DNA of 61,805 bases, filler included. It is 9 parts of 9 records of this genome, joined end to end, with 100 filler letters (N's around TTAATTAATTAA, not from the genome) between each part and the next. Parts side by side here need not be neighbours in the genome. Positions count along the whole stretch, not along the records: positions 18,134 to 28,476 come from SRR7504441_4077; 8 more parts are not named here. One strand, 5' to 3'. A program made the translations under genes and the position numbers. Below, one piece after another: positions 1-61,805 of the stretch. How positions within the stretch are numbered: position 1 is the first letter of the stretch; every line of letters begins with the position of its first letter. The notes beneath the pieces were generated by a model. The model searched no databases. It saw only the letters and a program-made list of their open reading frames with translations, and was not told the DNA's origin.

Positions 1-621
1 CAGTCGGGCTGCACTGCTGGTTGCCACGTTGTTGCTCTCTATGGTCACCATCGCACCTTCCCTTCCTCCTGACTGAACATCTATGGTGGCGGCCCCCTTT
101 GCGGTGCGTACTTCTAACTCTGCACCCCCCAGGCCGCCGCGCCCCTTCGATTCGATCAGCGCCGACGCGCTCCCGTGCTCCGAGCTCACTTCAAGGTTAG
201 CGTCCCCGGAGGCGTATTCCCCGGTGGCGTTCACCGTGATCTGAGCGTCTCGCGACACCCCCCCCTCGGCGCCGTCTGTCCGACTGATCACTTGGACCGC
301 GCTCTCGCCTTGCTGAGCCAGCACCTGCATCTGCCGGTCCCCGAGAGACTCGCCGCCCACCTTGAGGTTGCCCCGGAAGGCGGCGTCCCCGGTGCCAGCG
401 TCGATGGCGAACAGCCGGGTCTGCTGGTTGGTCCGGCCCTCCTGGATTTCGAACCGGGCGGCGTCGCCGTTGTTCATGAGGTGGAACGACTTGCCGTCGA
501 CCTTGTCCAGCGTGACCGACGTGTTGGATCGACTGGCCAGGATGTACCGCTTGGGCTTGGCCGGCGAGCCCATCGCCCCCATCGCCGCCAGGGCCGCCAG
601 CCCCAGCCAGATGGCCCGCAT
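1..621 (-). CDS. Secreted beta-strand-rich protein, 3'-partial (missing from the ORF track)
   Basis: Manual translation from ATG at 621 is open to base 1 (207 codons): MRAIWLGLAALAAMGAMGSPAKPKRYILASRSNTSVTLDKVDGKSFHLMNNGDAARFEIQEGRTNQQTRLFAIDAGTGDAAFRGNLKVGG... It has a signal-peptide-like N-terminus followed by alternating hydrophobic strands with Gly turns. Confidence 0.75.
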   Translation of the reverse strand, partial: MRAIWLGLAALAAMGAMGSPAKPKRYILASRSNTSVTLDKVDGKSFHLMNNGDAARFEIQEGRTNQQTRLFAIDAGTGDAAFRGNLKVGGESLGDRQMQVLAQQGESAVQVISRTDGAEGGVSRDAQITVNATGEYASGDANLEVSSEHGSASALIESKGRGGLGGAELEVRTAKGAATIDVQSGGREGAMVTIESNNVATSSAARL

Positions 622-1056
622 CGTTGATGACCAAAACCCAACGGGCGAAATGTTGTTGTCGCCCAGGCAGAAATGGGCCCCGCTGAGGCGCTGAGGCCGT
701 AGCAACAACGCGTGCCGATGGCCAAGTAGGTTGTCGTTGTCTCCCCTGCTGAAGCCACGAGATGTTTTTGACGATAGCTCCTGCTCCATCGGGTTAGCTT
801 GGCTAAACTCGAGGCAGCCTTGCAGTCCGCATCCGTACTGGCTCTCGAGCATCTGGTGACTGGCTGCAGGCATGATTGTGCGCAAATACATAGAAGAGCT
901 CCAGCAACGTCCAGGTTTTTAAACTGTTCGGTCCTGCCCACCGGGTCAGCAGCCACGACCAGCGAGTCCGCCACCGGGTCACTGCGCCTTCCATCCCATT
1001 CGCCAGCACGGCCAGCAAGAACATGGTGGGCTAGACGAGCATGAGCCCCACGTGCC

Positions 1057-1116
1057 AACAGGCTGCCCATCCATCTCCAAAGATCAGGATTACACAAACA
1101 GGCTGCCCATCCATCT
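1057..1116. repeat. Two-copy 20-bp direct repeat
   Basis: AACAGGCTGCCCATCCATCT at 1057-1076 and 1097-1116, separated by 20 nt. Confidence 0.9.
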
Positions 1117-1414
1117 ACCAAAAAGGGTTAAAAGGCTGCTCGAGGCGCCGGCACCAAGGCCGCAGACAATCCTCGTTTTCTGTTTGACACTTGCACTGCG
1201 GGACGGCGCGGGCCTAGCGCGGGCCGTAGCGCCCGGTAGCGCCCGGCCCGAGTATCCGTGCAGGTCTTCATCGTCTGAGCCGTTGTCCGTGCGTCCGTGG
1301 AGCCAGCGAGCCAATGACGCCAATGATTGCCTGCAACTCAGATCAGATCCGTAACCGTTACGATACAAACTGAAAGTATTTGGAAAATGGCGCAGCAGTG
1401 CAGGGCGGGTTCCG

Positions 1415-4400
1415 ATGGATAGCCCGCATAGCCCCCAGAACCGCGGGAGCGCCTGGCGCCGGTCCCACATGGACTCGGACGCCACCCTGGCCCACCCTTC
1501 CCCCGAGGAGCGCCGTCATCAGGACCGGGTGGGCTGGCTGGCCAGACGGGGGCTGACCGGCAGGCAGACCATGCTGGCCTCGTCTCAGCAAGCGCTCCGC
1601 GCCTGCGAGCAGGAGGTGGGCGCCCAGCCAGTCGACCAACTGATACTCGGGCGGGGGCAGCTGGCCGAGAGCAAGAACGAGCTGCAGGAGCTCCGCGCCC
1701 GGCACGCCGAGCAGAGCCTGGCGCTCCAGTCGTCAACCCAGCAGGTGGGCCGGCTCGAGCAGCAGCTGGCCGAGCAGCAGGGCCTGGCGGAGGCGCGGAC
1801 GGCCCAGCTCGAGCAGCAGGTGACCCAGCTAGAAGACCAGCTCCGCGCCGCCGACGCCCGAACCGCCGAGGCTACCGGCGAGCTCGAGAGGCTACGCGCG
1901 TCCAACGATGCTGCCGGACGGCCGCGCGTTGACAGCATCCTGCCGGACGTGGACCATCTCTGGACCGAGTGGAGTCCGCGTTCGCCCATGAGCGTCAAAA
2001 GCCCCAAAGCAGCCAAGCCCAAGGACGCTAGACCCTCGCACGTGCCCCGGCTGACCAACCCGGGATACAGCACCGTCCCGCCGATCGGCCAGCTGCAGGC
2101 GATGAGTGAAGAGCAGCTGCGGGCGGTGGGCCAGTTCGAGCTTCATCGGGACGGGGTGGGCGCTCTGGAATGGCTCGATCCGGTCGATTTGGTCGGGGCG
2201 GTGCTCGATGGTGTCCAGATTGAGAGAGGTCAGGCCCAGCTGGACGCGGAGGGGCTCCCGTCGCTCAACTCGCGCTGCCGGGTCACGATGCTCCGGATGT
2301 TCCTCAAGCAGGGCACCTCGATTGAGACGATGCGGGCCGAGATGGCGGCGGTAGGCAACACATTTGAGAGTTACGAAGCAGAGACTGGCCAGCTCCGGTT
2401 CGTTGTGCCCAGACTGTGCGAGGAAGAACCGCCCGAGAGCCCGGCCGATGAGAGTGACGTCTCGCTCGGCTCGCTGGCCGACCTGCTCGATGATGACAAC
2501 AGCATGCTAAGCCAGAGTCAAAGTGAGAACCAGAGCCATATGTCCGGGAGGTGGGGCGACTTGGAGGAAGCCTCTCCGATTTTGGACTCAACCGAATTGC
2601 CGCCCAAGGCCCCGGACTCGATCAGCTTGAAGGAATCAGCCCAAGTGGCCGAACTGCAAGCCCAGGTGCAGGCACTTGAAGCCAAGCTGGTCGAGGCGGA
2701 GACGGCAGCTGCGGAGGTGCACTTGCAGAAGCAGAAACTTGAGGAGCTCCGCGCCACGGTGGCCGACCGAATCCAGGAGAAGGTGCGCACGCTCGAGGCC
2801 GGGCACGCAGCGACTGTCGCAGAAATGGCGGTGGAGCACAATAAGGAGATCGCTCGGCTAAACGATGAACGGCGGTCTGGACAGGGCGACGCAGAGAGGC
2901 AGTCGGAGCAGCTGCAGGATGCGCTGGCAGAGCGAGACTCGGCGGCGGGGCTGTTGCAGAAGCTGCAGGCCAGCATGCAAGAGCTGCACGGCGGAATGCA
3001 GGAGCAGCAGCAGGTCTCGGATCAGATGCGTGAGCAGTATGAGAGCACACTGAACGAGGAGAGGCGGGTGCACGAGCTGGAGCTAGCGGCGGAGGAAAAG
3101 CACAAGGAAGAGCTCCAGCTGCGGCTGCATGAGCTGATGGGCAAGCTATACATGCTCGAGTCCAAGTCCGTGCCTGTAAATCTGGATGAGCCCGAGCGTA
3201 TTCGTCGGCGGGTCAAAGAAATATATCGGGAGCACAATCCTGATAAGCTCAACACAGTAAATAAGCTGCTCGACGAGCACACCGGTCGGGAGCTCGAGCT
3301 GCTCGGCAAGCTCGAGGCAAAGTACTGCGGCGAGTATGAGCCCAAATCTGAGGACGACGAGCCGCTGTACCCGATCTCAGACCTGTTAAAGCACATCGGG
3401 AGGTTGGAGTTTGAGAGCCTCAAGCTTGCAAAGGCAGACTGTGAAGGCAGACAGCAGCAGGTGTCTGCGCTTCAAGCCAAGATCTCACTGCTTTCAGAGG
3501 AGAACGACAGCCTGAAGGCTCTTCATAAGAATGGACTGGAAGTGAACGAATTGAAGTTGGCATGCCAACAGACCAAAGCTCTCACAAATGAAGTCGCACG
3601 GCTGAAGCGAGCCCTAAAGCAATCTGAGCAAAGTGCCGCATCTGCTGACCGAGATGTGAACCGGCAAAACAAGGCTATGATCAGCGACAAGCGGCAATCT
3701 GAAGTTGAAGCCGACAAATTCTGTCGTGCAAAAGAGAGGGAGTGTGAAAAGCAGATCAACGAAGTTCAGGCAGCGTGTGATAAGCGCATTCGGGAAATCG
3801 AAAAGGAACTGCGCGATTCTGAAAAGCATGCCGAGAAACTGCTGCACGAGGTAGAAGATTTGGAGGCGGAGATTCAGTCTTTGAAAGGCATGGCTCATTC
3901 CAACCAGTCACTTGAAGTCGCGAACGCGCGACTTAGGGCGGAGAAAGCTCGAGTAGGCAGGGAGTCCTCTCCAGCGATGAAAGCAAAGGCAGCCCGGCAG
4001 GTGGCAGACGCAGAGGCCGAAATGTTACGAGCACAGAATCAAGCCAAGGAGATGTGCGCACGGGCTGAGGGATGGGAGAAGGAGGTAGCTCGGCTGACAC
4101 AACTGTGTGACAGCCTGCAAAGCTTCAGGGGGGAGGAAAGTCCGAGCCCTGCACTGAGCTCACCTGCTCCCAGTATCACTCCAAATTCACGTCCGAGCTC
4201 AGCAAGCAGGGCATCTCGACCAAGCCCCGCCAGAAACGTGACAAGAGCCAAGTCTGCAGTCAAACCCAGGCCTCAACAGACCACCACGCCCGAAGAATTG
4301 GGCAGTGTACGCCGCCAAGTGAGGGAAATTTATCGCAAGTATAATCCAGATAAGCTCATCACAATCGACAAGCTTCTCATTCAGCACAAAGGCCGGGAGC

Positions 4401-7400
4401 AGGAATTACTGAGAAAGCTCGAAGCCAGGTACTGCAGACCAGCAGACGTGGGAGGTGGTCAAGTGAACCAGCTGTTAAAGCAGATCGAGGAGCAGGATAC
4501 AGAGCTGGGGCAGCTTAGGCAGACAGTGGCACAACAGTCAATTGGGCCTTCCTGGCACATGGAGCGTGTCAAGGAGCTCGAGGAAGAGCTAAGCAGACTA
4601 CACCAAAACTATGACAGGCAGCCCTATGAAGTAGGCATGCAGGCTGAGGCGGCAGATAAAGGTTCACAGGAAAAGAAGATGATGCTTGGCCGGTTGAGAG
4701 AGGCCCTCGCCTCGCGCGATGAGTTCGAGAAGCAAGCGATCACTCTGAGGCTCCAGCTTGCAGAAAGTTTGGCTACAGCTGGGAACGACCAGCTTGAATC
4801 TGAAGTTATCAACAACTTATTTGCTCAGAAACAGTTCGACCAATACGCACGATCGAATTCTAATTCGACTTGGGGAGGCCTGTTTGACGACGTTGCTCGT
4901 GCCAGCGAAGAGATGGACTTCGCAGAGCTCTCAAAACTGGCTCATGATGTCGGGCTGGTACCCTTTGTGTTCTTGCATGTCTCAGATCTGAAGAGTTGCT
5001 TTCAACAAGTCAATGTCTCTCATATAGCCGACGCCAAGCGTGGATCATTCAGTTTCAAAGAGTTTGCGAGATTCGTTAAGTTATGCGTCCGAAAAATACA
5101 CATGCATGTGGCAGAAGGCAGAATGCCCACTGCCGATCTAATGCAGTGGTTGGAGATGATGACCGCATCGAGTGGCGAAGCTGTACCGCAAAACGCTCTG
5201 GCTACCGTGCCACAATCGCAGGAACCTCGTTCACGGTCACCGTCTCCATCGTCAAAGATCCGATGGAATGGGGCAGATACCAGCGTTCAGGTGTTGGAGC
5301 GCAAACTAGCTCAAGCCCAGGCACGAGCGTCGAAGGCAGCCTGGCTCGAGGAGGAGCTCGAGCAAGCCAAGGCGCGCGAGTCGAAAGAATCCACGCTGAA
5401 GGAGCAAAATCAAAGTCTAGAGAGGAAGTTGTTCCAAGCGCGGGAGGAGACACACAGGCAGGCAATAATCCGTGCCAAGGAGGTCACTGATCTGCAAGAG
5501 AAGAATCAGAAATTACAGACAACGCTGGAAGCAAAGGCGATGGCCAGCTTAGATGAAGTTTCGAAGGCCAAAATTACCCAGCTGCAACGTGAGCTCAGTA
5601 AAAGCAAATCGGCTGTGAGTGAGAAGGAAAGGGAAGTGGGTATACTGAACGCTAAGTCGAAAGAACTGGCGAGGAAGGTGCAAGAAGCATCGACTAGCCC
5701 AGTAAAGGGGCAGAAATCAGAGGTTTCAAGGACTGCTGCGGAGCTTGAGGCGGAGAATGTTGCATTGAAAGCAGCGCTCTCGAGCGCAGATGCCGAAATA
5801 GCTAGCTGTAAATATTGGCTGTCGTTACACAAAGGACTGCCAGACGCAGAAATGAACGAGCATCCCCTCGAGGCACATTTGCAGAGAGAGCTTCTGCAGG
5901 CAAAGGATAAGTTGGAGCAGGCCAAGCGCAAGGCAGAAGCAGAACTTGCGAGCCTTGCAGAAGAAGGCGGCGTAGCAAGTGCCAACCATTCTCGTGAATT
6001 GCAGGGCAGGATCGAACATCTCGAGGAGGCCAGGCAGAGTGCAGAAAGAGAACTGGGGAACATCCAAGGGCTCGCAGCAAGCAATCATGCGCTTCAAAAA
6101 AAATGCAAGGAGTTGCAAGACGAGGTCGCTAGATTGGAGGATGCGTGGAACAGCGCGGAGTCGGAAGTATCAGGCCTGAAAGAGGCAAAGAGCACTGCAG
6201 ATGGCAAGGGAGTAGCTCTCCAGGAGGCAAAGGACCTGTTTGAAGCGGAGGCTGCCGACCTCAGGGAGGCAAAGAGCGCTGCAGAGGCAGCGAATGCAAG
6301 TCTCAAGGAAGCTAACGACAACCTGGAGGAGGAGAAATGGAAGCTTGCTGAGGAGGTGTCAATCTTGAGAGAGATTAAGACATCCCTGGCGCCTCTGGAA
6401 GCAGAGTTGAGACGGCTTCACGATGTGGAGAGCAATTCGAGATTGTTGCAGGTGGAAGCTGCAAAGCTGCAAGAAGAGGCATCTCACTATAAACGAGACA
6501 AGGAGCACTACAAGGCACTTGAGGCCCAGATGGACGTCTTGCAGGAAACAAGTCAGCGCATACCGCTCCTTGAAAATCAGTTCAAGATTGAGTTGTCTTG
6601 CTTGCGGGAGTCAAAGCAGCAGCTTGAAGATGAGGTCGCTAGTCTAAGGGGAGTAAAAGCTCATGCCGAGGGACTAGAATCCCTGTTGGCAAAAGCCGAA
6701 GAAGAATCTCAAGCACTACACAAAGCGAAAAGCCGACTTCATGCTGAGATCAAAACGCTCAAGGAGACAAAACCTCCCACAGTAGCAATAGAAGAGGAGT
6801 CAGTCGAGCATGCGCGGGCGAAAGGAAGTGGAGAGCGAGCAACAGATGCCCTTTGGAAGGTCTTAGGCGAAAATACTGCCGATGCAGATGCAACATTGAC
6901 AAGGGAACTGAAAGAAGCGAATCTGCACATTGACTCGTTGATGAAGGAGCAGAGGGAGGCAAACTTGCGCATTCAGGAGCTTGAAGAGGAGGTGTCAAGA
7001 TTAAACTCTACCGAGGTCCAGATTCGTGCAGACCGACAGGAGCGAGAGATAACCAGCTTGAAGGCAAAATGCGAACAGGTGGGCGTGCTTGAGGCTGAGG
7101 TAGGAATGCTCAAGACGGCACTGTCCAGCGCATCTACAGAGCTATCAACGTTGCAGGACGAAGGAAAGCGGGCACTAAGCGTGGAGGTGGCGGAGCTTAG
7201 GCGCAAAAATGATGGCTTGAACACCGAGCTAGCAGGATTGCGCGTGGCAAATAGCCAGACTGCAGAAATGCAGACTGAATTGGCGGGGCTTCGAGCTGCC
7301 AAGCGGGTACTGGAAACAGAGGTCACTGAACAGAGACTAGCCAAGAGTGAAGCCGAGGCAGAAGTTGTCAGCCTAAAGGCGGCACTCAAGGTGGCTAAAT

Positions 7401-7843
7401 CTCGTGCATCACAGGCATCGTCACAGCGGTCTATGGACTCCATGCCGATGCATTCAGTATCGGCTGAGCCGTCGTTGCCTCAGGATTCAGTAGCTTCGGA
7501 GACGCCTTATCGACATCCATCATTTGCTACTGCTACCGAATCATCTATACCTCTCTGGTCAATATCAGAACAACAAGCCTCTCTTTCACGCAGTCCACCA
7601 GACCATCATGCTAGTGCCTCAAGGGCTTCTTTTTACTCTGCTAGTGCTTCCAGAATGTCCTCAGCTGCAAGCATGGCGCCTGGGACCTACAGCCAAACGA
7701 CTTCTGAACCTGTCTCATCCACACGAGGCACCTCTCTAGGTGTGGCACACCACAGGGCAGCTCCTACAGGGGCCTCGAGAGAACCTTCTCAACAGACCTT
7801 CTCAACTCCTCGAGACATGGAAGAATTCAACAGACTGAGGTGA
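1415..7843 (+). CDS. Giant coiled-coil protein with a Nup98/Nup145-type autoproteolysis-like domain, two internal helical repeats and an EF-hand/p25alpha-like segment
   Basis: 2142-aa ORF rich in heptads. VPRLTNPGYSTVPPIGQLQAMSEEQLRAVGQFELHRDGVGALEWLDPVDL...FESYEAETGQLRFVVPRL (about 2042-2416) resembles the peptidase S59/Nucleoporin2 domain. The repeat RRxV[KR]EIYRxxNPDKL...LEA[KR]YC occurs at about 3197-3328 and 4309-4435. A possible in-frame 39-nt intron lies at 1529-1567, and the true start is uncertain. Confidence 0.8.
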   Translation: MDSPHSPQNRGSAWRRSHMDSDATLAHPSPEERRHQDRVGWLARRGLTGRQTMLASSQQALRACEQEVGAQPVDQLILGRGQLAESKNELQELRARHAEQSLALQSSTQQVGRLEQQLAEQQGLAEARTAQLEQQVTQLEDQLRAADARTAEATGELERLRASNDAAGRPRVDSILPDVDHLWTEWSPRSPMSVKSPKAAKPKDARPSHVPRLTNPGYSTVPPIGQLQAMSEEQLRAVGQFELHRDGVGALEWLDPVDLVGAVLDGVQIERGQAQLDAEGLPSLNSRCRVTMLRMFLKQGTSIETMRAEMAAVGNTFESYEAETGQLRFVVPRLCEEEPPESPADESDVSLGSLADLLDDDNSMLSQSQSENQSHMSGRWGDLEEASPILDSTELPPKAPDSISLKESAQVAELQAQVQALEAKLVEAETAAAEVHLQKQKLEELRATVADRIQEKVRTLEAGHAATVAEMAVEHNKEIARLNDERRSGQGDAERQSEQLQDALAERDSAAGLLQKLQASMQELHGGMQEQQQVSDQMREQYESTLNEERRVHELELAAEEKHKEELQLRLHELMGKLYMLESKSVPVNLDEPERIRRRVKEIYREHNPDKLNTVNKLLDEHTGRELELLGKLEAKYCGEYEPKSEDDEPLYPISDLLKHIGRLEFESLKLAKADCEGRQQQVSALQAKISLLSEENDSLKALHKNGLEVNELKLACQQTKALTNEVARLKRALKQSEQSAASADRDVNRQNKAMISDKRQSEVEADKFCRAKERECEKQINEVQAACDKRIREIEKELRDSEKHAEKLLHEVEDLEAEIQSLKGMAHSNQSLEVANARLRAEKARVGRESSPAMKAKAARQVADAEAEMLRAQNQAKEMCARAEGWEKEVARLTQLCDSLQSFRGEESPSPALSSPAPSITPNSRPSSASRASRPSPARNVTRAKSAVKPRPQQTTTPEELGSVRRQVREIYRKYNPDKLITIDKLLIQHKGREQELLRKLEARYCRPADVGGGQVNQLLKQIEEQDTELGQLRQTVAQQSIGPSWHMERVKELEEELSRLHQNYDRQPYEVGMQAEAADKGSQEKKMMLGRLREALASRDEFEKQAITLRLQLAESLATAGNDQLESEVINNLFAQKQFDQYARSNSNSTWGGLFDDVARASEEMDFAELSKLAHDVGLVPFVFLHVSDLKSCFQQVNVSHIADAKRGSFSFKEFARFVKLCVRKIHMHVAEGRMPTADLMQWLEMMTASSGEAVPQNALATVPQSQEPRSRSPSPSSKIRWNGADTSVQVLERKLAQAQARASKAAWLEEELEQAKARESKESTLKEQNQSLERKLFQAREETHRQAIIRAKEVTDLQEKNQKLQTTLEAKAMASLDEVSKAKITQLQRELSKSKSAVSEKEREVGILNAKSKELARKVQEASTSPVKGQKSEVSRTAAELEAENVALKAALSSADAEIASCKYWLSLHKGLPDAEMNEHPLEAHLQRELLQAKDKLEQAKRKAEAELASLAEEGGVASANHSRELQGRIEHLEEARQSAERELGNIQGLAASNHALQKKCKELQDEVARLEDAWNSAESEVSGLKEAKSTADGKGVALQEAKDLFEAEAADLREAKSAAEAANASLKEANDNLEEEKWKLAEEVSILREIKTSLAPLEAELRRLHDVESNSRLLQVEAAKLQEEASHYKRDKEHYKALEAQMDVLQETSQRIPLLENQFKIELSCLRESKQQLEDEVASLRGVKAHAEGLESLLAKAEEESQALHKAKSRLHAEIKTLKETKPPTVAIEEESVEHARAKGSGERATDALWKVLGENTADADATLTRELKEANLHIDSLMKEQREANLRIQELEEEVSRLNSTEVQIRADRQEREITSLKAKCEQVGVLEAEVGMLKTALSSASTELSTLQDEGKRALSVEVAELRRKNDGLNTELAGLRVANSQTAEMQTELAGLRAAKRVLETEVTEQRLAKSEAEAEVVSLKAALKVAKSRASQASSQRSMDSMPMHSVSAEPSLPQDSVASETPYRHPSFATATESSIPLWSISEQQASLSRSPPDHHASASRASFYSASASRMSSAASMAPGTYSQTTSEPVSSTRGTSLGVAHHRAAPTGASREPSQQTFSTPRDMEEFNRLR

Positions 7844-8322
7844 GCGCGCTTTGAATATTTGGCTGTTGACTTGTGTGCGTGTGTTTGAAAGGGAGATGAA
7901 AAAGAACCTGTTCCTTTCACAACATGATCAAAATCAGTACCGAGGACATGGGTGGTAGTGATACTTACATGAAAAAAATTCATGGTACTTAATGTCACAA
8001 ACCTACGAGTACGGTAGAGTACTTACGGCGTATGCGTTTTGCCAACCGTGTCAACTGACCAGTCCATGCATGCATTTTCTATCAATATTCTATCAATAAA
8101 AAGGCCATTAGGTGTACAAGTACTTGTACGAGTACGGTAATCAATTGAACATTGCAATGATCATCATTCTATACAAAGCTCGATTGATTAATAGCTGGCC
8201 ACATACATGTACAATGATTACTGTATGATTGTAACTTACTACAAGTATAGTATGGTACGATGTCTCATGATCAAGTACAAGTACTTTAGTAGGACTCTCT
8301 CGTTCGTAAATGGTGTCGTCCT

Positions 8323-8422
8323 NNNNNNNNNNNNNNNNNNNNNNNNNNNNNNNNNNNNNNNNNNNNTTAATTAATTAANNNNNNNNNNNNNNNNNNNNNN
8401 NNNNNNNNNNNNNNNNNNNNNN
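8323..8422. other. Artificial contig linker
   Basis: 44 N + TTAATTAATTAA (stops in all six frames) + 44 N. Confidence 0.99.
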
Positions 8423-8732
8423 GGTTCCCTCGGCTGACATTTCCGTTTTTTTGCCCCCTCTTAAGTCTTGCTTGAGTAGATGCTACTTGTATGCGAGCCT
8501 CGTAGGGCTCAAGTACTTGTAGCATCTAAATCATTCTACTTGTACGAGATAGAATGATTTACTTGACTATTGTATATCTTATGTATATCTATGTGACTGT
8601 CTACTCGTAGGGATGGGTACTGTAAGCCCTCATACTTAGGGTGCATTACAGACTGTTGATTGATTGATTGACGTACGAGTATGTACATGTGCAGCATTTT
8701 CATCATTGTTACAAGTCGAAGGTCTCAGTTCG

Positions 8733-11700
8733 CTACAGTGTTATGTGCTTGACACCACCTTTCCCATGCGGGCTCAGTAGCGCGTCTTCTCCAGCGCACA
8801 TATGCTCTGCACTGGCGTACATATCATTCACATGCTCTGCACTGGACGTGTCAGTCGAGTTGGATTCTCCGGCGAGCTCGAGGGGGACGACGCCCATTGC
8901 CGAATTGTCGATGCGACTGATCGATGCGACTTGCAGCTCCAGATCGTCCAGATGCAGAGTCTCGTCATGAACGCGGCCAGTCACAGTTTTGTTCTGGGGG
9001 TCGTCGTCTAATTCGAGCTCTTCAGCTTGTGCTTCATGAATGCTGACGGCCAGGTGGGCAGAATCATCGGACCTGGGTGAGCCATCCTGCCACAGCAACA
9101 CTCAATATTTGCTACACACATCTAAGTCCACCTGAAGCCCCTGCAGATCGTCTAGATCTATCTCCTGCACCTTCTGCTCTATCTCCTGCAGATCGTCGTC
9201 GCTTAGCGCAGCAACTGCAGTATCACGGTGAGAAGGAGAATTTGGATTACGCAGAACTGCTTCAAGGCGAAGCCTTCGAGCAGTTGGTGAGCGGGGGCTG
9301 GCGGCGTAAGTGTGGGCCCGAGCTGTGCTGGACGAGCTTCGCCTCTGCACCTCAGCTGGCGATTCCTTCACCCCGATCTGAGGAACCAGGAACTCGACTG
9401 GAGGCGCCTCCGTCGAGTTGCTCATTTGGAGGAGCAGGGTGGCTGCATCGCTGGCCCAGGCATGCCGCCGGGTGTCGAGCTCCACTGGGAGCTCTGGGCC
9501 GCCGAATGCAGCTCGCCGGGCCTTATTGAGCGCTCTCTTGATATCCAGCAGGTTCTCCTCTCGGTCGGGCAGCGCGCGAGTTGAAAGCTGCGCCCTGAGC
9601 CTCTTGAATTCGGTATTGAGTGTCCCCAAGTTCTCCAGGCGCTCATCGGTTTTGTCTCCATCTGCCAACCGGGGTAAGCCAGCCGGATGGCAGCTGTGGG
9701 CACCGCCTACTGGTATGGTAGCAATTAGCTCGTCAGCGACTCCAAGGATAGCGTCAAGCTTGTGCTGGTTGACGAGCTCGATCCCGACCTTCCGGTCGAT
9801 AATGTCGCCAAACACCTCAAACAGCCTCATCCTCTCCTCATCCTGGTTGTACTCGGCCTCGAGGGACACGTCTAACGCGTGCTGGAGCTCGGCCACCACC
9901 GCCTGCTGGCCTATGAGCAGCGCTGAGTAGCCCTGCCAGCAGGCTGAGCCGAGCGCACCCAAAGCACTCACCACATAGGGGACGGCTAGCGCAGCCACCC
10001 TCTTTGAGACCGGATTGATGCCGGCCTCTTCTAGGTGTGCCATCACCTCGTCCCATTTTTCGAACAGCTCCTCCTGTACAAACATGCACAGATCCCCATG
10101 TGGGATCACTGCATGCGCCACAGCAAACGCCTGCTGGTCGAGCACCCTTTTGTTGATTGCACACTCCGATCCGACCCTTTCTGGCTTCCCGGAGCAATTC
10201 TTCCAGGCGCAACTATCTGGGGGTACGGTAGAGCCATTGACTTGAAAAGACAGGTCACAGCGTGAACACCTGTATGTGACGACCTCGGCCTCGTCAGAGG
10301 GCACATTCAGAGCCCACAGAGCTGGAATAAGGCCAGGAAGCACCACTTTAACCTCCTCTTCTGGCATCTCCTGCAGCCTGCACCAAACTATGAGCCTACA
10401 CACATAACAGCTGCACCTGATTGCCGTCGCGCCCAGCAGAAAGTGTGAAATGGTGGAGTTGTACTTGGGCGATACGCTCAACAGCGTCTCGGCTAGAATT
10501 TTCTGAACCCCTGGGCTCAGACAACTAGACCGGCTCTGCGAGACCTTGAGCAAGAAGAGCAAATGAGACCCAGTCTTGAGAGTGAGACCAGTGATAATCT
10601 TTAGAGTGCCATCACGAGCGTCGCTCAGGTGGGTGCTGTTCAAGACCTTGGTAGTGCAAGCTTGTACTAGCCGCTCCACATTCTCATCGCTGGCAAACTG
10701 GCCATTAGCCTTGATTGCGCTAGCCTCGACTACAGCACAAATCAACTTGATGGTGATGTCGTCGGCGTGCAACGAGTTCAAGTGTGAGCTGATCTTTGAA
10801 CAAAGCTGCGTCAATGCGTATGTTGGCATGCTTTGCGGTTGTTTTTCCTCTTCGCTTTCCTCTGCAGCACGTTTCCTTTGAGCTTGTTCACTCAAGGTTG
10901 TCATTGATTCCAAGGTGCGAGTGATTGTTACATCCTGACTCGATTGACCAGATGCCCCTGCGGGCATAAGTAAGCTACTCACTTGACGGAGGAAGATTAA
11001 GATCTGCTCTGGTCCACCTCTGATCGCTTCGTCCCGGCACAATCGGACTGTGGTGCGGTCCACCTCGGTCCACAGCTTGGCATCGATCCAATCTGGACTG
11101 CGTAGGGCCTTGACTTCAAACAGGTGCAAAGCTTCCTCGGTGAGCCGATGCGCATCCCTAAGGCAAAGCTTCTCCACAATTCCTTCCTTTAGATGAGCGG
11201 CCTTCGCAACTCCCTTTTTGCCCTTGGGAGCCGCCGCCTTCTTGTTGCTTTCGTCTTGGGCCAGACGCATAATATCTACCGGATCCTCCGAAGTACTTAG
11301 CCGCTGTAGCATGTCAAGCGAAGCCTGCCGAGACGAAACGTCGCTGTCCTCTGCAGCAAATATATCTGCGACCGCTTGGTGCACCATTACCGGAACAAAG
11401 CGCAGCACCACACGCGGTACCTCTGGAGGCAGTGCATCGCGCATCTTGGCGATGCACACCTCTCGCATCGCCCACACCAGGCGGGCTTGCTTGCGTACTC
11501 CGCGGCAGAGCAGTTTGAGCAGCTTGACTGTGGCTTGCTTGATCATTGTCTCGAATGGATTCCCTGGCATGCAGCAAGTGCAACAGGCGACCTCGGCGGC
11601 GGCAACAGCGTTCAGATATTCCCAAGTCAGACCAATGTCGTTGGCAGTCTCACAACACGAACGGATGGCGGCGATTGCCAGCTCGATCTCGAACATGCCA

Positions 11701-14700
11701 GCCGCTCGGAGCTGGGCCCTTTTGTGAACCCCTGGATTGGCTGGCTGGGACGCCAGAATAGTGTCCAGGATGTGGCCCATCGCCTGCAACACGGCTGAGC
11801 TGGCCAATGAGTCGAGGCTTTGCCTGCTCCAACTCGCCGACAACAATATTGTTGATAGTTGGCACCAAGCCCACGCCGTCCAGCTGCCTGCAGCACCGCT
11901 CAGCGCTGTGCTCATTAGCAAACCGGCACCTGCATATCGTGCATACAATCATGGCACAGTCTCGGCGCGAGCTTGTCTGCAGCAGTCTTTCTAGATCCAT
12001 CATGAACTGCATATTGCCGTCCGACCCTGAGTAGTCTCCCCACCATTCGTGCGTGTTTAATTGCTCTTCCATTGCATCGATTGCTTCCACTGCCGCGTCT
12101 GTCTTTGTGAACAGGGGTTTTGATTGGCCAGGAATGGTCTGCTGCATGTGTCTTTTGGCCTGCTTGAGCATGCTCGACATACGAGAGGGTTTGGGAGGAT
12201 TATCCATGACTTCCTTTATCTTCTTAGCCACGAGCTGCCCAGGCTCTCAGGCCCGCCTAAACCAGCGCAAGCCATGTACCTGCTCAGGTGAAAGCTGCTT
12301 ATTTTGTTGGTAAAAGCTGTAGGCCAGGGAAGCAAACACAAGGAAAATAAGCACGTTGCAGGTGGCAATTATTGCGCTCGTAAGGTCTTTGCCTGTCCTG
12401 GCTCGCCCGGGCCAAGCAATGGTTCTCACTGAACTCATCCTGCTCAGTGTACTCAGAATTGGCTTTGAGTAAGACAGCTGCAAAACAAAGCATTCGTACA
12501 ATCACCCAGCCGCAGCAAGCACCGCTGAAGATGGTCAAAAGAGTAGCCAACATAGCAGACCAAGCAAATTGACCCACAGTAGGCGATCTGTAGGGCTGGA
12601 TCTTTATTTGAAGCACGAGGAACAAGAGGCACATCAGGAAGGCAAAAGCAAGCTGCCCAAGCGAGCCGGGCTTGACTGAAACCAGCCCACACGGTCAGCA
12701 GCTGTGCCTCCTGGACTAGGGCTCGGCACACCAAACATTACGATGCTTGTGAGAGAAAACTTCCTCAGCATTTCAATCTGCACCCAAGCTGAGTCAATCC
12801 AACCAAGCCAGTTGGCACCTCCTCCCAGTAGATGGCGTGCAGTGCATACGAATCGTACAATGTGCCGTACCGTCCGTCGACCCGTTCATGTTCTTTATGA
12901 AATGTCATCTCCTGCCGCAACTGATCCTCCAGTTCCTCTACCTCCAGCTGCCGCTCTGCAATTCGCTTGACTAAGTCTGGCGCAGCAAGCACAGTCTCCA
13001 GGTTTGTGACGAGTGGTTTGAACTCATTCAACTTTGTGAGGGCCTCATCTCGCTTTGCCTGTGTTGCCTCCACGTCGATGATAATAATATCATAGTGCAG
13101 CCATAGCTTGATGGCCACAAATAATGGGATTCCAATTGGATAGATCAGGGCCATTATACCGGAATAAATGGCGTAGAAGTCCCACTCGCTGTCGTAACAT
13201 TCAATCCTGTAGTCGGCCACAAGATAACTGACCTCGTCAATCTCCCGGCACAAAAAGGTCATCATAACTGTGGCTGAGACTCCTGGGTAGATCAGGAACA
13301 GAACAAACATCATACCCTTTATGTGACTGTTCAAAATCGGATCGAATTTCTCGTCTGTGTCCTTCCCGCAAAAACCGAATGCGCGCCACAAGCATGCAGA
13401 GGCCATTACGCAGATAACTCCAACAATAGGGACCAAAGTTACGACAAGAAGCTGATCGTAAAAGTTGGATTCCACGATGCAGTCGAGGGCTACGATCTCT
13501 CCTAGCTGAAAATTGAGGAATGCGAACATGCTCATCCATTCTGTCATGAAAGTTGGCCACTCGACGTCGATGTTGACCACAAATGGTGCAATCACTTGGA
13601 AGAAGGAGATCAGAATCATTAGCTGAGCCATCAGCACGTCTTTGAGCTTTCCGAGAACTCCCAGGACCTTGCTGATGTCTTCAATGTGGCCCAAGGCATC
13701 CAGCGCGTCCGTGAGCTTCTTCATGTTAACTCCCTTCAGTGCCATTTTCGCTTGTGCCCTGAGTGCCCTCAGCCGCTTCAAGTTTTTCAGATCCTTCCGG
13801 ATTTCTCGGACGTCCAGCGCTTCTGCTCTCGATTTCGCCTGAGATACTGAGTCCTCGACGCCGGCAGAGCTCGAATCTTCTATAGCGCCCATGGCGAGGT
13901 CTAATTTTTCATATACAGCTTCTGCCTTCTGTATCATACGCATCCGGTCGCCAACTGTATATTTTTCGGCATTCGCAGCTTCTTCTGCTATCTTTTCAAC
14001 CTCATCGGCCTGTGAGTGCTCTCCCTGAGCTCGCAGCTTGGCAACAAACTTGTATGCGATAGCGAGTTTGATCCGTAGCTGTTCCTCGTCTATGTCTGTC
14101 CCAGCTCGGCTATGGTCACTTGGTGGTTGCGGCGCACTGCTGTCCATTTTCATATCGTCCATTTCAATCTCGGTTGTGCCATTGGCCTTGCCAGCCAAGG
14201 GATTCGAGTACACTTCAAGTTTGCCTTCTAGCATTGCCTCTTGTGCAGCCAATCTTGCGTCTTCGTCTTGTACATCTTCTTCGTCTTCCTCGTCTTCACT
14301 AGTTGATTCCCTCTCCTCTTCCTCGTCTTGAAACACGTATTTGTATACTATAATGCTCGCAACAACGAGCAAGATGATCACCAGGCCAAGTGCAACAAAA
14401 GTTGGGACCAGTGTGTCACTTGAGCCGCAAGGCACGCAGCCCGTCTCCCTCAAGGTGCCTCCTTCAGTGCAGATTGCACACGTTGGTCCCATGTACCCTT
14501 CCTCGCACGAGTCGGACTTCTCATCTCGTCGAGTTACACTTGAATCTGTCGATCCCTTGCAGCTGTCAAACCTGCATTTGTATATCTTGCTATTTAGCTC
14601 GCCAGTCTGTGATCGCCAATACCCTGCCAGCGGATAGAACCGTTCGGAGCCATCGCAAACAGCTCCCGCGGGGCACTTCAAGCACTCTCCTTCCGGATTT

Positions 14701-17700
14701 ACGTACTCGTTTGGACTGCAGAGGTACTCGTATGTCAAGTTACTCCTGAGCCACTCCTGCCCATTATTGAATGACACGGACACGTCGACTGGTCCAGCCT
14801 TCTCTGATGGAGGCGGAAGGCACATGAACGATCCCTTTTCCAAACTTGACTCATCGGCAGCAGCAGTCTCGCTTCCAAACTTGCAAACAAATGACGCAAA
14901 ATCCAAATCCTCTAGCGTGAGCAGGTCCTCCAACTTTTCGAGCATCATGGTAACTGGCCCTCCACCCGTGTTGCCGCCAGCTTTGAGTCCAGACTTGGGC
15001 GAGATGTCGGTCACGGACATCACTTCAGGATTGTAAATGTAAAATGGCCTGGAGTTCTGCCCCCCAGTAAGTCCAACTTGCACAGTGCGGATCCCATAAG
15101 CCATCTCTTCCGCTGTCACTGTGCTACCGAGGTGGCCACAGAGCTCATTGTCGCGATCGGAGCAGGCATTTCTGATTGGAGGCACAAGCTCAGATCCGAA
15201 TTGAATTTGGTACGAGTAGTTCAACAGCACCTCGCCATCCCCTCGAAGCGTGGAGAGAACGCTACCGTTTGCTGCCCCAACATTAGGTGTGACGCCCTTG
15301 TAAAATGATAGCTTGGGGCCGACAGTACGGAGCTCGGTCGGCTTACTTACTCCAAGAGCCTTGATCCCGCCGAGCGTTAGTGTGCCCTTAGATGCATCCT
15401 TCTGCCATTCCTCGAGTATCCCATATGCGGCCTCATCCTCCACTATGAGGCTTGTGGTGACTGTGATGCTGTTACCAGCTGATTCACGAGCGCTCGATGT
15501 GAGCGTCGCGAGCGAGGTCTTCAACCCTATCGCCACTGCATTGTCAAAGTTGCCCTTCCTATCGGCCCACTCGTCGATTGAGAGATCCATCTGCAGCGTG
15601 AAAGATAGTTTAGTGAGCTCTACCACAGCCAAGACTGTGATGACTGTGCTGTACGGGCTCCAAGCGCCGGCTCCTAGTGAGTTGGCCAGCCTAACGCGGA
15701 ATACCACTTTGTCCCCGGGTACCAGATTTTCCCATGTGTACGTCTCAGTGGCGCCTGATAGGGCCGAGTCGAACCCAGTTGAATCGGCCTGTACATTGCC
15801 AGTCCGCTCTGTCGTATTCCACTTCGCGACCAGGACTTGGTTGCAAGAGCCACCAAAGTTCTGCGGACTGCAGGTGGCGATCTGTACAATTGAGTACTCC
15901 AGGCTGTTGCCTCCGCCCAAGTCAGTCGCGATCCAGGCCACGGTGGCTGACTTGGTCCCTGGTGCGACTGTTGGTCTGAGCGCAGGTCCGGGAACATCCA
16001 TAACGGTGCAGCTTCCACCGTTATAACCAGTTATAGCCTCGTTGTCGCAGAATGTATCTCGGGCTCTGTCGCATGCAACAAATTCGTTGCTCCATGTGCT
16101 CCAGCCTGAGGATGTGTTGACTTGGAACCGGAACATGTAGGGCGTGTGCGGGTTCATCCCGGTGGCATTGAACAGGATCCGGAGAGTCTTGTTGGACAGA
16201 GTACTGTTTGAATCAGTCCAGTCGGACAGCCAGATATCCTTATGTGTGTAGCTTGTGACCGTTCCGTCAGGTTGTGTCCAGCCAACGCTGTATGGCCCCA
16301 AGGACATCTGCTGGATCTGCATACTTAGCCAATCAACAGTACCATTGATTTTGCCAGTGACTTCAGCCATAAGCCCAATTACTGCCCATCGACCGCCTCG
16401 GGCAGTCCACTGTTTAGCACGGAGTTCGCCAGCATATACTCGGTCGCGACCTTTATAGAGGACGTTTCCCTTTTTACGAGACGAAAACACCACGGCGGTC
16501 TCCTCCTTCCAAGCAGAGCTATTGAAGTTATTATCAACTTGCTCGATAAACTCCTCTGTTGGGCCGTTGGATACGTCACTCCAATAACTTTCGACGCAAG
16601 AGGTGGAAAGTACAGTTGTTATAATCGCTGTGTCTGGAGGTTCACACACCGAGTCAATGCTAGCACCAGATGCAGTGACTTCTTTGCCAACCTCCTGAAT
16701 TCCAATCGGCGTGGTCGTTGCAATCGGCGTGGTCGTTGCCTTAGAACACGAGCTCCTATATTCGGCCATCTCCGTACTCCAGATGCAAAAGGCCCCAACC
16801 TTTAGCCTCCAATTGATGTTGGTGATCGTGCCATTGGTGTCGAGGTTGTCCGTACAATTGGTGCTGATGACCGTGCCCGCGCCTAGGCCTGCAGTGTCGA
16901 TGGGACCACAGCGCATATATTTAATCAGCTCGGTCTTTGCCTTAGGAGATTGACTAGAACACGAGCTCCTATATTCGGCCGTCTCCGTACTCCAGATGCA
17001 AAAGGTATCAACCGTTGGCCTGTCCGTACAATTGGTCTCGATGACCTTGCCTGCGTCTAGACCGGGATGTCTGACCGTGCCCGCGTCATAGACCGCGCGT
17101 GCAGTGTCGATGGGATCGCAGGGAGCGTACGTTGGCTCGTTTGTGGGAGTGTAACTGGGAGCCGGTGTCCCTGTCGGAGCCTCTGTCGGATCTGTCGGAG
17201 CCTCTGTCGGAGCTGTAGTTGGCTCGTTTGTGGGAGCCGCTGTAGTTGGCACCTTTGTAGGTGATGTTGTAGGAGCCGCTGTGGTTGGCACATTTGTAGG
17301 TGTGAGTGCTGTAGGAGCCGCTGTGGTCGGAGCGTGAGTTGGCCCGCTGAGATCAAAGTAGTCGCCTGTGTAAATATTTTTGGAAAAGTAGAAGATGCGC
17401 TTGTTCGTCTCCTGGGGCGAAATTCGAAGTATCCTATTAGTTGCAGTTCCGTTCCACCGATCATAAAAATCCTGCTCGGATACTTCGTCACTATCCAGCT
17501 GATAGCCCACCCCGTCCGAATAGTTTGACTCTGGAGGAAACTCTTTAGAAAGCATGAACGGATGAGAATCGAGCGCCTTGCTGGACACATTGAAGAAGTA
17601 GCTTGTCCCACGGATAAGTTTGAGGGCTGGTGCCAGTTGTTGGTCAATCGTAAACCTGTTGTGATGTACATCAAAGCCCACAATTAATAATACACTCGAC

Positions 17701-18033
17701 TCATAAGTAGGTGCACCGGTCGGTGCCTCGGTCGGTGCCTGTGTCGAGCAGTTCTTGCCGTCGCCATTAAAGCCACTAGGGCACCGATCACATGTGAAAC
17801 CTGTTCCAGGCGCAGGCCGGTCGTGGCAGGTGACCCCCTCGAAGCATGGATCGTCTGCACAGCCGTTTGTATCTGTGCACGATGTCCCGTTGCCACTGTA
17901 CCCGATGTTGCATGTACAAGTGTGCTGGCCAGGCCCAACGTGGTTGCATCTAGCATTGGCATCACAATCATCTTCGTCAATGTCGCATGGGAAGATCTCG
18001 GCACAGGTGGTGCCATTGAAGCTGAATCCATCA
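8733..18033 (-). CDS. Giant multi-exon cell-surface multi-pass receptor-like protein (EGF, PT-rich, FN3, IPT/TIG, Cys-rich, multi-TM, long cytoplasmic tail), 5'-partial
   Basis: The frame is open from 18032 (EGF-like CDANARCNHVGPGQHTCTCNIGYSGNGTSC and CADDPCFEGVTC...CPSGFNGDGKNC) into the 1638-aa ORF. That ORF has FN3-like (FRVRLANSLGAGAWSPYS), IPT-like (VDVSVSFNNGQEW) and Cys-rich (CLKCPAGAVCDG...GYWR) segments plus TM helices. Short GT-AG introns near 12777-12817, 12675-12730, 12479-12523 and 12235-12279 give ...YWEE/IEMLRKFSLTSIVMF/VKPGSLGQLAF...QPYR.../LVAKKIKE, which links to the downstream 193-aa ORF. I did not resolve the junctions into the 948-aa and 122-aa ORFs. Confidence 0.75.
16742..17120 (-). 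repeat. Intragenic tandem duplication of a Cys-containing module
   Basis: C[DG]PIDTA...AG[KT]VI[ES]TNCTD...FCIWSTE[TM]AEYRSSCS occurs twice. About 50 nt starting at 16742 and 16955 are identical except for one base. Confidence 0.9.
17125..17340 (-). repeat. Mucin-like PT/TxAP coding repeat
   Basis: PTHAPTTAAPTALTPTNVPTTAAPTTSPTKVPTTAAPTNEPTTAPTEAPTDPTEAPT... Confidence 0.9.
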
Positions 18034-18133
18034 NNNNNNNNNNNNNNNNNNNNNNNNNNNNNNNNNNNNNNNNNNNNTTAATTAATTAANNNNNNNNNNN
18101 NNNNNNNNNNNNNNNNNNNNNNNNNNNNNNNNN
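18034..18133. other. Artificial contig linker
   Basis: Same 100-nt N/TTAATTAATTAA/N spacer. Confidence 0.99.
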
Positions 18134-18294
18134 CGTGTTCGAGGTATTTTATTTATCGGAACGAATTCGAAAATGGCGGGAGCCGACCCACAGTAGTAGA
18201 GTTGTTAGGACCTTTACTTGATTAAAGCAGTTCCTGAGGCAGAAAAAAATGTAGTATTTACTCGTACATTGATTATGAGGCTGACTTAATTAAA

Positions 18295-21200
18295 TTAATT
18301 GATCGAACCTGCAGGCGCACTCTGAATGACCTCCACCATTTCGGTGTAACAAGATTTGCCCACAATGACGTTGCCCTTAGCGTTGTTGAATATGTGACTC
18401 TTTTCCATCCAGCCCCTTCCTCGATCCTGAACGTTTAGACCAAGTCCAGAATTAGTGTGTATGCTACATCCATAGAATGTTGGATGAGATTCTGTCTTGA
18501 TTTCGACACCGTGGGCCGGATTCTTGGTACCATTACCAAAGATCTCACAGTCGCGCAGGGTGCACAGTGACTTTTGTATTGCTACCAGGCCTTGCTTCTT
18601 GCACTGCGAGATGGTGCACCCTTGCAACGTAGCACAGTCAGACGCACATCTATGTACAGCTCTATCATCGATTTGTGCAGACATTGGGTTACTCTTGATA
18701 GGGTGGAGTGTACCTTCAAGTTCAGGATTAGATCCTTCCATCGAAATATATACACCAACACCGCCACATTCGCTGACCACGCATTGACGAAACGTTCCTT
18801 TACCTCCATCCAAGATGTGTACCCCGTGAAAGCTTCCTTTCTGGACGGTGCACTGCTCAAAGGTGGGGTCGCCACCGCCTGTAATCCAATCATCAAACCT
18901 CAGGTTAAGACTATCGACAGGGGCTCACCTTCAACAACAACAGACCGGTCTTGGATCGAATGTATCACACACCTGCAGGTCAGCATCTCAGAATCTAACT
19001 TGTGCAGCACACAAAAGCAATATTATTTTCAATCCAGACCCTTCCAGGGAAGGCGCCGCTTCTTTTGCAACGTGAACTCCATTGCCCTCGCAAGTGTGTA
19101 TCGTGCAGCATACAAGGCGCACAGAAGCTCCATCGGTGGCGAGTACACCTTTTGAACACCCAAAATCACAAGGGTCAAATGAAAGCTACAAGCAGCTTGG
19201 AGTGACCGTCATGCGAAAAGTCTGAGAGTGTACATCCCTCGAGCACCCCACCTCCATTGCTTGCGAGTAGCCCATGAAGGACGCCATGAATGATGGTACA
19301 TTCTGTGAGACATGGACTTGCGTGATCGAAAATTTCCACCCCACATCCCTGATTACCATCTAGTGTGCAATGATGCAGAATGCCACCGACTGAGCGACCT
19401 CTGAAACATGCTCCAGCGGCCCCAGATGCCGTGAGAAGACACTGCTTCAAATGTGGATGGGATCCCCTGTCCTCGACCAGCAATCCTGCGCCCGAATTCG
19501 ATCCCACAGTACATCCCACAAGCTCCCCAGCTCCGCCGCGTTTGACATAAACACCTGGAAACGACACAAGTCAAGATCAGTCGAAGGCGACACATATTGC
19601 GTAGGCTGTGATAAGGCACACCGTGAGAAGCTCCATTCAAGATCTCACAGTTGGCCAGTAGAGGAGAGCTTTCGTTCTCGATCAAGACCTGCATCAATCA
19701 ACACAAGTTCACAGGCCACACAACGGGCCAATGCTCTACCTGCGGCCTTGCGTGTCCTGTGAGCTGGCAACGCTCAAGATGCCCCCGACCAGATTCATTT
19801 GCAAATAAAGCACTTGTCTGACCATCGCGCAGGATGCACTCTGTCAACACCTACAAGATCACAGCAGAGGGTCACACTCGATCTATGCTGCATAAAACCG
19901 GATCGCCACCAGACGTTGTTGCAAGCGAGGCACCCTGTTGCCATTGCACCACACAGCGCACAAAATCACCTGAAACAGGAACAAAAGGGTGTGAGTCCAT
20001 TAAGATAATGCAAGATGAACCTGTTCCGTTGTTACATACAAAAATCCCGGCTTGTTGCCCATGTTGTATCATGCAGTCTTCGAAAGTCGGCGCAGCATTC
20101 GTCGACACTTGAATACTATGCGACGTGCAATTGGTGATCAACAAATTCTTAAAGACTCCCTGTCAGATCAACAATCTGAGACTAAGTTAAGAGACGCTGT
20201 CCGACCTTGCCGCAATCACGAGCATGGACCGCGCTAGTGTTCAAATCCAGTGTACAATTATCCATAAGTGGGTCCGCCCCAGAAGCAACCGCGAAACCAG
20301 TGCCCTTGTTTCGTGCCAATGAGCACCCTGCAGACAATGCGGTGATATTTTGCCTAAAAGGAAAGCACCGTTGAACTGTCCTCGGCCACCGTCCAGGGTA
20401 CTGACACCTTCCCTCTCCCCATCCGAAAGCTGGCAGTTGGAGACAGTCGGATGGCCTGCCTTGGTCGTCTGCACTGCTGCTAATCTGCACACAAAAGATT
20501 ATATTCGATGTGGACAAGGCGCATGGAGCTCACTTGTTGTGTGACACGGTGCAATTCTCGAAAGTGCCAAGACCGTCATGGGTTACTTTTACACCAGTCC
20601 CCTATCGATTTGCAAGAGTCAGAAATCTACTGAGCATTCTCTCAACCTGGTTGCACGTTATGACGCACTGGATTAGCTTTGGATTCCCACGTTTGGCAAT
20701 TCCAACACCATCTCCCTGCAAGAAACAGCAATGTGATCCCACCAGCACTTAAATATGCCTGACAGTCCTCGATCTTACAGTGAAGCAACTGCCCTAAGCC
20801 TTCATTGAATACTCGCAGGCCTTGCTCCAACCCTCCAGTGATGATACAGTGCTCAAGCAGCGGATCACCTGACATCGGCATACGCTTAGTTCTCAGCGAT
20901 CACTGGGCAAGGTCACCTCCAGAAGTGATCACAACTGAATGTTCAGCACAGCTCTTGATTTCACAACGCAGCATTCGTCCTTCGGCATTGTCCCGAAACA
21001 GTACACCACGTCCAAATTGCTCCCAAACCTCCGTGTCCCGAATCTGGAGCAGCGAAATGTCAGTAGCCACTTTCAGGAAGCATTCCAACACAATACCTCG
21101 GGCTTGCCCCCTGAATGGACATCGATTCCGCCGCATCGATTGTGCCGTACATGACATAGTTCGAAACTCCCTTTACCTTGTCTTCCCACCTCAATGCCGG

Positions 21201-23736
21201 AAGACTTGCCTTGGACAAACAAACATCTGATACATCTTGGATTGCTGCTGTCCGTACAGCAAAATCCAGCACCAACATTAGCTCGAACACTGCAGGTGTC
21301 AAAGTACCCCTGCACCAGCACATCAAACTAAATAAACATTAGTACACACCAAGCCATTTTCGCATATCACTACTCCTCCAGCTTTTCCATTGCGAAACGA
21401 ACAGCAACTGAACCGGGGGTCTCCAAAATCAGACACCTGGCACAATAATTGCTCAAGATTCGAAGATTTGCTTTAAAAATCACCATAAGTCCCTCTTCCG
21501 CATTATCCGCGACATCGCACATTTCAAATGTTCCATAGCCATCACTCGATACATGGATTCCTTGATGCAAGCCGCGAGAAATCAGGCAATCTTTCCACTG
21601 TGGACATCCGCGCTCTTTTATAATGACACCCTGTCGCTCCTGAATCAGCTGTGGTTCAAGGTGATAGTAATCACCTGCAGCTCGTTTTCCAAGACCCTGC
21701 ACTTGTCAAAGCTACCCATGCCATCCTGATAAACCATTACACCAACTCCACTTCCTTTCCGTATACAGCATCTGTTCAACCAATTAGCTGGAGGTTTGAG
21801 ATATTCACAAAGGCTAGAGACCTAACGAAGCAAGGGTCGCTGTGATCCAAGACGCAAACGCCAGTCCCTTTATTCTGGCTGATCATACAGTCCTCAAAGT
21901 GACCATTGCTTGCACTATCCATGAGCACACCTGACACTTCCTATTCCCACAACCGTAATCAGCAATTGGCTTGGCTACCTTGGTCATGCCCTCCATTCAT
22001 TGAGCACTTGAGCAGCATTGGCGAACCCCCAGAGCCACAGTATACATTTGCCTGCAGTCACGCTACTAACCAGTACAGCGGCAGCCAAACCTCCATGTGT
22101 GAGAGGATGTGGCAGTTGATTAGTTTGGCTTGTCCCTGATGCACATTGAAATTCTCAAATTTGTATGGTTTTGAAACAGGAAATCACCTGATGGTCACAA
22201 GAGAGGCCCTTCCTTGCGCCATCGCGCACCACGCATCCGTCCAGTGAAGGATGACCACCATGAGTGGTGTATATACCATGACCCGAATTATTCGAAATTT
22301 CGGACTGCTTAAAATGGCCTCGTCCGTCGTCGGTGACCCGGAGCCCGTGCCGCTTGGCCCCGTGAATCTTGCAGTCAGTGAAGCTTGGGTTGCCTGCAGA
22401 GGAGCATCAGTTGAACTCTGCTGCTGGTCAGGGTTGGGTGCCTGCCGTGATTGAGATGTTATCACTCAGATTATCGAATATCTCAGAGCCAGTGATCTGA
22501 GCCTCTGCATCTGATTCCACCTGCCACACCAGAAGGCTAACTGGGCCTGCGCTGCTGTCCAGCTCACATGGATCCCGCTCCCGCTGCTCTGCGAAATTTG
22601 ACATTGTTCAACATCCTGCGAGCACATCTGAGCCGCGGTGCATCTGGCCAGATGCTCACAACTCTGGCGGCAGCTTGGATGCAAAGGCCATGCGAGCCCG
22701 AACCAGTGATGGATGTCTGCACCACAGCTGACAGCGCAGTCCGTGTGCTGCCAGGCCGCTCAGGCTGGGGTCAAAGCTGGAACACACCCCGGAGCTCGAG
22801 CCTGCGCAAGGTGGGCAAACAGGATCCCGTGCCCGCTGCCAGCAGATCAGAACTATCGGGCTGCGGTGCCGAGTACCCGGTAGAAGTGACGGTGCACTGT
22901 TGGATCCTGCAACTGGCCTGTGGATCAACAGCCAGCCCCACCGCCTCGCCCTCCACGCTGCTCTGCTTGATGATGCCATCCGAGCCAGCACAGGCGGCCA
23001 CCACCTGCCGCAGCTGACAGCACGCCACATGTGCCAGCACCTGAGGGCCGCTGCTGTACAGCGCACATCCTTCCACCAGCACATGCTGCCCTGCAGCAAA
23101 CGGGCTCGCTCGCCATTAGGCCAGCAGCCACCCGCCACACTGCACTCAGGGGCAGTGAGCTCGACCGCAGGCTGGGCTCCGCTCTCGTGTTGGAGCACCA
23201 GCCCACTGATTCGCACCCCGGCCGCGCACACGCGGACCGTTGGGCACTCCTGCACCGGCTGGTGAGCATCCCGATCCCGACTGCCGGCACACCTGGAGCC
23301 AGCGCACGCGCGGGAACCCTCGGTGCTGCAGCCGCCACTCCCAGCCCAGCTGATCTCCGACCGCTTCAGCCACCGAGCCGACCAGCCGCGTGACGAAACT
23401 GCCGCCCTGGCTGCCGGCGGCTCGGGCAGGCAGGCACCTCTTGAGCGCTCCCTGGCGCAGCGGCTCCCAGGCGGCAATGAACGCGACGCAGCGACGCTGC
23501 AGCTCGACCGGGAGCGCGGCCTGGGCCTGGCTGTTCCACTTTTCGGGCAGGCCTTCCAGGTTGATCGATCGGGTGTTCAGGTTGATCCACTCTTCGTAGC
23601 TCCCTGCCCGCCGGTCGGCGCTGCAGCTGGCAGGCCCGACACCCGGCTGCACGTACACAGTGCCGCCCTCCTCCGACGCCGCCAGGGCACCCTGGATCGT
23701 GGCATGATCTTCTGGCACTCGCAACTCGAGGGGCAT
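18295..23736 (-). CDS. Intron-rich right-handed parallel beta-helix (PbH1/pectin-lyase-like, FBXO11-type) repeat protein
   Basis: The N-terminus MPLELRVPEDHATIQGALAASEEGGTVYVQPG is a typical beta-helix cap. Many exon fragments carry xCxIxxNxxxGVxV repeats (LRDCEIFGNGTKNPAHGVEIK, FYGCSIHTNSGLGLNVQDRGRG, LVGCTVGSNSGAGLLVEDRGS). The full exon structure was not resolved. Confidence 0.8.
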
Positions 23737-23877
23737 GTCCTCCCTGGCAGTGGCCTGAGCCCGAGTGGAGCACGCGCCGGCCTCAACCCGCAGTGCGAAT
23801 CGGTGAAGCGCTTTCAGTTTGTCAATCCTGAAGCTGCAGCCCGCTCAGGATTGAAATCAGCCCGGGGGGCGGGAGCC

Positions 23878-25004
23878 ATGGCATGTGTGGCGATGGCAGT
23901 GCGCCCGAGTACAGACGTGCAGCAGACGCAGAGCCAAGAGCAGGTGTACAAAAACACGATCCTCTGCGTGCTTTCGGCGATCTGTGCGGAGCGCGAGTCG
24001 CTGCCCAGAGACAGCTTCAAGACCAAGTCGCTGTCGGGCGAGAGCATGACCGTGCTCAAGCGCAAGCGCACCGGGAACCTGCCTGAGGTGGACGCGCTCT
24101 GGACATGGATGTCCCAGGTGCGCGCACGCCCCCGGGCTCTCTGAGCGCACGGGTGGACAGGACCTGGTGCCACGCATGATGGAGGGCAGCCTGAGCAAGT
24201 TTGTGTTCGCCTTCCTCACACCGGAGGAGCACAAGCTGATCGAGGCTTACGAACTCAGCGTGATCTACCTTGATCAGAGCCATGTCACCACTCATGAGGC
24301 GCACGATCTGATCAATCGCTCCTTGACCCCGGTTCTCCACTTTGTAAAGCAGAGATCTGGAGGCCTCATCATACCTGCGGATCATGTAATGGCCATGAAG
24401 ATGTGAGTGCCGCTGCCATGCTGCCCTTGGGTCGTGCTCACGGCGTGGTCTGACAGGTATCTTCGTAACGCGCCAGAGACTAAGGATAAGCCAGAGCCAG
24501 AGCCGTGCCAGTACTCGTTCTCAGATGTGGAAGAAAGCGAGGACAACAGCTCCGTCTCATTCACCAACCAAAAGAAGCTCGGAGACATATCCTGCTCAAA
24601 GTGCCGCGTCGAGGTTCGGGTGATGACCGATGATAAGATGCTCGTTCCCACTCAGGTGGGCTCGCAGGACGATGTATGTAAGATTGATCGATCGACGCAG
24701 GTGCAGCCGGACTCTGAGCCTCAGGTGCTGACACAGCAGAGCGATTCCAAAAGGCAAAAACCACTGGCGCCAAAGTTTTCAGAACCTAGCACCAGCCAGG
24801 GAATGGGCTGGTATTAAGCTCAGTGTGTTGCTCCTGATGCGTGGAGGCCGATTAGAGGCCTCATTTAAGATTGCAGTACCCTCAAGATCTGACTCAGCCT
24901 TCGACTTGAACGTTGTAGACTTGCAGATCCCCCGTAAGCGGTGCACGGGTTGAGCCATCCGTGTGCACGATAATGTACAGCTGAGCAATCCTTCTCGAAA
25001 CTAT
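23878..25004 (+). CDS. HORMA-domain protein, Hop1/ASY1/HORMAD-like (divergent)
   Basis: Spliced product QQTQSQEQVYKNTILCVLSAICAERESLPRDSFKTKSL...DALWTWMSQ/DLVPRMMEGSLSKFVFAFLTPEEHKLIEAYELSVIY...MAMKM/YLRNAP follows the meiotic HORMA pattern. Introns at 24118-24160 and 24403-24456. The 3' end is uncertain; a basic ...QIPRKR tail lies near 24950. Confidence 0.65.
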
Positions 25005-25398
25005 TGATCGGCTGCTTGACAAATGCGAAGCTTCTTCAGATCATGAGTGATGTGTTTAGCATGCAGACTGGGGTACATAAGTATAACATGTCTCGCGATC
25101 GCGCATGTAAGGCTTAGCTTGATCTTATGACGTGTGAGCTAGGCCGATCAAAGCTCTTATTTACCATGACCATGCCCCGGCTTGTATCAGTAGGACTAAT
25201 TCATTTGCGGATCAACTGGATTAAAGAGGACAATTCTAATAGAATGAGTGGGAAAATAGATACTGTAGATGTTCGTTTATTTTGAATATTAAGCCTTGGA
25301 AAATAAAAAGGAGAGAGATGTAATATTACTAGAAGATTACATGACATTGTACGTATAAACGACTACGTTGCATGAACTTTTTAATGTTGAAGCCTCAC

Positions 25399-26895
25399 TC
25401 AATTCTCCCACCATATCTTGGGCTTTCTACGTTTCCCACGGCCACTCCAGATATCGATCTTGAGCATCAGCCTCCTAAGCATAGCAAATCCAGCCAAATA
25501 CCTCCAACTGACATCCAACCAACCGGAGCCCCGATTGTACGGACACACTCGGATACATACACTACAATCTGTGTTGATCTTGGTCCAATAGCTGCACAGC
25601 CCACAGAATCAAGCCAACTGCATGCTATGCAGGCCGAGCAGCCACCCGAAGCACTTTTCGGCGTCAGTTGACCACTTGTGAACTCCTTGGAGATTGCTGC
25701 GATTATGTACTTCCTCCTCCTGCCCACTGCCGAAACTAATTGCGCGGGCAGGGCAGCCCTCAGCACATAGCAGACATTGCTCGCAGAACTCCTTGACACC
25801 GAATTTGATAGGCGTGTCGTGTGCAAGTGGCATGTCGGTGAATACCTTGCCCAGCCTCACGCGAGGCCCCAATCGCGGAGTGATCAGCAGACCGTTTCTT
25901 CCATACTCCCCGAGCCCTGCTTGGATAGCATAAGGGATTGCATTGGCAGAATCGTTCATTGAAGGGACAGCCCGGTACCCTAGGTTCCGGATGTATTGTG
26001 AAAGCGTGAGTAGTGTCAATGCGTCGCGTGAGTATCCCATACCAACCGAGGCGCTGCTCAGGGCAGAGGGAACGCTCTGGATTAATTCTCGGTCCATGGC
26101 GGTTCCTATCACGATCACATTGGGCAAAGCTTCAGCTTCTGTGTTCAAGTCGCTCTGATCAGTTGGGCAGCCACTCTGCTCACGCTTGTGCATGCTCGTT
26201 GTTTCGGTATGATGCTCTCCCTGGGTCTCTGCAGGCCTGTCTTGATGGCCGAACCCGCCTTTACGACCCGAGGCCCTTGCATCGTTATCAGCATCGAGCA
26301 GTAGGTTGTTTGGTCTCTCCTTCTGCTCGAATCGCGAATGCTTGCGCTTGTAGTGCCATCGAGTATCGTGTGCTGTGATCCCCACCACTTCTGCGCCGTA
26401 CGTTTTGGCAACTAGTTTCAGCTGCTGAGCTGCTGCCTTGGTATCGGCTACAGCCACCTTGGTGCTAGTCTGCGGCTGTAAACTGGTCATTGCATCGTGA
26501 AACCCTTCGTGCCGATCCTCATGCTGTCTCCACTCGGCCAGCCAGTCTGTCAAGTGCCACGATGCGTTGCGAAGTGCAAAGTCACGCTGGCCGAAGCCCG
26601 ACCCGCGACGATCCCATTCCTTGCTTAGCTTGCGGTGTCCGGCGAAGAACTGCGCTACTCTCTTACCAGCCACCGCCGGGTCCCACTGAGCTCTATTGAA
26701 AACATCGTCACGCTGCGACATGCGCGCGAACCTGTCTGGGTCAATGTGAAAGCCGGCGTGCGCATCTGATGACCCGGGTTGGCATCGTACGCCCGCTTTA
26801 TCCGGTGCATTCCGTAGCATCCGACGAAATCGTGCCACCAACCTCTCCAGTACTTTGAGGCCGTCAGCAGCCCTCCCCTTCAGCTTTTGCGGCAT
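25399..26895 (-). CDS. rdhA: Reductive dehalogenase-family protein (cobalamin, 2x[4Fe-4S]; RdhA/PceA-like), two exons, about 480 aa
   Basis: Exons are 26895-25646 and 25591-25399 with a GT...CAG intron at 25645-25592 (54 nt). Motifs: GAEVVGIT, GYSR...LSQYIRNLGYRAVPSMND, AGLGEYGRNGLLITPRLGPRVRLGKVFTDMPL, CEQCLLCAEGCP (CX2CX2CX3CP) and, after splicing, CFGYWTKINTDCSVCIRVCP (CX10CX2CX3CP). It ends RGKRRKPKIWWEN. The start is taken as the first in-frame ATG. Confidence 0.88.
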
Positions 26896-27254
26896 TGCGC
26901 CCCACTCGCCGTCCCGCTGGCGACAGCACTCCAGCCCTCTGCGCAAGTCCAACGCCAAGCCGTTAGACTCTACAGTATAACAAGTATTTATTGAAATCTT
27001 GTGGTGCTACCTTGGGGAGCAGGTGCCATAGCGCAAAATCTATGACTTGTACATGTATTGCTAATGATTTGAATTACCACTGGTTGAATCTCTCTCCAAG
27101 CGATCGCCTCTGTACGTGCGTACGACATACTAAACGTACACTGCAATACCATAATACTCGTACCAACTGACTTACAAGTCTTACTATTTCCTACAGATGG
27201 ATCCAAAGTTCAAAGGGCAACGCTGGTGTTTGTCTTGGTGTCGAGGGGTTCAGT

Positions 27255-28476
27255 CTAGTCTTGGTCGCTGTCCTCTTTGGGCTGCTCTTCCTCAGCTTTA
27301 TCGTCATTGGCCTCAGCAGGCTCAGCTGGCTTGTCAGCAGCTGGCTCTTCAGCCTCACCTTCAGCTGGCTCTGGATCCTTCGGTGCTGCCGCACGGCTGC
27401 AAGCAGCTCAGTCAGTCCTCACGAGTGGATGTATGGCTCAAAACATTCACCTGCGGTCGGCATTCCGGTCCTCTTGCTCGACTTGGACTCGGCTGAGACA
27501 CAACTCACGCCAACAGGCACAGCCAACCAGACCTGCTCACACCATTCTTTTCCATATCAGTGCCATCCAGATGCTCGATTGCATCCTGCCAGCGGTCATC
27601 CTGTGCTACCACGGCAGGGCGACCTTCATCGACTGCTCGTTTGAGAACTCGCCGACACCAACGCCATCACTTACATTGGCAAACACTACATCGCCATGCT
27701 TGCGCAGGAAGTCCTGCACCTGAGTCAGTCGGTGCGATACTGGCTAGCACCTTCAGATCCTGCCAGGAGGCGCCTTCCGGCATCCCTCGGACCATGACTC
27801 GCCACTGAAACCGTTTGCCTGCACCAGTGTGAGCACCGGCTGCTGGCTGTGCGTGGCCTCCATGGTCGACTGGAGCTGGCCTGCCGGACCCAGCAATCTG
27901 CACCTTAAGTGCCCGCCCTCGCTGCAGCCCACAGTCAACCGCTGGCCGGCCTGGGCTGCGCACCAATTCCGCACCGTTCATGTCAGAGACTGCCGCATTG
28001 GCTATATCAGCTTCCTCAAAATCGACAAATGCGAAGGTATTGACGCCGTTATCTTTCACCATCGCGGAGACCACCGTGCCTTGCTGCAGCGGCCAGCTCA
28101 GGGCTGCGGGGCTGCTCGGGTTGCCTTGGAGAAGAACTCGCCCAGCTCCTCCCGGTCTACCCCTCGCGGCAGGTTCCCGACGAACACCCGCTTCCCTGCC
28201 CGCCGCTCAACCGGCTGCTGCCCCTGCCTGCCACCCACCTCCTTGCGTGTCGCCACCTCTGTAGTTGACCGATATCGGGCCGCCCTTGTATCCTCCCCGG
28301 CGCGGTGGGCTACGATCCCGGCGGTAGTCCCGGTCCCGTCGATCGTAGTCCCTGCGCGAATCCCTGTCGTCCCTGCGGTAGTCCCGGTCCCGGCGGTCAT
28401 AGTCTCGGTCTCTGCGATCGTAGTCCCGGTCTCGGCGCGAGTCCCTGTCGTCTCTGCGATCGTAGTCCCTGCGCGA
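27255..28476 (-). CDS. SR-family splicing factor (RRM + pseudo-RRM) with N-terminal RD/RS-rich repeats, 5'-partial
   Basis: RVFVGNLPRGV (RNP2), FAFVDFE (RNP1) and the SRSF1-type pseudo-RRM signature ASWQDLK/DFLRKHGDV split by an intron. Several short introns, an acidic tail and a stop at 27255-27257. Confidence 0.85.
28315..28476 (-). repeat. Coding RDRDYDRR-type low-complexity repeat
   Basis: Repeated (g)tagtcccggtc(c/t)cg and gatcgtagtccctgcgcga units encoding RRDYDRRDDRDSRRDRDY... Confidence 0.85.
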
Positions 28477-28576
28477 NNNNNNNNNNNNNNNNNNNNNNNN
28501 NNNNNNNNNNNNNNNNNNNNTTAATTAATTAANNNNNNNNNNNNNNNNNNNNNNNNNNNNNNNNNNNNNNNNNNNN
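28477..28576. other. Artificial contig linker
   Basis: Same 100-nt spacer. Confidence 0.99.
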
Positions 28577-28815
28577 GGTCCAAAGCAGCCTCTCGCAAGG
28601 TTTCTCTCCCTTAGGAAGGCCATCACTTGTGCGTCTAGGGCGGGGACGATGTTTGGATCAAGCCCCTAGGGAATTCGCTCAGAAACAATCTCAAGACTGA
28701 TTTGGAGGCCCAACACAAGTCGATGAACCAACGCTTGACAAACTTCGAGTCCTTGATGCAGCAAGCATGTAAGGCCTTGAAGGAATTGGCACCCGACGCT
28801 TTTCCGGCTAAATGA
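28577..28815 (+). CDS. 3' end of a hypothetical gene
   Basis: A putative short intron is followed by GGDDVWIKPLGNSLRNNLKTDLEAQHKSMNQRLTNFESLMQQACKALKELAPDAFPAK* and then AT-rich sequence. Confidence 0.4.
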
Positions 28816-29272
28816 CGCCCAACTGTACAAAGATTGACGGCCCAAAGATCAAAGATTGATCATTGCATATAAACTCAGTCGTCCAAGCCAAACTAAATAG
28901 GCAACGCTTGTGAATGCCTTCACTGAACACCACTAGGACATCTAACCATTTAGATCAACACGTGTACATAAGTAAATCGGTCAATTTTCTGTCATTGACT
29001 ACTCGGACTTATTCGAACAATTGGCAGTACACGGTAATTATAAGCTTATTCGAACAATTGTATCTGTAACTAGTAAACAATAATCGCAATAATGATGGTA
29101 ACTCGTACGTTCCCGTTACGTTCTCGCTACTTCTCCAATACAACAAGCCTCGCGCTATACAGAGGCATTCATGCCGTATTCGCCTTGCCCAAAGCTGCGA
29201 CTACACAAGGAAAACGTCGCTTGTGCCGCAAGGCGGGCCCGGCGACCCATTGGGCTTGCGGGTCGGCAAGAT

Positions 29273-30714
29273 CTAGAGACTCGACACAATCCAAGTGCAC
29301 CTGCATGCCTGTGACCCAGTCGCCCAGCTTCTAGGCACTCGCCTCATCGCCGTCTTCGTCCACCGACCGTCCACCGACCACAACGAGAGTAGAACCGGCC
29401 ACGGCCTGTGCCCGCGTGTCACGTGCAGCCGAGCCTCTGCATGCAGACCATCCCGAAGCCGTCCCGCGGAGTCAGCATCGGTGGCATCGGGGCCCACTCA
29501 CCGCCCTGGCAAGCATCGTCCGGGCCTGACGGCCTGGCAAGCACCTGTGAGAATCTCCAGCCCTCAGCCGATGGCATCCCGTCGGCCCCACAGCCTCCTG
29601 ACCACACGTCACACGGAGCCAAGGGCTGGGAGCACCAAACACGAATACTTCATCCGCAAACGTAGCTGCAGCGCAGGAGGCCACCGCCACCGGCAGGCTG
29701 GGCATCCACTCCCAGCTGTCGGTGGCCGGGTCGTACGCCTGTCGTTAAGATCAGCCGCCATCAACCGGCCGATTGCCTCAACGGACTCGAGCGGCGAATA
29801 CTCCTGGTCGACGCCAGCCACTGCCAACACCTTCCCCATCCAACCCACCACTGCCCGGGCACAGTCAGCCGCCGCAGCCGCTCCCAGGCCACCAGCCGGC
29901 CCGAGCCGCGCCGAGCGCATCCCCTTGACGGTCGACCAGCTGTGGTCAAATAAATCGAATCTTTCTACCAAGTTGGTATTCCACTGGGCCGTCTTGTCTC
30001 CCACGCTCATTGAGGCAATCCCGCCGCACACGTACATCCCACCGTCCACCGGGGCCATCCCGGCGAATGCCCGGGGCGAGCACATCGGCACAGAGTCGCC
30101 CCAAAAGTTGCCGGTCACCCCAAACCGCTGCCCCGCCATCAGCCTCGGCCAGGCCAGACACGCACCTTAATCTCGGCCGCAACTTCATATCCGGTCAGCC
30201 CACCCCCGTAGTACACTGTGCCCTCGTGCACTGCCGCACTCGCCGCCACCAGCCCGCACCGCATCACGGTCACTGGCCGCCACTCTCCGGCCGCCCCACT
30301 GCCGATCCAGTCGCATTTCTCGACCTCGAGCAGCTCGGGCTCGCACTCGGCCGACACGCAGCCCTGCTCGTCCGTCTCCACGCCGCTGGCGGTCCCTCCC
30401 AGCACGTACAGGCACGGGCTATCGCCCACGCACGCCGGGGCGCCCCGCTCGTGCTCGGCCTCATACTCGAGCCGGGCGAGCCGGGCGGCCTCGTTCTCTT
30501 GGCGGGTGGTCTCCTCGTCCGGGTACTCGTGCTTCTGCCACTCGCTGCCGTTGTAGTCCTCTGCCCGCATCAGCTTTGGCATCCCACTGCTCTTCTGCGC
30601 CTTCTCCACACTGCTCTCCATCGCCTGCTCCATCCGGTGCCGCTGTGTGGTGTGCTTGATGATGAACTCTCCTTCGCCTGATGCACTCACTGCTTGAAGG
30701 AGCCAAGCCCGCAT
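29273..30714 (-). CDS. Kelch-repeat beta-propeller protein, multi-exon
   Basis: LYVLGG, VYYGGG, MYVCGG, VERFDLFDHSWSTVKGMRSAR, YDPATDSWEWMPSLP and WAPMPPMLTPRDGFG occur across several exons. Both ends are approximate. Confidence 0.85.
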
Positions 30715-30749
30715 TTAATTAATCAGATACTAATCTTACAACCACCGAG

Positions 30750-31669
30750 CTACAGATCTTTGGCGAGCCAGGGTTCGAACCGCTGCCGGATCCGGCCGAA
30801 TATCGACTTCATCTCCCGCGGCATCCCGAGCCGATTCTCATAAGTGGCCGGGCTCAGCCGTAGGTCGACGCACAACAGCATCGACCAGAGCGTGCCCTCC
30901 GCGCACGGCTGCATCTTGGAGACGGTCAGGAGCACCTTTGTCCGTTGCACCTTGGCCTTGGGCTTGAGAGGGTGCTGGGTATGGGTGGCTGCTGCCCACA
31001 GCGAGCCGTCCGCATCGTTCCACTGAAGCTCCGTGTAAAGCATTTCTCGCCGGTCCACAACCCCGTTCATGTACGGCCGCTGCAGCTTATAAATAGCTCG
31101 GGCCTCCCCGAGCCGCCCGAGCGGTATCGAATCGAGCAGCTCTATCGCCTCGCACTTGGGATCCATCGCTCGCGTCTGCCCAAGCTGCGTCGCGCACCAC
31201 ATCTCCTGCCGCCGGCGCTCGGCCGGCACCGCCACCCCCGGCACCATCAACTCGTGCGGTCGTACCCCCGGCACCGCCCCGCATATCCAGTACCCCGTGT
31301 GCGCCCCACTCATGTTTGCGCAGCTCCTGCCCCCAGCGCTCAGGCGGGTCGCGGGCACAGGGGCACCGGAGGGTGAGCCCATCGCCCTCCTCGTAGGGCT
31401 CGAACCCGCCAGTGAGCATCTCAGCCGCCCCCATCTGCGCCAGCGCCCGGCTTCGGAGCGCCGAGGCAAACCGCTGCCAGTAATTGAGTCGGCGGCAACG
31501 GGCCGCGCACCTCGAGCTCCGGCCGCTGGTCCTCCGATGCCCATGGGTTGCGGTTGGGGGCAGCGGTGCAGACGGTGTGCTCGTCCGCCGGGCAGCAGGC
31601 CTCGTCGTCCTCGTCGGCCCCCTCCCCGAAGCAATGATAGTTGGAGAAGCAGCCGCTGATCCATTGCAT
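30750..31669 (-). CDS. START/SRPBCC-like lipid-binding domain protein, multi-exon
   Basis: Last exon RAIYKLQRPYMNGVVDRREMLY...ATHTQHPLKPKAKVQRTKV...SKMQPCAEGTLWSMLLCVDLR matches the START pattern. The first exon is probably MQWISGCFSNYHCFG from ATG 31669. Confidence 0.65.
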
Positions 31670-31692
31670 TGGAGCCGTTACCAAGAGCCGTT

Positions 31693-33001
31693 ATGATACA
31701 GTTGGACACCAGCCGCCTCCCGGTGAGCATGGTGACTGAGGAGGGCGGCGAGGAGTACGCACCGTTTGTGTTTGACAACGGGTCGGGGCTGCTCAAGTGC
31801 GGCACCGCCGGCGAGGACCAGCCCAAAGCCATCTTTGACTCGCTGCTCGGCCATCCAAAGCACAGCCAGCTGCACGGCGGGTCCGCGCCCGAGTCGTACG
31901 TCGGCCCGGAGGCGATGCGGATGCGCGGGATAGCTAAGCTCAGTTTCCCGGTGGAGAAGTGCGTTGTAAGCGACTGGGACGCAATGGAGAAACTGTGGGA
32001 TTACGCGCTGTACTCGGAACTCCGCTACGACGACCAGAAGCACCCGCTCGGCGCGTTTCATACGGAGGTGGTTGGGAACCCCAAGTACAACCGGGAGCGG
32101 GCCTGCGAGATCTGGTTCGAGACGTTTGGCGCGAGTAGGTATTACGTGGCGCCGGGCTCGCTGCTGGCTATGTTTGCCTGTGGGAGGACCACCGGTGTGT
32201 CGCTGGACATGGGCCACGGTCTGAACAAGATCAACCCGGTGTACGAAGGCTACTCGATGCCACACGCGTTTACGAGCAGCAGCGTGGCCGGGGCAGTCAC
32301 AACCGCCCGGCTCGAGAGGCTGTTGATGGAGCAAGATTTGTATTTCACGAGCTCAGCGGAGAGGCAGATGGTGAATGAGATAAAGAAGCATCTCTGCTAC
32401 GTCGCAGTGGACTTTGCGAGCGAGCCTGGTCGGTTTGAGGGTCCGCGCGGGTACTCACTGCCGGATGGGACCCGGGTCACTGTGGGGGATCAGCAGTATA
32501 GGGCACCGGAGGTGCGGCTGTAATTTCTGTGTGAGTGATTGAGTGTGGGGGAAGGTTATGTTTGCGCCAGATGTGCTAGGGGACTGCACGCTACGGCCGC
32601 TGGTGGAGGAGCTGAGCAAGTGCGTGGCTGAATGCGATTTGGACATCCGGCAAGACCTGTACAGCGGGGTTGTACTCTCAGGGGGCAACTCAATGTTCCC
32701 TGGGATGGAGCAGAGACTGGCCGCGGAGCTGGGTGGGATCACCTCATACAACGTCCAGATTGCAACTTCCGGGGTAAAAAAGCAAGTTCCGGCCGGTGAG
32801 CCGGGCGGCGAGCCTGTGACTGTAGAAGATCGGGTACCGTCAGCGTGGATAGGCGGCTCAATCTTGGCCTCGATGGCTAACTTTGGGACGATGTGGTGCT
32901 TCATGGACTCGGTGCCCAAGTCGGCCGGCGGACCGGGCGCCGGCAGGGTTGGCTATGATGAGTATGGGCCCAACATAGTCAACCTTACGTGTCACATGTA
33001 G
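31693..33001 (+). CDS. Divergent actin / actin-related protein
   Basis: FDNGSGLLKCGTAGEDQP, NPKYNRE, GRTTGVSLDMGHG, PVYEGY, YSLPDG, VVLSGGNSMFPG and AWIGGSILAS. One intron at 32512-32554. Start is 31693 or 31729. Confidence 0.92.
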
Positions 33002-33145
33002 CCAGTGAGCTTCGTGAGCTTCCAAATAGCAGCTTCCATCCCGCGTCCTCTCTAGGCTATTTGTTGATGGTCTGTCGATGCATAATCACATTAGTCAATA
33101 TAATTAAACGCGTAGACCGTTTATTAAGACAATATGTAACATAGA

Positions 33146-34129
33146 TCATCCTGCACCTTCCTCACTGACACTCAACTCGAGTCCCAACCAGCGGCACGCC
33201 CGGTGCTCACCCACCCCCACCCGTTCCAGCAGCCACACCGCCCGCTCCCGGGCGGCCGCCCGGCGGGCCGTCTCCTCCGGCCCCTGGTCCGGCCGCTTGC
33301 TGGCCACAATCGCCACATTCATCTTAGCAAACTCCCTCGGCACAAACTCGAATAAATCGCAATCGTACCCAAACCCCTCGAGCACAAGCACCCGGACCGA
33401 GTCTTCGAGTGCGTCCACCGCAGCCTTGAAAAGCTCCTGCGGCTCGGTCAGCGGATGGAGCTCTGGCCGCCGTCTCATCCCCTGCCAGACCTGTTTGAAC
33501 ACCTCCCGCCGGCAGCACGGCACGAGCACGATCTGCTCGGCCCCTGAGCGCACCCCGAGCGCCAGCGCGTCGTCCGTGGCCCCCGCACACCCGTGCAGCG
33601 AGGTGACGAGGTCAAACTGCTCCAGGCCCCCCTCCTGGAGCCACCCGCTCGCCTCGCCGGGCGCAAACCGGAGCCCTGCACACGCCGGGAGCGCCTGCGC
33701 GAGCTTGTTGGCGTCGGCGACCTTGCCGGAGTCGCGCTCGATGGCAACGGTCACCGGTTGGCAGCCCACGGCCTGTAGCCCGTAGTGCGCCCCGAAGGCG
33801 ACGAACCCACGCCCGGAGGCAACGTCGGCCACGCGCACCGCCGGCGCCGCGCTGAATCGGAGCCTGCAGATCAACGGCACCAGCCGGCGGAGCTGCTCCC
33901 ACTTGCGTGCCAGGTACTCCTGGTTCCGGCTGTGCCAGCGCAGCCGGGCGGCCGGAGCCGGGTCGGCGGGGACCAGCCCCAGCACAGCAGGCCAGGCCGC
34001 GCTGGTGCTCTCCAGCGGCTCCGGCGGGTCGGGCAGCGAGCGGGGCAGCCGCAGCCCGAGCTGCTCCACTGCCGCCGCCAGGGCCGAGTCTGGCGCGGCC
34101 GCCAGCCAATCGGACAGGCTGCGCGCCAT
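33146..34129 (-). CDS. SAM-dependent methyltransferase (Methyltransf_32-like)
   Basis: Single 327-aa ORF with VADVASGRGFV (motif I), DLVTSLHGCAGATDDAL, LVPCC and LEGFGYDCDLFEFVP. Confidence 0.85.
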   Translation of the reverse strand: MARSLSDWLAAAPDSALAAAVEQLGLRLPRSLPDPPEPLESTSAAWPAVLGLVPADPAPAARLRWHSRNQEYLARKWEQLRRLVPLICRLRFSAAPAVRVADVASGRGFVAFGAHYGLQAVGCQPVTVAIERDSGKVADANKLAQALPACAGLRFAPGEASGWLQEGGLEQFDLVTSLHGCAGATDDALALGVRSGAEQIVLVPCCRREVFKQVWQGMRRRPELHPLTEPQELFKAAVDALEDSVRVLVLEGFGYDCDLFEFVPREFAKMNVAIVASKRPDQGPEETARRAAARERAVWLLERVGVGEHRACRWLGLELSVSEEGAG

Positions 34130-34205
34130 GCGCGGGGCCGAGCTGGAGCGGCGCTGTAGCGGGGGGAGAGAAATCGGTTGCCGTTAACTGTGGACCATGC
34201 AAAAC

Positions 34206-34986
34206 ATGCGCGGCCTCCTGCTGGCGCTGGCTCTCGGCTGGGTGCTGGGCCAGACGGACGAGCGCTGCGTTGCCGAGCTGACCACGGCCCGCCAGTCCGG
34301 GCTGCTTTGCCGCCAAGTTCCAAACCCCCCGGCACAACCCGCTCTGGGGACCGCGCTGAGCTGGGGCAGGTGGAGGGCTTTTGCAACGTCAGCGTGCCCG
34401 AGATCATGGGCTGGTGTGCCTGCAGCCGGGGCGCGCTGAGCGGCCCGGGGGCAGCTGCGCCGCCAACGCCAGCTGGCAGGCGGTCGAGCCCGGGTTTGTA
34501 CAGGAACCCTGGGCCGAGCTGGAGCGGGCCTGTGGCCGGTTCCGGGGGGACGTCGGAGCAGGGCTGGTGCACTGCGAGTGGAGCGACGCGAGCGCGCCGT
34601 TCTATTTGACGCTGAACAACACGGCCAAGGAGCAGATCAAGCTGCGCTCCTGTCCCAAGAAGTTCGAGGCATGCACCGGGGATATGAGCCAGCCAAACCG
34701 GTACATTGACTGCGATGCCGACCTGCCGGCCGAGGATGGCGTGTCACATGTACTGGTGAACGCGGGGGTGGGGTACATGGTGCTGTTCTACAAGGCGAGC
34801 GGCAAGAGCATGCAGCTCAACCCGACAGTGCCCGGGGGCGGTGCGTGGCCGGGATCTGTGCTGGTAAGCTCAGCTAGAGCTAACTGTAATCAGGCCGGAC
34901 AGATCCCTCCGGCTAGTCAAGGTGTCAAGTCCATCTAGTCGCCGAGCTGTGTAGCACACATCGACCGCTACGATGCCGAATTTTGA
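34206..34986 (+). CDS. Small secreted Cys-rich hypothetical protein, multi-exon
   Basis: MRGLLLALALGWVLGQTDERC is signal-peptide-like. A later exon reads ...LVHCEWSDASAPFYLTLNNTAKEQIKLRSCPKKFEACTGD... The stop is at 34938 or, after a further intron, 34986. Confidence 0.55.
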
Positions 34987-35116
34987 GTCCGTGGGCGAGT
35001 ACTCGTACAATAGTATGTACTCGACAGAGGGAGAGAGCACGTGTTTTTAGGGACGAGTCTAGATAGTAGCATACATGTAAGCATGCAGCCTGAAACATGC
35101 ACAGGTTACTGTTTCA

Positions 35117-35597
35117 CTAGATATCCCATAAATCTAAATTCAGCTTGCCTAAGGCGAGCGCATGGGCTTCCGCAGTGGAGCCACTGAAAGCACGGTTGGT
35201 TACCGTCACCTTTCTCATCATGGTAGATAGATCTGCATTCTGAATCACCGACGGTATGCCGACCGCGACCGATTCCGTCGTCGGTTCAACCTGGCCTTGC
35301 AGATCGCACCGAGCCTTCTCGGCCCGAGCTGGCTCATCGTTTTTCTCATCCATGTCCATCACCGGACCTGTCGGTCCTTTCGCAGCAAATTTGCGCAGCA
35401 GCAGGTGGTATGTGGCCGTCAACTGGTTTCGTGCGTTGGTTTGCAAAGCCGCGTCCAGAGCATTCATTTCAAACCCCATCTTGCACATCTTATCCCGGGC
35501 TGCAGCCTGGTGCGTCCCACTGTCGGCCTGACTGTCGTGGCTTCTGAGTCACAATTGCTCGGGCCCAGCCTCGCCCCAGACCCAGGCCGACTCGGCC
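35117..35597 (-). CDS. C-terminal fragment with a UBA domain of AMPK-related (SNF1/MARK-like) kinase type, 5'-partial
   Basis: KMCKMGFEMNALDAALQTNARNQLTATYHLLLRK matches the MG[FY]...N..TATY.LL kinase-associated UBA pattern. The kinase domain is not in the contig. Confidence 0.65.
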
Positions 35598-35697
35598 NNN
35601 NNNNNNNNNNNNNNNNNNNNNNNNNNNNNNNNNNNNNNNNNTTAATTAATTAANNNNNNNNNNNNNNNNNNNNNNNNNNNNNNNNNNNNNNNNNNNN
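35598..35697. other. Artificial contig linker
   Basis: Same 100-nt spacer. Confidence 0.99.
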
Positions 35698-36319
35698 ACC
35701 AAACTGAAAAGCGGTCAGCACACGGTCAGTATGCTGCAACCACAAGCGTGGGCAAACCTGCCACATGATCATGTTGGTGACGCCATAGCTCTGCTCTCAT
35801 ACTCTTGGTGTGTTGCATGCGTCACTTGCCTTCTTGCAGTGGCGTTTGAATGGTCGCAGGGGTGAAAAGTACCACGAGCTGTTTCAAGCTCTGTGGGACT
35901 GGGCGGATCAAAATGCTCATGATCCTTGTCGTGCATACGTGTGGATTTGCTCTCTCAGTTTAAGTATGTGCAATGCAGCGCTCATTGGCCACCTGACCTG
36001 TGTCTGCACCAGATCAGCATCAACTCGGCAAACATTTTGCCTCTGCAGATGAATTAGGTATCACACCAAGATGCCTAATTGTGCTGATTGGGAAATTCTT
36101 TTATCAGAGACAGAATTTGGAGAGCGCATTGCACGCATCGGATGCATCCTACCACTTGCCAGACACGGGGGCGTGCCAGAGGAGCAGGCTATGCACCAAA
36201 CAGTTAGTAGATTGGAAGATGAGAACCAGATGCTGCAAGGTGAAATCGAAGAATTGAGGCGCCAGATTGAAGTTTTGAAAAGTCACGATCAATCGCTAAC
36301 AACAGACTCTGTCATCTGA
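35698..36319 (+). CDS. 3' part of a hypothetical multi-exon gene with a short coiled coil
   Basis: Exon-like GEKYHELFQALWDWADQN and a terminal segment VSRLEDENQMLQGEIEELRRQIEVLK...*. Confidence 0.45.
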
Positions 36320-36773
36320 TGCGGCGCAGTCAGGTGCTCTGTTTCAAATTTGCGACTCGAGCGCCATTCCAGCATGGGGTTGACGTTTTAGCAAAGTCAG
36401 AATTTGGTAGTTGAACGTTGCTATCAACGGAGTACTAGTCATCAGATCATTAAATGACACATGCGTTAACCGTATCAAAATATTATCAAAATTTCAGGAT
36501 GTCTCATGATTGCAAATTAAATAATTTTGCGACTCGGGACCCGTCGGCAAGTCGGTTAGCTAGATTATTCTCGGCATGCCCGATCTGGGAGATCGACGCA
36601 TTGAATTGATGAAACTGAGCATGCATGCAAAATATCCTAAAAAGCCTAGGACATAATAAATATTATAGGCATATACGCAACTGTAACGCAACTGTCATAC
36701 AGTTACATACAGTAACAATTGTCCTACGATTCACCGGTTTCATACTCGAACTCTACTTAGAACTCGACAGAAC

Positions 36774-38380
36774 TCAGCACACAACGCACTCTCCCTCACT
36801 CGGCGGCCGCGGCTTGTCACCCTTGTTGTTGGTGATCTCCATGTCGGCCCCGCCATCTTCGACTAGCATTTGGAACATCCGAGGCTGGTTTGCCTCGTCT
36901 GCGTGGTGTAGCGCTGAATTACCCGAAGAATCCTGGCAGTCCACGTCGGCCTTCTTCTCTATGAGCAACGCCACCACATCCTCCGAACCCTGCCAGGAAT
37001 CAGACCCAGCTCTATAGCCCCGCACTACCTGACACACCGCCTTGATCAGAGCCGTCCGGCCTAGCTTGTCTGTGGCATTCAGCCCAGGGCCGGCCTTGCC
37101 CCACTCTGATAGCAGCTTCCTTGCCGCAGATGGCTCATTATCCGCCGCAGCGCAGTGAAGCGCGTTGCTGCCGTCCTTGTTGCAGCAGCTGTACAGCTTA
37201 CCCCGTGCCACAGCTCGATCAGTCAGTGCCGCCTCAACTTCGCTGTTGCTGATAGCAACGAGACTGCAATTTGCGTCCACCTCAGCCTTGGCAGACAGCA
37301 GCAACGCGATCCCTTCGAAATTGGCTTTCCTGTGACCAAACGAGTCAAATCAGACCGGCTGCAGCGGCAGGCCTGCAGCAAGTGCCCAGTGGGGTCATCC
37401 CAGATTCAGCTTGGGTGTTGGGACTGGCCTTCTTGTCCAGCAGCAGCGTGACAGTTTCGTTGTGTCCCTTGGCCACGGCCTTGGCCAGAGGTGAGAAGCC
37501 GCGGTTGTCGAGGACGTTGATCGAGGCTCTCTGTTCCAGGAGTGTGGGAACAATCCCGTACCTGCACAACAAGTTGGGCACTGCACAGGCGAGCAATGTC
37601 GAGGCTGCAACTAATTAAGCAAGAACCGCTTCTTGTCGATGGCGTGGTGAAGGCTTGAGATCCCGTTCTCGTCGAGCTCTTGTATATCGCACTTTGCCTA
37701 ACCACTCCCGGTCATACAACCCTGTGCCCGTATATAGTACTAAAGTATAGTATAATAGTACTATATAGCACCTGTACTATAGTATACAGAGCATACTACT
37801 AACTACTTGCCACTCCCGTCACACAAGTCACGGCTTACCTGCAGCAACAGCTCCACAGTGCCCACCAGGTCTGGCGATCGGCCTCCAACAGCCGCAAAAA
37901 GAGGTGAATGGGTCGCTTCGGGCACTTTACTCAGAGATGCCTTACTTGCGAGCAGCATCGAGAGGCAGCCATCGTGGCCGTAACGAGCAGCAAGCGCACT
38001 GGCTGTTCTCCCCACCAATTCCTTGGATTGAGCTCCAGACAGGCCTGCAACACGCTGCTCAGCCCGATCTCAGCTGAGCCAGTCACCGGCGGTGGTGAGC
38101 ACTCCATCTATACCAGCCTCGGGCTTGCCTGCAGCGAGCATCTCTTCGAGCAAAGCTTGGGTGCCATCTTTTGCGGCCTAGCACGCAGCGATCAGCTAGA
38201 TGGCACTTACTATTATTTGATTAGATGTTTGAGACACCTGCAGCCACCGCTCCAGATCCGGAGAGCTACCAGCGGCCTGCATACGGGCAGCTCACACAGT
38301 TGACTTAGATTGGATCCGACCTTCTTAGCAGCCCGCAGCGGCGACGCTTTGGTCTTGTTGGCCCCAGCCGGGTCCTTCAT
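36774..38380 (-). CDS. Ankyrin-repeat protein with a C-terminal CaaX-like motif, multi-exon
   Basis: GRTASALAARYGHDGCLSMLL, GFSPLAKAVAKGHNETVTLLL, GSNALHCAA, GRTALIKA and GNSALHHA. Ends ...EGECVVC*. Putative start MKDPAGANK at 38380. Confidence 0.85.
37731..37767. repeat. AT-rich 12-bp inverted repeat inside an intron
   Basis: TATATAGTACTA (37731-37742) and TAGTACTATATA (37756-37767), with a 13-nt loop. Confidence 0.85.
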
Positions 38381-38467
38381 ATCCGCGAGCGCTGCACATT
38401 CCTAGTAAGGGCAGCTCGCTGACTGAACCGATTCCTAATCGGGCATGGCTATAACTTAACACCTTTC

Positions 38468-39475
38468 CTAATAAGGGAATAAACAGTGACCTGCCATCAT
38501 CGAAATCGGGTTGTTCATGTCCTTGCCCGCAAAAGGATTCGCGCCCATCCCGCCGCCATACACCGACTGGAAGGTACGCCCTGCCAAATTGAATCAGCCG
38601 TTACAACGTGAGGCTAGGGTTAAGCTAGAGTTAAGCTAGGGTTAAGCTAGGGTTAAGCTAGGGTTAAGGTTCCACCTGGGAACTCAATCTCCAGTTCACG
38701 ATCGGAAGGATAGTAATACTCCTGCTTGATCCGCTTCTCGTTCTTCGCAGACCTACCACCCCCATCCGCCCCGACCCCACCCCTCTGACCGCTTGGCCGG
38801 CGCCGTCTTCGCCGGCGGGAAGAAGGCGTCCATGGGTGAAGGCCCCGAAGGCGCCTCGCGAGCCAAGCTCCTCGCCCGGACATGAGCACGCCGGTCGCCT
38901 CCGGACCGCTTGTCGGCAAACGCCTTGCCGCGACCTGGCCGCCAGTCGGAGGGCCGCTGGGCCCGGGGATGGACCGCGCCGCCACTCGCGCAGCGTGATT
39001 CGCTGGCCGGGGCAGGCTGCCTGCTCGGCGGGCGCCGGCTGTGCCCCCCCGCTCAGCAGCCTGGCAACGGCATGCTACAGCCGGATCTGGCCAGACCGAG
39101 CTGCTCAGCCGGGGCTTGGGGCTCCGCGACGCCGCGATGTCCGCCGCCCGTCCCGATGGAGCTACTGGGCTTGAGCCGTTGCCGGCGATCACCCCCCCGA
39201 CGGTGAGGGTGTCGCCGTTTGCGATCCTGTACGAGCCGAGCGTCCGGCTGTCGTCCAGCTCGGCGGTGCCGAGCACCAGAGCGTGCGCCAAGTGCGCCTT
39301 GCTGGTCCGCCGCTTCAGCGCAAGGACCTGGCCGCCAGCTCAGCGCCGGGCGCGGGGGGAGGGCGCCGTGTCTTCGGGCTCCATCGATGCATGCTTCTCG
39401 GTGCCATCTGCCCCCCCGCCCTTCAGCGCTGAACCGCTGACCGCCCGCACCTGGCAGCAGCACCGTCACGCGCAT
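38468..39475 (-). CDS. Protein with an N-terminal ubiquitin-like domain, multi-exon
   Basis: MRVTVLLP...VLALKRR...ALVLGTAELDDSRTLGSYRIANGDTLTV is a ubiquitin-fold pattern. Later exons read KNEKRIKQEYYYPSDRELEIEFP/GRTFQSVYGGG. The 3' end is uncertain. Confidence 0.6.
38613..38667. repeat. 11-bp tandem repeat x5, telomere-like, intronic
   Basis: (GCTAGGGTTAA)5, with one copy reading GCTAGAGTTAA. Confidence 0.95.
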
Positions 39476-39532
39476 TGTCTCGATTTTCAACACCGAGGTT
39501 CTAACGAAATTCCGTTGCAGAATCAGCCCGGG

Positions 39533-40220
39533 ATGTTGAGCAGCTCCGGCTCGGCCGACGATGGGCCGAGCAGCTCAGACGACGGCTCCCCGGACCGACC
39601 AGACCGGCAGCTCGAGCTGGCCGCGGCCCAGGTCAGCCGGCCACCGCTGCCGCCGGGACGAGCCGGGCAGATCCGGGAGATCCGGGCGACGCTGGCGCCG
39701 GTGGTGCCGGTGGGGCCAGGGGGGGCGGGTGGTCCGGTGGCCGAGTTGCGGGCACTGGCGGAGGCGGTGGCGGTGGCGCAGGACGTGTTGGCTCGGGCGG
39801 CTGCCGAACTGGAGGTGCCGCCGCGGCCGGGGGGCTGTGCGGACCGCCGGGGGGCTGCAGTCGGGGGGGGAGACGTTGGAGCAGTTGCGGGCCACCCACA
39901 CCATGCTCGAGGTGCGCCCCCGGGCCATCAGCCCGAGCCGTTGCAGGTCGCTCTGCTCGAAAAGTCCCAACGGAAAGCCCAACAGACAGCTGGCCGGCGC
40001 GCGGCGGTGCGGTCGGAGCTGGACGCCCTGGCGGAGGCAAAGGTTGGAATGGTGCCAGCCCCCTGGCGGCAGCACCCAGCCCCGAACAGCGGGAAGAGAT
40101 GTCTAGACTCGCTCTGGCCAAGAGACAGCTCCAACGGCGGAACGGTAACGACATTTAACGACATTTAACGGCATTTAACCTGTGAGCGATTGCAGAGGAG
40201 GCTGTCGGAGCATTGAGTAA
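39533..40220 (+). CDS. Hypothetical helical/coiled-coil protein, multi-exon
   Basis: MLSSSGSADDG...QLELAAAQ/IREIRATL...ARAAAELE/.../VALLEKSQRKAQQ with GT-AG intron-like gaps. Confidence 0.45.
40146..40180. repeat. 10-bp tandem repeat, about 3.5 copies
   Basis: taacg acatttaacg acatttaacg gcatttaacc. Confidence 0.85.
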
Positions 40221-40865
40221 GCCTCTCTACGCCGCTGTGGCGCGGACCTGCTCGTTCCGGCCGGTGTGCCGATTGTTTGGGCTAACGGCAAGCGGTTGGG
40301 ACAGCTGCAGGTGGGGTTTCTGGACCCAGCCAGTGACGACTTGACTTGCCAGTGAGTTCAGTTACTATATATACAGTTACTATATGTACAGTCACTGCGC
40401 GATAGTTTAAATAGCTGTCAGCCTGAGCTGCTGGGCAGGTTTGTGTACCAGCAAGGGCTGCCGGGCGCCGCACTCCTACCAGACATGTGCTATTTATACG
40501 GCCAAGCTGAGCCCTGTGTTGGCAGCATCCACACATTACCTCTCAGCAGGGTCGTCACGATGGCCAGCACCCAGGCACGCTCTGTCCGCCCGCCGCACTC
40601 ACTGCTGCCCGAAGGCCGACCAAATCGAGCGCTGCCAACGGATTATAACAGACGCTGTGGCGCGCGGCTGCCAGAGCTACCAAACGCCCTCTCTGGGGTG
40701 TTTTTGGCAGCAACAGGCCACAGTAGCGGGCTCGGCCGGCCGTGGCTGAGCTGGCTGGCAGCGGTCGCAACGGCCGTTGGACGAGATGGGTCCGTTGATG
40801 GTCAATTGTGACAGCACTGGTGCGTGCTCCCCTTGACCGGTCAAGCTTGACCAACAGGCTCACAG

Positions 40866-41438
40866 TTATTCCATCCGACGGACTCCGATCACATAAGGCA
40901 ACCCGCACACGATCTCACGGCCCGGTGATCGCTCTGGCAGGATGCCATCGACATCACGGCCGAGCAAATCGCTCGGAGCGCCGCTTCCGAGGCCAACTTG
41001 ATAGAAGCAGTTATACTCGCCTGCAGTCAGAGCGTATCGTTCCTCAACCCAACGGACTTCGAGCAGGTGACATCAGGAGTGCAAATAGCCAGGCCTGAGA
41101 GCGGCTTGCAGGAGCCTGGTCGGCCGCTCCGGTGCACGTATACACGGCATCAGGCTCGACTGGCTCTCCGGGGGGGCAATTCAGCCGGGGGGGCAGGGCC
41201 CGTATCTGCCGTGCAAATGGTTTAGAATAGACGTTGCGGTGCTCAAGGAGTGGGCAGCTACCCAGGCCCCACCCTAACCCTAACCCTAACCCTACCCAGG
41301 CCTCACCTGTACTTGCACCGCCGGCGCTGATTCTAATATTCCAGGCCGAAGAAATAGCCAAAGTACTTCGACTCGCTGCTCGGCCTGAGACGGAGCGGCA
41401 CTGCCGGTTGGGCCAGGCCCGGGCTGGGCTGAGGGCAT
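40866..41438 (-). CDS. Hypothetical multi-exon gene
   Basis: MPSAQPG...VEVLWLFLRPGILESAPAVQVQ is followed by a GTGAG donor, and there is a plausible terminal exon EYNCFYQVGLG...LPYVIGVRRME*. Confidence 0.35.
41272..41295. repeat. Interstitial telomeric repeat (CCCTAA)3 CCCTAC
   Basis: Read directly. It lies just downstream of a GTGAG donor on the minus strand. Confidence 0.9.
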
Positions 41439-41750
41439 GCTGTGAAGGCTGTACCAATTGCCGAGTTGTAAGGCAAACTTTTTCCAGCCAATCGGCGATG
41501 AGCTGCAGTTTGAATTTTGCTATGAAAGCCGACCGGCCGGGCCGGAGCCCCAGATCGCTGTGGGCCCGATGGCGATTGAAGCTAAGCTATTCATTTCGTG
41601 GGCGGACAAACTCAACGCGAGCTGACCCAGACACGTGTGCACGGTTCTTAAAAGCGCATTAAAAACGATTTAAATCGCACTATTAGTAATACTGATATCC
41701 TTATGCCAAGTCTGGAAGCCCACCACAACGGCGCGGATTGACATTGAAGC

Positions 41751-41813
41751 ATGGCGGGCCTGCTCAGTCTGGACGACCACGTGCTCGGTGCCTGCGTCCG
41801 CCGGCTGCCGGTG
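41751..41813 (+). CDS. 5' fragment of a possible F-box-like protein
   Basis: MAGLLSLDDHVLGACVRRLPV resembles LLxLPxxVLxxIxxxLP. Truncated by the linker. Confidence 0.35.
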
Positions 41814-41913
41814 NNNNNNNNNNNNNNNNNNNNNNNNNNNNNNNNNNNNNNNNNNNNTTAATTAATTAANNNNNNNNNNNNNNNNNNNNNNNNNNNNNNN
41901 NNNNNNNNNNNNN
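41814..41913. other. Artificial contig linker
   Basis: Same 100-nt spacer. Confidence 0.99.
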
Positions 41914-42192
41914 GCTGCAGAGGCGGAGGCCAAGGCTGCCAAGAGCCCGCCTACACCCGCCCCAGTCTACGACGCGGCATTGCTGGATATGTGTGCTCTT
42001 CTCGGCGTGTCTCCCGAAGAGCTTTCCCAAATGCAGGATCAAGACGATACTGCAGTTAATGCCGATGATCGGTGGGCTACACTCAAAGATCAGGGCATAG
42101 AGGCCGGGGCCGAGGCGTTAAAAGGCCTATGGCTACGTATGCAGAGCGAGCGTGCTCTAGCGGAGTGGAGGTTGAGGGCTTTGATTGCTTGA
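41914..42192 (+). CDS. 3' end of a hypothetical gene
   Basis: The frame is open from the contig edge: AAEAEAKAAKSPPTPAPVYDAALLDMCALLG...EWRLRALIA*. Confidence 0.5.
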   Translation, partial: AAEAEAKAAKSPPTPAPVYDAALLDMCALLGVSPEELSQMQDQDDTAVNADDRWATLKDQGIEAGAEALKGLWLRMQSERALAEWRLRALIA

Positions 42193-42377
42193 GTTTGACA
42201 TTGATACTTTCATCAGCCTATCATCAGCCGTTCATGAGACACGAGAACAATTACAATGTACATAAACTTAGAAAGATAGATCAAGGAGTGACAACTATTA
42301 ATAACTATTATTACCAGATAAAATTACACTCATACATACAAAACAAGAATACATTTATAATGGCTTACAAATAACCA

Positions 42378-43565
42378 TCAACTCGGCGGGAAAGACATGA
42401 CTATGCTCTCTAAAAGCCCTGCTACCGACTGAATCCGGTCGGCATCCTCTTCGCTCAGCACCATCCGGGACCCGTCGTCAACCAGGACAAACCCCACCGC
42501 CCGCAGCACCTCACAACCCCCAAGGTGCCGCGCCACACGGTTGTGGAAAGCCTTGTTCAGCGGGAAGACTTCTCTATACTTGCCTCTCTCCTCCGGGGCC
42601 ACATCCTTGAGCAAATTGGACACCAGGCGGTGGAGCGCTCGCACAGCCGAAGTGTACTCGCTCGGTCCACAGTACTGCTTGAGCACTGTCAGAGCGTCCA
42701 CGGCACTGGACTGCGCTTCCACGTTGCTCACTGTGACGAAAGCACACGGCCCGGTCGTGTACTCATGATCCCAGCAGCCAGTGTACGCATCGGCGCAGGA
42801 CCGACAGAGGCAGTCCATCCACAGCTGGGGCACGTAAGGCGGGCAGAACGGGTCCACGTGCCCCAGCCCGCTCTCCACTTGCATCGGGGTGGGAACCGGG
42901 AACCCAACAGGCCGGCTCGGCTCGCCAGGCTCCACACAGGTCAGTGGGACATAATGATCGTGCGCCTCACTGCCCCACGAGAGCACCAGTGGTCGGCACT
43001 CGCCGAGCAGCCTCGGCGCGCAGCCGGGCTCGGCCTGTTCCTGGAGCTGCAGCCACCTGAGCGGCAGGAACGAGCCAGCCAGACCGTGGTAGCCGACTCC
43101 GTGCGTGCCCATGTCGCGCTGGGATGCGAGCAGAATCACAGGCCGACGAAGCACGTTGGCCAGCGCCAGGGTGTGCACGTTCGACAGGAAGGCCCCGTCG
43201 GCCTCCGCCTTGGCCGCGGCCTCCGCCGTCTCGGCCGAGCCCATCCCGGGATGCGCCCTCTCCAGAAGTTCCTCATACCACGCCCGGTGGGCCCCGAGTT
43301 CGTCGGTTGCAACCCGCTCCCGGAGCGCATCCCCGTGCTCGTCGGTGCCCCAGACCGCCAGGCTGACCGCCCGCACTAGACAGTTGCCGTCCGGTCTGGT
43401 CTGGATCGGAAGCACAGCGCACCCAGAGTTGGCCTGGATTTCTCGTATGAACCCGGACAGGTAGTGCAGCGCCGTGGCGTCGACACGCTCGACAGCCGAC
43501 CCCGCCGGGCAGCCAAAGGTCAGGTGCCGCGCGAGCTCGTCCTCCACAGGGCTCGTCGACTCCAT
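42378..43565 (-). CDS. OTU deubiquitinase (VCPIP1/A20-like) with a C-terminal PUB domain
   Basis: Catalytic loop PDGNCLVRAVS, ALANVLRRPVILL and His loop HDHYVPL. PUB-like LVSNLL...KYREV...NKAFHNRV...GGCEVLRAVGF. Confidence 0.88.
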   Translation of the reverse strand: MESTSPVEDELARHLTFGCPAGSAVERVDATALHYLSGFIREIQANSGCAVLPIQTRPDGNCLVRAVSLAVWGTDEHGDALRERVATDELGAHRAWYEELLERAHPGMGSAETAEAAAKAEADGAFLSNVHTLALANVLRRPVILLASQRDMGTHGVGYHGLAGSFLPLRWLQLQEQAEPGCAPRLLGECRPLVLSWGSEAHDHYVPLTCVEPGEPSRPVGFPVPTPMQVESGLGHVDPFCPPYVPQLWMDCLCRSCADAYTGCWDHEYTTGPCAFVTVSNVEAQSSAVDALTVLKQYCGPSEYTSAVRALHRLVSNLLKDVAPEERGKYREVFPLNKAFHNRVARHLGGCEVLRAVGFVLVDDGSRMVLSEEDADRIQSVAGLLESIVMSFPPS

Positions 43566-43585
43566 CGGGTCACGAGTTGACCCAG

Positions 43586-45023
43586 ATGCAATGCAACGGA
43601 TCGAGAGTGCCTGGCCGACGCCCGAACCGCCACCGTGCTGACCGCGTCGCGCGAGCGAGCCAGCAGATGACCGGGCGGGTGCTGTTCGAGGACGTTGCGC
43701 GGGCGGCCACCCGGATCCGGAGCGGGATCGTCCGCACCCCTGTGACCCACTCGCACTGGCTGTCCCAGATCTGCGGCTGCGAGGTCTGGCTTAAGCACGA
43801 GCAGCAGCTGTTCACCGGCAGCTTCAAGGAGCGGGGCGCCCGCAACGCGCTGCTCTGCCTGCCCCCGGACCGCCAACGGCAAGGGGTGGTGGCCGCGAGC
43901 GCTGGCAACCACGCGCTGGCGCTGGCCTGGCACGGGCAGCAGCTCGGGGTGCCGGTGTCGGTGCTTATGCCGGTGGTGGCCCCGCTGGCCAAGCGGCATA
44001 AGTGCGCCCAGTTCGGGGCCACTATCGTGGTGCACGGGGCCAACATCGCCGAGGCCAAGCTGCTGGCCGAGACCGACGCTCGGTTCGCTGGACTCCAGTA
44101 CATTAACGGCTATGACGACCCGGAGATCGTGGCCGGGGCCGGCACCCTGGGGATGGAACTTGTGGAGCAGCTCACTGACTTCGATTACGTGATGGTGCCG
44201 GTAGCCGCCCGCTGGGTATTAGGGTGGCTGATCGAGCGCCCGGCAGTGTGGAGGCGCTGGGTTGCTCGCTGGTGTCTCACTGGCCACCAAGACGCTCCGA
44301 CCTCAGGCCAAGGTAATCGGCGTCGAGCCGCGTAACTGTGCCTCGTTCGGGGCGGCGCTGGCCAACGGCGGTCCAACCGCTGTAGAGACCACCTCGACGC
44401 TGGCGGATGGGCTTGCAGTGCCGACCGTTGGTGCAAATGCTTTTGCGGTGGCCAAGGCCCACACGGACGACGTCTGTGTTGTGGACGAGTCGGATGTCGC
44501 ATTAGCGGTGCTCAGGCTGTTGGAGCACGAGAAGGTGATAGTGGAGGGCGGCGGGGCGGCCGGGCTGGCAGCGATCCTGCCGGGTGGGCCGTATCATACC
44601 CAGGTGCAGGGCAAGACGGTGGCGATCCCGCTGTGCGGTGGCAACATCGATGTGACAACGCTGGGGCGTGTGATAGACAGAGGAATGGCGGCCGACGGCC
44701 GGCTGGTGAGGTTTGTTGCTGAGGTGTCAGATCGGAGCGGCGGGCTGGCGCAGTGCACGGAGGTGCTCAAGAATTGTGGTGCGACTGTCAAGGACATCTT
44801 CCATGAGCGGGCATGGCTGCAGTCGGCAGTCGACCGGGTGCAGATCAAGTTCATCATCGAATGCTCGGGCGAGGAGCACTCGGCCCTCGTGTTACAGGCC
44901 ATGCTCGATGAGCGGATCGCGGTGCTGGTCTGGGGCAAGCAAGTGTACCGGCGTGATGGCTCGGCTGTCGCAACGCTCGACTCGGCCACGGGCGGCCCAG
45001 CCGAGCCGGCCCCTTTCGAATGA
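43586..45023 (+). CDS. Threonine ammonia-lyase (threonine/serine dehydratase) with an ACT domain
   Basis: PLP-Lys motif TGSFKERGA, ASAGNHA, VP/CGGAGL (intron 44201-44246), TLADGLAVP, LCGGNID and ACT-like VSDRSGGLAQ. Start is 43586 or 43667. Confidence 0.95.
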
Positions 45024-45518
45024 AAAAGATATTTAGTCCATCGGGCCCCGGATCGTTGGTCGCTGGATTGGTGGTCTCCCGGACCTGCTCGGATCCGATG
45101 GACGGTCCAGGTCGGTTGACACGTTCCACGGTCCGTTGACTTATTTCGTTTTAGTTCAGAGGCGTAGATTTCTTAAAATCTATATTACACGACTGGGGCG
45201 CAGTTCCCTCGTCAGCACAGCTCATTGTCCGGGACAATAGCCGGACATAACGATCATGGATCGTCCTGAACTCTACCCAACTTAGCACGTTAGCATCAAT
45301 TTTAATAGGTGACCAAGACGTCGCCAGTTTGGCGTCACTCTGTGCAACCCCGCACAGCGGATTGTGTACAACTGCAATGATGACAACCTAGAATGTCGCA
45401 CCAAAAGTCTCCGGAGTAGACGCCACCCCAGCCTAAGTCGTAGACAGCCGCAGCGAATATGGCGCCCGTGAGCCCAGCACCCACGGCTAGCACCAGCACC
45501 AACAGCCAGACCGCAGGC

Positions 45519-45618
45519 NNNNNNNNNNNNNNNNNNNNNNNNNNNNNNNNNNNNNNNNNNNNTTAATTAATTAANNNNNNNNNNNNNNNNNNNNNNNNNN
45601 NNNNNNNNNNNNNNNNNN
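45519..45618. other. Artificial contig linker
   Basis: Same 100-nt spacer. Confidence 0.99.
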
Positions 45619-48520
45619 CCCCCCCCCCCACCTGTGTGGCGCAGGCCGGCACGATCTGGAGCAGAGTGGCCGAGTTGCCCCGGAACCAGCCCCGCCAGCC
45701 CTCGTGCTTGTACATGTCTGCCCTGCGCTCGCGATCCAGCCAGGGTGCGGCAGCTGACCGTATACCCCGCCCAGCCACATCCGGCGGATCATCCACAGGC
45801 CCGGGTTGACTTGGCGCGGGGTGCTCGAGAGCGGCGAGTGGATCTGGTAGCTCTTGGGCTGGTACTTGGTGCTCTTCTCGCCGTAGAAGCTCTTCTCGCC
45901 GTGCACCTGCAGCACGATCTCACACTGCTGCTAGTGGCACAGTATGGTTAGCCGCACCTGCAGCATGATCTTGTTCCGGTCCAGCGGCGCCACCGAGCTC
46001 CGGGCCACCACAGCCGCCGTGCAAGAGCACAGCAGGTGGGCCCACACGTCGGTCTCCTCGCGCTGGATCCCGATCATTTGCTCGTCAGCGTCGGCCGACA
46101 CGGTGGTCCGCAGCCCAGACCGCGCGCTCTCTGGCGCCATTGAGAACACGTCGGCCTGGTGCCACGCGCCGCGCATCATCGAGATGTCGCCGATCAGTTG
46201 CTCGGGCAGAGCCCCGGCCTTGACCACCTCCCTGTTGAACTGCTCCAGCCCCACCTGCCCCGCCTGCCCCCCCAACTTGAGCCGGCCCACCTCCCGCCCA
46301 TCCGCGAAGCAGCTCAGCTCCGGCGGGATAGCCGTCGGCTCAAAGTGCTCCCTGGGCCGGGTGAGCGGCCGGCGGTCTTGCCGGGCACCAGATCTTGCAG
46401 AACTCGGCCCGGCTGATCCGGCCGCTCTTGTCGGTGTCGACCAGCCTGAAGGCGATGTCCGGCTGCCCCTGGCCTGGGCGGTGGGCTAGGGTTAGGAGCA
46501 CCTCGGCCTCGGGGTTGGACAGGAGCATGTCAAACCTCACAAACTCGTCAAAGCTGATCAGCTTGGTGCCGTTGCTGTCCACCAGCTCGAGCATAGACTC
46601 TATCACAGCCGCCCGCCGGCTGCGCATGTGTTTGACCCGCTCGACCGCCTTGGAAATCCCGCTCTTGCTTTCATCAGCGGGGCTCACTTGGCACCATCCC
46701 TCGTCCGAGTGCAACACTTCGGCCGACACGGCAAACTTGACACCTCGAACAAAGTCGTCCGGGCTCATCAGCTGCTCGCCTGCCACCGTCTGCGTGGCGT
46801 GCTGCTCAAACACTCGGCGCAAGTACAGGTCGGCAGCCTGGTCGCAGTACAGTGCGCTCACTATCCTGTGAGGGATAGCGTACACCAGCACTTGGCCCTC
46901 GCTCTGCACGCTAGAGCCTCGCTCCCCGCCCAGCACAGCCGCAAGGTCCCCAAACACGGTCCCCGGCTGCAGCCGGCGCACCAAGTGCTCGGCCCCGCAC
47001 TCGTCCGTGTACTCGGCCAGCGAGCCGGATCCCAGCACGTAAACATTATCGGCCGGGTCGCCCTGCCTGTAGATCCGCTCGCCCGGGCCAAACCTGAGCG
47101 CGAAGAACTGGCCGACTGCCTTGTCGAGCTCTGGCAGCTTCCTGAACATGAAGTGCTCGGCGATCGCCTGGTGGACCAGCCTGTCCCGCTGGAGCTGCGC
47201 CATCATCTTGCAGTCCATCCTGGGCAGCGCGAGCATTTCGAATGGCTCTCGGCCGCACTTCCACAGCCTGCAGCCGTTCTGGCCCCGGCAGACCAGCTTG
47301 GCCTGCTCCAGCCCGTGCATCGTGCCGAGCGAGTTCCCCCGGAAGAGCGCCTGCACCCTGTCCACCTGGCTCTCCCGCCCGACCAGCTCGCGGTCAAACT
47401 TGCCATCGCCCACCACGTACATGGCGCCCGCATCCAGCACACACTGCTCACCGTACTGCATGTCCGTCGCCTCGAAGTGCCCGGCCAGCTCGTCAGCCAG
47501 CTCGCCCGGAAGCCGACCGACGTACCGGCTCCGTTTGACCGCCTCCCTGAGCATCACGCGCTGCTGCTGCTCGTCCGAGTCGAGCTCGATTCCACTGAAC
47601 TGGGGCTCAGCCAGCCAGCCGGCCCGCTTGACCAGGTAGACCTCCGGGCACAGCCGGGCCCCGTCCGGCTTGAGCCTCACGGCCGGGTACCGCTGCTGCT
47701 CACCCGACCCAAAGTCTTTGGGGGTGTAGTTTGCAGCAGCCGGCCAGTGTTCGAGCAACTCAGCCGCCTGCAGCCCGGCCGCCACCAGCTGGGACGAGAA
47801 CATGGCTCGCTTGGACCGGCCCGGCAGGCTCTGCTTGTGCAGCGCGCTCAGCTCCGCCTGGAGCACCCGGAGCCTCCCCTCCAGCCGGGCCCTCTCGCCT
47901 TCGAGCGAGCGCACCTGCAGCCCGGTCCGAGAGCCGCCGCTCGCGAGCGCCCGGTCCAGCTGGGCCAGCTGGGCCTGCGCGTCGGCCTGGAGCGCGGTGA
48001 GCCGGAGCGCGCACTGCTCGCCGGGCGCAACGATCAACGAGTCCAGCAGCCCCGACGGCGAGTCCACGAACCGGCTGCCGCGCACCTCCCGCCCGAACCG
48101 GCGGAGCTTAGCCGCGCTCTCCGCCTGGGCCTCCGGGCCGGCCAGCGGCCAGTCGAGCTTGCGGACGGCCACCTCCCAGGCTCGGCTCTGCTGGATCCGT
48201 CGCTCGAGCCTGTCGATGTGGACCCCGTCGGGCCGCACCTCGAGCAGGAGCGGGTGCCCGTCCGGGGCCAGGTCGGACACCAGCCCGACGTGGTCCCACT
48301 TGCTGTTGGTGAGCGCCTTGGTCAGCGCGCACAGCCCGGCCGCCTGCAGGCTGGCCTGCCCCCCGCATTCGCCGCTGAAGAGCACAACGTCTCCGGGCGT
48401 CAACCGGCCCACCAGCTCGGCCACCGCCGCCGGGGCCGCTGACTCGAGCCCCCGGCTCGGTTCCAACCCGACCAGCGCCCGCACCCGATCCAAGCTCCCC
48501 CCGTCGCCTCTCTCCGCCAT
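45619..48520 (-). CDS. Multidomain mitochondrial carrier (SLC25): permuted papain-like domain + 2 cNMP-binding domains + EF-hands + carrier repeats, 3'-partial
   Basis: PGDVVLFS...SKWDHVG...MFSSQLVA...YTPKDF; GERIYRQGDPADNVYVLGSG...GTVFGDLA...RGSSV; DSNGTKLISFDEF and DTDKSGRISRAEF; VAPLDRNKIMLQ (Px[DE]xx[KR]) and EGWRGWFRGNSATLLQIVP. Confidence 0.85.
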
Positions 48521-48540
48521 GATGCCGTTAGTCAGGCTCA

Positions 48541-49688
48541 ATGGACGGCGGGGAGGAGCCGGGCTGGGGCTCGATCTGCGAGCTGCTGGACGGGTGCCAG
48601 CCCTCGGGCCGGCTGCCACCGGAGAGCCCGCCCCCTCCACCGGCCGGCCGGCTGCTGCTCAAGGCGGACGACCTGCTCCGGCCGCCGGGCGCCCCCCCGG
48701 AGTGGGCAGCGGCCGGCCCGACCGACGCCCCGCCCCGGCCCGATCCGGTCGAGCGGCTGCTCCGCGGGTTCGGGGGGGCTGCAGGAGGTCAAGGCGGTGC
48801 TGGCGGCGGTGCGTACTGCCCGGCCGACCTGAGAGCGAGCAGAGCCCCGGCTGGGAGGAGCCAGCCGCCCAGAAGGCCCTGGCCGCCGCAGCCACCCACC
48901 AGCTGGCCCCGCCCCGGTGCTACCTCCGACGGTGCGCGGCTGGGCTGGGCCGGCAGGAGCGGCGGGCAGCTTCTTGGAGGAAGTGATCCACCGGCTGCCT
49001 GCCGAGCCGACTGGCGAGCTGGCCGCAGCCGCGTTGGCGGCCGGTCCGGAGGATCCGGAGCTCGGGCATCGGATGTACTGGCTGGCGCACTGCGACCGGG
49101 CGGGGCGGGCGGGCTGCTGGCGGATGGCGCTTCGGGTGTGCGAGCGGTTTGCTCTGTCGGGGGTCGGCAGCACGATTTGGCCTGCAGGGCTGTATCTAGC
49201 GGAGCTCTGTTGGAGCTACCCGGAGCTGGTGGCCGGCCGGCGGGTGCTCGAGCTCGGATCGGGCTCCGGGGTGACTGGGATCGCGATACAACGGCTAGGG
49301 CCGGCGGAGCTCACGCTGACAGACTACCCTGAGCACGGCTCGGTGATGGCCAATCTGCGCCACAACGTGCAGCTCAACGGGATGGCCGACGCGGTGCGGG
49401 TGCGGCCGCTCGACTGGTTGAGTGTGAGCGAGCAAGAGCTGGAAGAGCTGGCCAGCCGGACCGACTTGGTGCTGGCGGCTGATCTCGTGTAGCTGCCGGG
49501 CCGAGCGTGGCTGGACGGCGGGGCAGGTACAGCCCTGAGCTGGTGCCCGGGCTGGTGCGGGTGCTCACCACGCTGCTCCAGGCGCCTGCACCGGCCCGGC
49601 CGGCCGGAGCGGCGGGTCAGGCAAACAGCCCGCCGGAGGTGCTGCTGGCTGCGCCGCCAAGGCAGCCGGCCACGCTGGCCTCGTTCGT
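48541..49688 (+). CDS. Protein-lysine methyltransferase (Methyltransf_16; EEF2KMT/FAM86-like), multi-exon, 3'-partial
   Basis: GSTIWPAGLYLAE, VLELGSGSGVTG, LTDY, LDW and DLVLAADLV/YSPE. Confidence 0.88.
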
Positions 49689-49788
49689 NNNNNNNNNNNN
49701 NNNNNNNNNNNNNNNNNNNNNNNNNNNNNNNNTTAATTAATTAANNNNNNNNNNNNNNNNNNNNNNNNNNNNNNNNNNNNNNNNNNNN
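49689..49788. other. Artificial contig linker
   Basis: Same 100-nt spacer. Confidence 0.99.
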
Positions 49789-50166
49789 TGCTGCGGTAAG
49801 TCGCCGCACCCAGCGCCGAATGCCGCGGTGATTCGAACTGCAAACGGCGGCTACCTTGCCTACGGGGACCCAGCTGGCTACCGCAGCGACGTGGAACCTG
49901 TGATTTTTACCACGCGGCAGATTCGCGAAGCCAGCTCCGTTGATGGACTGGTATGGATGGTGGGCGACTACCTGCCCCCAGACCATGACGCGCCCGCTGA
50001 CCAGGTTCCCGAAACGCTTCTTGTCAGCAATGGCAGCGTGCAGGCCCTACTGTACGCGTGCCCACCTGAGCCGCCGCCCTCCGAGTCGGACTGGGCATAC
50101 AAGCGCATCCGTTACATGCAGCGGCGGGCGGTCGCTGATGAGGCGGGAGGTAGTTTGTACCGGTAG
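49789..50166 (+). CDS. 3' end of a hypothetical gene
   Basis: Coding-like frame ...IRTANGGYLAYGDPAGYRSDVEP...AGGSLYR* followed by AT-rich sequence. Confidence 0.45.
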   Translation, partial: CCGKSPHPAPNAAVIRTANGGYLAYGDPAGYRSDVEPVIFTTRQIREASSVDGLVWMVGDYLPPDHDAPADQVPETLLVSNGSVQALLYACPPEPPPSESDWAYKRIRYMQRRAVADEAGGSLYR

Positions 50167-50348
50167 TCGCTGTGTAAGTACTTGATACTAAACATATGAC
50201 TACAATCGTTAGGGCCCGAGCCAAAGCCGTGGACTAGTAGCAATGGACATCAAGTATATCAAAACCAACGAGCGGCACACAATCATGTAATGTTCAATCT
50301 ATGTTCATTCAATCATGATTGTACAATGGACATCATGCACATAATGTT

Positions 50349-53090
50349 TTATTTTTGTCGATCACGACATAAGGTCTGATACAAGCAATGCTCACACGCA
50401 AACTGCGACGGCGTCGAACCAAACCGTCTGCTATGGATCTTTTGGTGCGTAGTAATCAGAACATCTCGTGCCTGTTCAATCTGGGCCTCGTCGATTGCCA
50501 CCTCGTACCTCGTGCCGTCTCCGATTGCCTCTACTCTCGCACGATCCGGCAGACACCCGTACACTTCCCTGTAACCAAGCAGATAGATCTGCATCTGCAG
50601 CCAGTGCGGGCTGCTCTTTGGCAACCGCTTCCCCGCCAGCGCCGGTAGTCTGGACTTGTACTCCACCAGCGCGGCATCAGCGCCCATCCCTTCAATGCGG
50701 TCCCAAGCCCCGACAAGCCGCACTCCGGCCACATGCACATCAAACCGTTCTTCCACAGAGCCAACGCCCACAGGCTGGGCCACCTGCCTGCCCATTATTC
50801 GCCACTGGCGGGGGCGGCACGCCTCGCGGGCGTGAAAGTTGGTAAGGTCGCGCACCGCCGTCGCCCTCCCCAGCAACCTATGCTCGAACCGGCCCGAGCC
50901 CCGTAGATTAGCCCAAGATTGATCAAACCCTGTCAAGAGCAGCTGAGGCCCAGGATCCGCCCTTGAGTCGGCTCTGGCCCGCAGGTAGCCAGCCACAGCT
51001 GCGTGTAGCCCGGTCCCGTATGCCATCGACTCCGGCGGACTGGTCGGGGCCTTGAGCAAATACCGGTACCAGTAGCTCCGCGGGCAGTGTCGGTAGGCTG
51101 AAATCTGAGAGAATGAAATGTGCTCCGGGAGTGCCGCGGACCCGTCCTCGTCCACACCCCCAGAAGGACTCACCGGGCCTGATCGAGTCACGTCCGGCGG
51201 GTCTGCGCCCGATGCCTGAGCCGTCCGGTTAGCAAAGTCGATCACGCGGCATACCTCGAGCGCGAACCGTGAGATCTTACGAGCCCGCGACCCGGGCGGC
51301 GGGCGCGGCTGTTCGAACATAGAGTGCGAGAAGACCAGCCGCTGCCTGGCCAGCCCGGCCACCCGCCATATCTGTCCCCACGCTCGGCCCGCCACTAGGG
51401 TCTGGCAGCACCGCCTGCCTCTTGGACTGAATGTGCGATTCGCGGTCTTGCCGCAGCTCTTCGGGTAGAAACCTGCCGTTCACTCAGGATTGCCAGAGCC
51501 CTGCCAGCACCGCGGCTGCAGGTTGGATCCCGGCAGCGCACTATCCGATGCAGCCATGACATAGACCACATCGGCCGGCTCTACGGCCATCGGAATCGGC
51601 GCGAGGAGCACTGTAGCGTCCGCCAGAGGGCCATCGCCACGCACACTAGCCCTGAGTCCGCCGTTCGCCGCGAGCTCCTGCAGTCGCGGGGCCAGGCTCC
51701 AGGCCTTGCCACAGCCGAGCCCCTCCTCCAGCCCGAGCATCCGGTCCAGCAACTCCGCCATGGCCGCACTTGCCTCCTCCGAGCCGCCAAACTCCTCGCA
51801 CACCACCCTGTTCCAAAACCGTGCCACAAGCTCCCTGGCCGACAGCCGGTTCACGTCGGCCCGCAGCCTGTCGACTATCTTGACCGCGGCGCCAGTGAGC
51901 TCACACCCAGTTGGCTCGTGCCTCAGCGCCTCGAGCAGTGGTCGACCCTCGTCATGAACGCGCTGGTTGGCAGCACGCAGCACACTCGGCGGCACACCGA
52001 GTGGTCCGCTGCACAGCCCGAAGAGCGACGGGTCATGCTGCTCGGTGGTGAGCACATCGAGCAGCTGCAGCGCGGACGCCACCTCCTGAAAGCTCGCCAG
52101 GTCCTGCTGGGCACGACAATCAAACTCTACCGCACGGTCCTCCAGCGCGCCCGCCAGCTTGATCAGCGCCTGCTGCTGCGGCGCCACTACCAGCGCACTC
52201 CGTCCTGCGGCCGCATCCGCGGCTAGCCGATCGGCCAGCTGTTGGGTTTCAGCCCATGCGTGCTCAAAGGATATGAGCTCAATGCTACTCGCCGCTCCCG
52301 GGTGCACGCCATCCGGGCCGAGCCCTGCAGCCAGATCCGCCCCGGCGGTGAGCTGCACAGTGCTCTCGGGAGCCAGCGCCTGATCCACCCAGTCGGCGGG
52401 GCTCTGCTGGCAGAAGATCAGCCTAGGCTCATCCTGCTGTCTGACCACCTCCGCCACCAGCGCAAGCTCCGCTCGAGTGCACAGGTCCGCGTCGTCGAGC
52501 AGCACACACTCGGCTGGATCGTCCCACCCGATCTGGCCGGTCTGCAGCTGCTCCAGCGCCAGCCCCACCAGGTCCCTACTGGAGGCCAGACCGAGCTCGA
52601 TCTTGATCTCCTGTATCCTCGCAAGCATCTCCCCTGCCTCCGCCAGGTGCGCCGGTCCGCCTCCGAGCCGGTCCAGGCCTACCCGCCCGTCCTGGACCGC
52701 CCAGAGCGTCCGGCACAGCTCGCGGGCCGCCCGGCCCGGGGCGCCTTCGCTCATCCGGGCCAAGCTCCCCCTGGCCAGCCGCCCCATGTGCTCCCTGATC
52801 AGCGCCTGCTCGGCACCCGCAGAGAGCGGCCGGCCGGTCCGCCCGAGCAGCCGGCCCGCGAGCTCGGGGACGGTCCGCGGCTGCAGCTCGGTCATGCCGT
52901 ACATGTCGACCCCAGCTCGCACCAGCCCGGCCTCCAGCCCGGCCAGCCGCCAGCGGGCGGGGCCAAGCAGCGCCATCCGGCCCGGCTGGTGCCGACCGAG
53001 CAGCCCGGCCGCGGCTGCCGCCAGCCCGGCGGTCTTGCCGCTCCCAGGCCCCCCGAGCAGGCGCACCCGGCCCGGGAGCCTGCTGTCCAT
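50349..53090 (-). CDS. Degenerate UvrD/SF1 helicase fused to a PD-(D/E)XK RecB-family nuclease (AdnA/AddB-like)
   Basis: Walker A GGPGSGKT and degenerate Walker B VLLDDAD. Introns at 51510-51473 and 51411-51372 join the two ORFs. Nuclease motifs: SFSQISAYRHCP, YGTGLH, VEERF, GAWDRIE, LVEYKS, QMQIY and CEHCLYQTLC. Start uncertain. Confidence 0.85.
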
Positions 53091-53190
53091 CGGCTGTGTG
53101 CCCCCGATTGATGACCGTTGCCGTTGCCCCAACGGCTTCCACAACGGCTGCCCACGGCTCGCGGCACGCGTGCTACGCTCCTCGGGAGCG

Positions 53191-54627
53191 ATGGCCGCTG
53201 GCATGTACCGCGCCGAGGACCTGCTGGGGGAGCCGGCGCTGACGGAGGAACGCATGTCAGCCGTCCTGGACGGGGAACCGCACCAAGAGAAGGCGCCGGG
53301 CTGCCCGCCCGCCGGCCGACGCGGGGGTCAGATCCTGCTCTACAATGACGAGTACTTTGCGTCGGTGCGGAAGCTCAATGGAATTCCGCCCGACTTCCTG
53401 GTCGAGTTCGACTTCAAAGCACTCAAAGCTGGCGGCGGCAAGGGCGGGGACTTGATGGGCTTCACCAAAGATTATCAATTTCTGGTGAAGGAGGTGCTCA
53501 GCTCGGCCTCAGCCGGTGCTCAGACTGGGGCAGGTCAAGCCATCGGACCAGACCAGCCTGCTGCTGTACGCCAAGGCGTACGCCAAGCAGATGGCCCGGG
53601 AGAACGGCTCGCTGCTATGCCAGTTCTACAAGCACTTCCAACGGACTTCAAACGGACAGAACTTTGTGGTGATGAACAACTTTCTGCCGCCGCCCAAGAA
53701 GTTCTACAAGGATCTGGGCGGGCGGCAGGGGGTCCCGAAGACCCGTGGGGGGCTCTGCACGGGATGGGACGTCAAGTATGATTTAAAAGGCTGCTGCGAC
53801 GATAAGACACAGGAGGAGGCGGGTCAGGAGATCCAGGAAGTGCACAAGCGATGGTTTAAATTCTGGATGTTCTGCTCTTCGTGCTGCGACTCGGACGAGC
53901 GGATTAAGTACCGACAGGGCAAGGAGGACGCCACCGCTTGCACGTTCAGAGTGACAGAAGCTCAGCGTGAAGTGATCACAGAGAGGATCGAAGCCGACGC
54001 GTGCTGGTGTGCCGACTATAACTTGATGGACCACTCGCTGGTGCGCTGACCGGCCGGGCCGGGCCGATCCGCCGGGGACAGATCGTGGGGGTGCTCTCGC
54101 AGCCGGTGGAGAAGCTTAGAGCCGGGGAGGACGCGAGGGGCTTGTTTCCTGTGAGCATTGCTAGGGAGCAGCCGTATCTTTGCCAGTACCAGGGCCGGAT
54201 CTACGCGCTGTATTTAGGGATCATAGACTTTTTGCAGCTATGGGACTTCAAGAAAAGCATCGCGCGGTGCATCAAAGTCTGCGCGCCACACCCAAAGTCT
54301 ACTGAGCCACCTGACCAGTACGCGGTCCAATTCAAACAACTTAAAGACAAATTCCTGTGCGACCGGGTGGAGGAGGTCTACCTGACGGCGGTCGGCATAG
54401 ATGGCGACGGACCGTTCCACGATGTTGAATCTATAACCGTCACATTTGGAGATTATTCTACCGACGAGGACGAAGCTGAGGAGACTCCGGAGCTGTTCGC
54501 CGAGCGGGTCTCTTCAATTTATAAAAGTAAATTCAACCACGGGGGGCACTGGTTTGGCGGAGGTAAGAAGAACGGCGGCAAGTCTCAGAATAGAACCAAC
54601 GGTATTACTCGTGGCCCTGGCCCGTGA
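53191..54627 (+). CDS. Phosphatidylinositol-phosphate kinase (PIP5K family), multi-exon
   Basis: GGKGGDLMGFTKDYQFLVKE, FVVMNN, KYDLKG, LMDHSL, YLGIIDFLQ and STEPPDQY. Confidence 0.92.
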
Positions 54628-54861
54628 GGTCTGCCGGTGATGCGATGCTAAATGTTGTGTGAGCACAATGAACACAGACGTGACGCATCACAGGCAAGTG
54701 GCGAGGTGTACAGGCGTTGTGCGGTGGCACTGAATCTCCATTCGTTCTGAAAATTGAGCCGGCGTTTCAAGTCGGTGAATCGTTCATCTTACTTTAATAA
54801 ATCAATTGGAACCTGCATGGCATAAAGCAAGTATCCCTTAGAGCCAGCAGAGAAGTTCTGA

Positions 54862-54961
54862 NNNNNNNNNNNNNNNNNNNNNNNNNNNNNNNNNNNNNNN
54901 NNNNNTTAATTAATTAANNNNNNNNNNNNNNNNNNNNNNNNNNNNNNNNNNNNNNNNNNNN
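54862..54961. other. Artificial contig linker
   Basis: Same 100-nt spacer. Confidence 0.99.
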
Positions 54962-55071
54962 CGAGTAGTTTGTTAACATACATTTGCAAGCTATTTGCAA
55001 GCGAGCTCGTTCATACAATAATACTGTAGCTCGTTCATCCACTGGTTTCATCGTGCATGGCTTCACATGAC

Positions 55072-57862
55072 TCACCAGCTCAGATGGACCAGCCCCGGCC
55101 CGCCGTTCTCTCCGACAATGCTCCCTCCCTTGCCGGCCCCAGAGGCTGGCGTATTGGCCGGAGTGGCGCTGTTGGCCTCGTTCACCGCGTCTCCCAAGCT
55201 GGTCCCGCCAGCACCACCGGCCCCTTGGAACATGCTTGTCGAACCCGCACCGCCGCCACCGCCGCACAGACCGCCTCCGCCGCCTCCGCCGCCGTATGCC
55301 GACCGTGGGTTGCCGCCGCCGTCGCCGCCGGCCATCTGCTTGCCGTCAGCACCACTCAGGCACTGCGCAAACTGCCCAGCGCCGCCTCGACCACCGGGCC
55401 GGCCTCCCTTGGCACGCGAGCACGCAGCCGCCGAGCCGGGCTTGCCGGCCGGCCCTCCGTGAGCGTCGAGCTCGGACCCGGCGCCACCGCCACCGGCCGC
55501 AGCAAGCAGCAGTTGGCTGTTCACCATCAGCCCACTCAGTCCGCCGCCGCCTCCACCTGCGTCAGTCACTCAGCCGCAGCCGGGACAAGCCAGATGCCTG
55601 CGTTGGCGCCAGCGCCCCCGTGGGCTCCGCCTCCGAACCCTCCGCAGCCAGCTCTCTGCTTGCGGGCCGCCTGTCCTCCGCCGCCTACCCATACACGAAG
55701 CACCAGCCCTGGCTGCACAGCAAGCTTGCCCTGCACGTACGCTCCGCCGCCGCCTGTCCCTTACTGAGCTACGCCCCGGCCACTAGCCTACCGGAGGCGC
55801 CCTTGCAACCGGCCCCGCCCCCGGCGCCCCAGGCGTGCACGGTGATGGTCCGCACGTGATCCGGCACGGTGAATCGATGCTCGCCAGCCGCTCTGAACTC
55901 AGTGTGGTTGCCTACGATCGGGGCCGGGGCCGGCTCCGGGCTGGGCATGGCTGGCGGCAGCTCGGTGAGCGCGCTCGGACGGGAGCTCTGCCCGTCGACG
56001 AGCACGATCAGCTGCTGATGGGTCACTGGCTGAGCCCACAGAGCCTCGATCCGGCAGTGAGCTACCAGCAGCCTCACGCTGCTCGCGCGGACCCCATCGG
56101 CCGTCACAGAGATGAGTCGGTCGGTCTGGCCGAAGTTGGCCCCGTCGATGACAAGCCCGGTGGCGTGCTCCGGGTGCAGGGTGGCCATCTCGATTGAAGG
56201 AGGCAAATAACCGAACTTAATCGAAGCGCACGCAGAGTACGTGGCCGCATCCTCGAACGAGCACTTGATCTTGAGCCCGCTCCCAGTGCCCGGCCCGACA
56301 GTGCACAGCACCAGCGAGTCGCTCTCGACGTCGCAGTCGGTGCAAATGAAGCTGCCAATTGTGACGCTCGCCCGTCCGCCAAAGTTTGAGCCGCGGATCT
56401 GAAGGCGGCTGCCTCCAGTGGTACTGTCGTTGTATTGCGAGACCGCCTTGATGGTTGGGAGCTCGGACGGGCCGATCTGGCTCACTTGGCCTAGCGAGCC
56501 TGCCATCGAGGTGGCGATCTCCTTGGCGAATTCGAACAGAACAGTGCTGTAACCATGGCACGGTTCAAGGATCGGATTGGCCTGAAGGCAGGAGCCGATC
56601 CGCTGCTCGACCAACGGATTGATCAGGCACAGGTCGTGGCTGGACAGCTCCCCGCTGCATCGCTGCCAGTGCCCAGCCAGCTGCTCCACCTCCCCAAGGT
56701 ATGAGTCGATGTGCCTGTGCTGCGACTCAAGCGCATCCGCCTGCCGATCTGTGAACCGTTTGGCTTCGCCTATCAGCTCCCGCTTGCGCGCATCCAGCGC
56801 CGCGTGGATCTCGTCGAAGGCTGCTTCGATTTGCTCCGCGACAGCCTGTTCAAGCTGCCCAGCTTCGTCGACACAGGCAAGCAGCTGTGAGCCGGCATGC
56901 CTGATCACATCCGCATGGGCTTGCAGCTGGCTCATGGCCGCGCCAGTCCGCTCGCGACAGTCGGCAGCGGCCAGCTCGAGAGGGATGTTCTTGTGCCCTT
57001 GCCGGCTGCCCTCCTTGAGGATACAGTGTGAGCAGACAGGAATCTGAGCCTCCAAGTCGTAGAACTCGATTTCGCGATTGTGCAACGCGCACAGCGGCGG
57101 CGGCTGCGGTTCGCTCAGCTCGGGCTGCTCCTCGGGGACCCCGATCGGCGCGAACGTGTGCCTGCTCATCACCTTGCTCGCGTGCACCACTGGCGCACAC
57201 GCGCTGCAGAATTGGAGCTCACACTGGGTACACCACAGCTCGCCCAGGGCCTCCTCGCACTCGCTGCAGGTGGCGGCCGTGTCCTTGCTGGCCGGCTCGT
57301 CCTCCCGCTCGAGCGCCGGCTCGAGAGCTTCAGCGCCGTTGGAGAAGTCGGTTAATTGGTGGCAAGCCGGGCATTCAAGCTCCTCCTGATCGTCCCCGCC
57401 AGCTCGGCCCGGGGTGGACGGGTAGGACTGCGGGGCAAGCTCGCTGGGCGGGAGCCACCGCCGCTGCCTGGTGAACTCGGCCAGCGTGCCCAGGCAGCCG
57501 GAGCACGCCTTGTGTCCGCAGTCGAGAGAGCGGGCGGCGTGGTCGCAGCCGGCGTAGCAGACCACGCAGCGGACTGCGGCGGTCGGATGGACCGCCGGTT
57601 GGTTGACGACGCCCCAAACCCCGCCCAGCTCACTGTCCAGCCCGGCTGGCTTTGTGGGGGTGGGCAGCCGGCGGTTGGGGGTCGGCGGGGCCATCGGTGA
57701 CCCGGGTGAGCTGACTGGCACCGGGGGCGGGAGCCGGGGGTCGCCCCGGGCTAGGGAGAGGAGTTCGGGCAGCTGCTGTGGCGGCTGCTGCCGGTGCTGC
57801 TTTATCCGGGCTCCCGCGCGACGCGGCGCATTCGCGTCCATTGGACTCAGCATCCGCTTCAT
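55072..57862 (-). CDS. TRIM/RBCC-like E3 ligase (RING, 2 B-boxes, coiled coil) with IPT/TIG-like and C-terminal glycine-rich domains
   Basis: CVVC...CGHKACSGC...CPAC (RING); CSEC...WCTQC...FCSAC...H...H and CALH...VCSHC...HK (B-boxes); helical region; LQIRGSNFG and IDGANFG (IPT); HAWGAGGGAG...AAGGGGAG...GGPGLVHLSW* over further exons. Confidence 0.85.
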
Positions 57863-57997
57863 GGCCTCAGTTCATAAACAAATAAAAAATTGTGAGCAAC
57901 GGTTGCCTCACAAATGCTCGGCCGTCCATGGGGAGTGGAGGGAGGCCGGAGCCGGTGAGCTGTCTGATGACGTTCCAGTGACTGGACGGCGGCGGGG

Positions 57998-59597
57998 ATG
58001 GAGGCGGCCGACGAGTACGCCGAGCAGCTCACCCGGCTCGTCTCAAATAAGCTCTCGCTGATCCAGTCGCTCACCACGATCGCCGGCGAGAACCGACACA
58101 TGGCACACGAGATCGCCCGGGTGATCCTCCGGCGGATCGAGCAAGCTCCGCCCGAGCAGAAGATCCCGCCGCTCTATCTGCTCGACTCGATCACAAAGAA
58201 CATCGGTCCCCCGTTTCTGGACTGCTTCGCGCCCCAGCTAGTCCGTACGTTCACCACCGCGTTTGAGGCGGCCGATCCGGCCCGCCGGAAGAGTCTGGTA
58301 AAGCTGCTCAACACCTGGCCGACGTTCTACCCCAAGCAGTTCCGCCAGCTCCAGACTCTGGCCGCGGCCTCCCAAACCGGCCCGCCGTCGCCAGGGCCGG
58401 CCCGGCTGCAGCCGCGGCAAGCCCAGTTCGGAGACGCGGCCAAGGTGCGGCTGCAGCCACGGATGCCGGGCACACAGATCCCGCCGCGTCCGCCAAGCCA
58501 GCCGCAGCAGCTGATCCCCAACCCCGGACTAGCTGGAATGTCTCACATGGCGATCGAGCCACGCCCGCCGCTGCCTCCCAACCTGGGCATGCCGCCGCCA
58601 CCGCCCGACTGGCCCTCGGGCGGCCAGATCGGGATGGGACCCGGGAACCAGCTTGCGATCAGCACGCTGGCCGGCGGCCCCTCAATCGGCGCGTCTGGCT
58701 TCCCTCTGCAGGTCCCTCTAGCGAGTCCTGGAGGTCTCATACCATGGGAAGACGTCACCAAGGTCGCACAGGCCCTCCGGCCAGCCTGAGCGGCGTGGCA
58801 GGTGAACCCCGGCTTCATCGCGGGCTCGGTGGAGCTGCTTTACAGCGGGGCCAAGACCCAGTGTGTTGTGTGTGGCTGGAGGATCTCAGACAAGGCTGAG
58901 CTCGATAAACACATGGACTGGCACTTTGATCAGAAACGGCGGCGAGACCGGTGCCGGGTGGAGCTCCAGTCGCGGCCCTGGTGCCTGGCGGGCCCGGGCC
59001 TGACTGAGCCGTTGCAGGTTTGAACAAGCCGATCTTTGGCTCACAAGCAGCTCGATGCTGCCAGCAATCGGGAAAGTGCCGTCCTTTTTTGAAAACCAGC
59101 AGCAGCAGAGTGAACGGTCCGAGGAGAAGGTGCGCCCGAGGGTGCCGGCGGACGAGGACCAGCCGACCTGCCCTCTGTGAGCCGATTGTGGGTGGTAGGC
59201 GTAAGAGCGGGGCAGGTGTGGGGATGAATTTGTTGTGGATTTTGACGACAACACCGAGCAGTGGATGTGCGTCGACTGTGTGATCACCGAGGTGCGCGAT
59301 CTGGCCAACGGGGTGAATGTAAACCGGATCGTGCATCGCAAATGCCAGACCCCAGGCACTGTGCCAGTACTAGTAGCTCCGTCACCTCGGAGTGGGCCGT
59401 GCAGCCCAGATTTACACAGCCAGCCGCTGCCGACGGGGAAGCGGCCCCTGGAGCTGCAGGCGGGGCTTGTGGAGCAGTTGCTAAGAGAAGGCCAGGAGGC
59501 TCTGGAGAATGAAGCGGTTGCCGCTAAGAGGGTGAAGCGTGAGCCAGGTTTGGAGGATAGTGCAGTCGTAAAGCTGGAGGAGGATAGTGCTGGGTAG
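57998..59597 (+). CDS. PCF11: Pre-mRNA 3'-end processing factor PCF11
   Basis: CID domain IQSLTTIAGEN...KIPPLYLLDSITKN, C2H2 finger CVVCGWR...HMDWHF...SRPW, and a second zinc region VPADEDQPTCPL/CGDEF...W...IVHRKC across introns. Confidence 0.92.
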
Positions 59598-60065
59598 AAT
59601 TATTAACCCAATTTAAGCTTAGTCAATCGACGCGCCCCGCCATCAATTCAGATGCCGCCACTTGATGTTGCTGTAATTACTTAGTCGGTAATTACTGTAG
59701 CATTGAGCCGGCCGGCATACTGTACGGTACTGCAGCTGACGGTGCACAATTCATGCGCACAGCACTTATTTCAGTATCACTCCGGTACAGCAGGATATAT
59801 CACTGAGCCAAGCAGGGAAGTGTCAAGATTTGTGAGGAGTTTTTATAATTTTGCATTCTAGTTTCATCACCGCAGGCCTGCGCTGAGCCTGTGGGCCGGG
59901 CCAATAAGCATTCAAGATTATTAAAACCATTCAATACATGTACATGTACGTAATGTTTATCAAAAATGTCGCCTTAGCCACTAGAGGGGTCTTTACAGTA
60001 AATCTCGTGTATTGCAATTGGGGTTAACTTTATCAACAGCCACAATCTACTCCGGTTGTCACACG

Positions 60066-61805
60066 TCAATGTGTGGTTTCCTCAAACACCACTTGATGAT
60101 GCTCGATCATCACTTGCAGCCCGCTCAGTATCCCCGGGCACAAGCACATCGCCAGGTTCTTTGCACCCATCTTGTTCTCGCTCCGCCGCAAGTGCACCTC
60201 ATGCAGCATCCGGCAGATTACCTCGAGCGTGGCTCTGTTCGCCTCCGGCAGCCCCTTGACCAGTTTAGCCACTAGCCCAGGGACTTCGGCCCGCGCCTTC
60301 CGCCGCTTATGCTCCTGGAATAACGTGTGCAGCGCGAGCTCAAACCGCTTCGCAGCAGCCAGCGACACACCCCACAGCCTTTGATCGCTCTCGGCTAGCC
60401 GCATCACGAACTTCACAAGCAGTGACGCCACGGTGGCCGGCGACTCTGTTGGGCTCAGCACGCCACTCAAGCCGCTGTCCCATTTGTCGATGACCTGCTT
60501 ACATCGACGGGAGTCGCCAGGCACCCTGCCACCCACTCAGCACACCCGACTGGGCGCCCGAACCGGAACAGTCCGACAACTCCAAGAGCACGCTCCATCA
60601 GCCAGCCACAAATCTCCACCACAGGCCCCGGCACCAGCCCTGCCCGGAGCTCAATCTATACCCAACATGCTCTGGCAGCTACCCGTCGGGCTGCTCCTTT
60701 CGGCTGCCAGTGCCAGCGGCGCCCCGAACAGCGGCCCTGGGTGGTTAACACGCCACTGGTCCGGTGGGCCGGTCGGCTCAGGTTCGTTGGAGGTCAGGCG
60801 GACCAGCCCAGTGTCAGCCACGCCAGGCTCAAGCAGTGCTGAAGGCGGCTGCTCGACGGGCTCGAGAACAAGCTGACGGATCTTGGCCAAGTCCAACGCG
60901 AACTCGTTGCCGCCTGGGTCTGCCAGGCAAAGACGGCGCAGCCGGGCGCACAGACGGCGCATCAGTCGGTCAGCGAGCAGCACCAGCTTGGGGGTGGTGG
61001 GGTCTGCAATGACTTTCTTCATGTCTCGCCGGCCGGCAAACCCGGACCGCCACTTCACAAACTGGTGCATTGCCAGTAGCTCGGCCTTGCCGGTGGCAGC
61101 GGCCAGCGGCTGGGCGGCCAGTCCAAACAGCGCCACATCTGGCCGGCCAGTGAGCCGATACTCCGGTCGCGGCACCTGTCATGGTCTGCACAGGATCCCT
61201 CGACGCCAATTGGCAATCCTGCTGCGCCAGCCTGACAGCAGGATCACACCAGGGATTAACACTCATCACCTAAACCCGCAGAATCCGCTCTGCTCAGCCA
61301 GCCGCTTGAATTCGGCCCAGAGGCTGAGCACCTGACTGTCCGAGAGCTCGGCCAGTGCCAGCTGGAGTTGATCGGGCCCGAGCTGCCAGTCCACAACCTC
61401 CCGGAGGCATGCCTCCGGGATGTGCAGCTGGGCCCTCTGCCGGCCATTCCCATCGTACTTGATCCGGGCGGCGGTCTGGTTGAGGACCATGTCCCGCTCC
61501 ACCCTTGCGAGGTCCATGGTCAGAATCGCCTCCACTTCCTGTCGTTCAGCTGCAGCCCGTGAAGCGGTCAGCCGGATCTGGAGTGGGACTTCTGGGTGCA
61601 AGCTGAGAGCGATCCAGACACCCGAGCAGCACGCCTCAATGTATTCGAGCCAGCTCATCCCCCCGCAGCTGTCCAGATCGTAAAGCTCGAGCACACTCTC
61701 AGGCTCAGGCAGCAGCAGCACAGCCGGTGCAATCTCAGCCACAGATTCAGATATAAGTTCGATTTGGTCCAGCCCGATCCTGGGCGACTGAAAGAGCGTA
61801 AACAT
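60066..61805 (-). CDS. RhoGAP-domain protein with an upstream EF-hand-like motif, multi-exon, probably 5'-partial
   Basis: RVPG (arginine finger), VASLLVKF, LPEANRATL and NKMGAKNLAMCLCPGIL; also LYDLDSCGGMSWLEY. Confidence 0.82.

Follow-up and report, generated by a model that had tools for sequence, protein, structure and literature searches.

Stand-alone RdhA-like proteins of bacteria have been termed 'simplified cytosolic' (PMC12219181). Ros_A3X954 of Roseobacter sp. MED193 and A0A2T7UTL8 of Pararhodobacter (PMC13101508) are probably members of this class. According to the latter paper, Ros_A3X954 lacks a Tat signal, its Fe-S motifs are located at residues 283-294 and 337-345, and this RDase converts 2,6-dibromophenol to 2-bromophenol in vitro; a Pararhodobacter relative, 72% identical to Ros_A3X954, converts triiodophenol to phenol. 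For PceA, which dehalogenates tetrachloroethene in respiration, Tyr246, Asn272, and Arg305 are given as conserved active-site residues in PMC6737245, and the role of Tyr246 is described in PMC5500849. NpRdhA/BhbA (4ras, 6zy1), of the self-sufficient catabolic type, are cytoplasmic, non-respiratory dehalogenases of halophenolic acids that contain cobalamin and two [4Fe-4S] clusters. The dehalogenating enzymes of eukaryotes are represented by iodotyrosine deiodinase, which uses a flavin, and by the iodothyronine deiodinases, which use selenocysteine. The B12-dependent enzymes of eukaryotes and algae have been counted as three, namely, MetH, MCM, and RNR II (PMC2667541 and 10.64898/2026.08.07.738727). 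Our literature search, which covered few subscription journals and no supplements, showed no account of rdhA from the genome of a eukaryote among the papers listed; the supplements of PMC13101508 (SSN figure and tables) and PMC12219181 (tables) might list eukaryotic sequences.

In the present study, we analyzed a window of 61,805 nucleotides, i.e., the whole stretch of DNA under consideration, and focused on an RdhA-like gene at 26895-25399 on the minus strand. This gene belongs, with good probability, to the nuclear genome of an uncultured marine eukaryotic microbe, and it encodes a stand-alone, Tat-less RdhA with a predicted cobamide site and two [4Fe-4S] clusters.

Gene model and transcripts

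Upon translation, the frame of the RdhA-like gene starts with the ATG at 26895 and first meets an in-frame stop, a TGA, within 25645-25592. The sequence-only reading had proposed that a 54-nt GT...CAG intron interrupts the ORF at this point and that its removal gives an open 480-aa protein with both Fe-S motifs, and the present analysis arrived at the same gene model. Exon 1 (25646-26895, minus strand) encodes residues 1-416 and two bases of codon 417. The putative intron (25592-25645, minus strand; 54 nt, in-frame, GTGGCT...TGTGCAG) holds the TGA, and exon 2 (25399-25591, minus strand) supplies the third base of codon 417 and residues 418-480, followed by a TGA stop at 25399-25401. Without the 54-nt segment, the CDS is 1443 nt long (480 codons plus the stop, with zero internal stops), and the protein sequence reads CFG up to the splice junction and YWTKINTDCSVCIRVCP after it. 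In the HMMER alignment to PceA 4uqu_A, a gap of 18 residues coincides exactly with the intron-encoded part, and the same gap is present in all 13 aligned homologues; an intron is therefore a better explanation of the segment than chance. In a model of the read-through protein, intron-encoded residues 419-433 have pLDDT values below 50, while those of the flanks are 84-92. The 54-nt size also fits the introns of ~48-67 nt in the neighboring beta-helix gene. Support for the splicing of this predicted intron comes from homology.

The TGA in the intron, together with a TGG-to-TGA variant described below, prompted us to consider a genetic code in which TGA encodes Trp. This code was rejected because all 13 Trp codons in the spliced CDS are TGG, with the terminal stop as the sole TGA, and because long ORFs on other pieces of the bin (2162 and 1755 codons) contain no internal TGA. 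The GC content (0.551) and GC3 (0.59) of the RdhA-like gene are inside the range of the low-GC contigs of the bin.

The exons were matched by contigs at 99% identity or more in all three marine RNA runs, which come from three studies and include one oligo-dT library. On exon 1, these contigs cover 26433-26907 in run X1, 25912-26139 and 26312-26566 in X2, and 25648-25798 and 25872-26022 in X6; on exon 2, a contig of X2 covers 25418-25581. Within the compared region (25000-27300), no read or contig of the three RNA runs bridged the 25646/25591 junction, and no RNA contig of these runs covered the intron at 25592-25645. The RNA contigs flanking the intron end at 25648 and 25581, the former being a 151-nt record of read length, the end of which is uninformative. 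In a DNA-labelled run (X3), one contig extends 16 nt into the intron. Five of the seven population variants within the CDS are synonymous, and a low-depth RNA contig of X2 has a TGG-to-TGA nonsense change at codon 122, where X1 has the reference base.

These results bear on whether the locus is a decaying pseudogene, in which the 54-nt segment would be an unspliced insertion and the protein would end before the second Fe-S cluster. The lack of junction-spanning RNA in the three runs and the nonsense variant in one RNA contig are in accordance with decay. However, the GT..AG ends, the exact homology gap, and the host-like intron size argue for an intron. The other 480 codons are open, every invariant column is conserved, the variants are mostly synonymous, and the closest relatives (58-69% identity) are intact. 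We regard decay as improbable and favor an intact, intron-containing gene.

Contig content and the eukaryotic host

The window consists of nine contigs joined by eight identical spacers, N44-TTAATTAATTAA-N44. The contig of the RdhA-like gene is located at 18134-28476 (10,343 bp, GC 0.541) between stop-codon spacers at 18034-18133 and 28477-28576, and comes from a binned assembly, the pieces of which span GC 0.53 to 0.70. A right-handed beta-helix repeat gene (FBXO11-like) at 18295-22406 on the minus strand is intron-split with exons in different frames and may extend upstream. Six distinct ORF pieces matched Pfam Beta_helix, homologue P0326 maps colinearly onto this gene in frames -3/-2/-3/-1, and GT..AG gaps of ~48 and ~67 nt lie between its exons. 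The largest of these exons was compared with 1.84 billion representatives; the top 10 matches comprised two close ones (48% and 66% identity) and distant repeats, some of which were bacterial. The upstream neighbor of the RdhA-like gene is an RRM (SR-like) exon at 27667-28206 on the minus strand (Pfam RRM_1, E 4.2e-06). Since this match begins at profile position 23 of 70, the RRM domain is probably intron-split.

The sequence-only reading had named HORMA, beta-helix, and SR-protein genes on the same contig. The beta-helix and RRM (SR-like) genes were recovered, whereas no HORMA match was obtained at E values up to 1 (thresholds of 0.01 and 1) in 14 different ORF pieces of the contig. The proposed eukaryotic linkage holds for the 10.3-kb contig, which is eukaryotic by its own content, namely, the intron-split beta-helix gene and the RRM gene, but does not extend to the whole window with its nine contigs. 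The only taxon signal comes from a different contig of the bin, where the best named matches of a PLP-enzyme ORF are in Pelagophyceae (Chrysophaeum taylorii, 72%; CCMP2097, 66%). This ORF is tied to the RdhA-like gene by binning only.

A bacterial contaminant or a chimeric contig, with rdhA mis-assembled or mis-binned beside eukaryotic DNA, would agree with the uneven GC of this concatenated bin and with the finding that the taxon-labelled close family members are bacterial, jellyfish entries excepted. However, an in-frame GT..AG segment with a stop codon is not expected in a bacterial gene, and the presence of the intron makes contamination unlikely. The RdhA-like gene is 770 bp from the RRM gene and ~1.5 kb from further eukaryote-style ORFs in an N-free stretch, and its exons are found in an oligo-dT RNA library. 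Furthermore, its N-terminal extension and insertion are missing in bacterial homologues, and no locus from a bacterial genome falls in its clade. Taken together with the intron, these results leave contamination or chimerism with a very low probability, and we retain a eukaryotic origin of the contig.

RdhA family membership and conserved residues

With the intron read through, the protein matched TIGR02486 at 166.2 bits (cut-off 160.35, E 1.5e-48) over residues 155-456, whereas TIGR00276 (QueG), with its cut-off of 200, reached 49.5 bits over an 81-residue stretch only. The Pfam Dehalogenase model PF13486 scored 19.9 bits, under its cut-off of 24.3, and covered profile positions 208-306 of 306 only. 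Among precomputed Pfam matches, PF13486 is present on most bacterial members and absent from P0002, P0012, P0017, and P0019. This model is weak on the present clade, and its low score is compatible with the TIGR02486 result. The Pfam scan of the protein found no other domain. Sequence matches were obtained to PceA 4uqu_A (E 9.1e-47), 8q4h_A (E 1.6e-43), NpRdhA (E 3.6e-22), and QueG in the PDB (E ~2e-5). The AlphaFold (AF2) model (pLDDT 81.1, pTM 0.83) matched 8q4h_A at 2.1e-25 in Foldseek (TMq 0.63), followed by PceA (4.9e-23), NpRdhA (~2e-16), and QueG (1.7e-6); the fold TM was 0.31 for QueG versus ~0.6 for the RdhA-type matches. These results show that the protein is an RdhA family member with a PceA-like predicted fold, as the sequence-only reading had proposed in preference to QueG. 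Some databases label bacterial members of this family 'epoxyqueuosine reductase', which would suit a QueG orthologue. However, this assignment is refuted by the family scores, by the E values, and by the fold comparison, and we give it a negligible probability.

The protein has a ~395-aa core without a Tat signal, a second B12 domain, or a reductase domain. Inspection for a Tat signal (RRXFXK plus a hydrophobic region) revealed none; the basic N-terminus reads RFRRMLRN, with no h-region behind it. No rdhB anchor gene was recognized beside the RdhA-like gene, and the flanks are the RRM gene and beta-helix or unassigned ORFs. The nearest relatives in bacteria have lengths of 380-450 aa and are colinear, and the window protein corresponds to this core plus a 43-aa N-terminal extension and a 58-aa insert. 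At 480 aa, it falls outside the NpRdhA/BhbA class, the members of which have ~700 aa and a vestigial second cobalamin core, in some cases plus a C-terminal reductase.

The first [4Fe-4S] motif, CEQCLLCAEGCP (CX2CX2CX3CP; C371-P382), is encoded at 25750-25785 on the minus strand, and none of its four Cys varies among the 62 aligned sequences. The second [4Fe-4S] motif (25540-25653, minus strand) is split by the intron; C415 is encoded by exon 1 and CSVCIRVCP by exon 2. It becomes CX10CX2CX3CP after intron removal, and the 62 aligned sequences show no change at C415, C444, C447, or C451 (read-through numbering). The protein ends 46 residues past the last Fe-S motif and contains the AGLGEYGRNGLLITPRLGPRVRL stretch. 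Tyr288 (26032-26034) aligns with PceA Tyr246 and NpRdhA Tyr426, the proposed proton donor, Asn314 (25954-25956) with PceA Asn272, and Arg347 (25855-25857) with PceA Arg305 and NpRdhA Lys488. The three codons are on the minus strand, and PceA residue numbers follow the chain numbering of 4uqu_A. These three residues are invariant in the 62 sequences. The 62 aligned sequences have 62 invariant columns, and the window protein has the conserved residue at each of them. Both cluster motifs, the signature stretch, and the PceA-type Tyr, Asn, and Arg had been named by the sequence-only reading, and all were confirmed.

Two regions are added to the core. A lineage-specific insertion of 58 residues (197-254; 26134-26307, minus strand) has no counterpart in bacterial and jellyfish-type homologues, and a shorter version occurs in the closest relative, P0002. 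Its residues 211-254 have pLDDT values below 50. Nineteen in-frame GT..AG candidates exist, and the insertion is flanked by the X2 RNA contigs that end at 26312 and 26139. A second intron at this position is not supported: no joint was seen, the X2 contigs end off splice sites, and P0002 also has an insert there. We provisionally treat the insertion as coding. The N-terminal extension of 43 residues (26767-26895, minus strand; 11 K+R and 3 D+E) is modelled as one long helix over residues 2-29. The N-terminal region has 36-56 basic residues in eukaryote-type relatives, with the exception of three rows (0, 17, and 18), and the bacterial median is 18.

The window protein, marine sequences, and jellyfish proteins of EukProt form a small clade (UFBoot 100) that is nested within a large bacterial RdhA family whose members are Tat-less and stand-alone. 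Fourteen eukaryote-type rows lie on one side of a branch with UFBoot 100 and SH-aLRT 99, and their grouping with 8 Acidimicrobiales-type rows has support of 99/96. The 23-row clade of the 213-row tree contained none of the 83 loci obtained from bacterial genomes and metagenomes, and scores in the profile search dropped from 681 to 636 bits past the clade. Over ungapped alignment columns, the window protein is 50-57% identical to 48 bacterial members; the best local BLASTP identities outside the closest group (P0002/P0006) are 39-49%, with two short alignments at 56-57%. No closer eukaryotic relatives were detected in JGI metagenome contigs, in which three loci, all of the bacterial type, were 61-63% identical to bacterial P0014 versus 45-52% to P0002. 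The ESM Atlas returned bacterial or archaeal RdhA clusters only. The RdhA-like gene is not isolated: proteins of jellyfish gene sets are among its nearest relatives. A horizontally acquired, domesticated gene had been suggested at the outset. The nested position within bacterial diversity in the trees agrees with the former, and the host-style intron, the basic N-terminal extension, the lineage-specific insertion, and the exons in RNA libraries agree with the latter.

Proposed function and comparison with known systems

We infer that the window protein binds a cobamide and performs dehalogenation. The gene would have moved from bacteria to a eukaryote by horizontal transfer, with Acidimicrobiales-type bacteria as the nearest sampled ones, and would then have gained the host-type intron, the basic N-terminal extension, and the disordered insertion. 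A soluble low-potential donor, probably of the ferredoxin or flavodoxin type, may pass electrons through the two clusters to cobalt. The reduced cobamide would cut the carbon-halogen bond, and Tyr288, paired with Arg347, would give the proton. The protein may be located in the cytosol or mitochondrion because it has no signal peptide and its N-terminus is a basic amphipathic helix. The substrates would most likely be brominated or iodinated marine phenolics, since the only characterized enzymes of the Tat-less short architecture act on 2,6-dibromophenol and triiodophenol. It is the shared architecture that points to these substrates.

The protein may instead be a genuine B12/Fe-S reductase of eukaryotes that has the RdhA fold but a physiological substrate other than an organohalogen, catalyzing one fixed, QueG-like reduction on a conserved metabolite. 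In accordance with such a role, the bacterial family has a median identity of 63% across about ten phyla, with 62 invariant columns in our alignment. At least 590 stretches from species-representative genomes contain its relatives, with no conserved catabolic partner; no conserved gene partner was found in bacteria, the top non-overlapping neighbor family being present in 16 of the 83 loci. Moreover, Tyr382 of the PceA pocket aligns with a nearly invariant Asp (D443), which suggests a more polar pocket. However, the protein retains the proton-donor pair of Tyr and Arg that is typical of dehalogenases, a Tat-less short RDase of like architecture debrominates bromophenol in vitro (PMC13101508), and QueG-type models and folds score far lower. 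We consider a non-organohalogen substrate to be unlikely, albeit the least unlikely of the alternatives weighed here, and favor dehalogenation.

We also tentatively propose a broader reading, which we hold with distinctly less confidence than the assignment of the gene itself. A eukaryote-specific clade of cytosolic or mitochondrial RdhAs, derived from a single bacterial source, may constitute a fourth B12 family that is maintained by selection in at least two very distant lineages, an uncultured marine protist group and scyphozoans (Sanderia, Rhopilema, and probably Aurelia), in which it would debrominate or deiodinate own or ingested halophenolics. The distribution in a protist and jellyfish would imply either eukaryote-to-eukaryote transfer or an old acquisition with many losses. 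Iodine and iodotyrosine chemistry has long been tied to jellyfish strobilation, and, if the proposal is correct, jellyfish RdhA could touch this chemistry.

If functional, RdhA would add a fourth family to the three B12-enzyme families of eukaryotes. With function in both the protist and jellyfish, it would create a new B12 demand in marine eukaryotes, give eukaryotes a new route of reductive dehalogenation in addition to the deiodinases that use a flavin or selenocysteine, involve them in the marine cycles of bromine and iodine, and represent a clean case of a complex metalloenzyme (a cobamide and two Fe-S clusters) domesticated after horizontal transfer. RdhA in a eukaryotic cell raises a testable question about the source of its low-potential electrons and B12.

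The reaction proposed here, in which an aromatic ring is reductively dehalogenated in a eukaryotic cell, is the same overall as that of the eukaryotic deiodinases. However, the folds and cofactors are unrelated, and an action of the window protein on iodotyrosine is unsupported by the present results. QueG belongs to the same superfamily, with a B12-binding core and a ferredoxin-like module of two [4Fe-4S] clusters, but its active site differs, and the window protein is far under the cut-off of that family and has a TM of ~0.3 to it. Tyr426 and Lys488 of NpRdhA align with Y288 and R347, within a match to 4ras that covers its residues 423-580 only. NpRdhA has ~700 aa, a duplicated core, and relatives with a fused reductase, whereas the window protein has no extra domains.

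PceA of Sulfurospirillum multivorans (4uqu/4ur3), with the RDH complex 8q4h, is the best match among solved structures in both sequence and fold. Equivalents of Tyr246, Asn272, and Arg305, Trp376 (W437 here), and both Fe-S motifs are common to the two proteins. The window protein differs in having neither a Tat leader nor a membrane anchor partner and in the replacement of Tyr382 by Asp, and the N-terminal substrate-channel region of PceA is not alignable with it by sequence. PceA is periplasmic and respiratory, which cannot hold for the window protein.

The simplified cytosolic RdhAs of bacteria offer the other comparison. The window gene is set apart from them by a spliceosomal-type intron, a basic extension of 43 residues at the N-terminus, and a disordered insertion of 58 residues, and its product belongs to a separate clade without a sampled bacterial member. 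Ros_A3X954 is likened to it by published motif positions only (PMC13101508). As in the simplified cytosolic class, the window protein is one polypeptide with a ~400-aa core, without Tat, RdhB, a second B12 domain, or a reductase domain, and its two Fe-S motifs are close to the C-terminus.

Structure and transcription of the dehalogenase gene

The dehalogenase gene is located on the minus strand (26895-25399). Its reading frame begins with an ATG at 26895, remains open until a TGA within 25645-25592, and resumes beyond this segment to end with a TGA stop at 25399-25401. The segment (25645-25592, minus strand) is 54 nt in length, starts with GT, and ends with CAG. Its excision yielded a 1443-nt CDS of 480 codons plus the stop, with no internal stops, and the spliced protein reads ...AEKCFG followed by YWTKINTDCSVCIRVCP at the junction. 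This protein carries CEQCLLCAEGCP and C-X10-CSVCIRVCP, two RdhA-type [4Fe-4S] motifs. An 18-residue gap in the alignment with the PceA structure 4uqu_A (HMMER, E 9.1e-47) exactly spanned the intron-encoded residues, and the same gap was present in 13 of 13 homologues (alignment A1); therefore, the intron position is firmly placed. The sequence-only reading had proposed that removing this intron restores both Fe-S motifs, which the 480-codon CDS and the homology gap bear out. Its other observations were also confirmed, except for a HORMA gene and the meaning given to "same contig". In an AlphaFold model of the read-through form, with the TGA treated as a residue and a 62-sequence alignment, the intron-encoded residues 419-433 had pLDDT values below 50 and their flanks 84-92.

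A genetic code with TGA as Trp was considered as the cause of the internal stop. Since all Trp codons of the gene (13/13) are TGG and the sole in-frame TGA of the spliced CDS is its terminator, such a code does not explain the stop.

RNA contigs with at least 99% identity to the dehalogenase exons were present in all three RNA runs compared, which came from three studies and included an oligo-dT library. Since none of the RNA contigs in these runs spanned or bridged 25592-25645, we infer, rather than observe, that the intron is spliced out. Seven differences from the window were found inside the CDS: five synonymous changes, Leu455 to Phe, and Trp122 (TGG) to TGA. The last of these, a C>T change on the plus strand at 26530, occurred in a single contig of the marine metatranscriptome run X2 at a depth of approximately 4, and a second marine run, X1, had the reference base. 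Either an error or a segregating null allele could account for this variant.

Contig, bin, and host

Eight identical 100-nt spacers (N44-TTAATTAATTAA-N44), starting at 8323, 18034, 28477, 35598, 41814, 45519, 49689, and 54862, split the window into nine pieces. We take this spacer to be a six-frame stop linker of the kind used for joining the contigs of a bin. The window thus consists of nine concatenated contigs, and no "same contig" argument can be carried across a spacer. The sequence-only reading had put HORMA, beta-helix, and SR-protein genes on the contig of the dehalogenase gene. This physical contig is 18134-28476 (10,343 bp); the beta-helix and RRM genes are located on it, but Pfam scans of 14 of its ORF pieces, at E thresholds of 0.01 and 1, gave no HORMA match.

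The dehalogenase contig is nevertheless eukaryotic by its own content, as concluded from the frame-split beta-helix gene with its GT..AG gaps and from an RRM_1 ORF. In the former (18295-22406, minus strand), six separate ORF pieces in differing frames match Pfam Beta_helix. A 425-aa homologue (P0326) is colinear with them across frames -3/-2/-3/-1, and the GT..AG gaps between pieces (approximately 48 and 67 nt) are of the same style as the 54-nt dehalogenase intron. The RRM_1 ORF, 770 bp upstream of the dehalogenase gene, contains the SWQDLK motif known from SR-protein pseudo-RRMs. Two ORFs between the beta-helix and dehalogenase genes, 24050-24817 (plus strand) and 23146-24520 (minus strand), matched no Pfam family at E <=0.01.

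Across the nine pieces, GC spans 0.53-0.70 and GC3 approximately 0.48-0.87. The first three (1-28476) have a GC of 0.53-0.56 and an ORF GC3 of approximately 0.48-0.63, and the other six (28577-61805) 0.58-0.70 and 0.69-0.87, respectively. This split may reflect a mixture of two genomes, or of two isochore-like compartments, in the bin. The Nup98-96, EGF/fn3, OTU-PUB, cNMP/EF-hand, and PLP-enzyme genes are bin-mates on contigs other than that of the dehalogenase gene. The first is one uninterrupted ORF of 2162 codons (1355-7843, plus strand) that encodes a Nup98-96 autopeptidase S59 domain. For an intron-free exon of a nucleoporin gene, this is very long. Other bin-mate ORFs on the minus strand encode an OTU protease with a PUB domain (42378-43790), a cNMP-binding protein with an EF-hand (46340-48658), a PD-(D/E)XK/Cas4-like nuclease (50349-51479), and a B-box plus IPT/TIG protein (55769-57871). 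The PLP-dependent enzyme, of the serine racemase/threonine dehydratase type (43451-44335, plus strand), has its best named relatives in Pelagophyceae (66-72% identity); brown algae and Nannochloropsis come next. This ORF, the sole lineage clue, is tied to the dehalogenase contig by binning alone. The bin suggests a pelagophyte-like ochrophyte as the host.

Family assignment and proposed function

The protein scored 166.2 bits with TIGR02486 (NCBIfam, reductive dehalogenase; cut-off 160.35) and 49.5 bits with the QueG model TIGR00276 (cut-off 200). The Pfam Dehalogenase model was below threshold (19.9 vs 24.3), with a match confined to its last third; this shortfall is outweighed by the TIGR02486 score, the PDB matches, and the fold. 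Foldseek with the AlphaFold model (pLDDT 81.1, pTM 0.83) ranked the RdhA of the RDH complex (8q4h_A, 2.1e-25) first, followed by Sulfurospirillum multivorans PceA (4.9e-23), NpRdhA (approximately 2e-16), and QueG (1.7e-6). The assignment to RdhA over QueG therefore held, as did the proposed retention of the PceA active-site residues: Y288, N314, and R347 align with PceA Tyr246, Asn272, and Arg305 (4uqu_A chain numbering) and are invariant across 62 aligned family members. Y288 and R347 align with NpRdhA Tyr426 and Lys488. PMC6737245 and PMC5500849 list these PceA residues as the conserved set of the active site, in which Tyr246 probably donates the proton. PceA Trp376 is kept as W437; in place of Tyr382, the window protein carries an Asp, a nearly invariant residue of its family.

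By homology to PceA and NpRdhA, electrons would pass through the two [4Fe-4S] clusters to the cobamide, the reduced cobalt would break the carbon-halogen bond, and Tyr288, paired with Arg347, would protonate the product. As the protein has no Tat leader, membrane partner, or fused reductase, it must be a soluble enzyme that receives electrons from a separate low-potential donor. Its N-terminus, a basic helix, would be compatible with a mitochondrial targeting presequence. The stand-alone RdhA family of the window protein might instead have one fixed physiological substrate, perhaps non-halogenated, and its unusually high conservation leaves room for this reading. For dehalogenation, the best functional lead is the debrominase/deiodinase work in PMC13101508: the Tat-less Ros_A3X954 of Roseobacter (Fe-S motifs at 283-294 and 337-345) converts 2,6-dibromophenol to 2-bromophenol, and a Pararhodobacter enzyme 72% identical to it converts triiodophenol to phenol. 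The likeness to the window protein is one of architecture, and these enzymes may belong to the family of its bacterial relatives.

The eukaryote-type clade and its bacterial relatives

A FastTree of 213 rows placed the window protein within a 23-row clade (support 99) that contained none of the 83 fetched bacterial rdhA loci. A more careful unrooted tree (LG+C20+F+G4) had 54 rows: 14 of the eukaryote type, with each 90% cluster represented once, and 40 loci picked from the 83 across phyla. The eukaryote-type rows formed one side of a branch (UFBoot 100/SH-aLRT 99), and support was 99/96 for these together with eight Acidimicrobiales/Microthrix-type rows. In a profile search, the score dropped from 681 to 636 bits directly after this clade, which amounted to only approximately 13 clusters among 5.8 billion. 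EukProt labels on three clusters name Sanderia malayensis (P0011), Rhopilema esculentum (P0129), and "GoldUCD ... D3Y31", which we take to be an Aurelia genome annotation. Members of jellyfish-type clusters are located on contigs of 1.0-1.95 Mb; these are putative nuclear genes of jellyfish. In most clade members, 36-56 residues form a basic N-terminal extension (0, 17, and 18 in three rows; bacterial median 18); a further feature of the window protein is a disordered insertion of 58 residues. Two more lineages are in the clade: P0004 (ENA, 1.57-Mb contig), the basal branch of the jellyfish-type group, and P0019/P0321, with a long P0019 branch (0.95).

A word-indexed search gave 3474 proteins at E <=0.001 among 8000 scored, the best being P0002 (58% identity, 456 aa, marine data), followed by hundreds of bacterial proteins of approximately 400 aa. 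In species-representative prokaryote genomes, at least 590 stretches encode a relative, 590 of the 600 candidates listed; the best 80 belong to Chloroflexota, Gemmatimonadota, Binatota, Pseudomonadota (SUP05/Thioglobus types), Actinomycetota, Acidobacteriota, and others. The bacterial genes lack introns and are colinear, and no conserved neighbor was found, the top family not overlapping the rdhA ORF being present at 16 of 83 loci. Near-identical RdhA proteins occur under different phylum labels: Anaerolineae and Cellvibrionaceae (L004/L005), Binatia and Thermodesulfobacteriota (L035/L042), and "Enterobacteriaceae" and Deltaproteobacteria (L072/L078), with end branches of 0.008-0.07. This points to recent transfer or mis-binned MAG contigs.

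Searches of mainly open-access literature for eukaryotic or cytoplasmic RdhA turned up no account of a eukaryotic genome with an rdhA gene. As far as sequence evidence reaches, it supports the interpretation of the intron-containing RdhA/PceA-family gene as a putative B12-dependent dehalogenase that a eukaryotic nuclear genome acquired horizontally and domesticated. The bacterial relatives correspond to the "simplified cytosolic" RdhA type of approximately 395 aa described in PMC12219181. Taken by itself, the window protein is typical of a known enzyme family; the novelty here lies in its host, in the eukaryotic structure of the gene, and in the clade that it shares with jellyfish.
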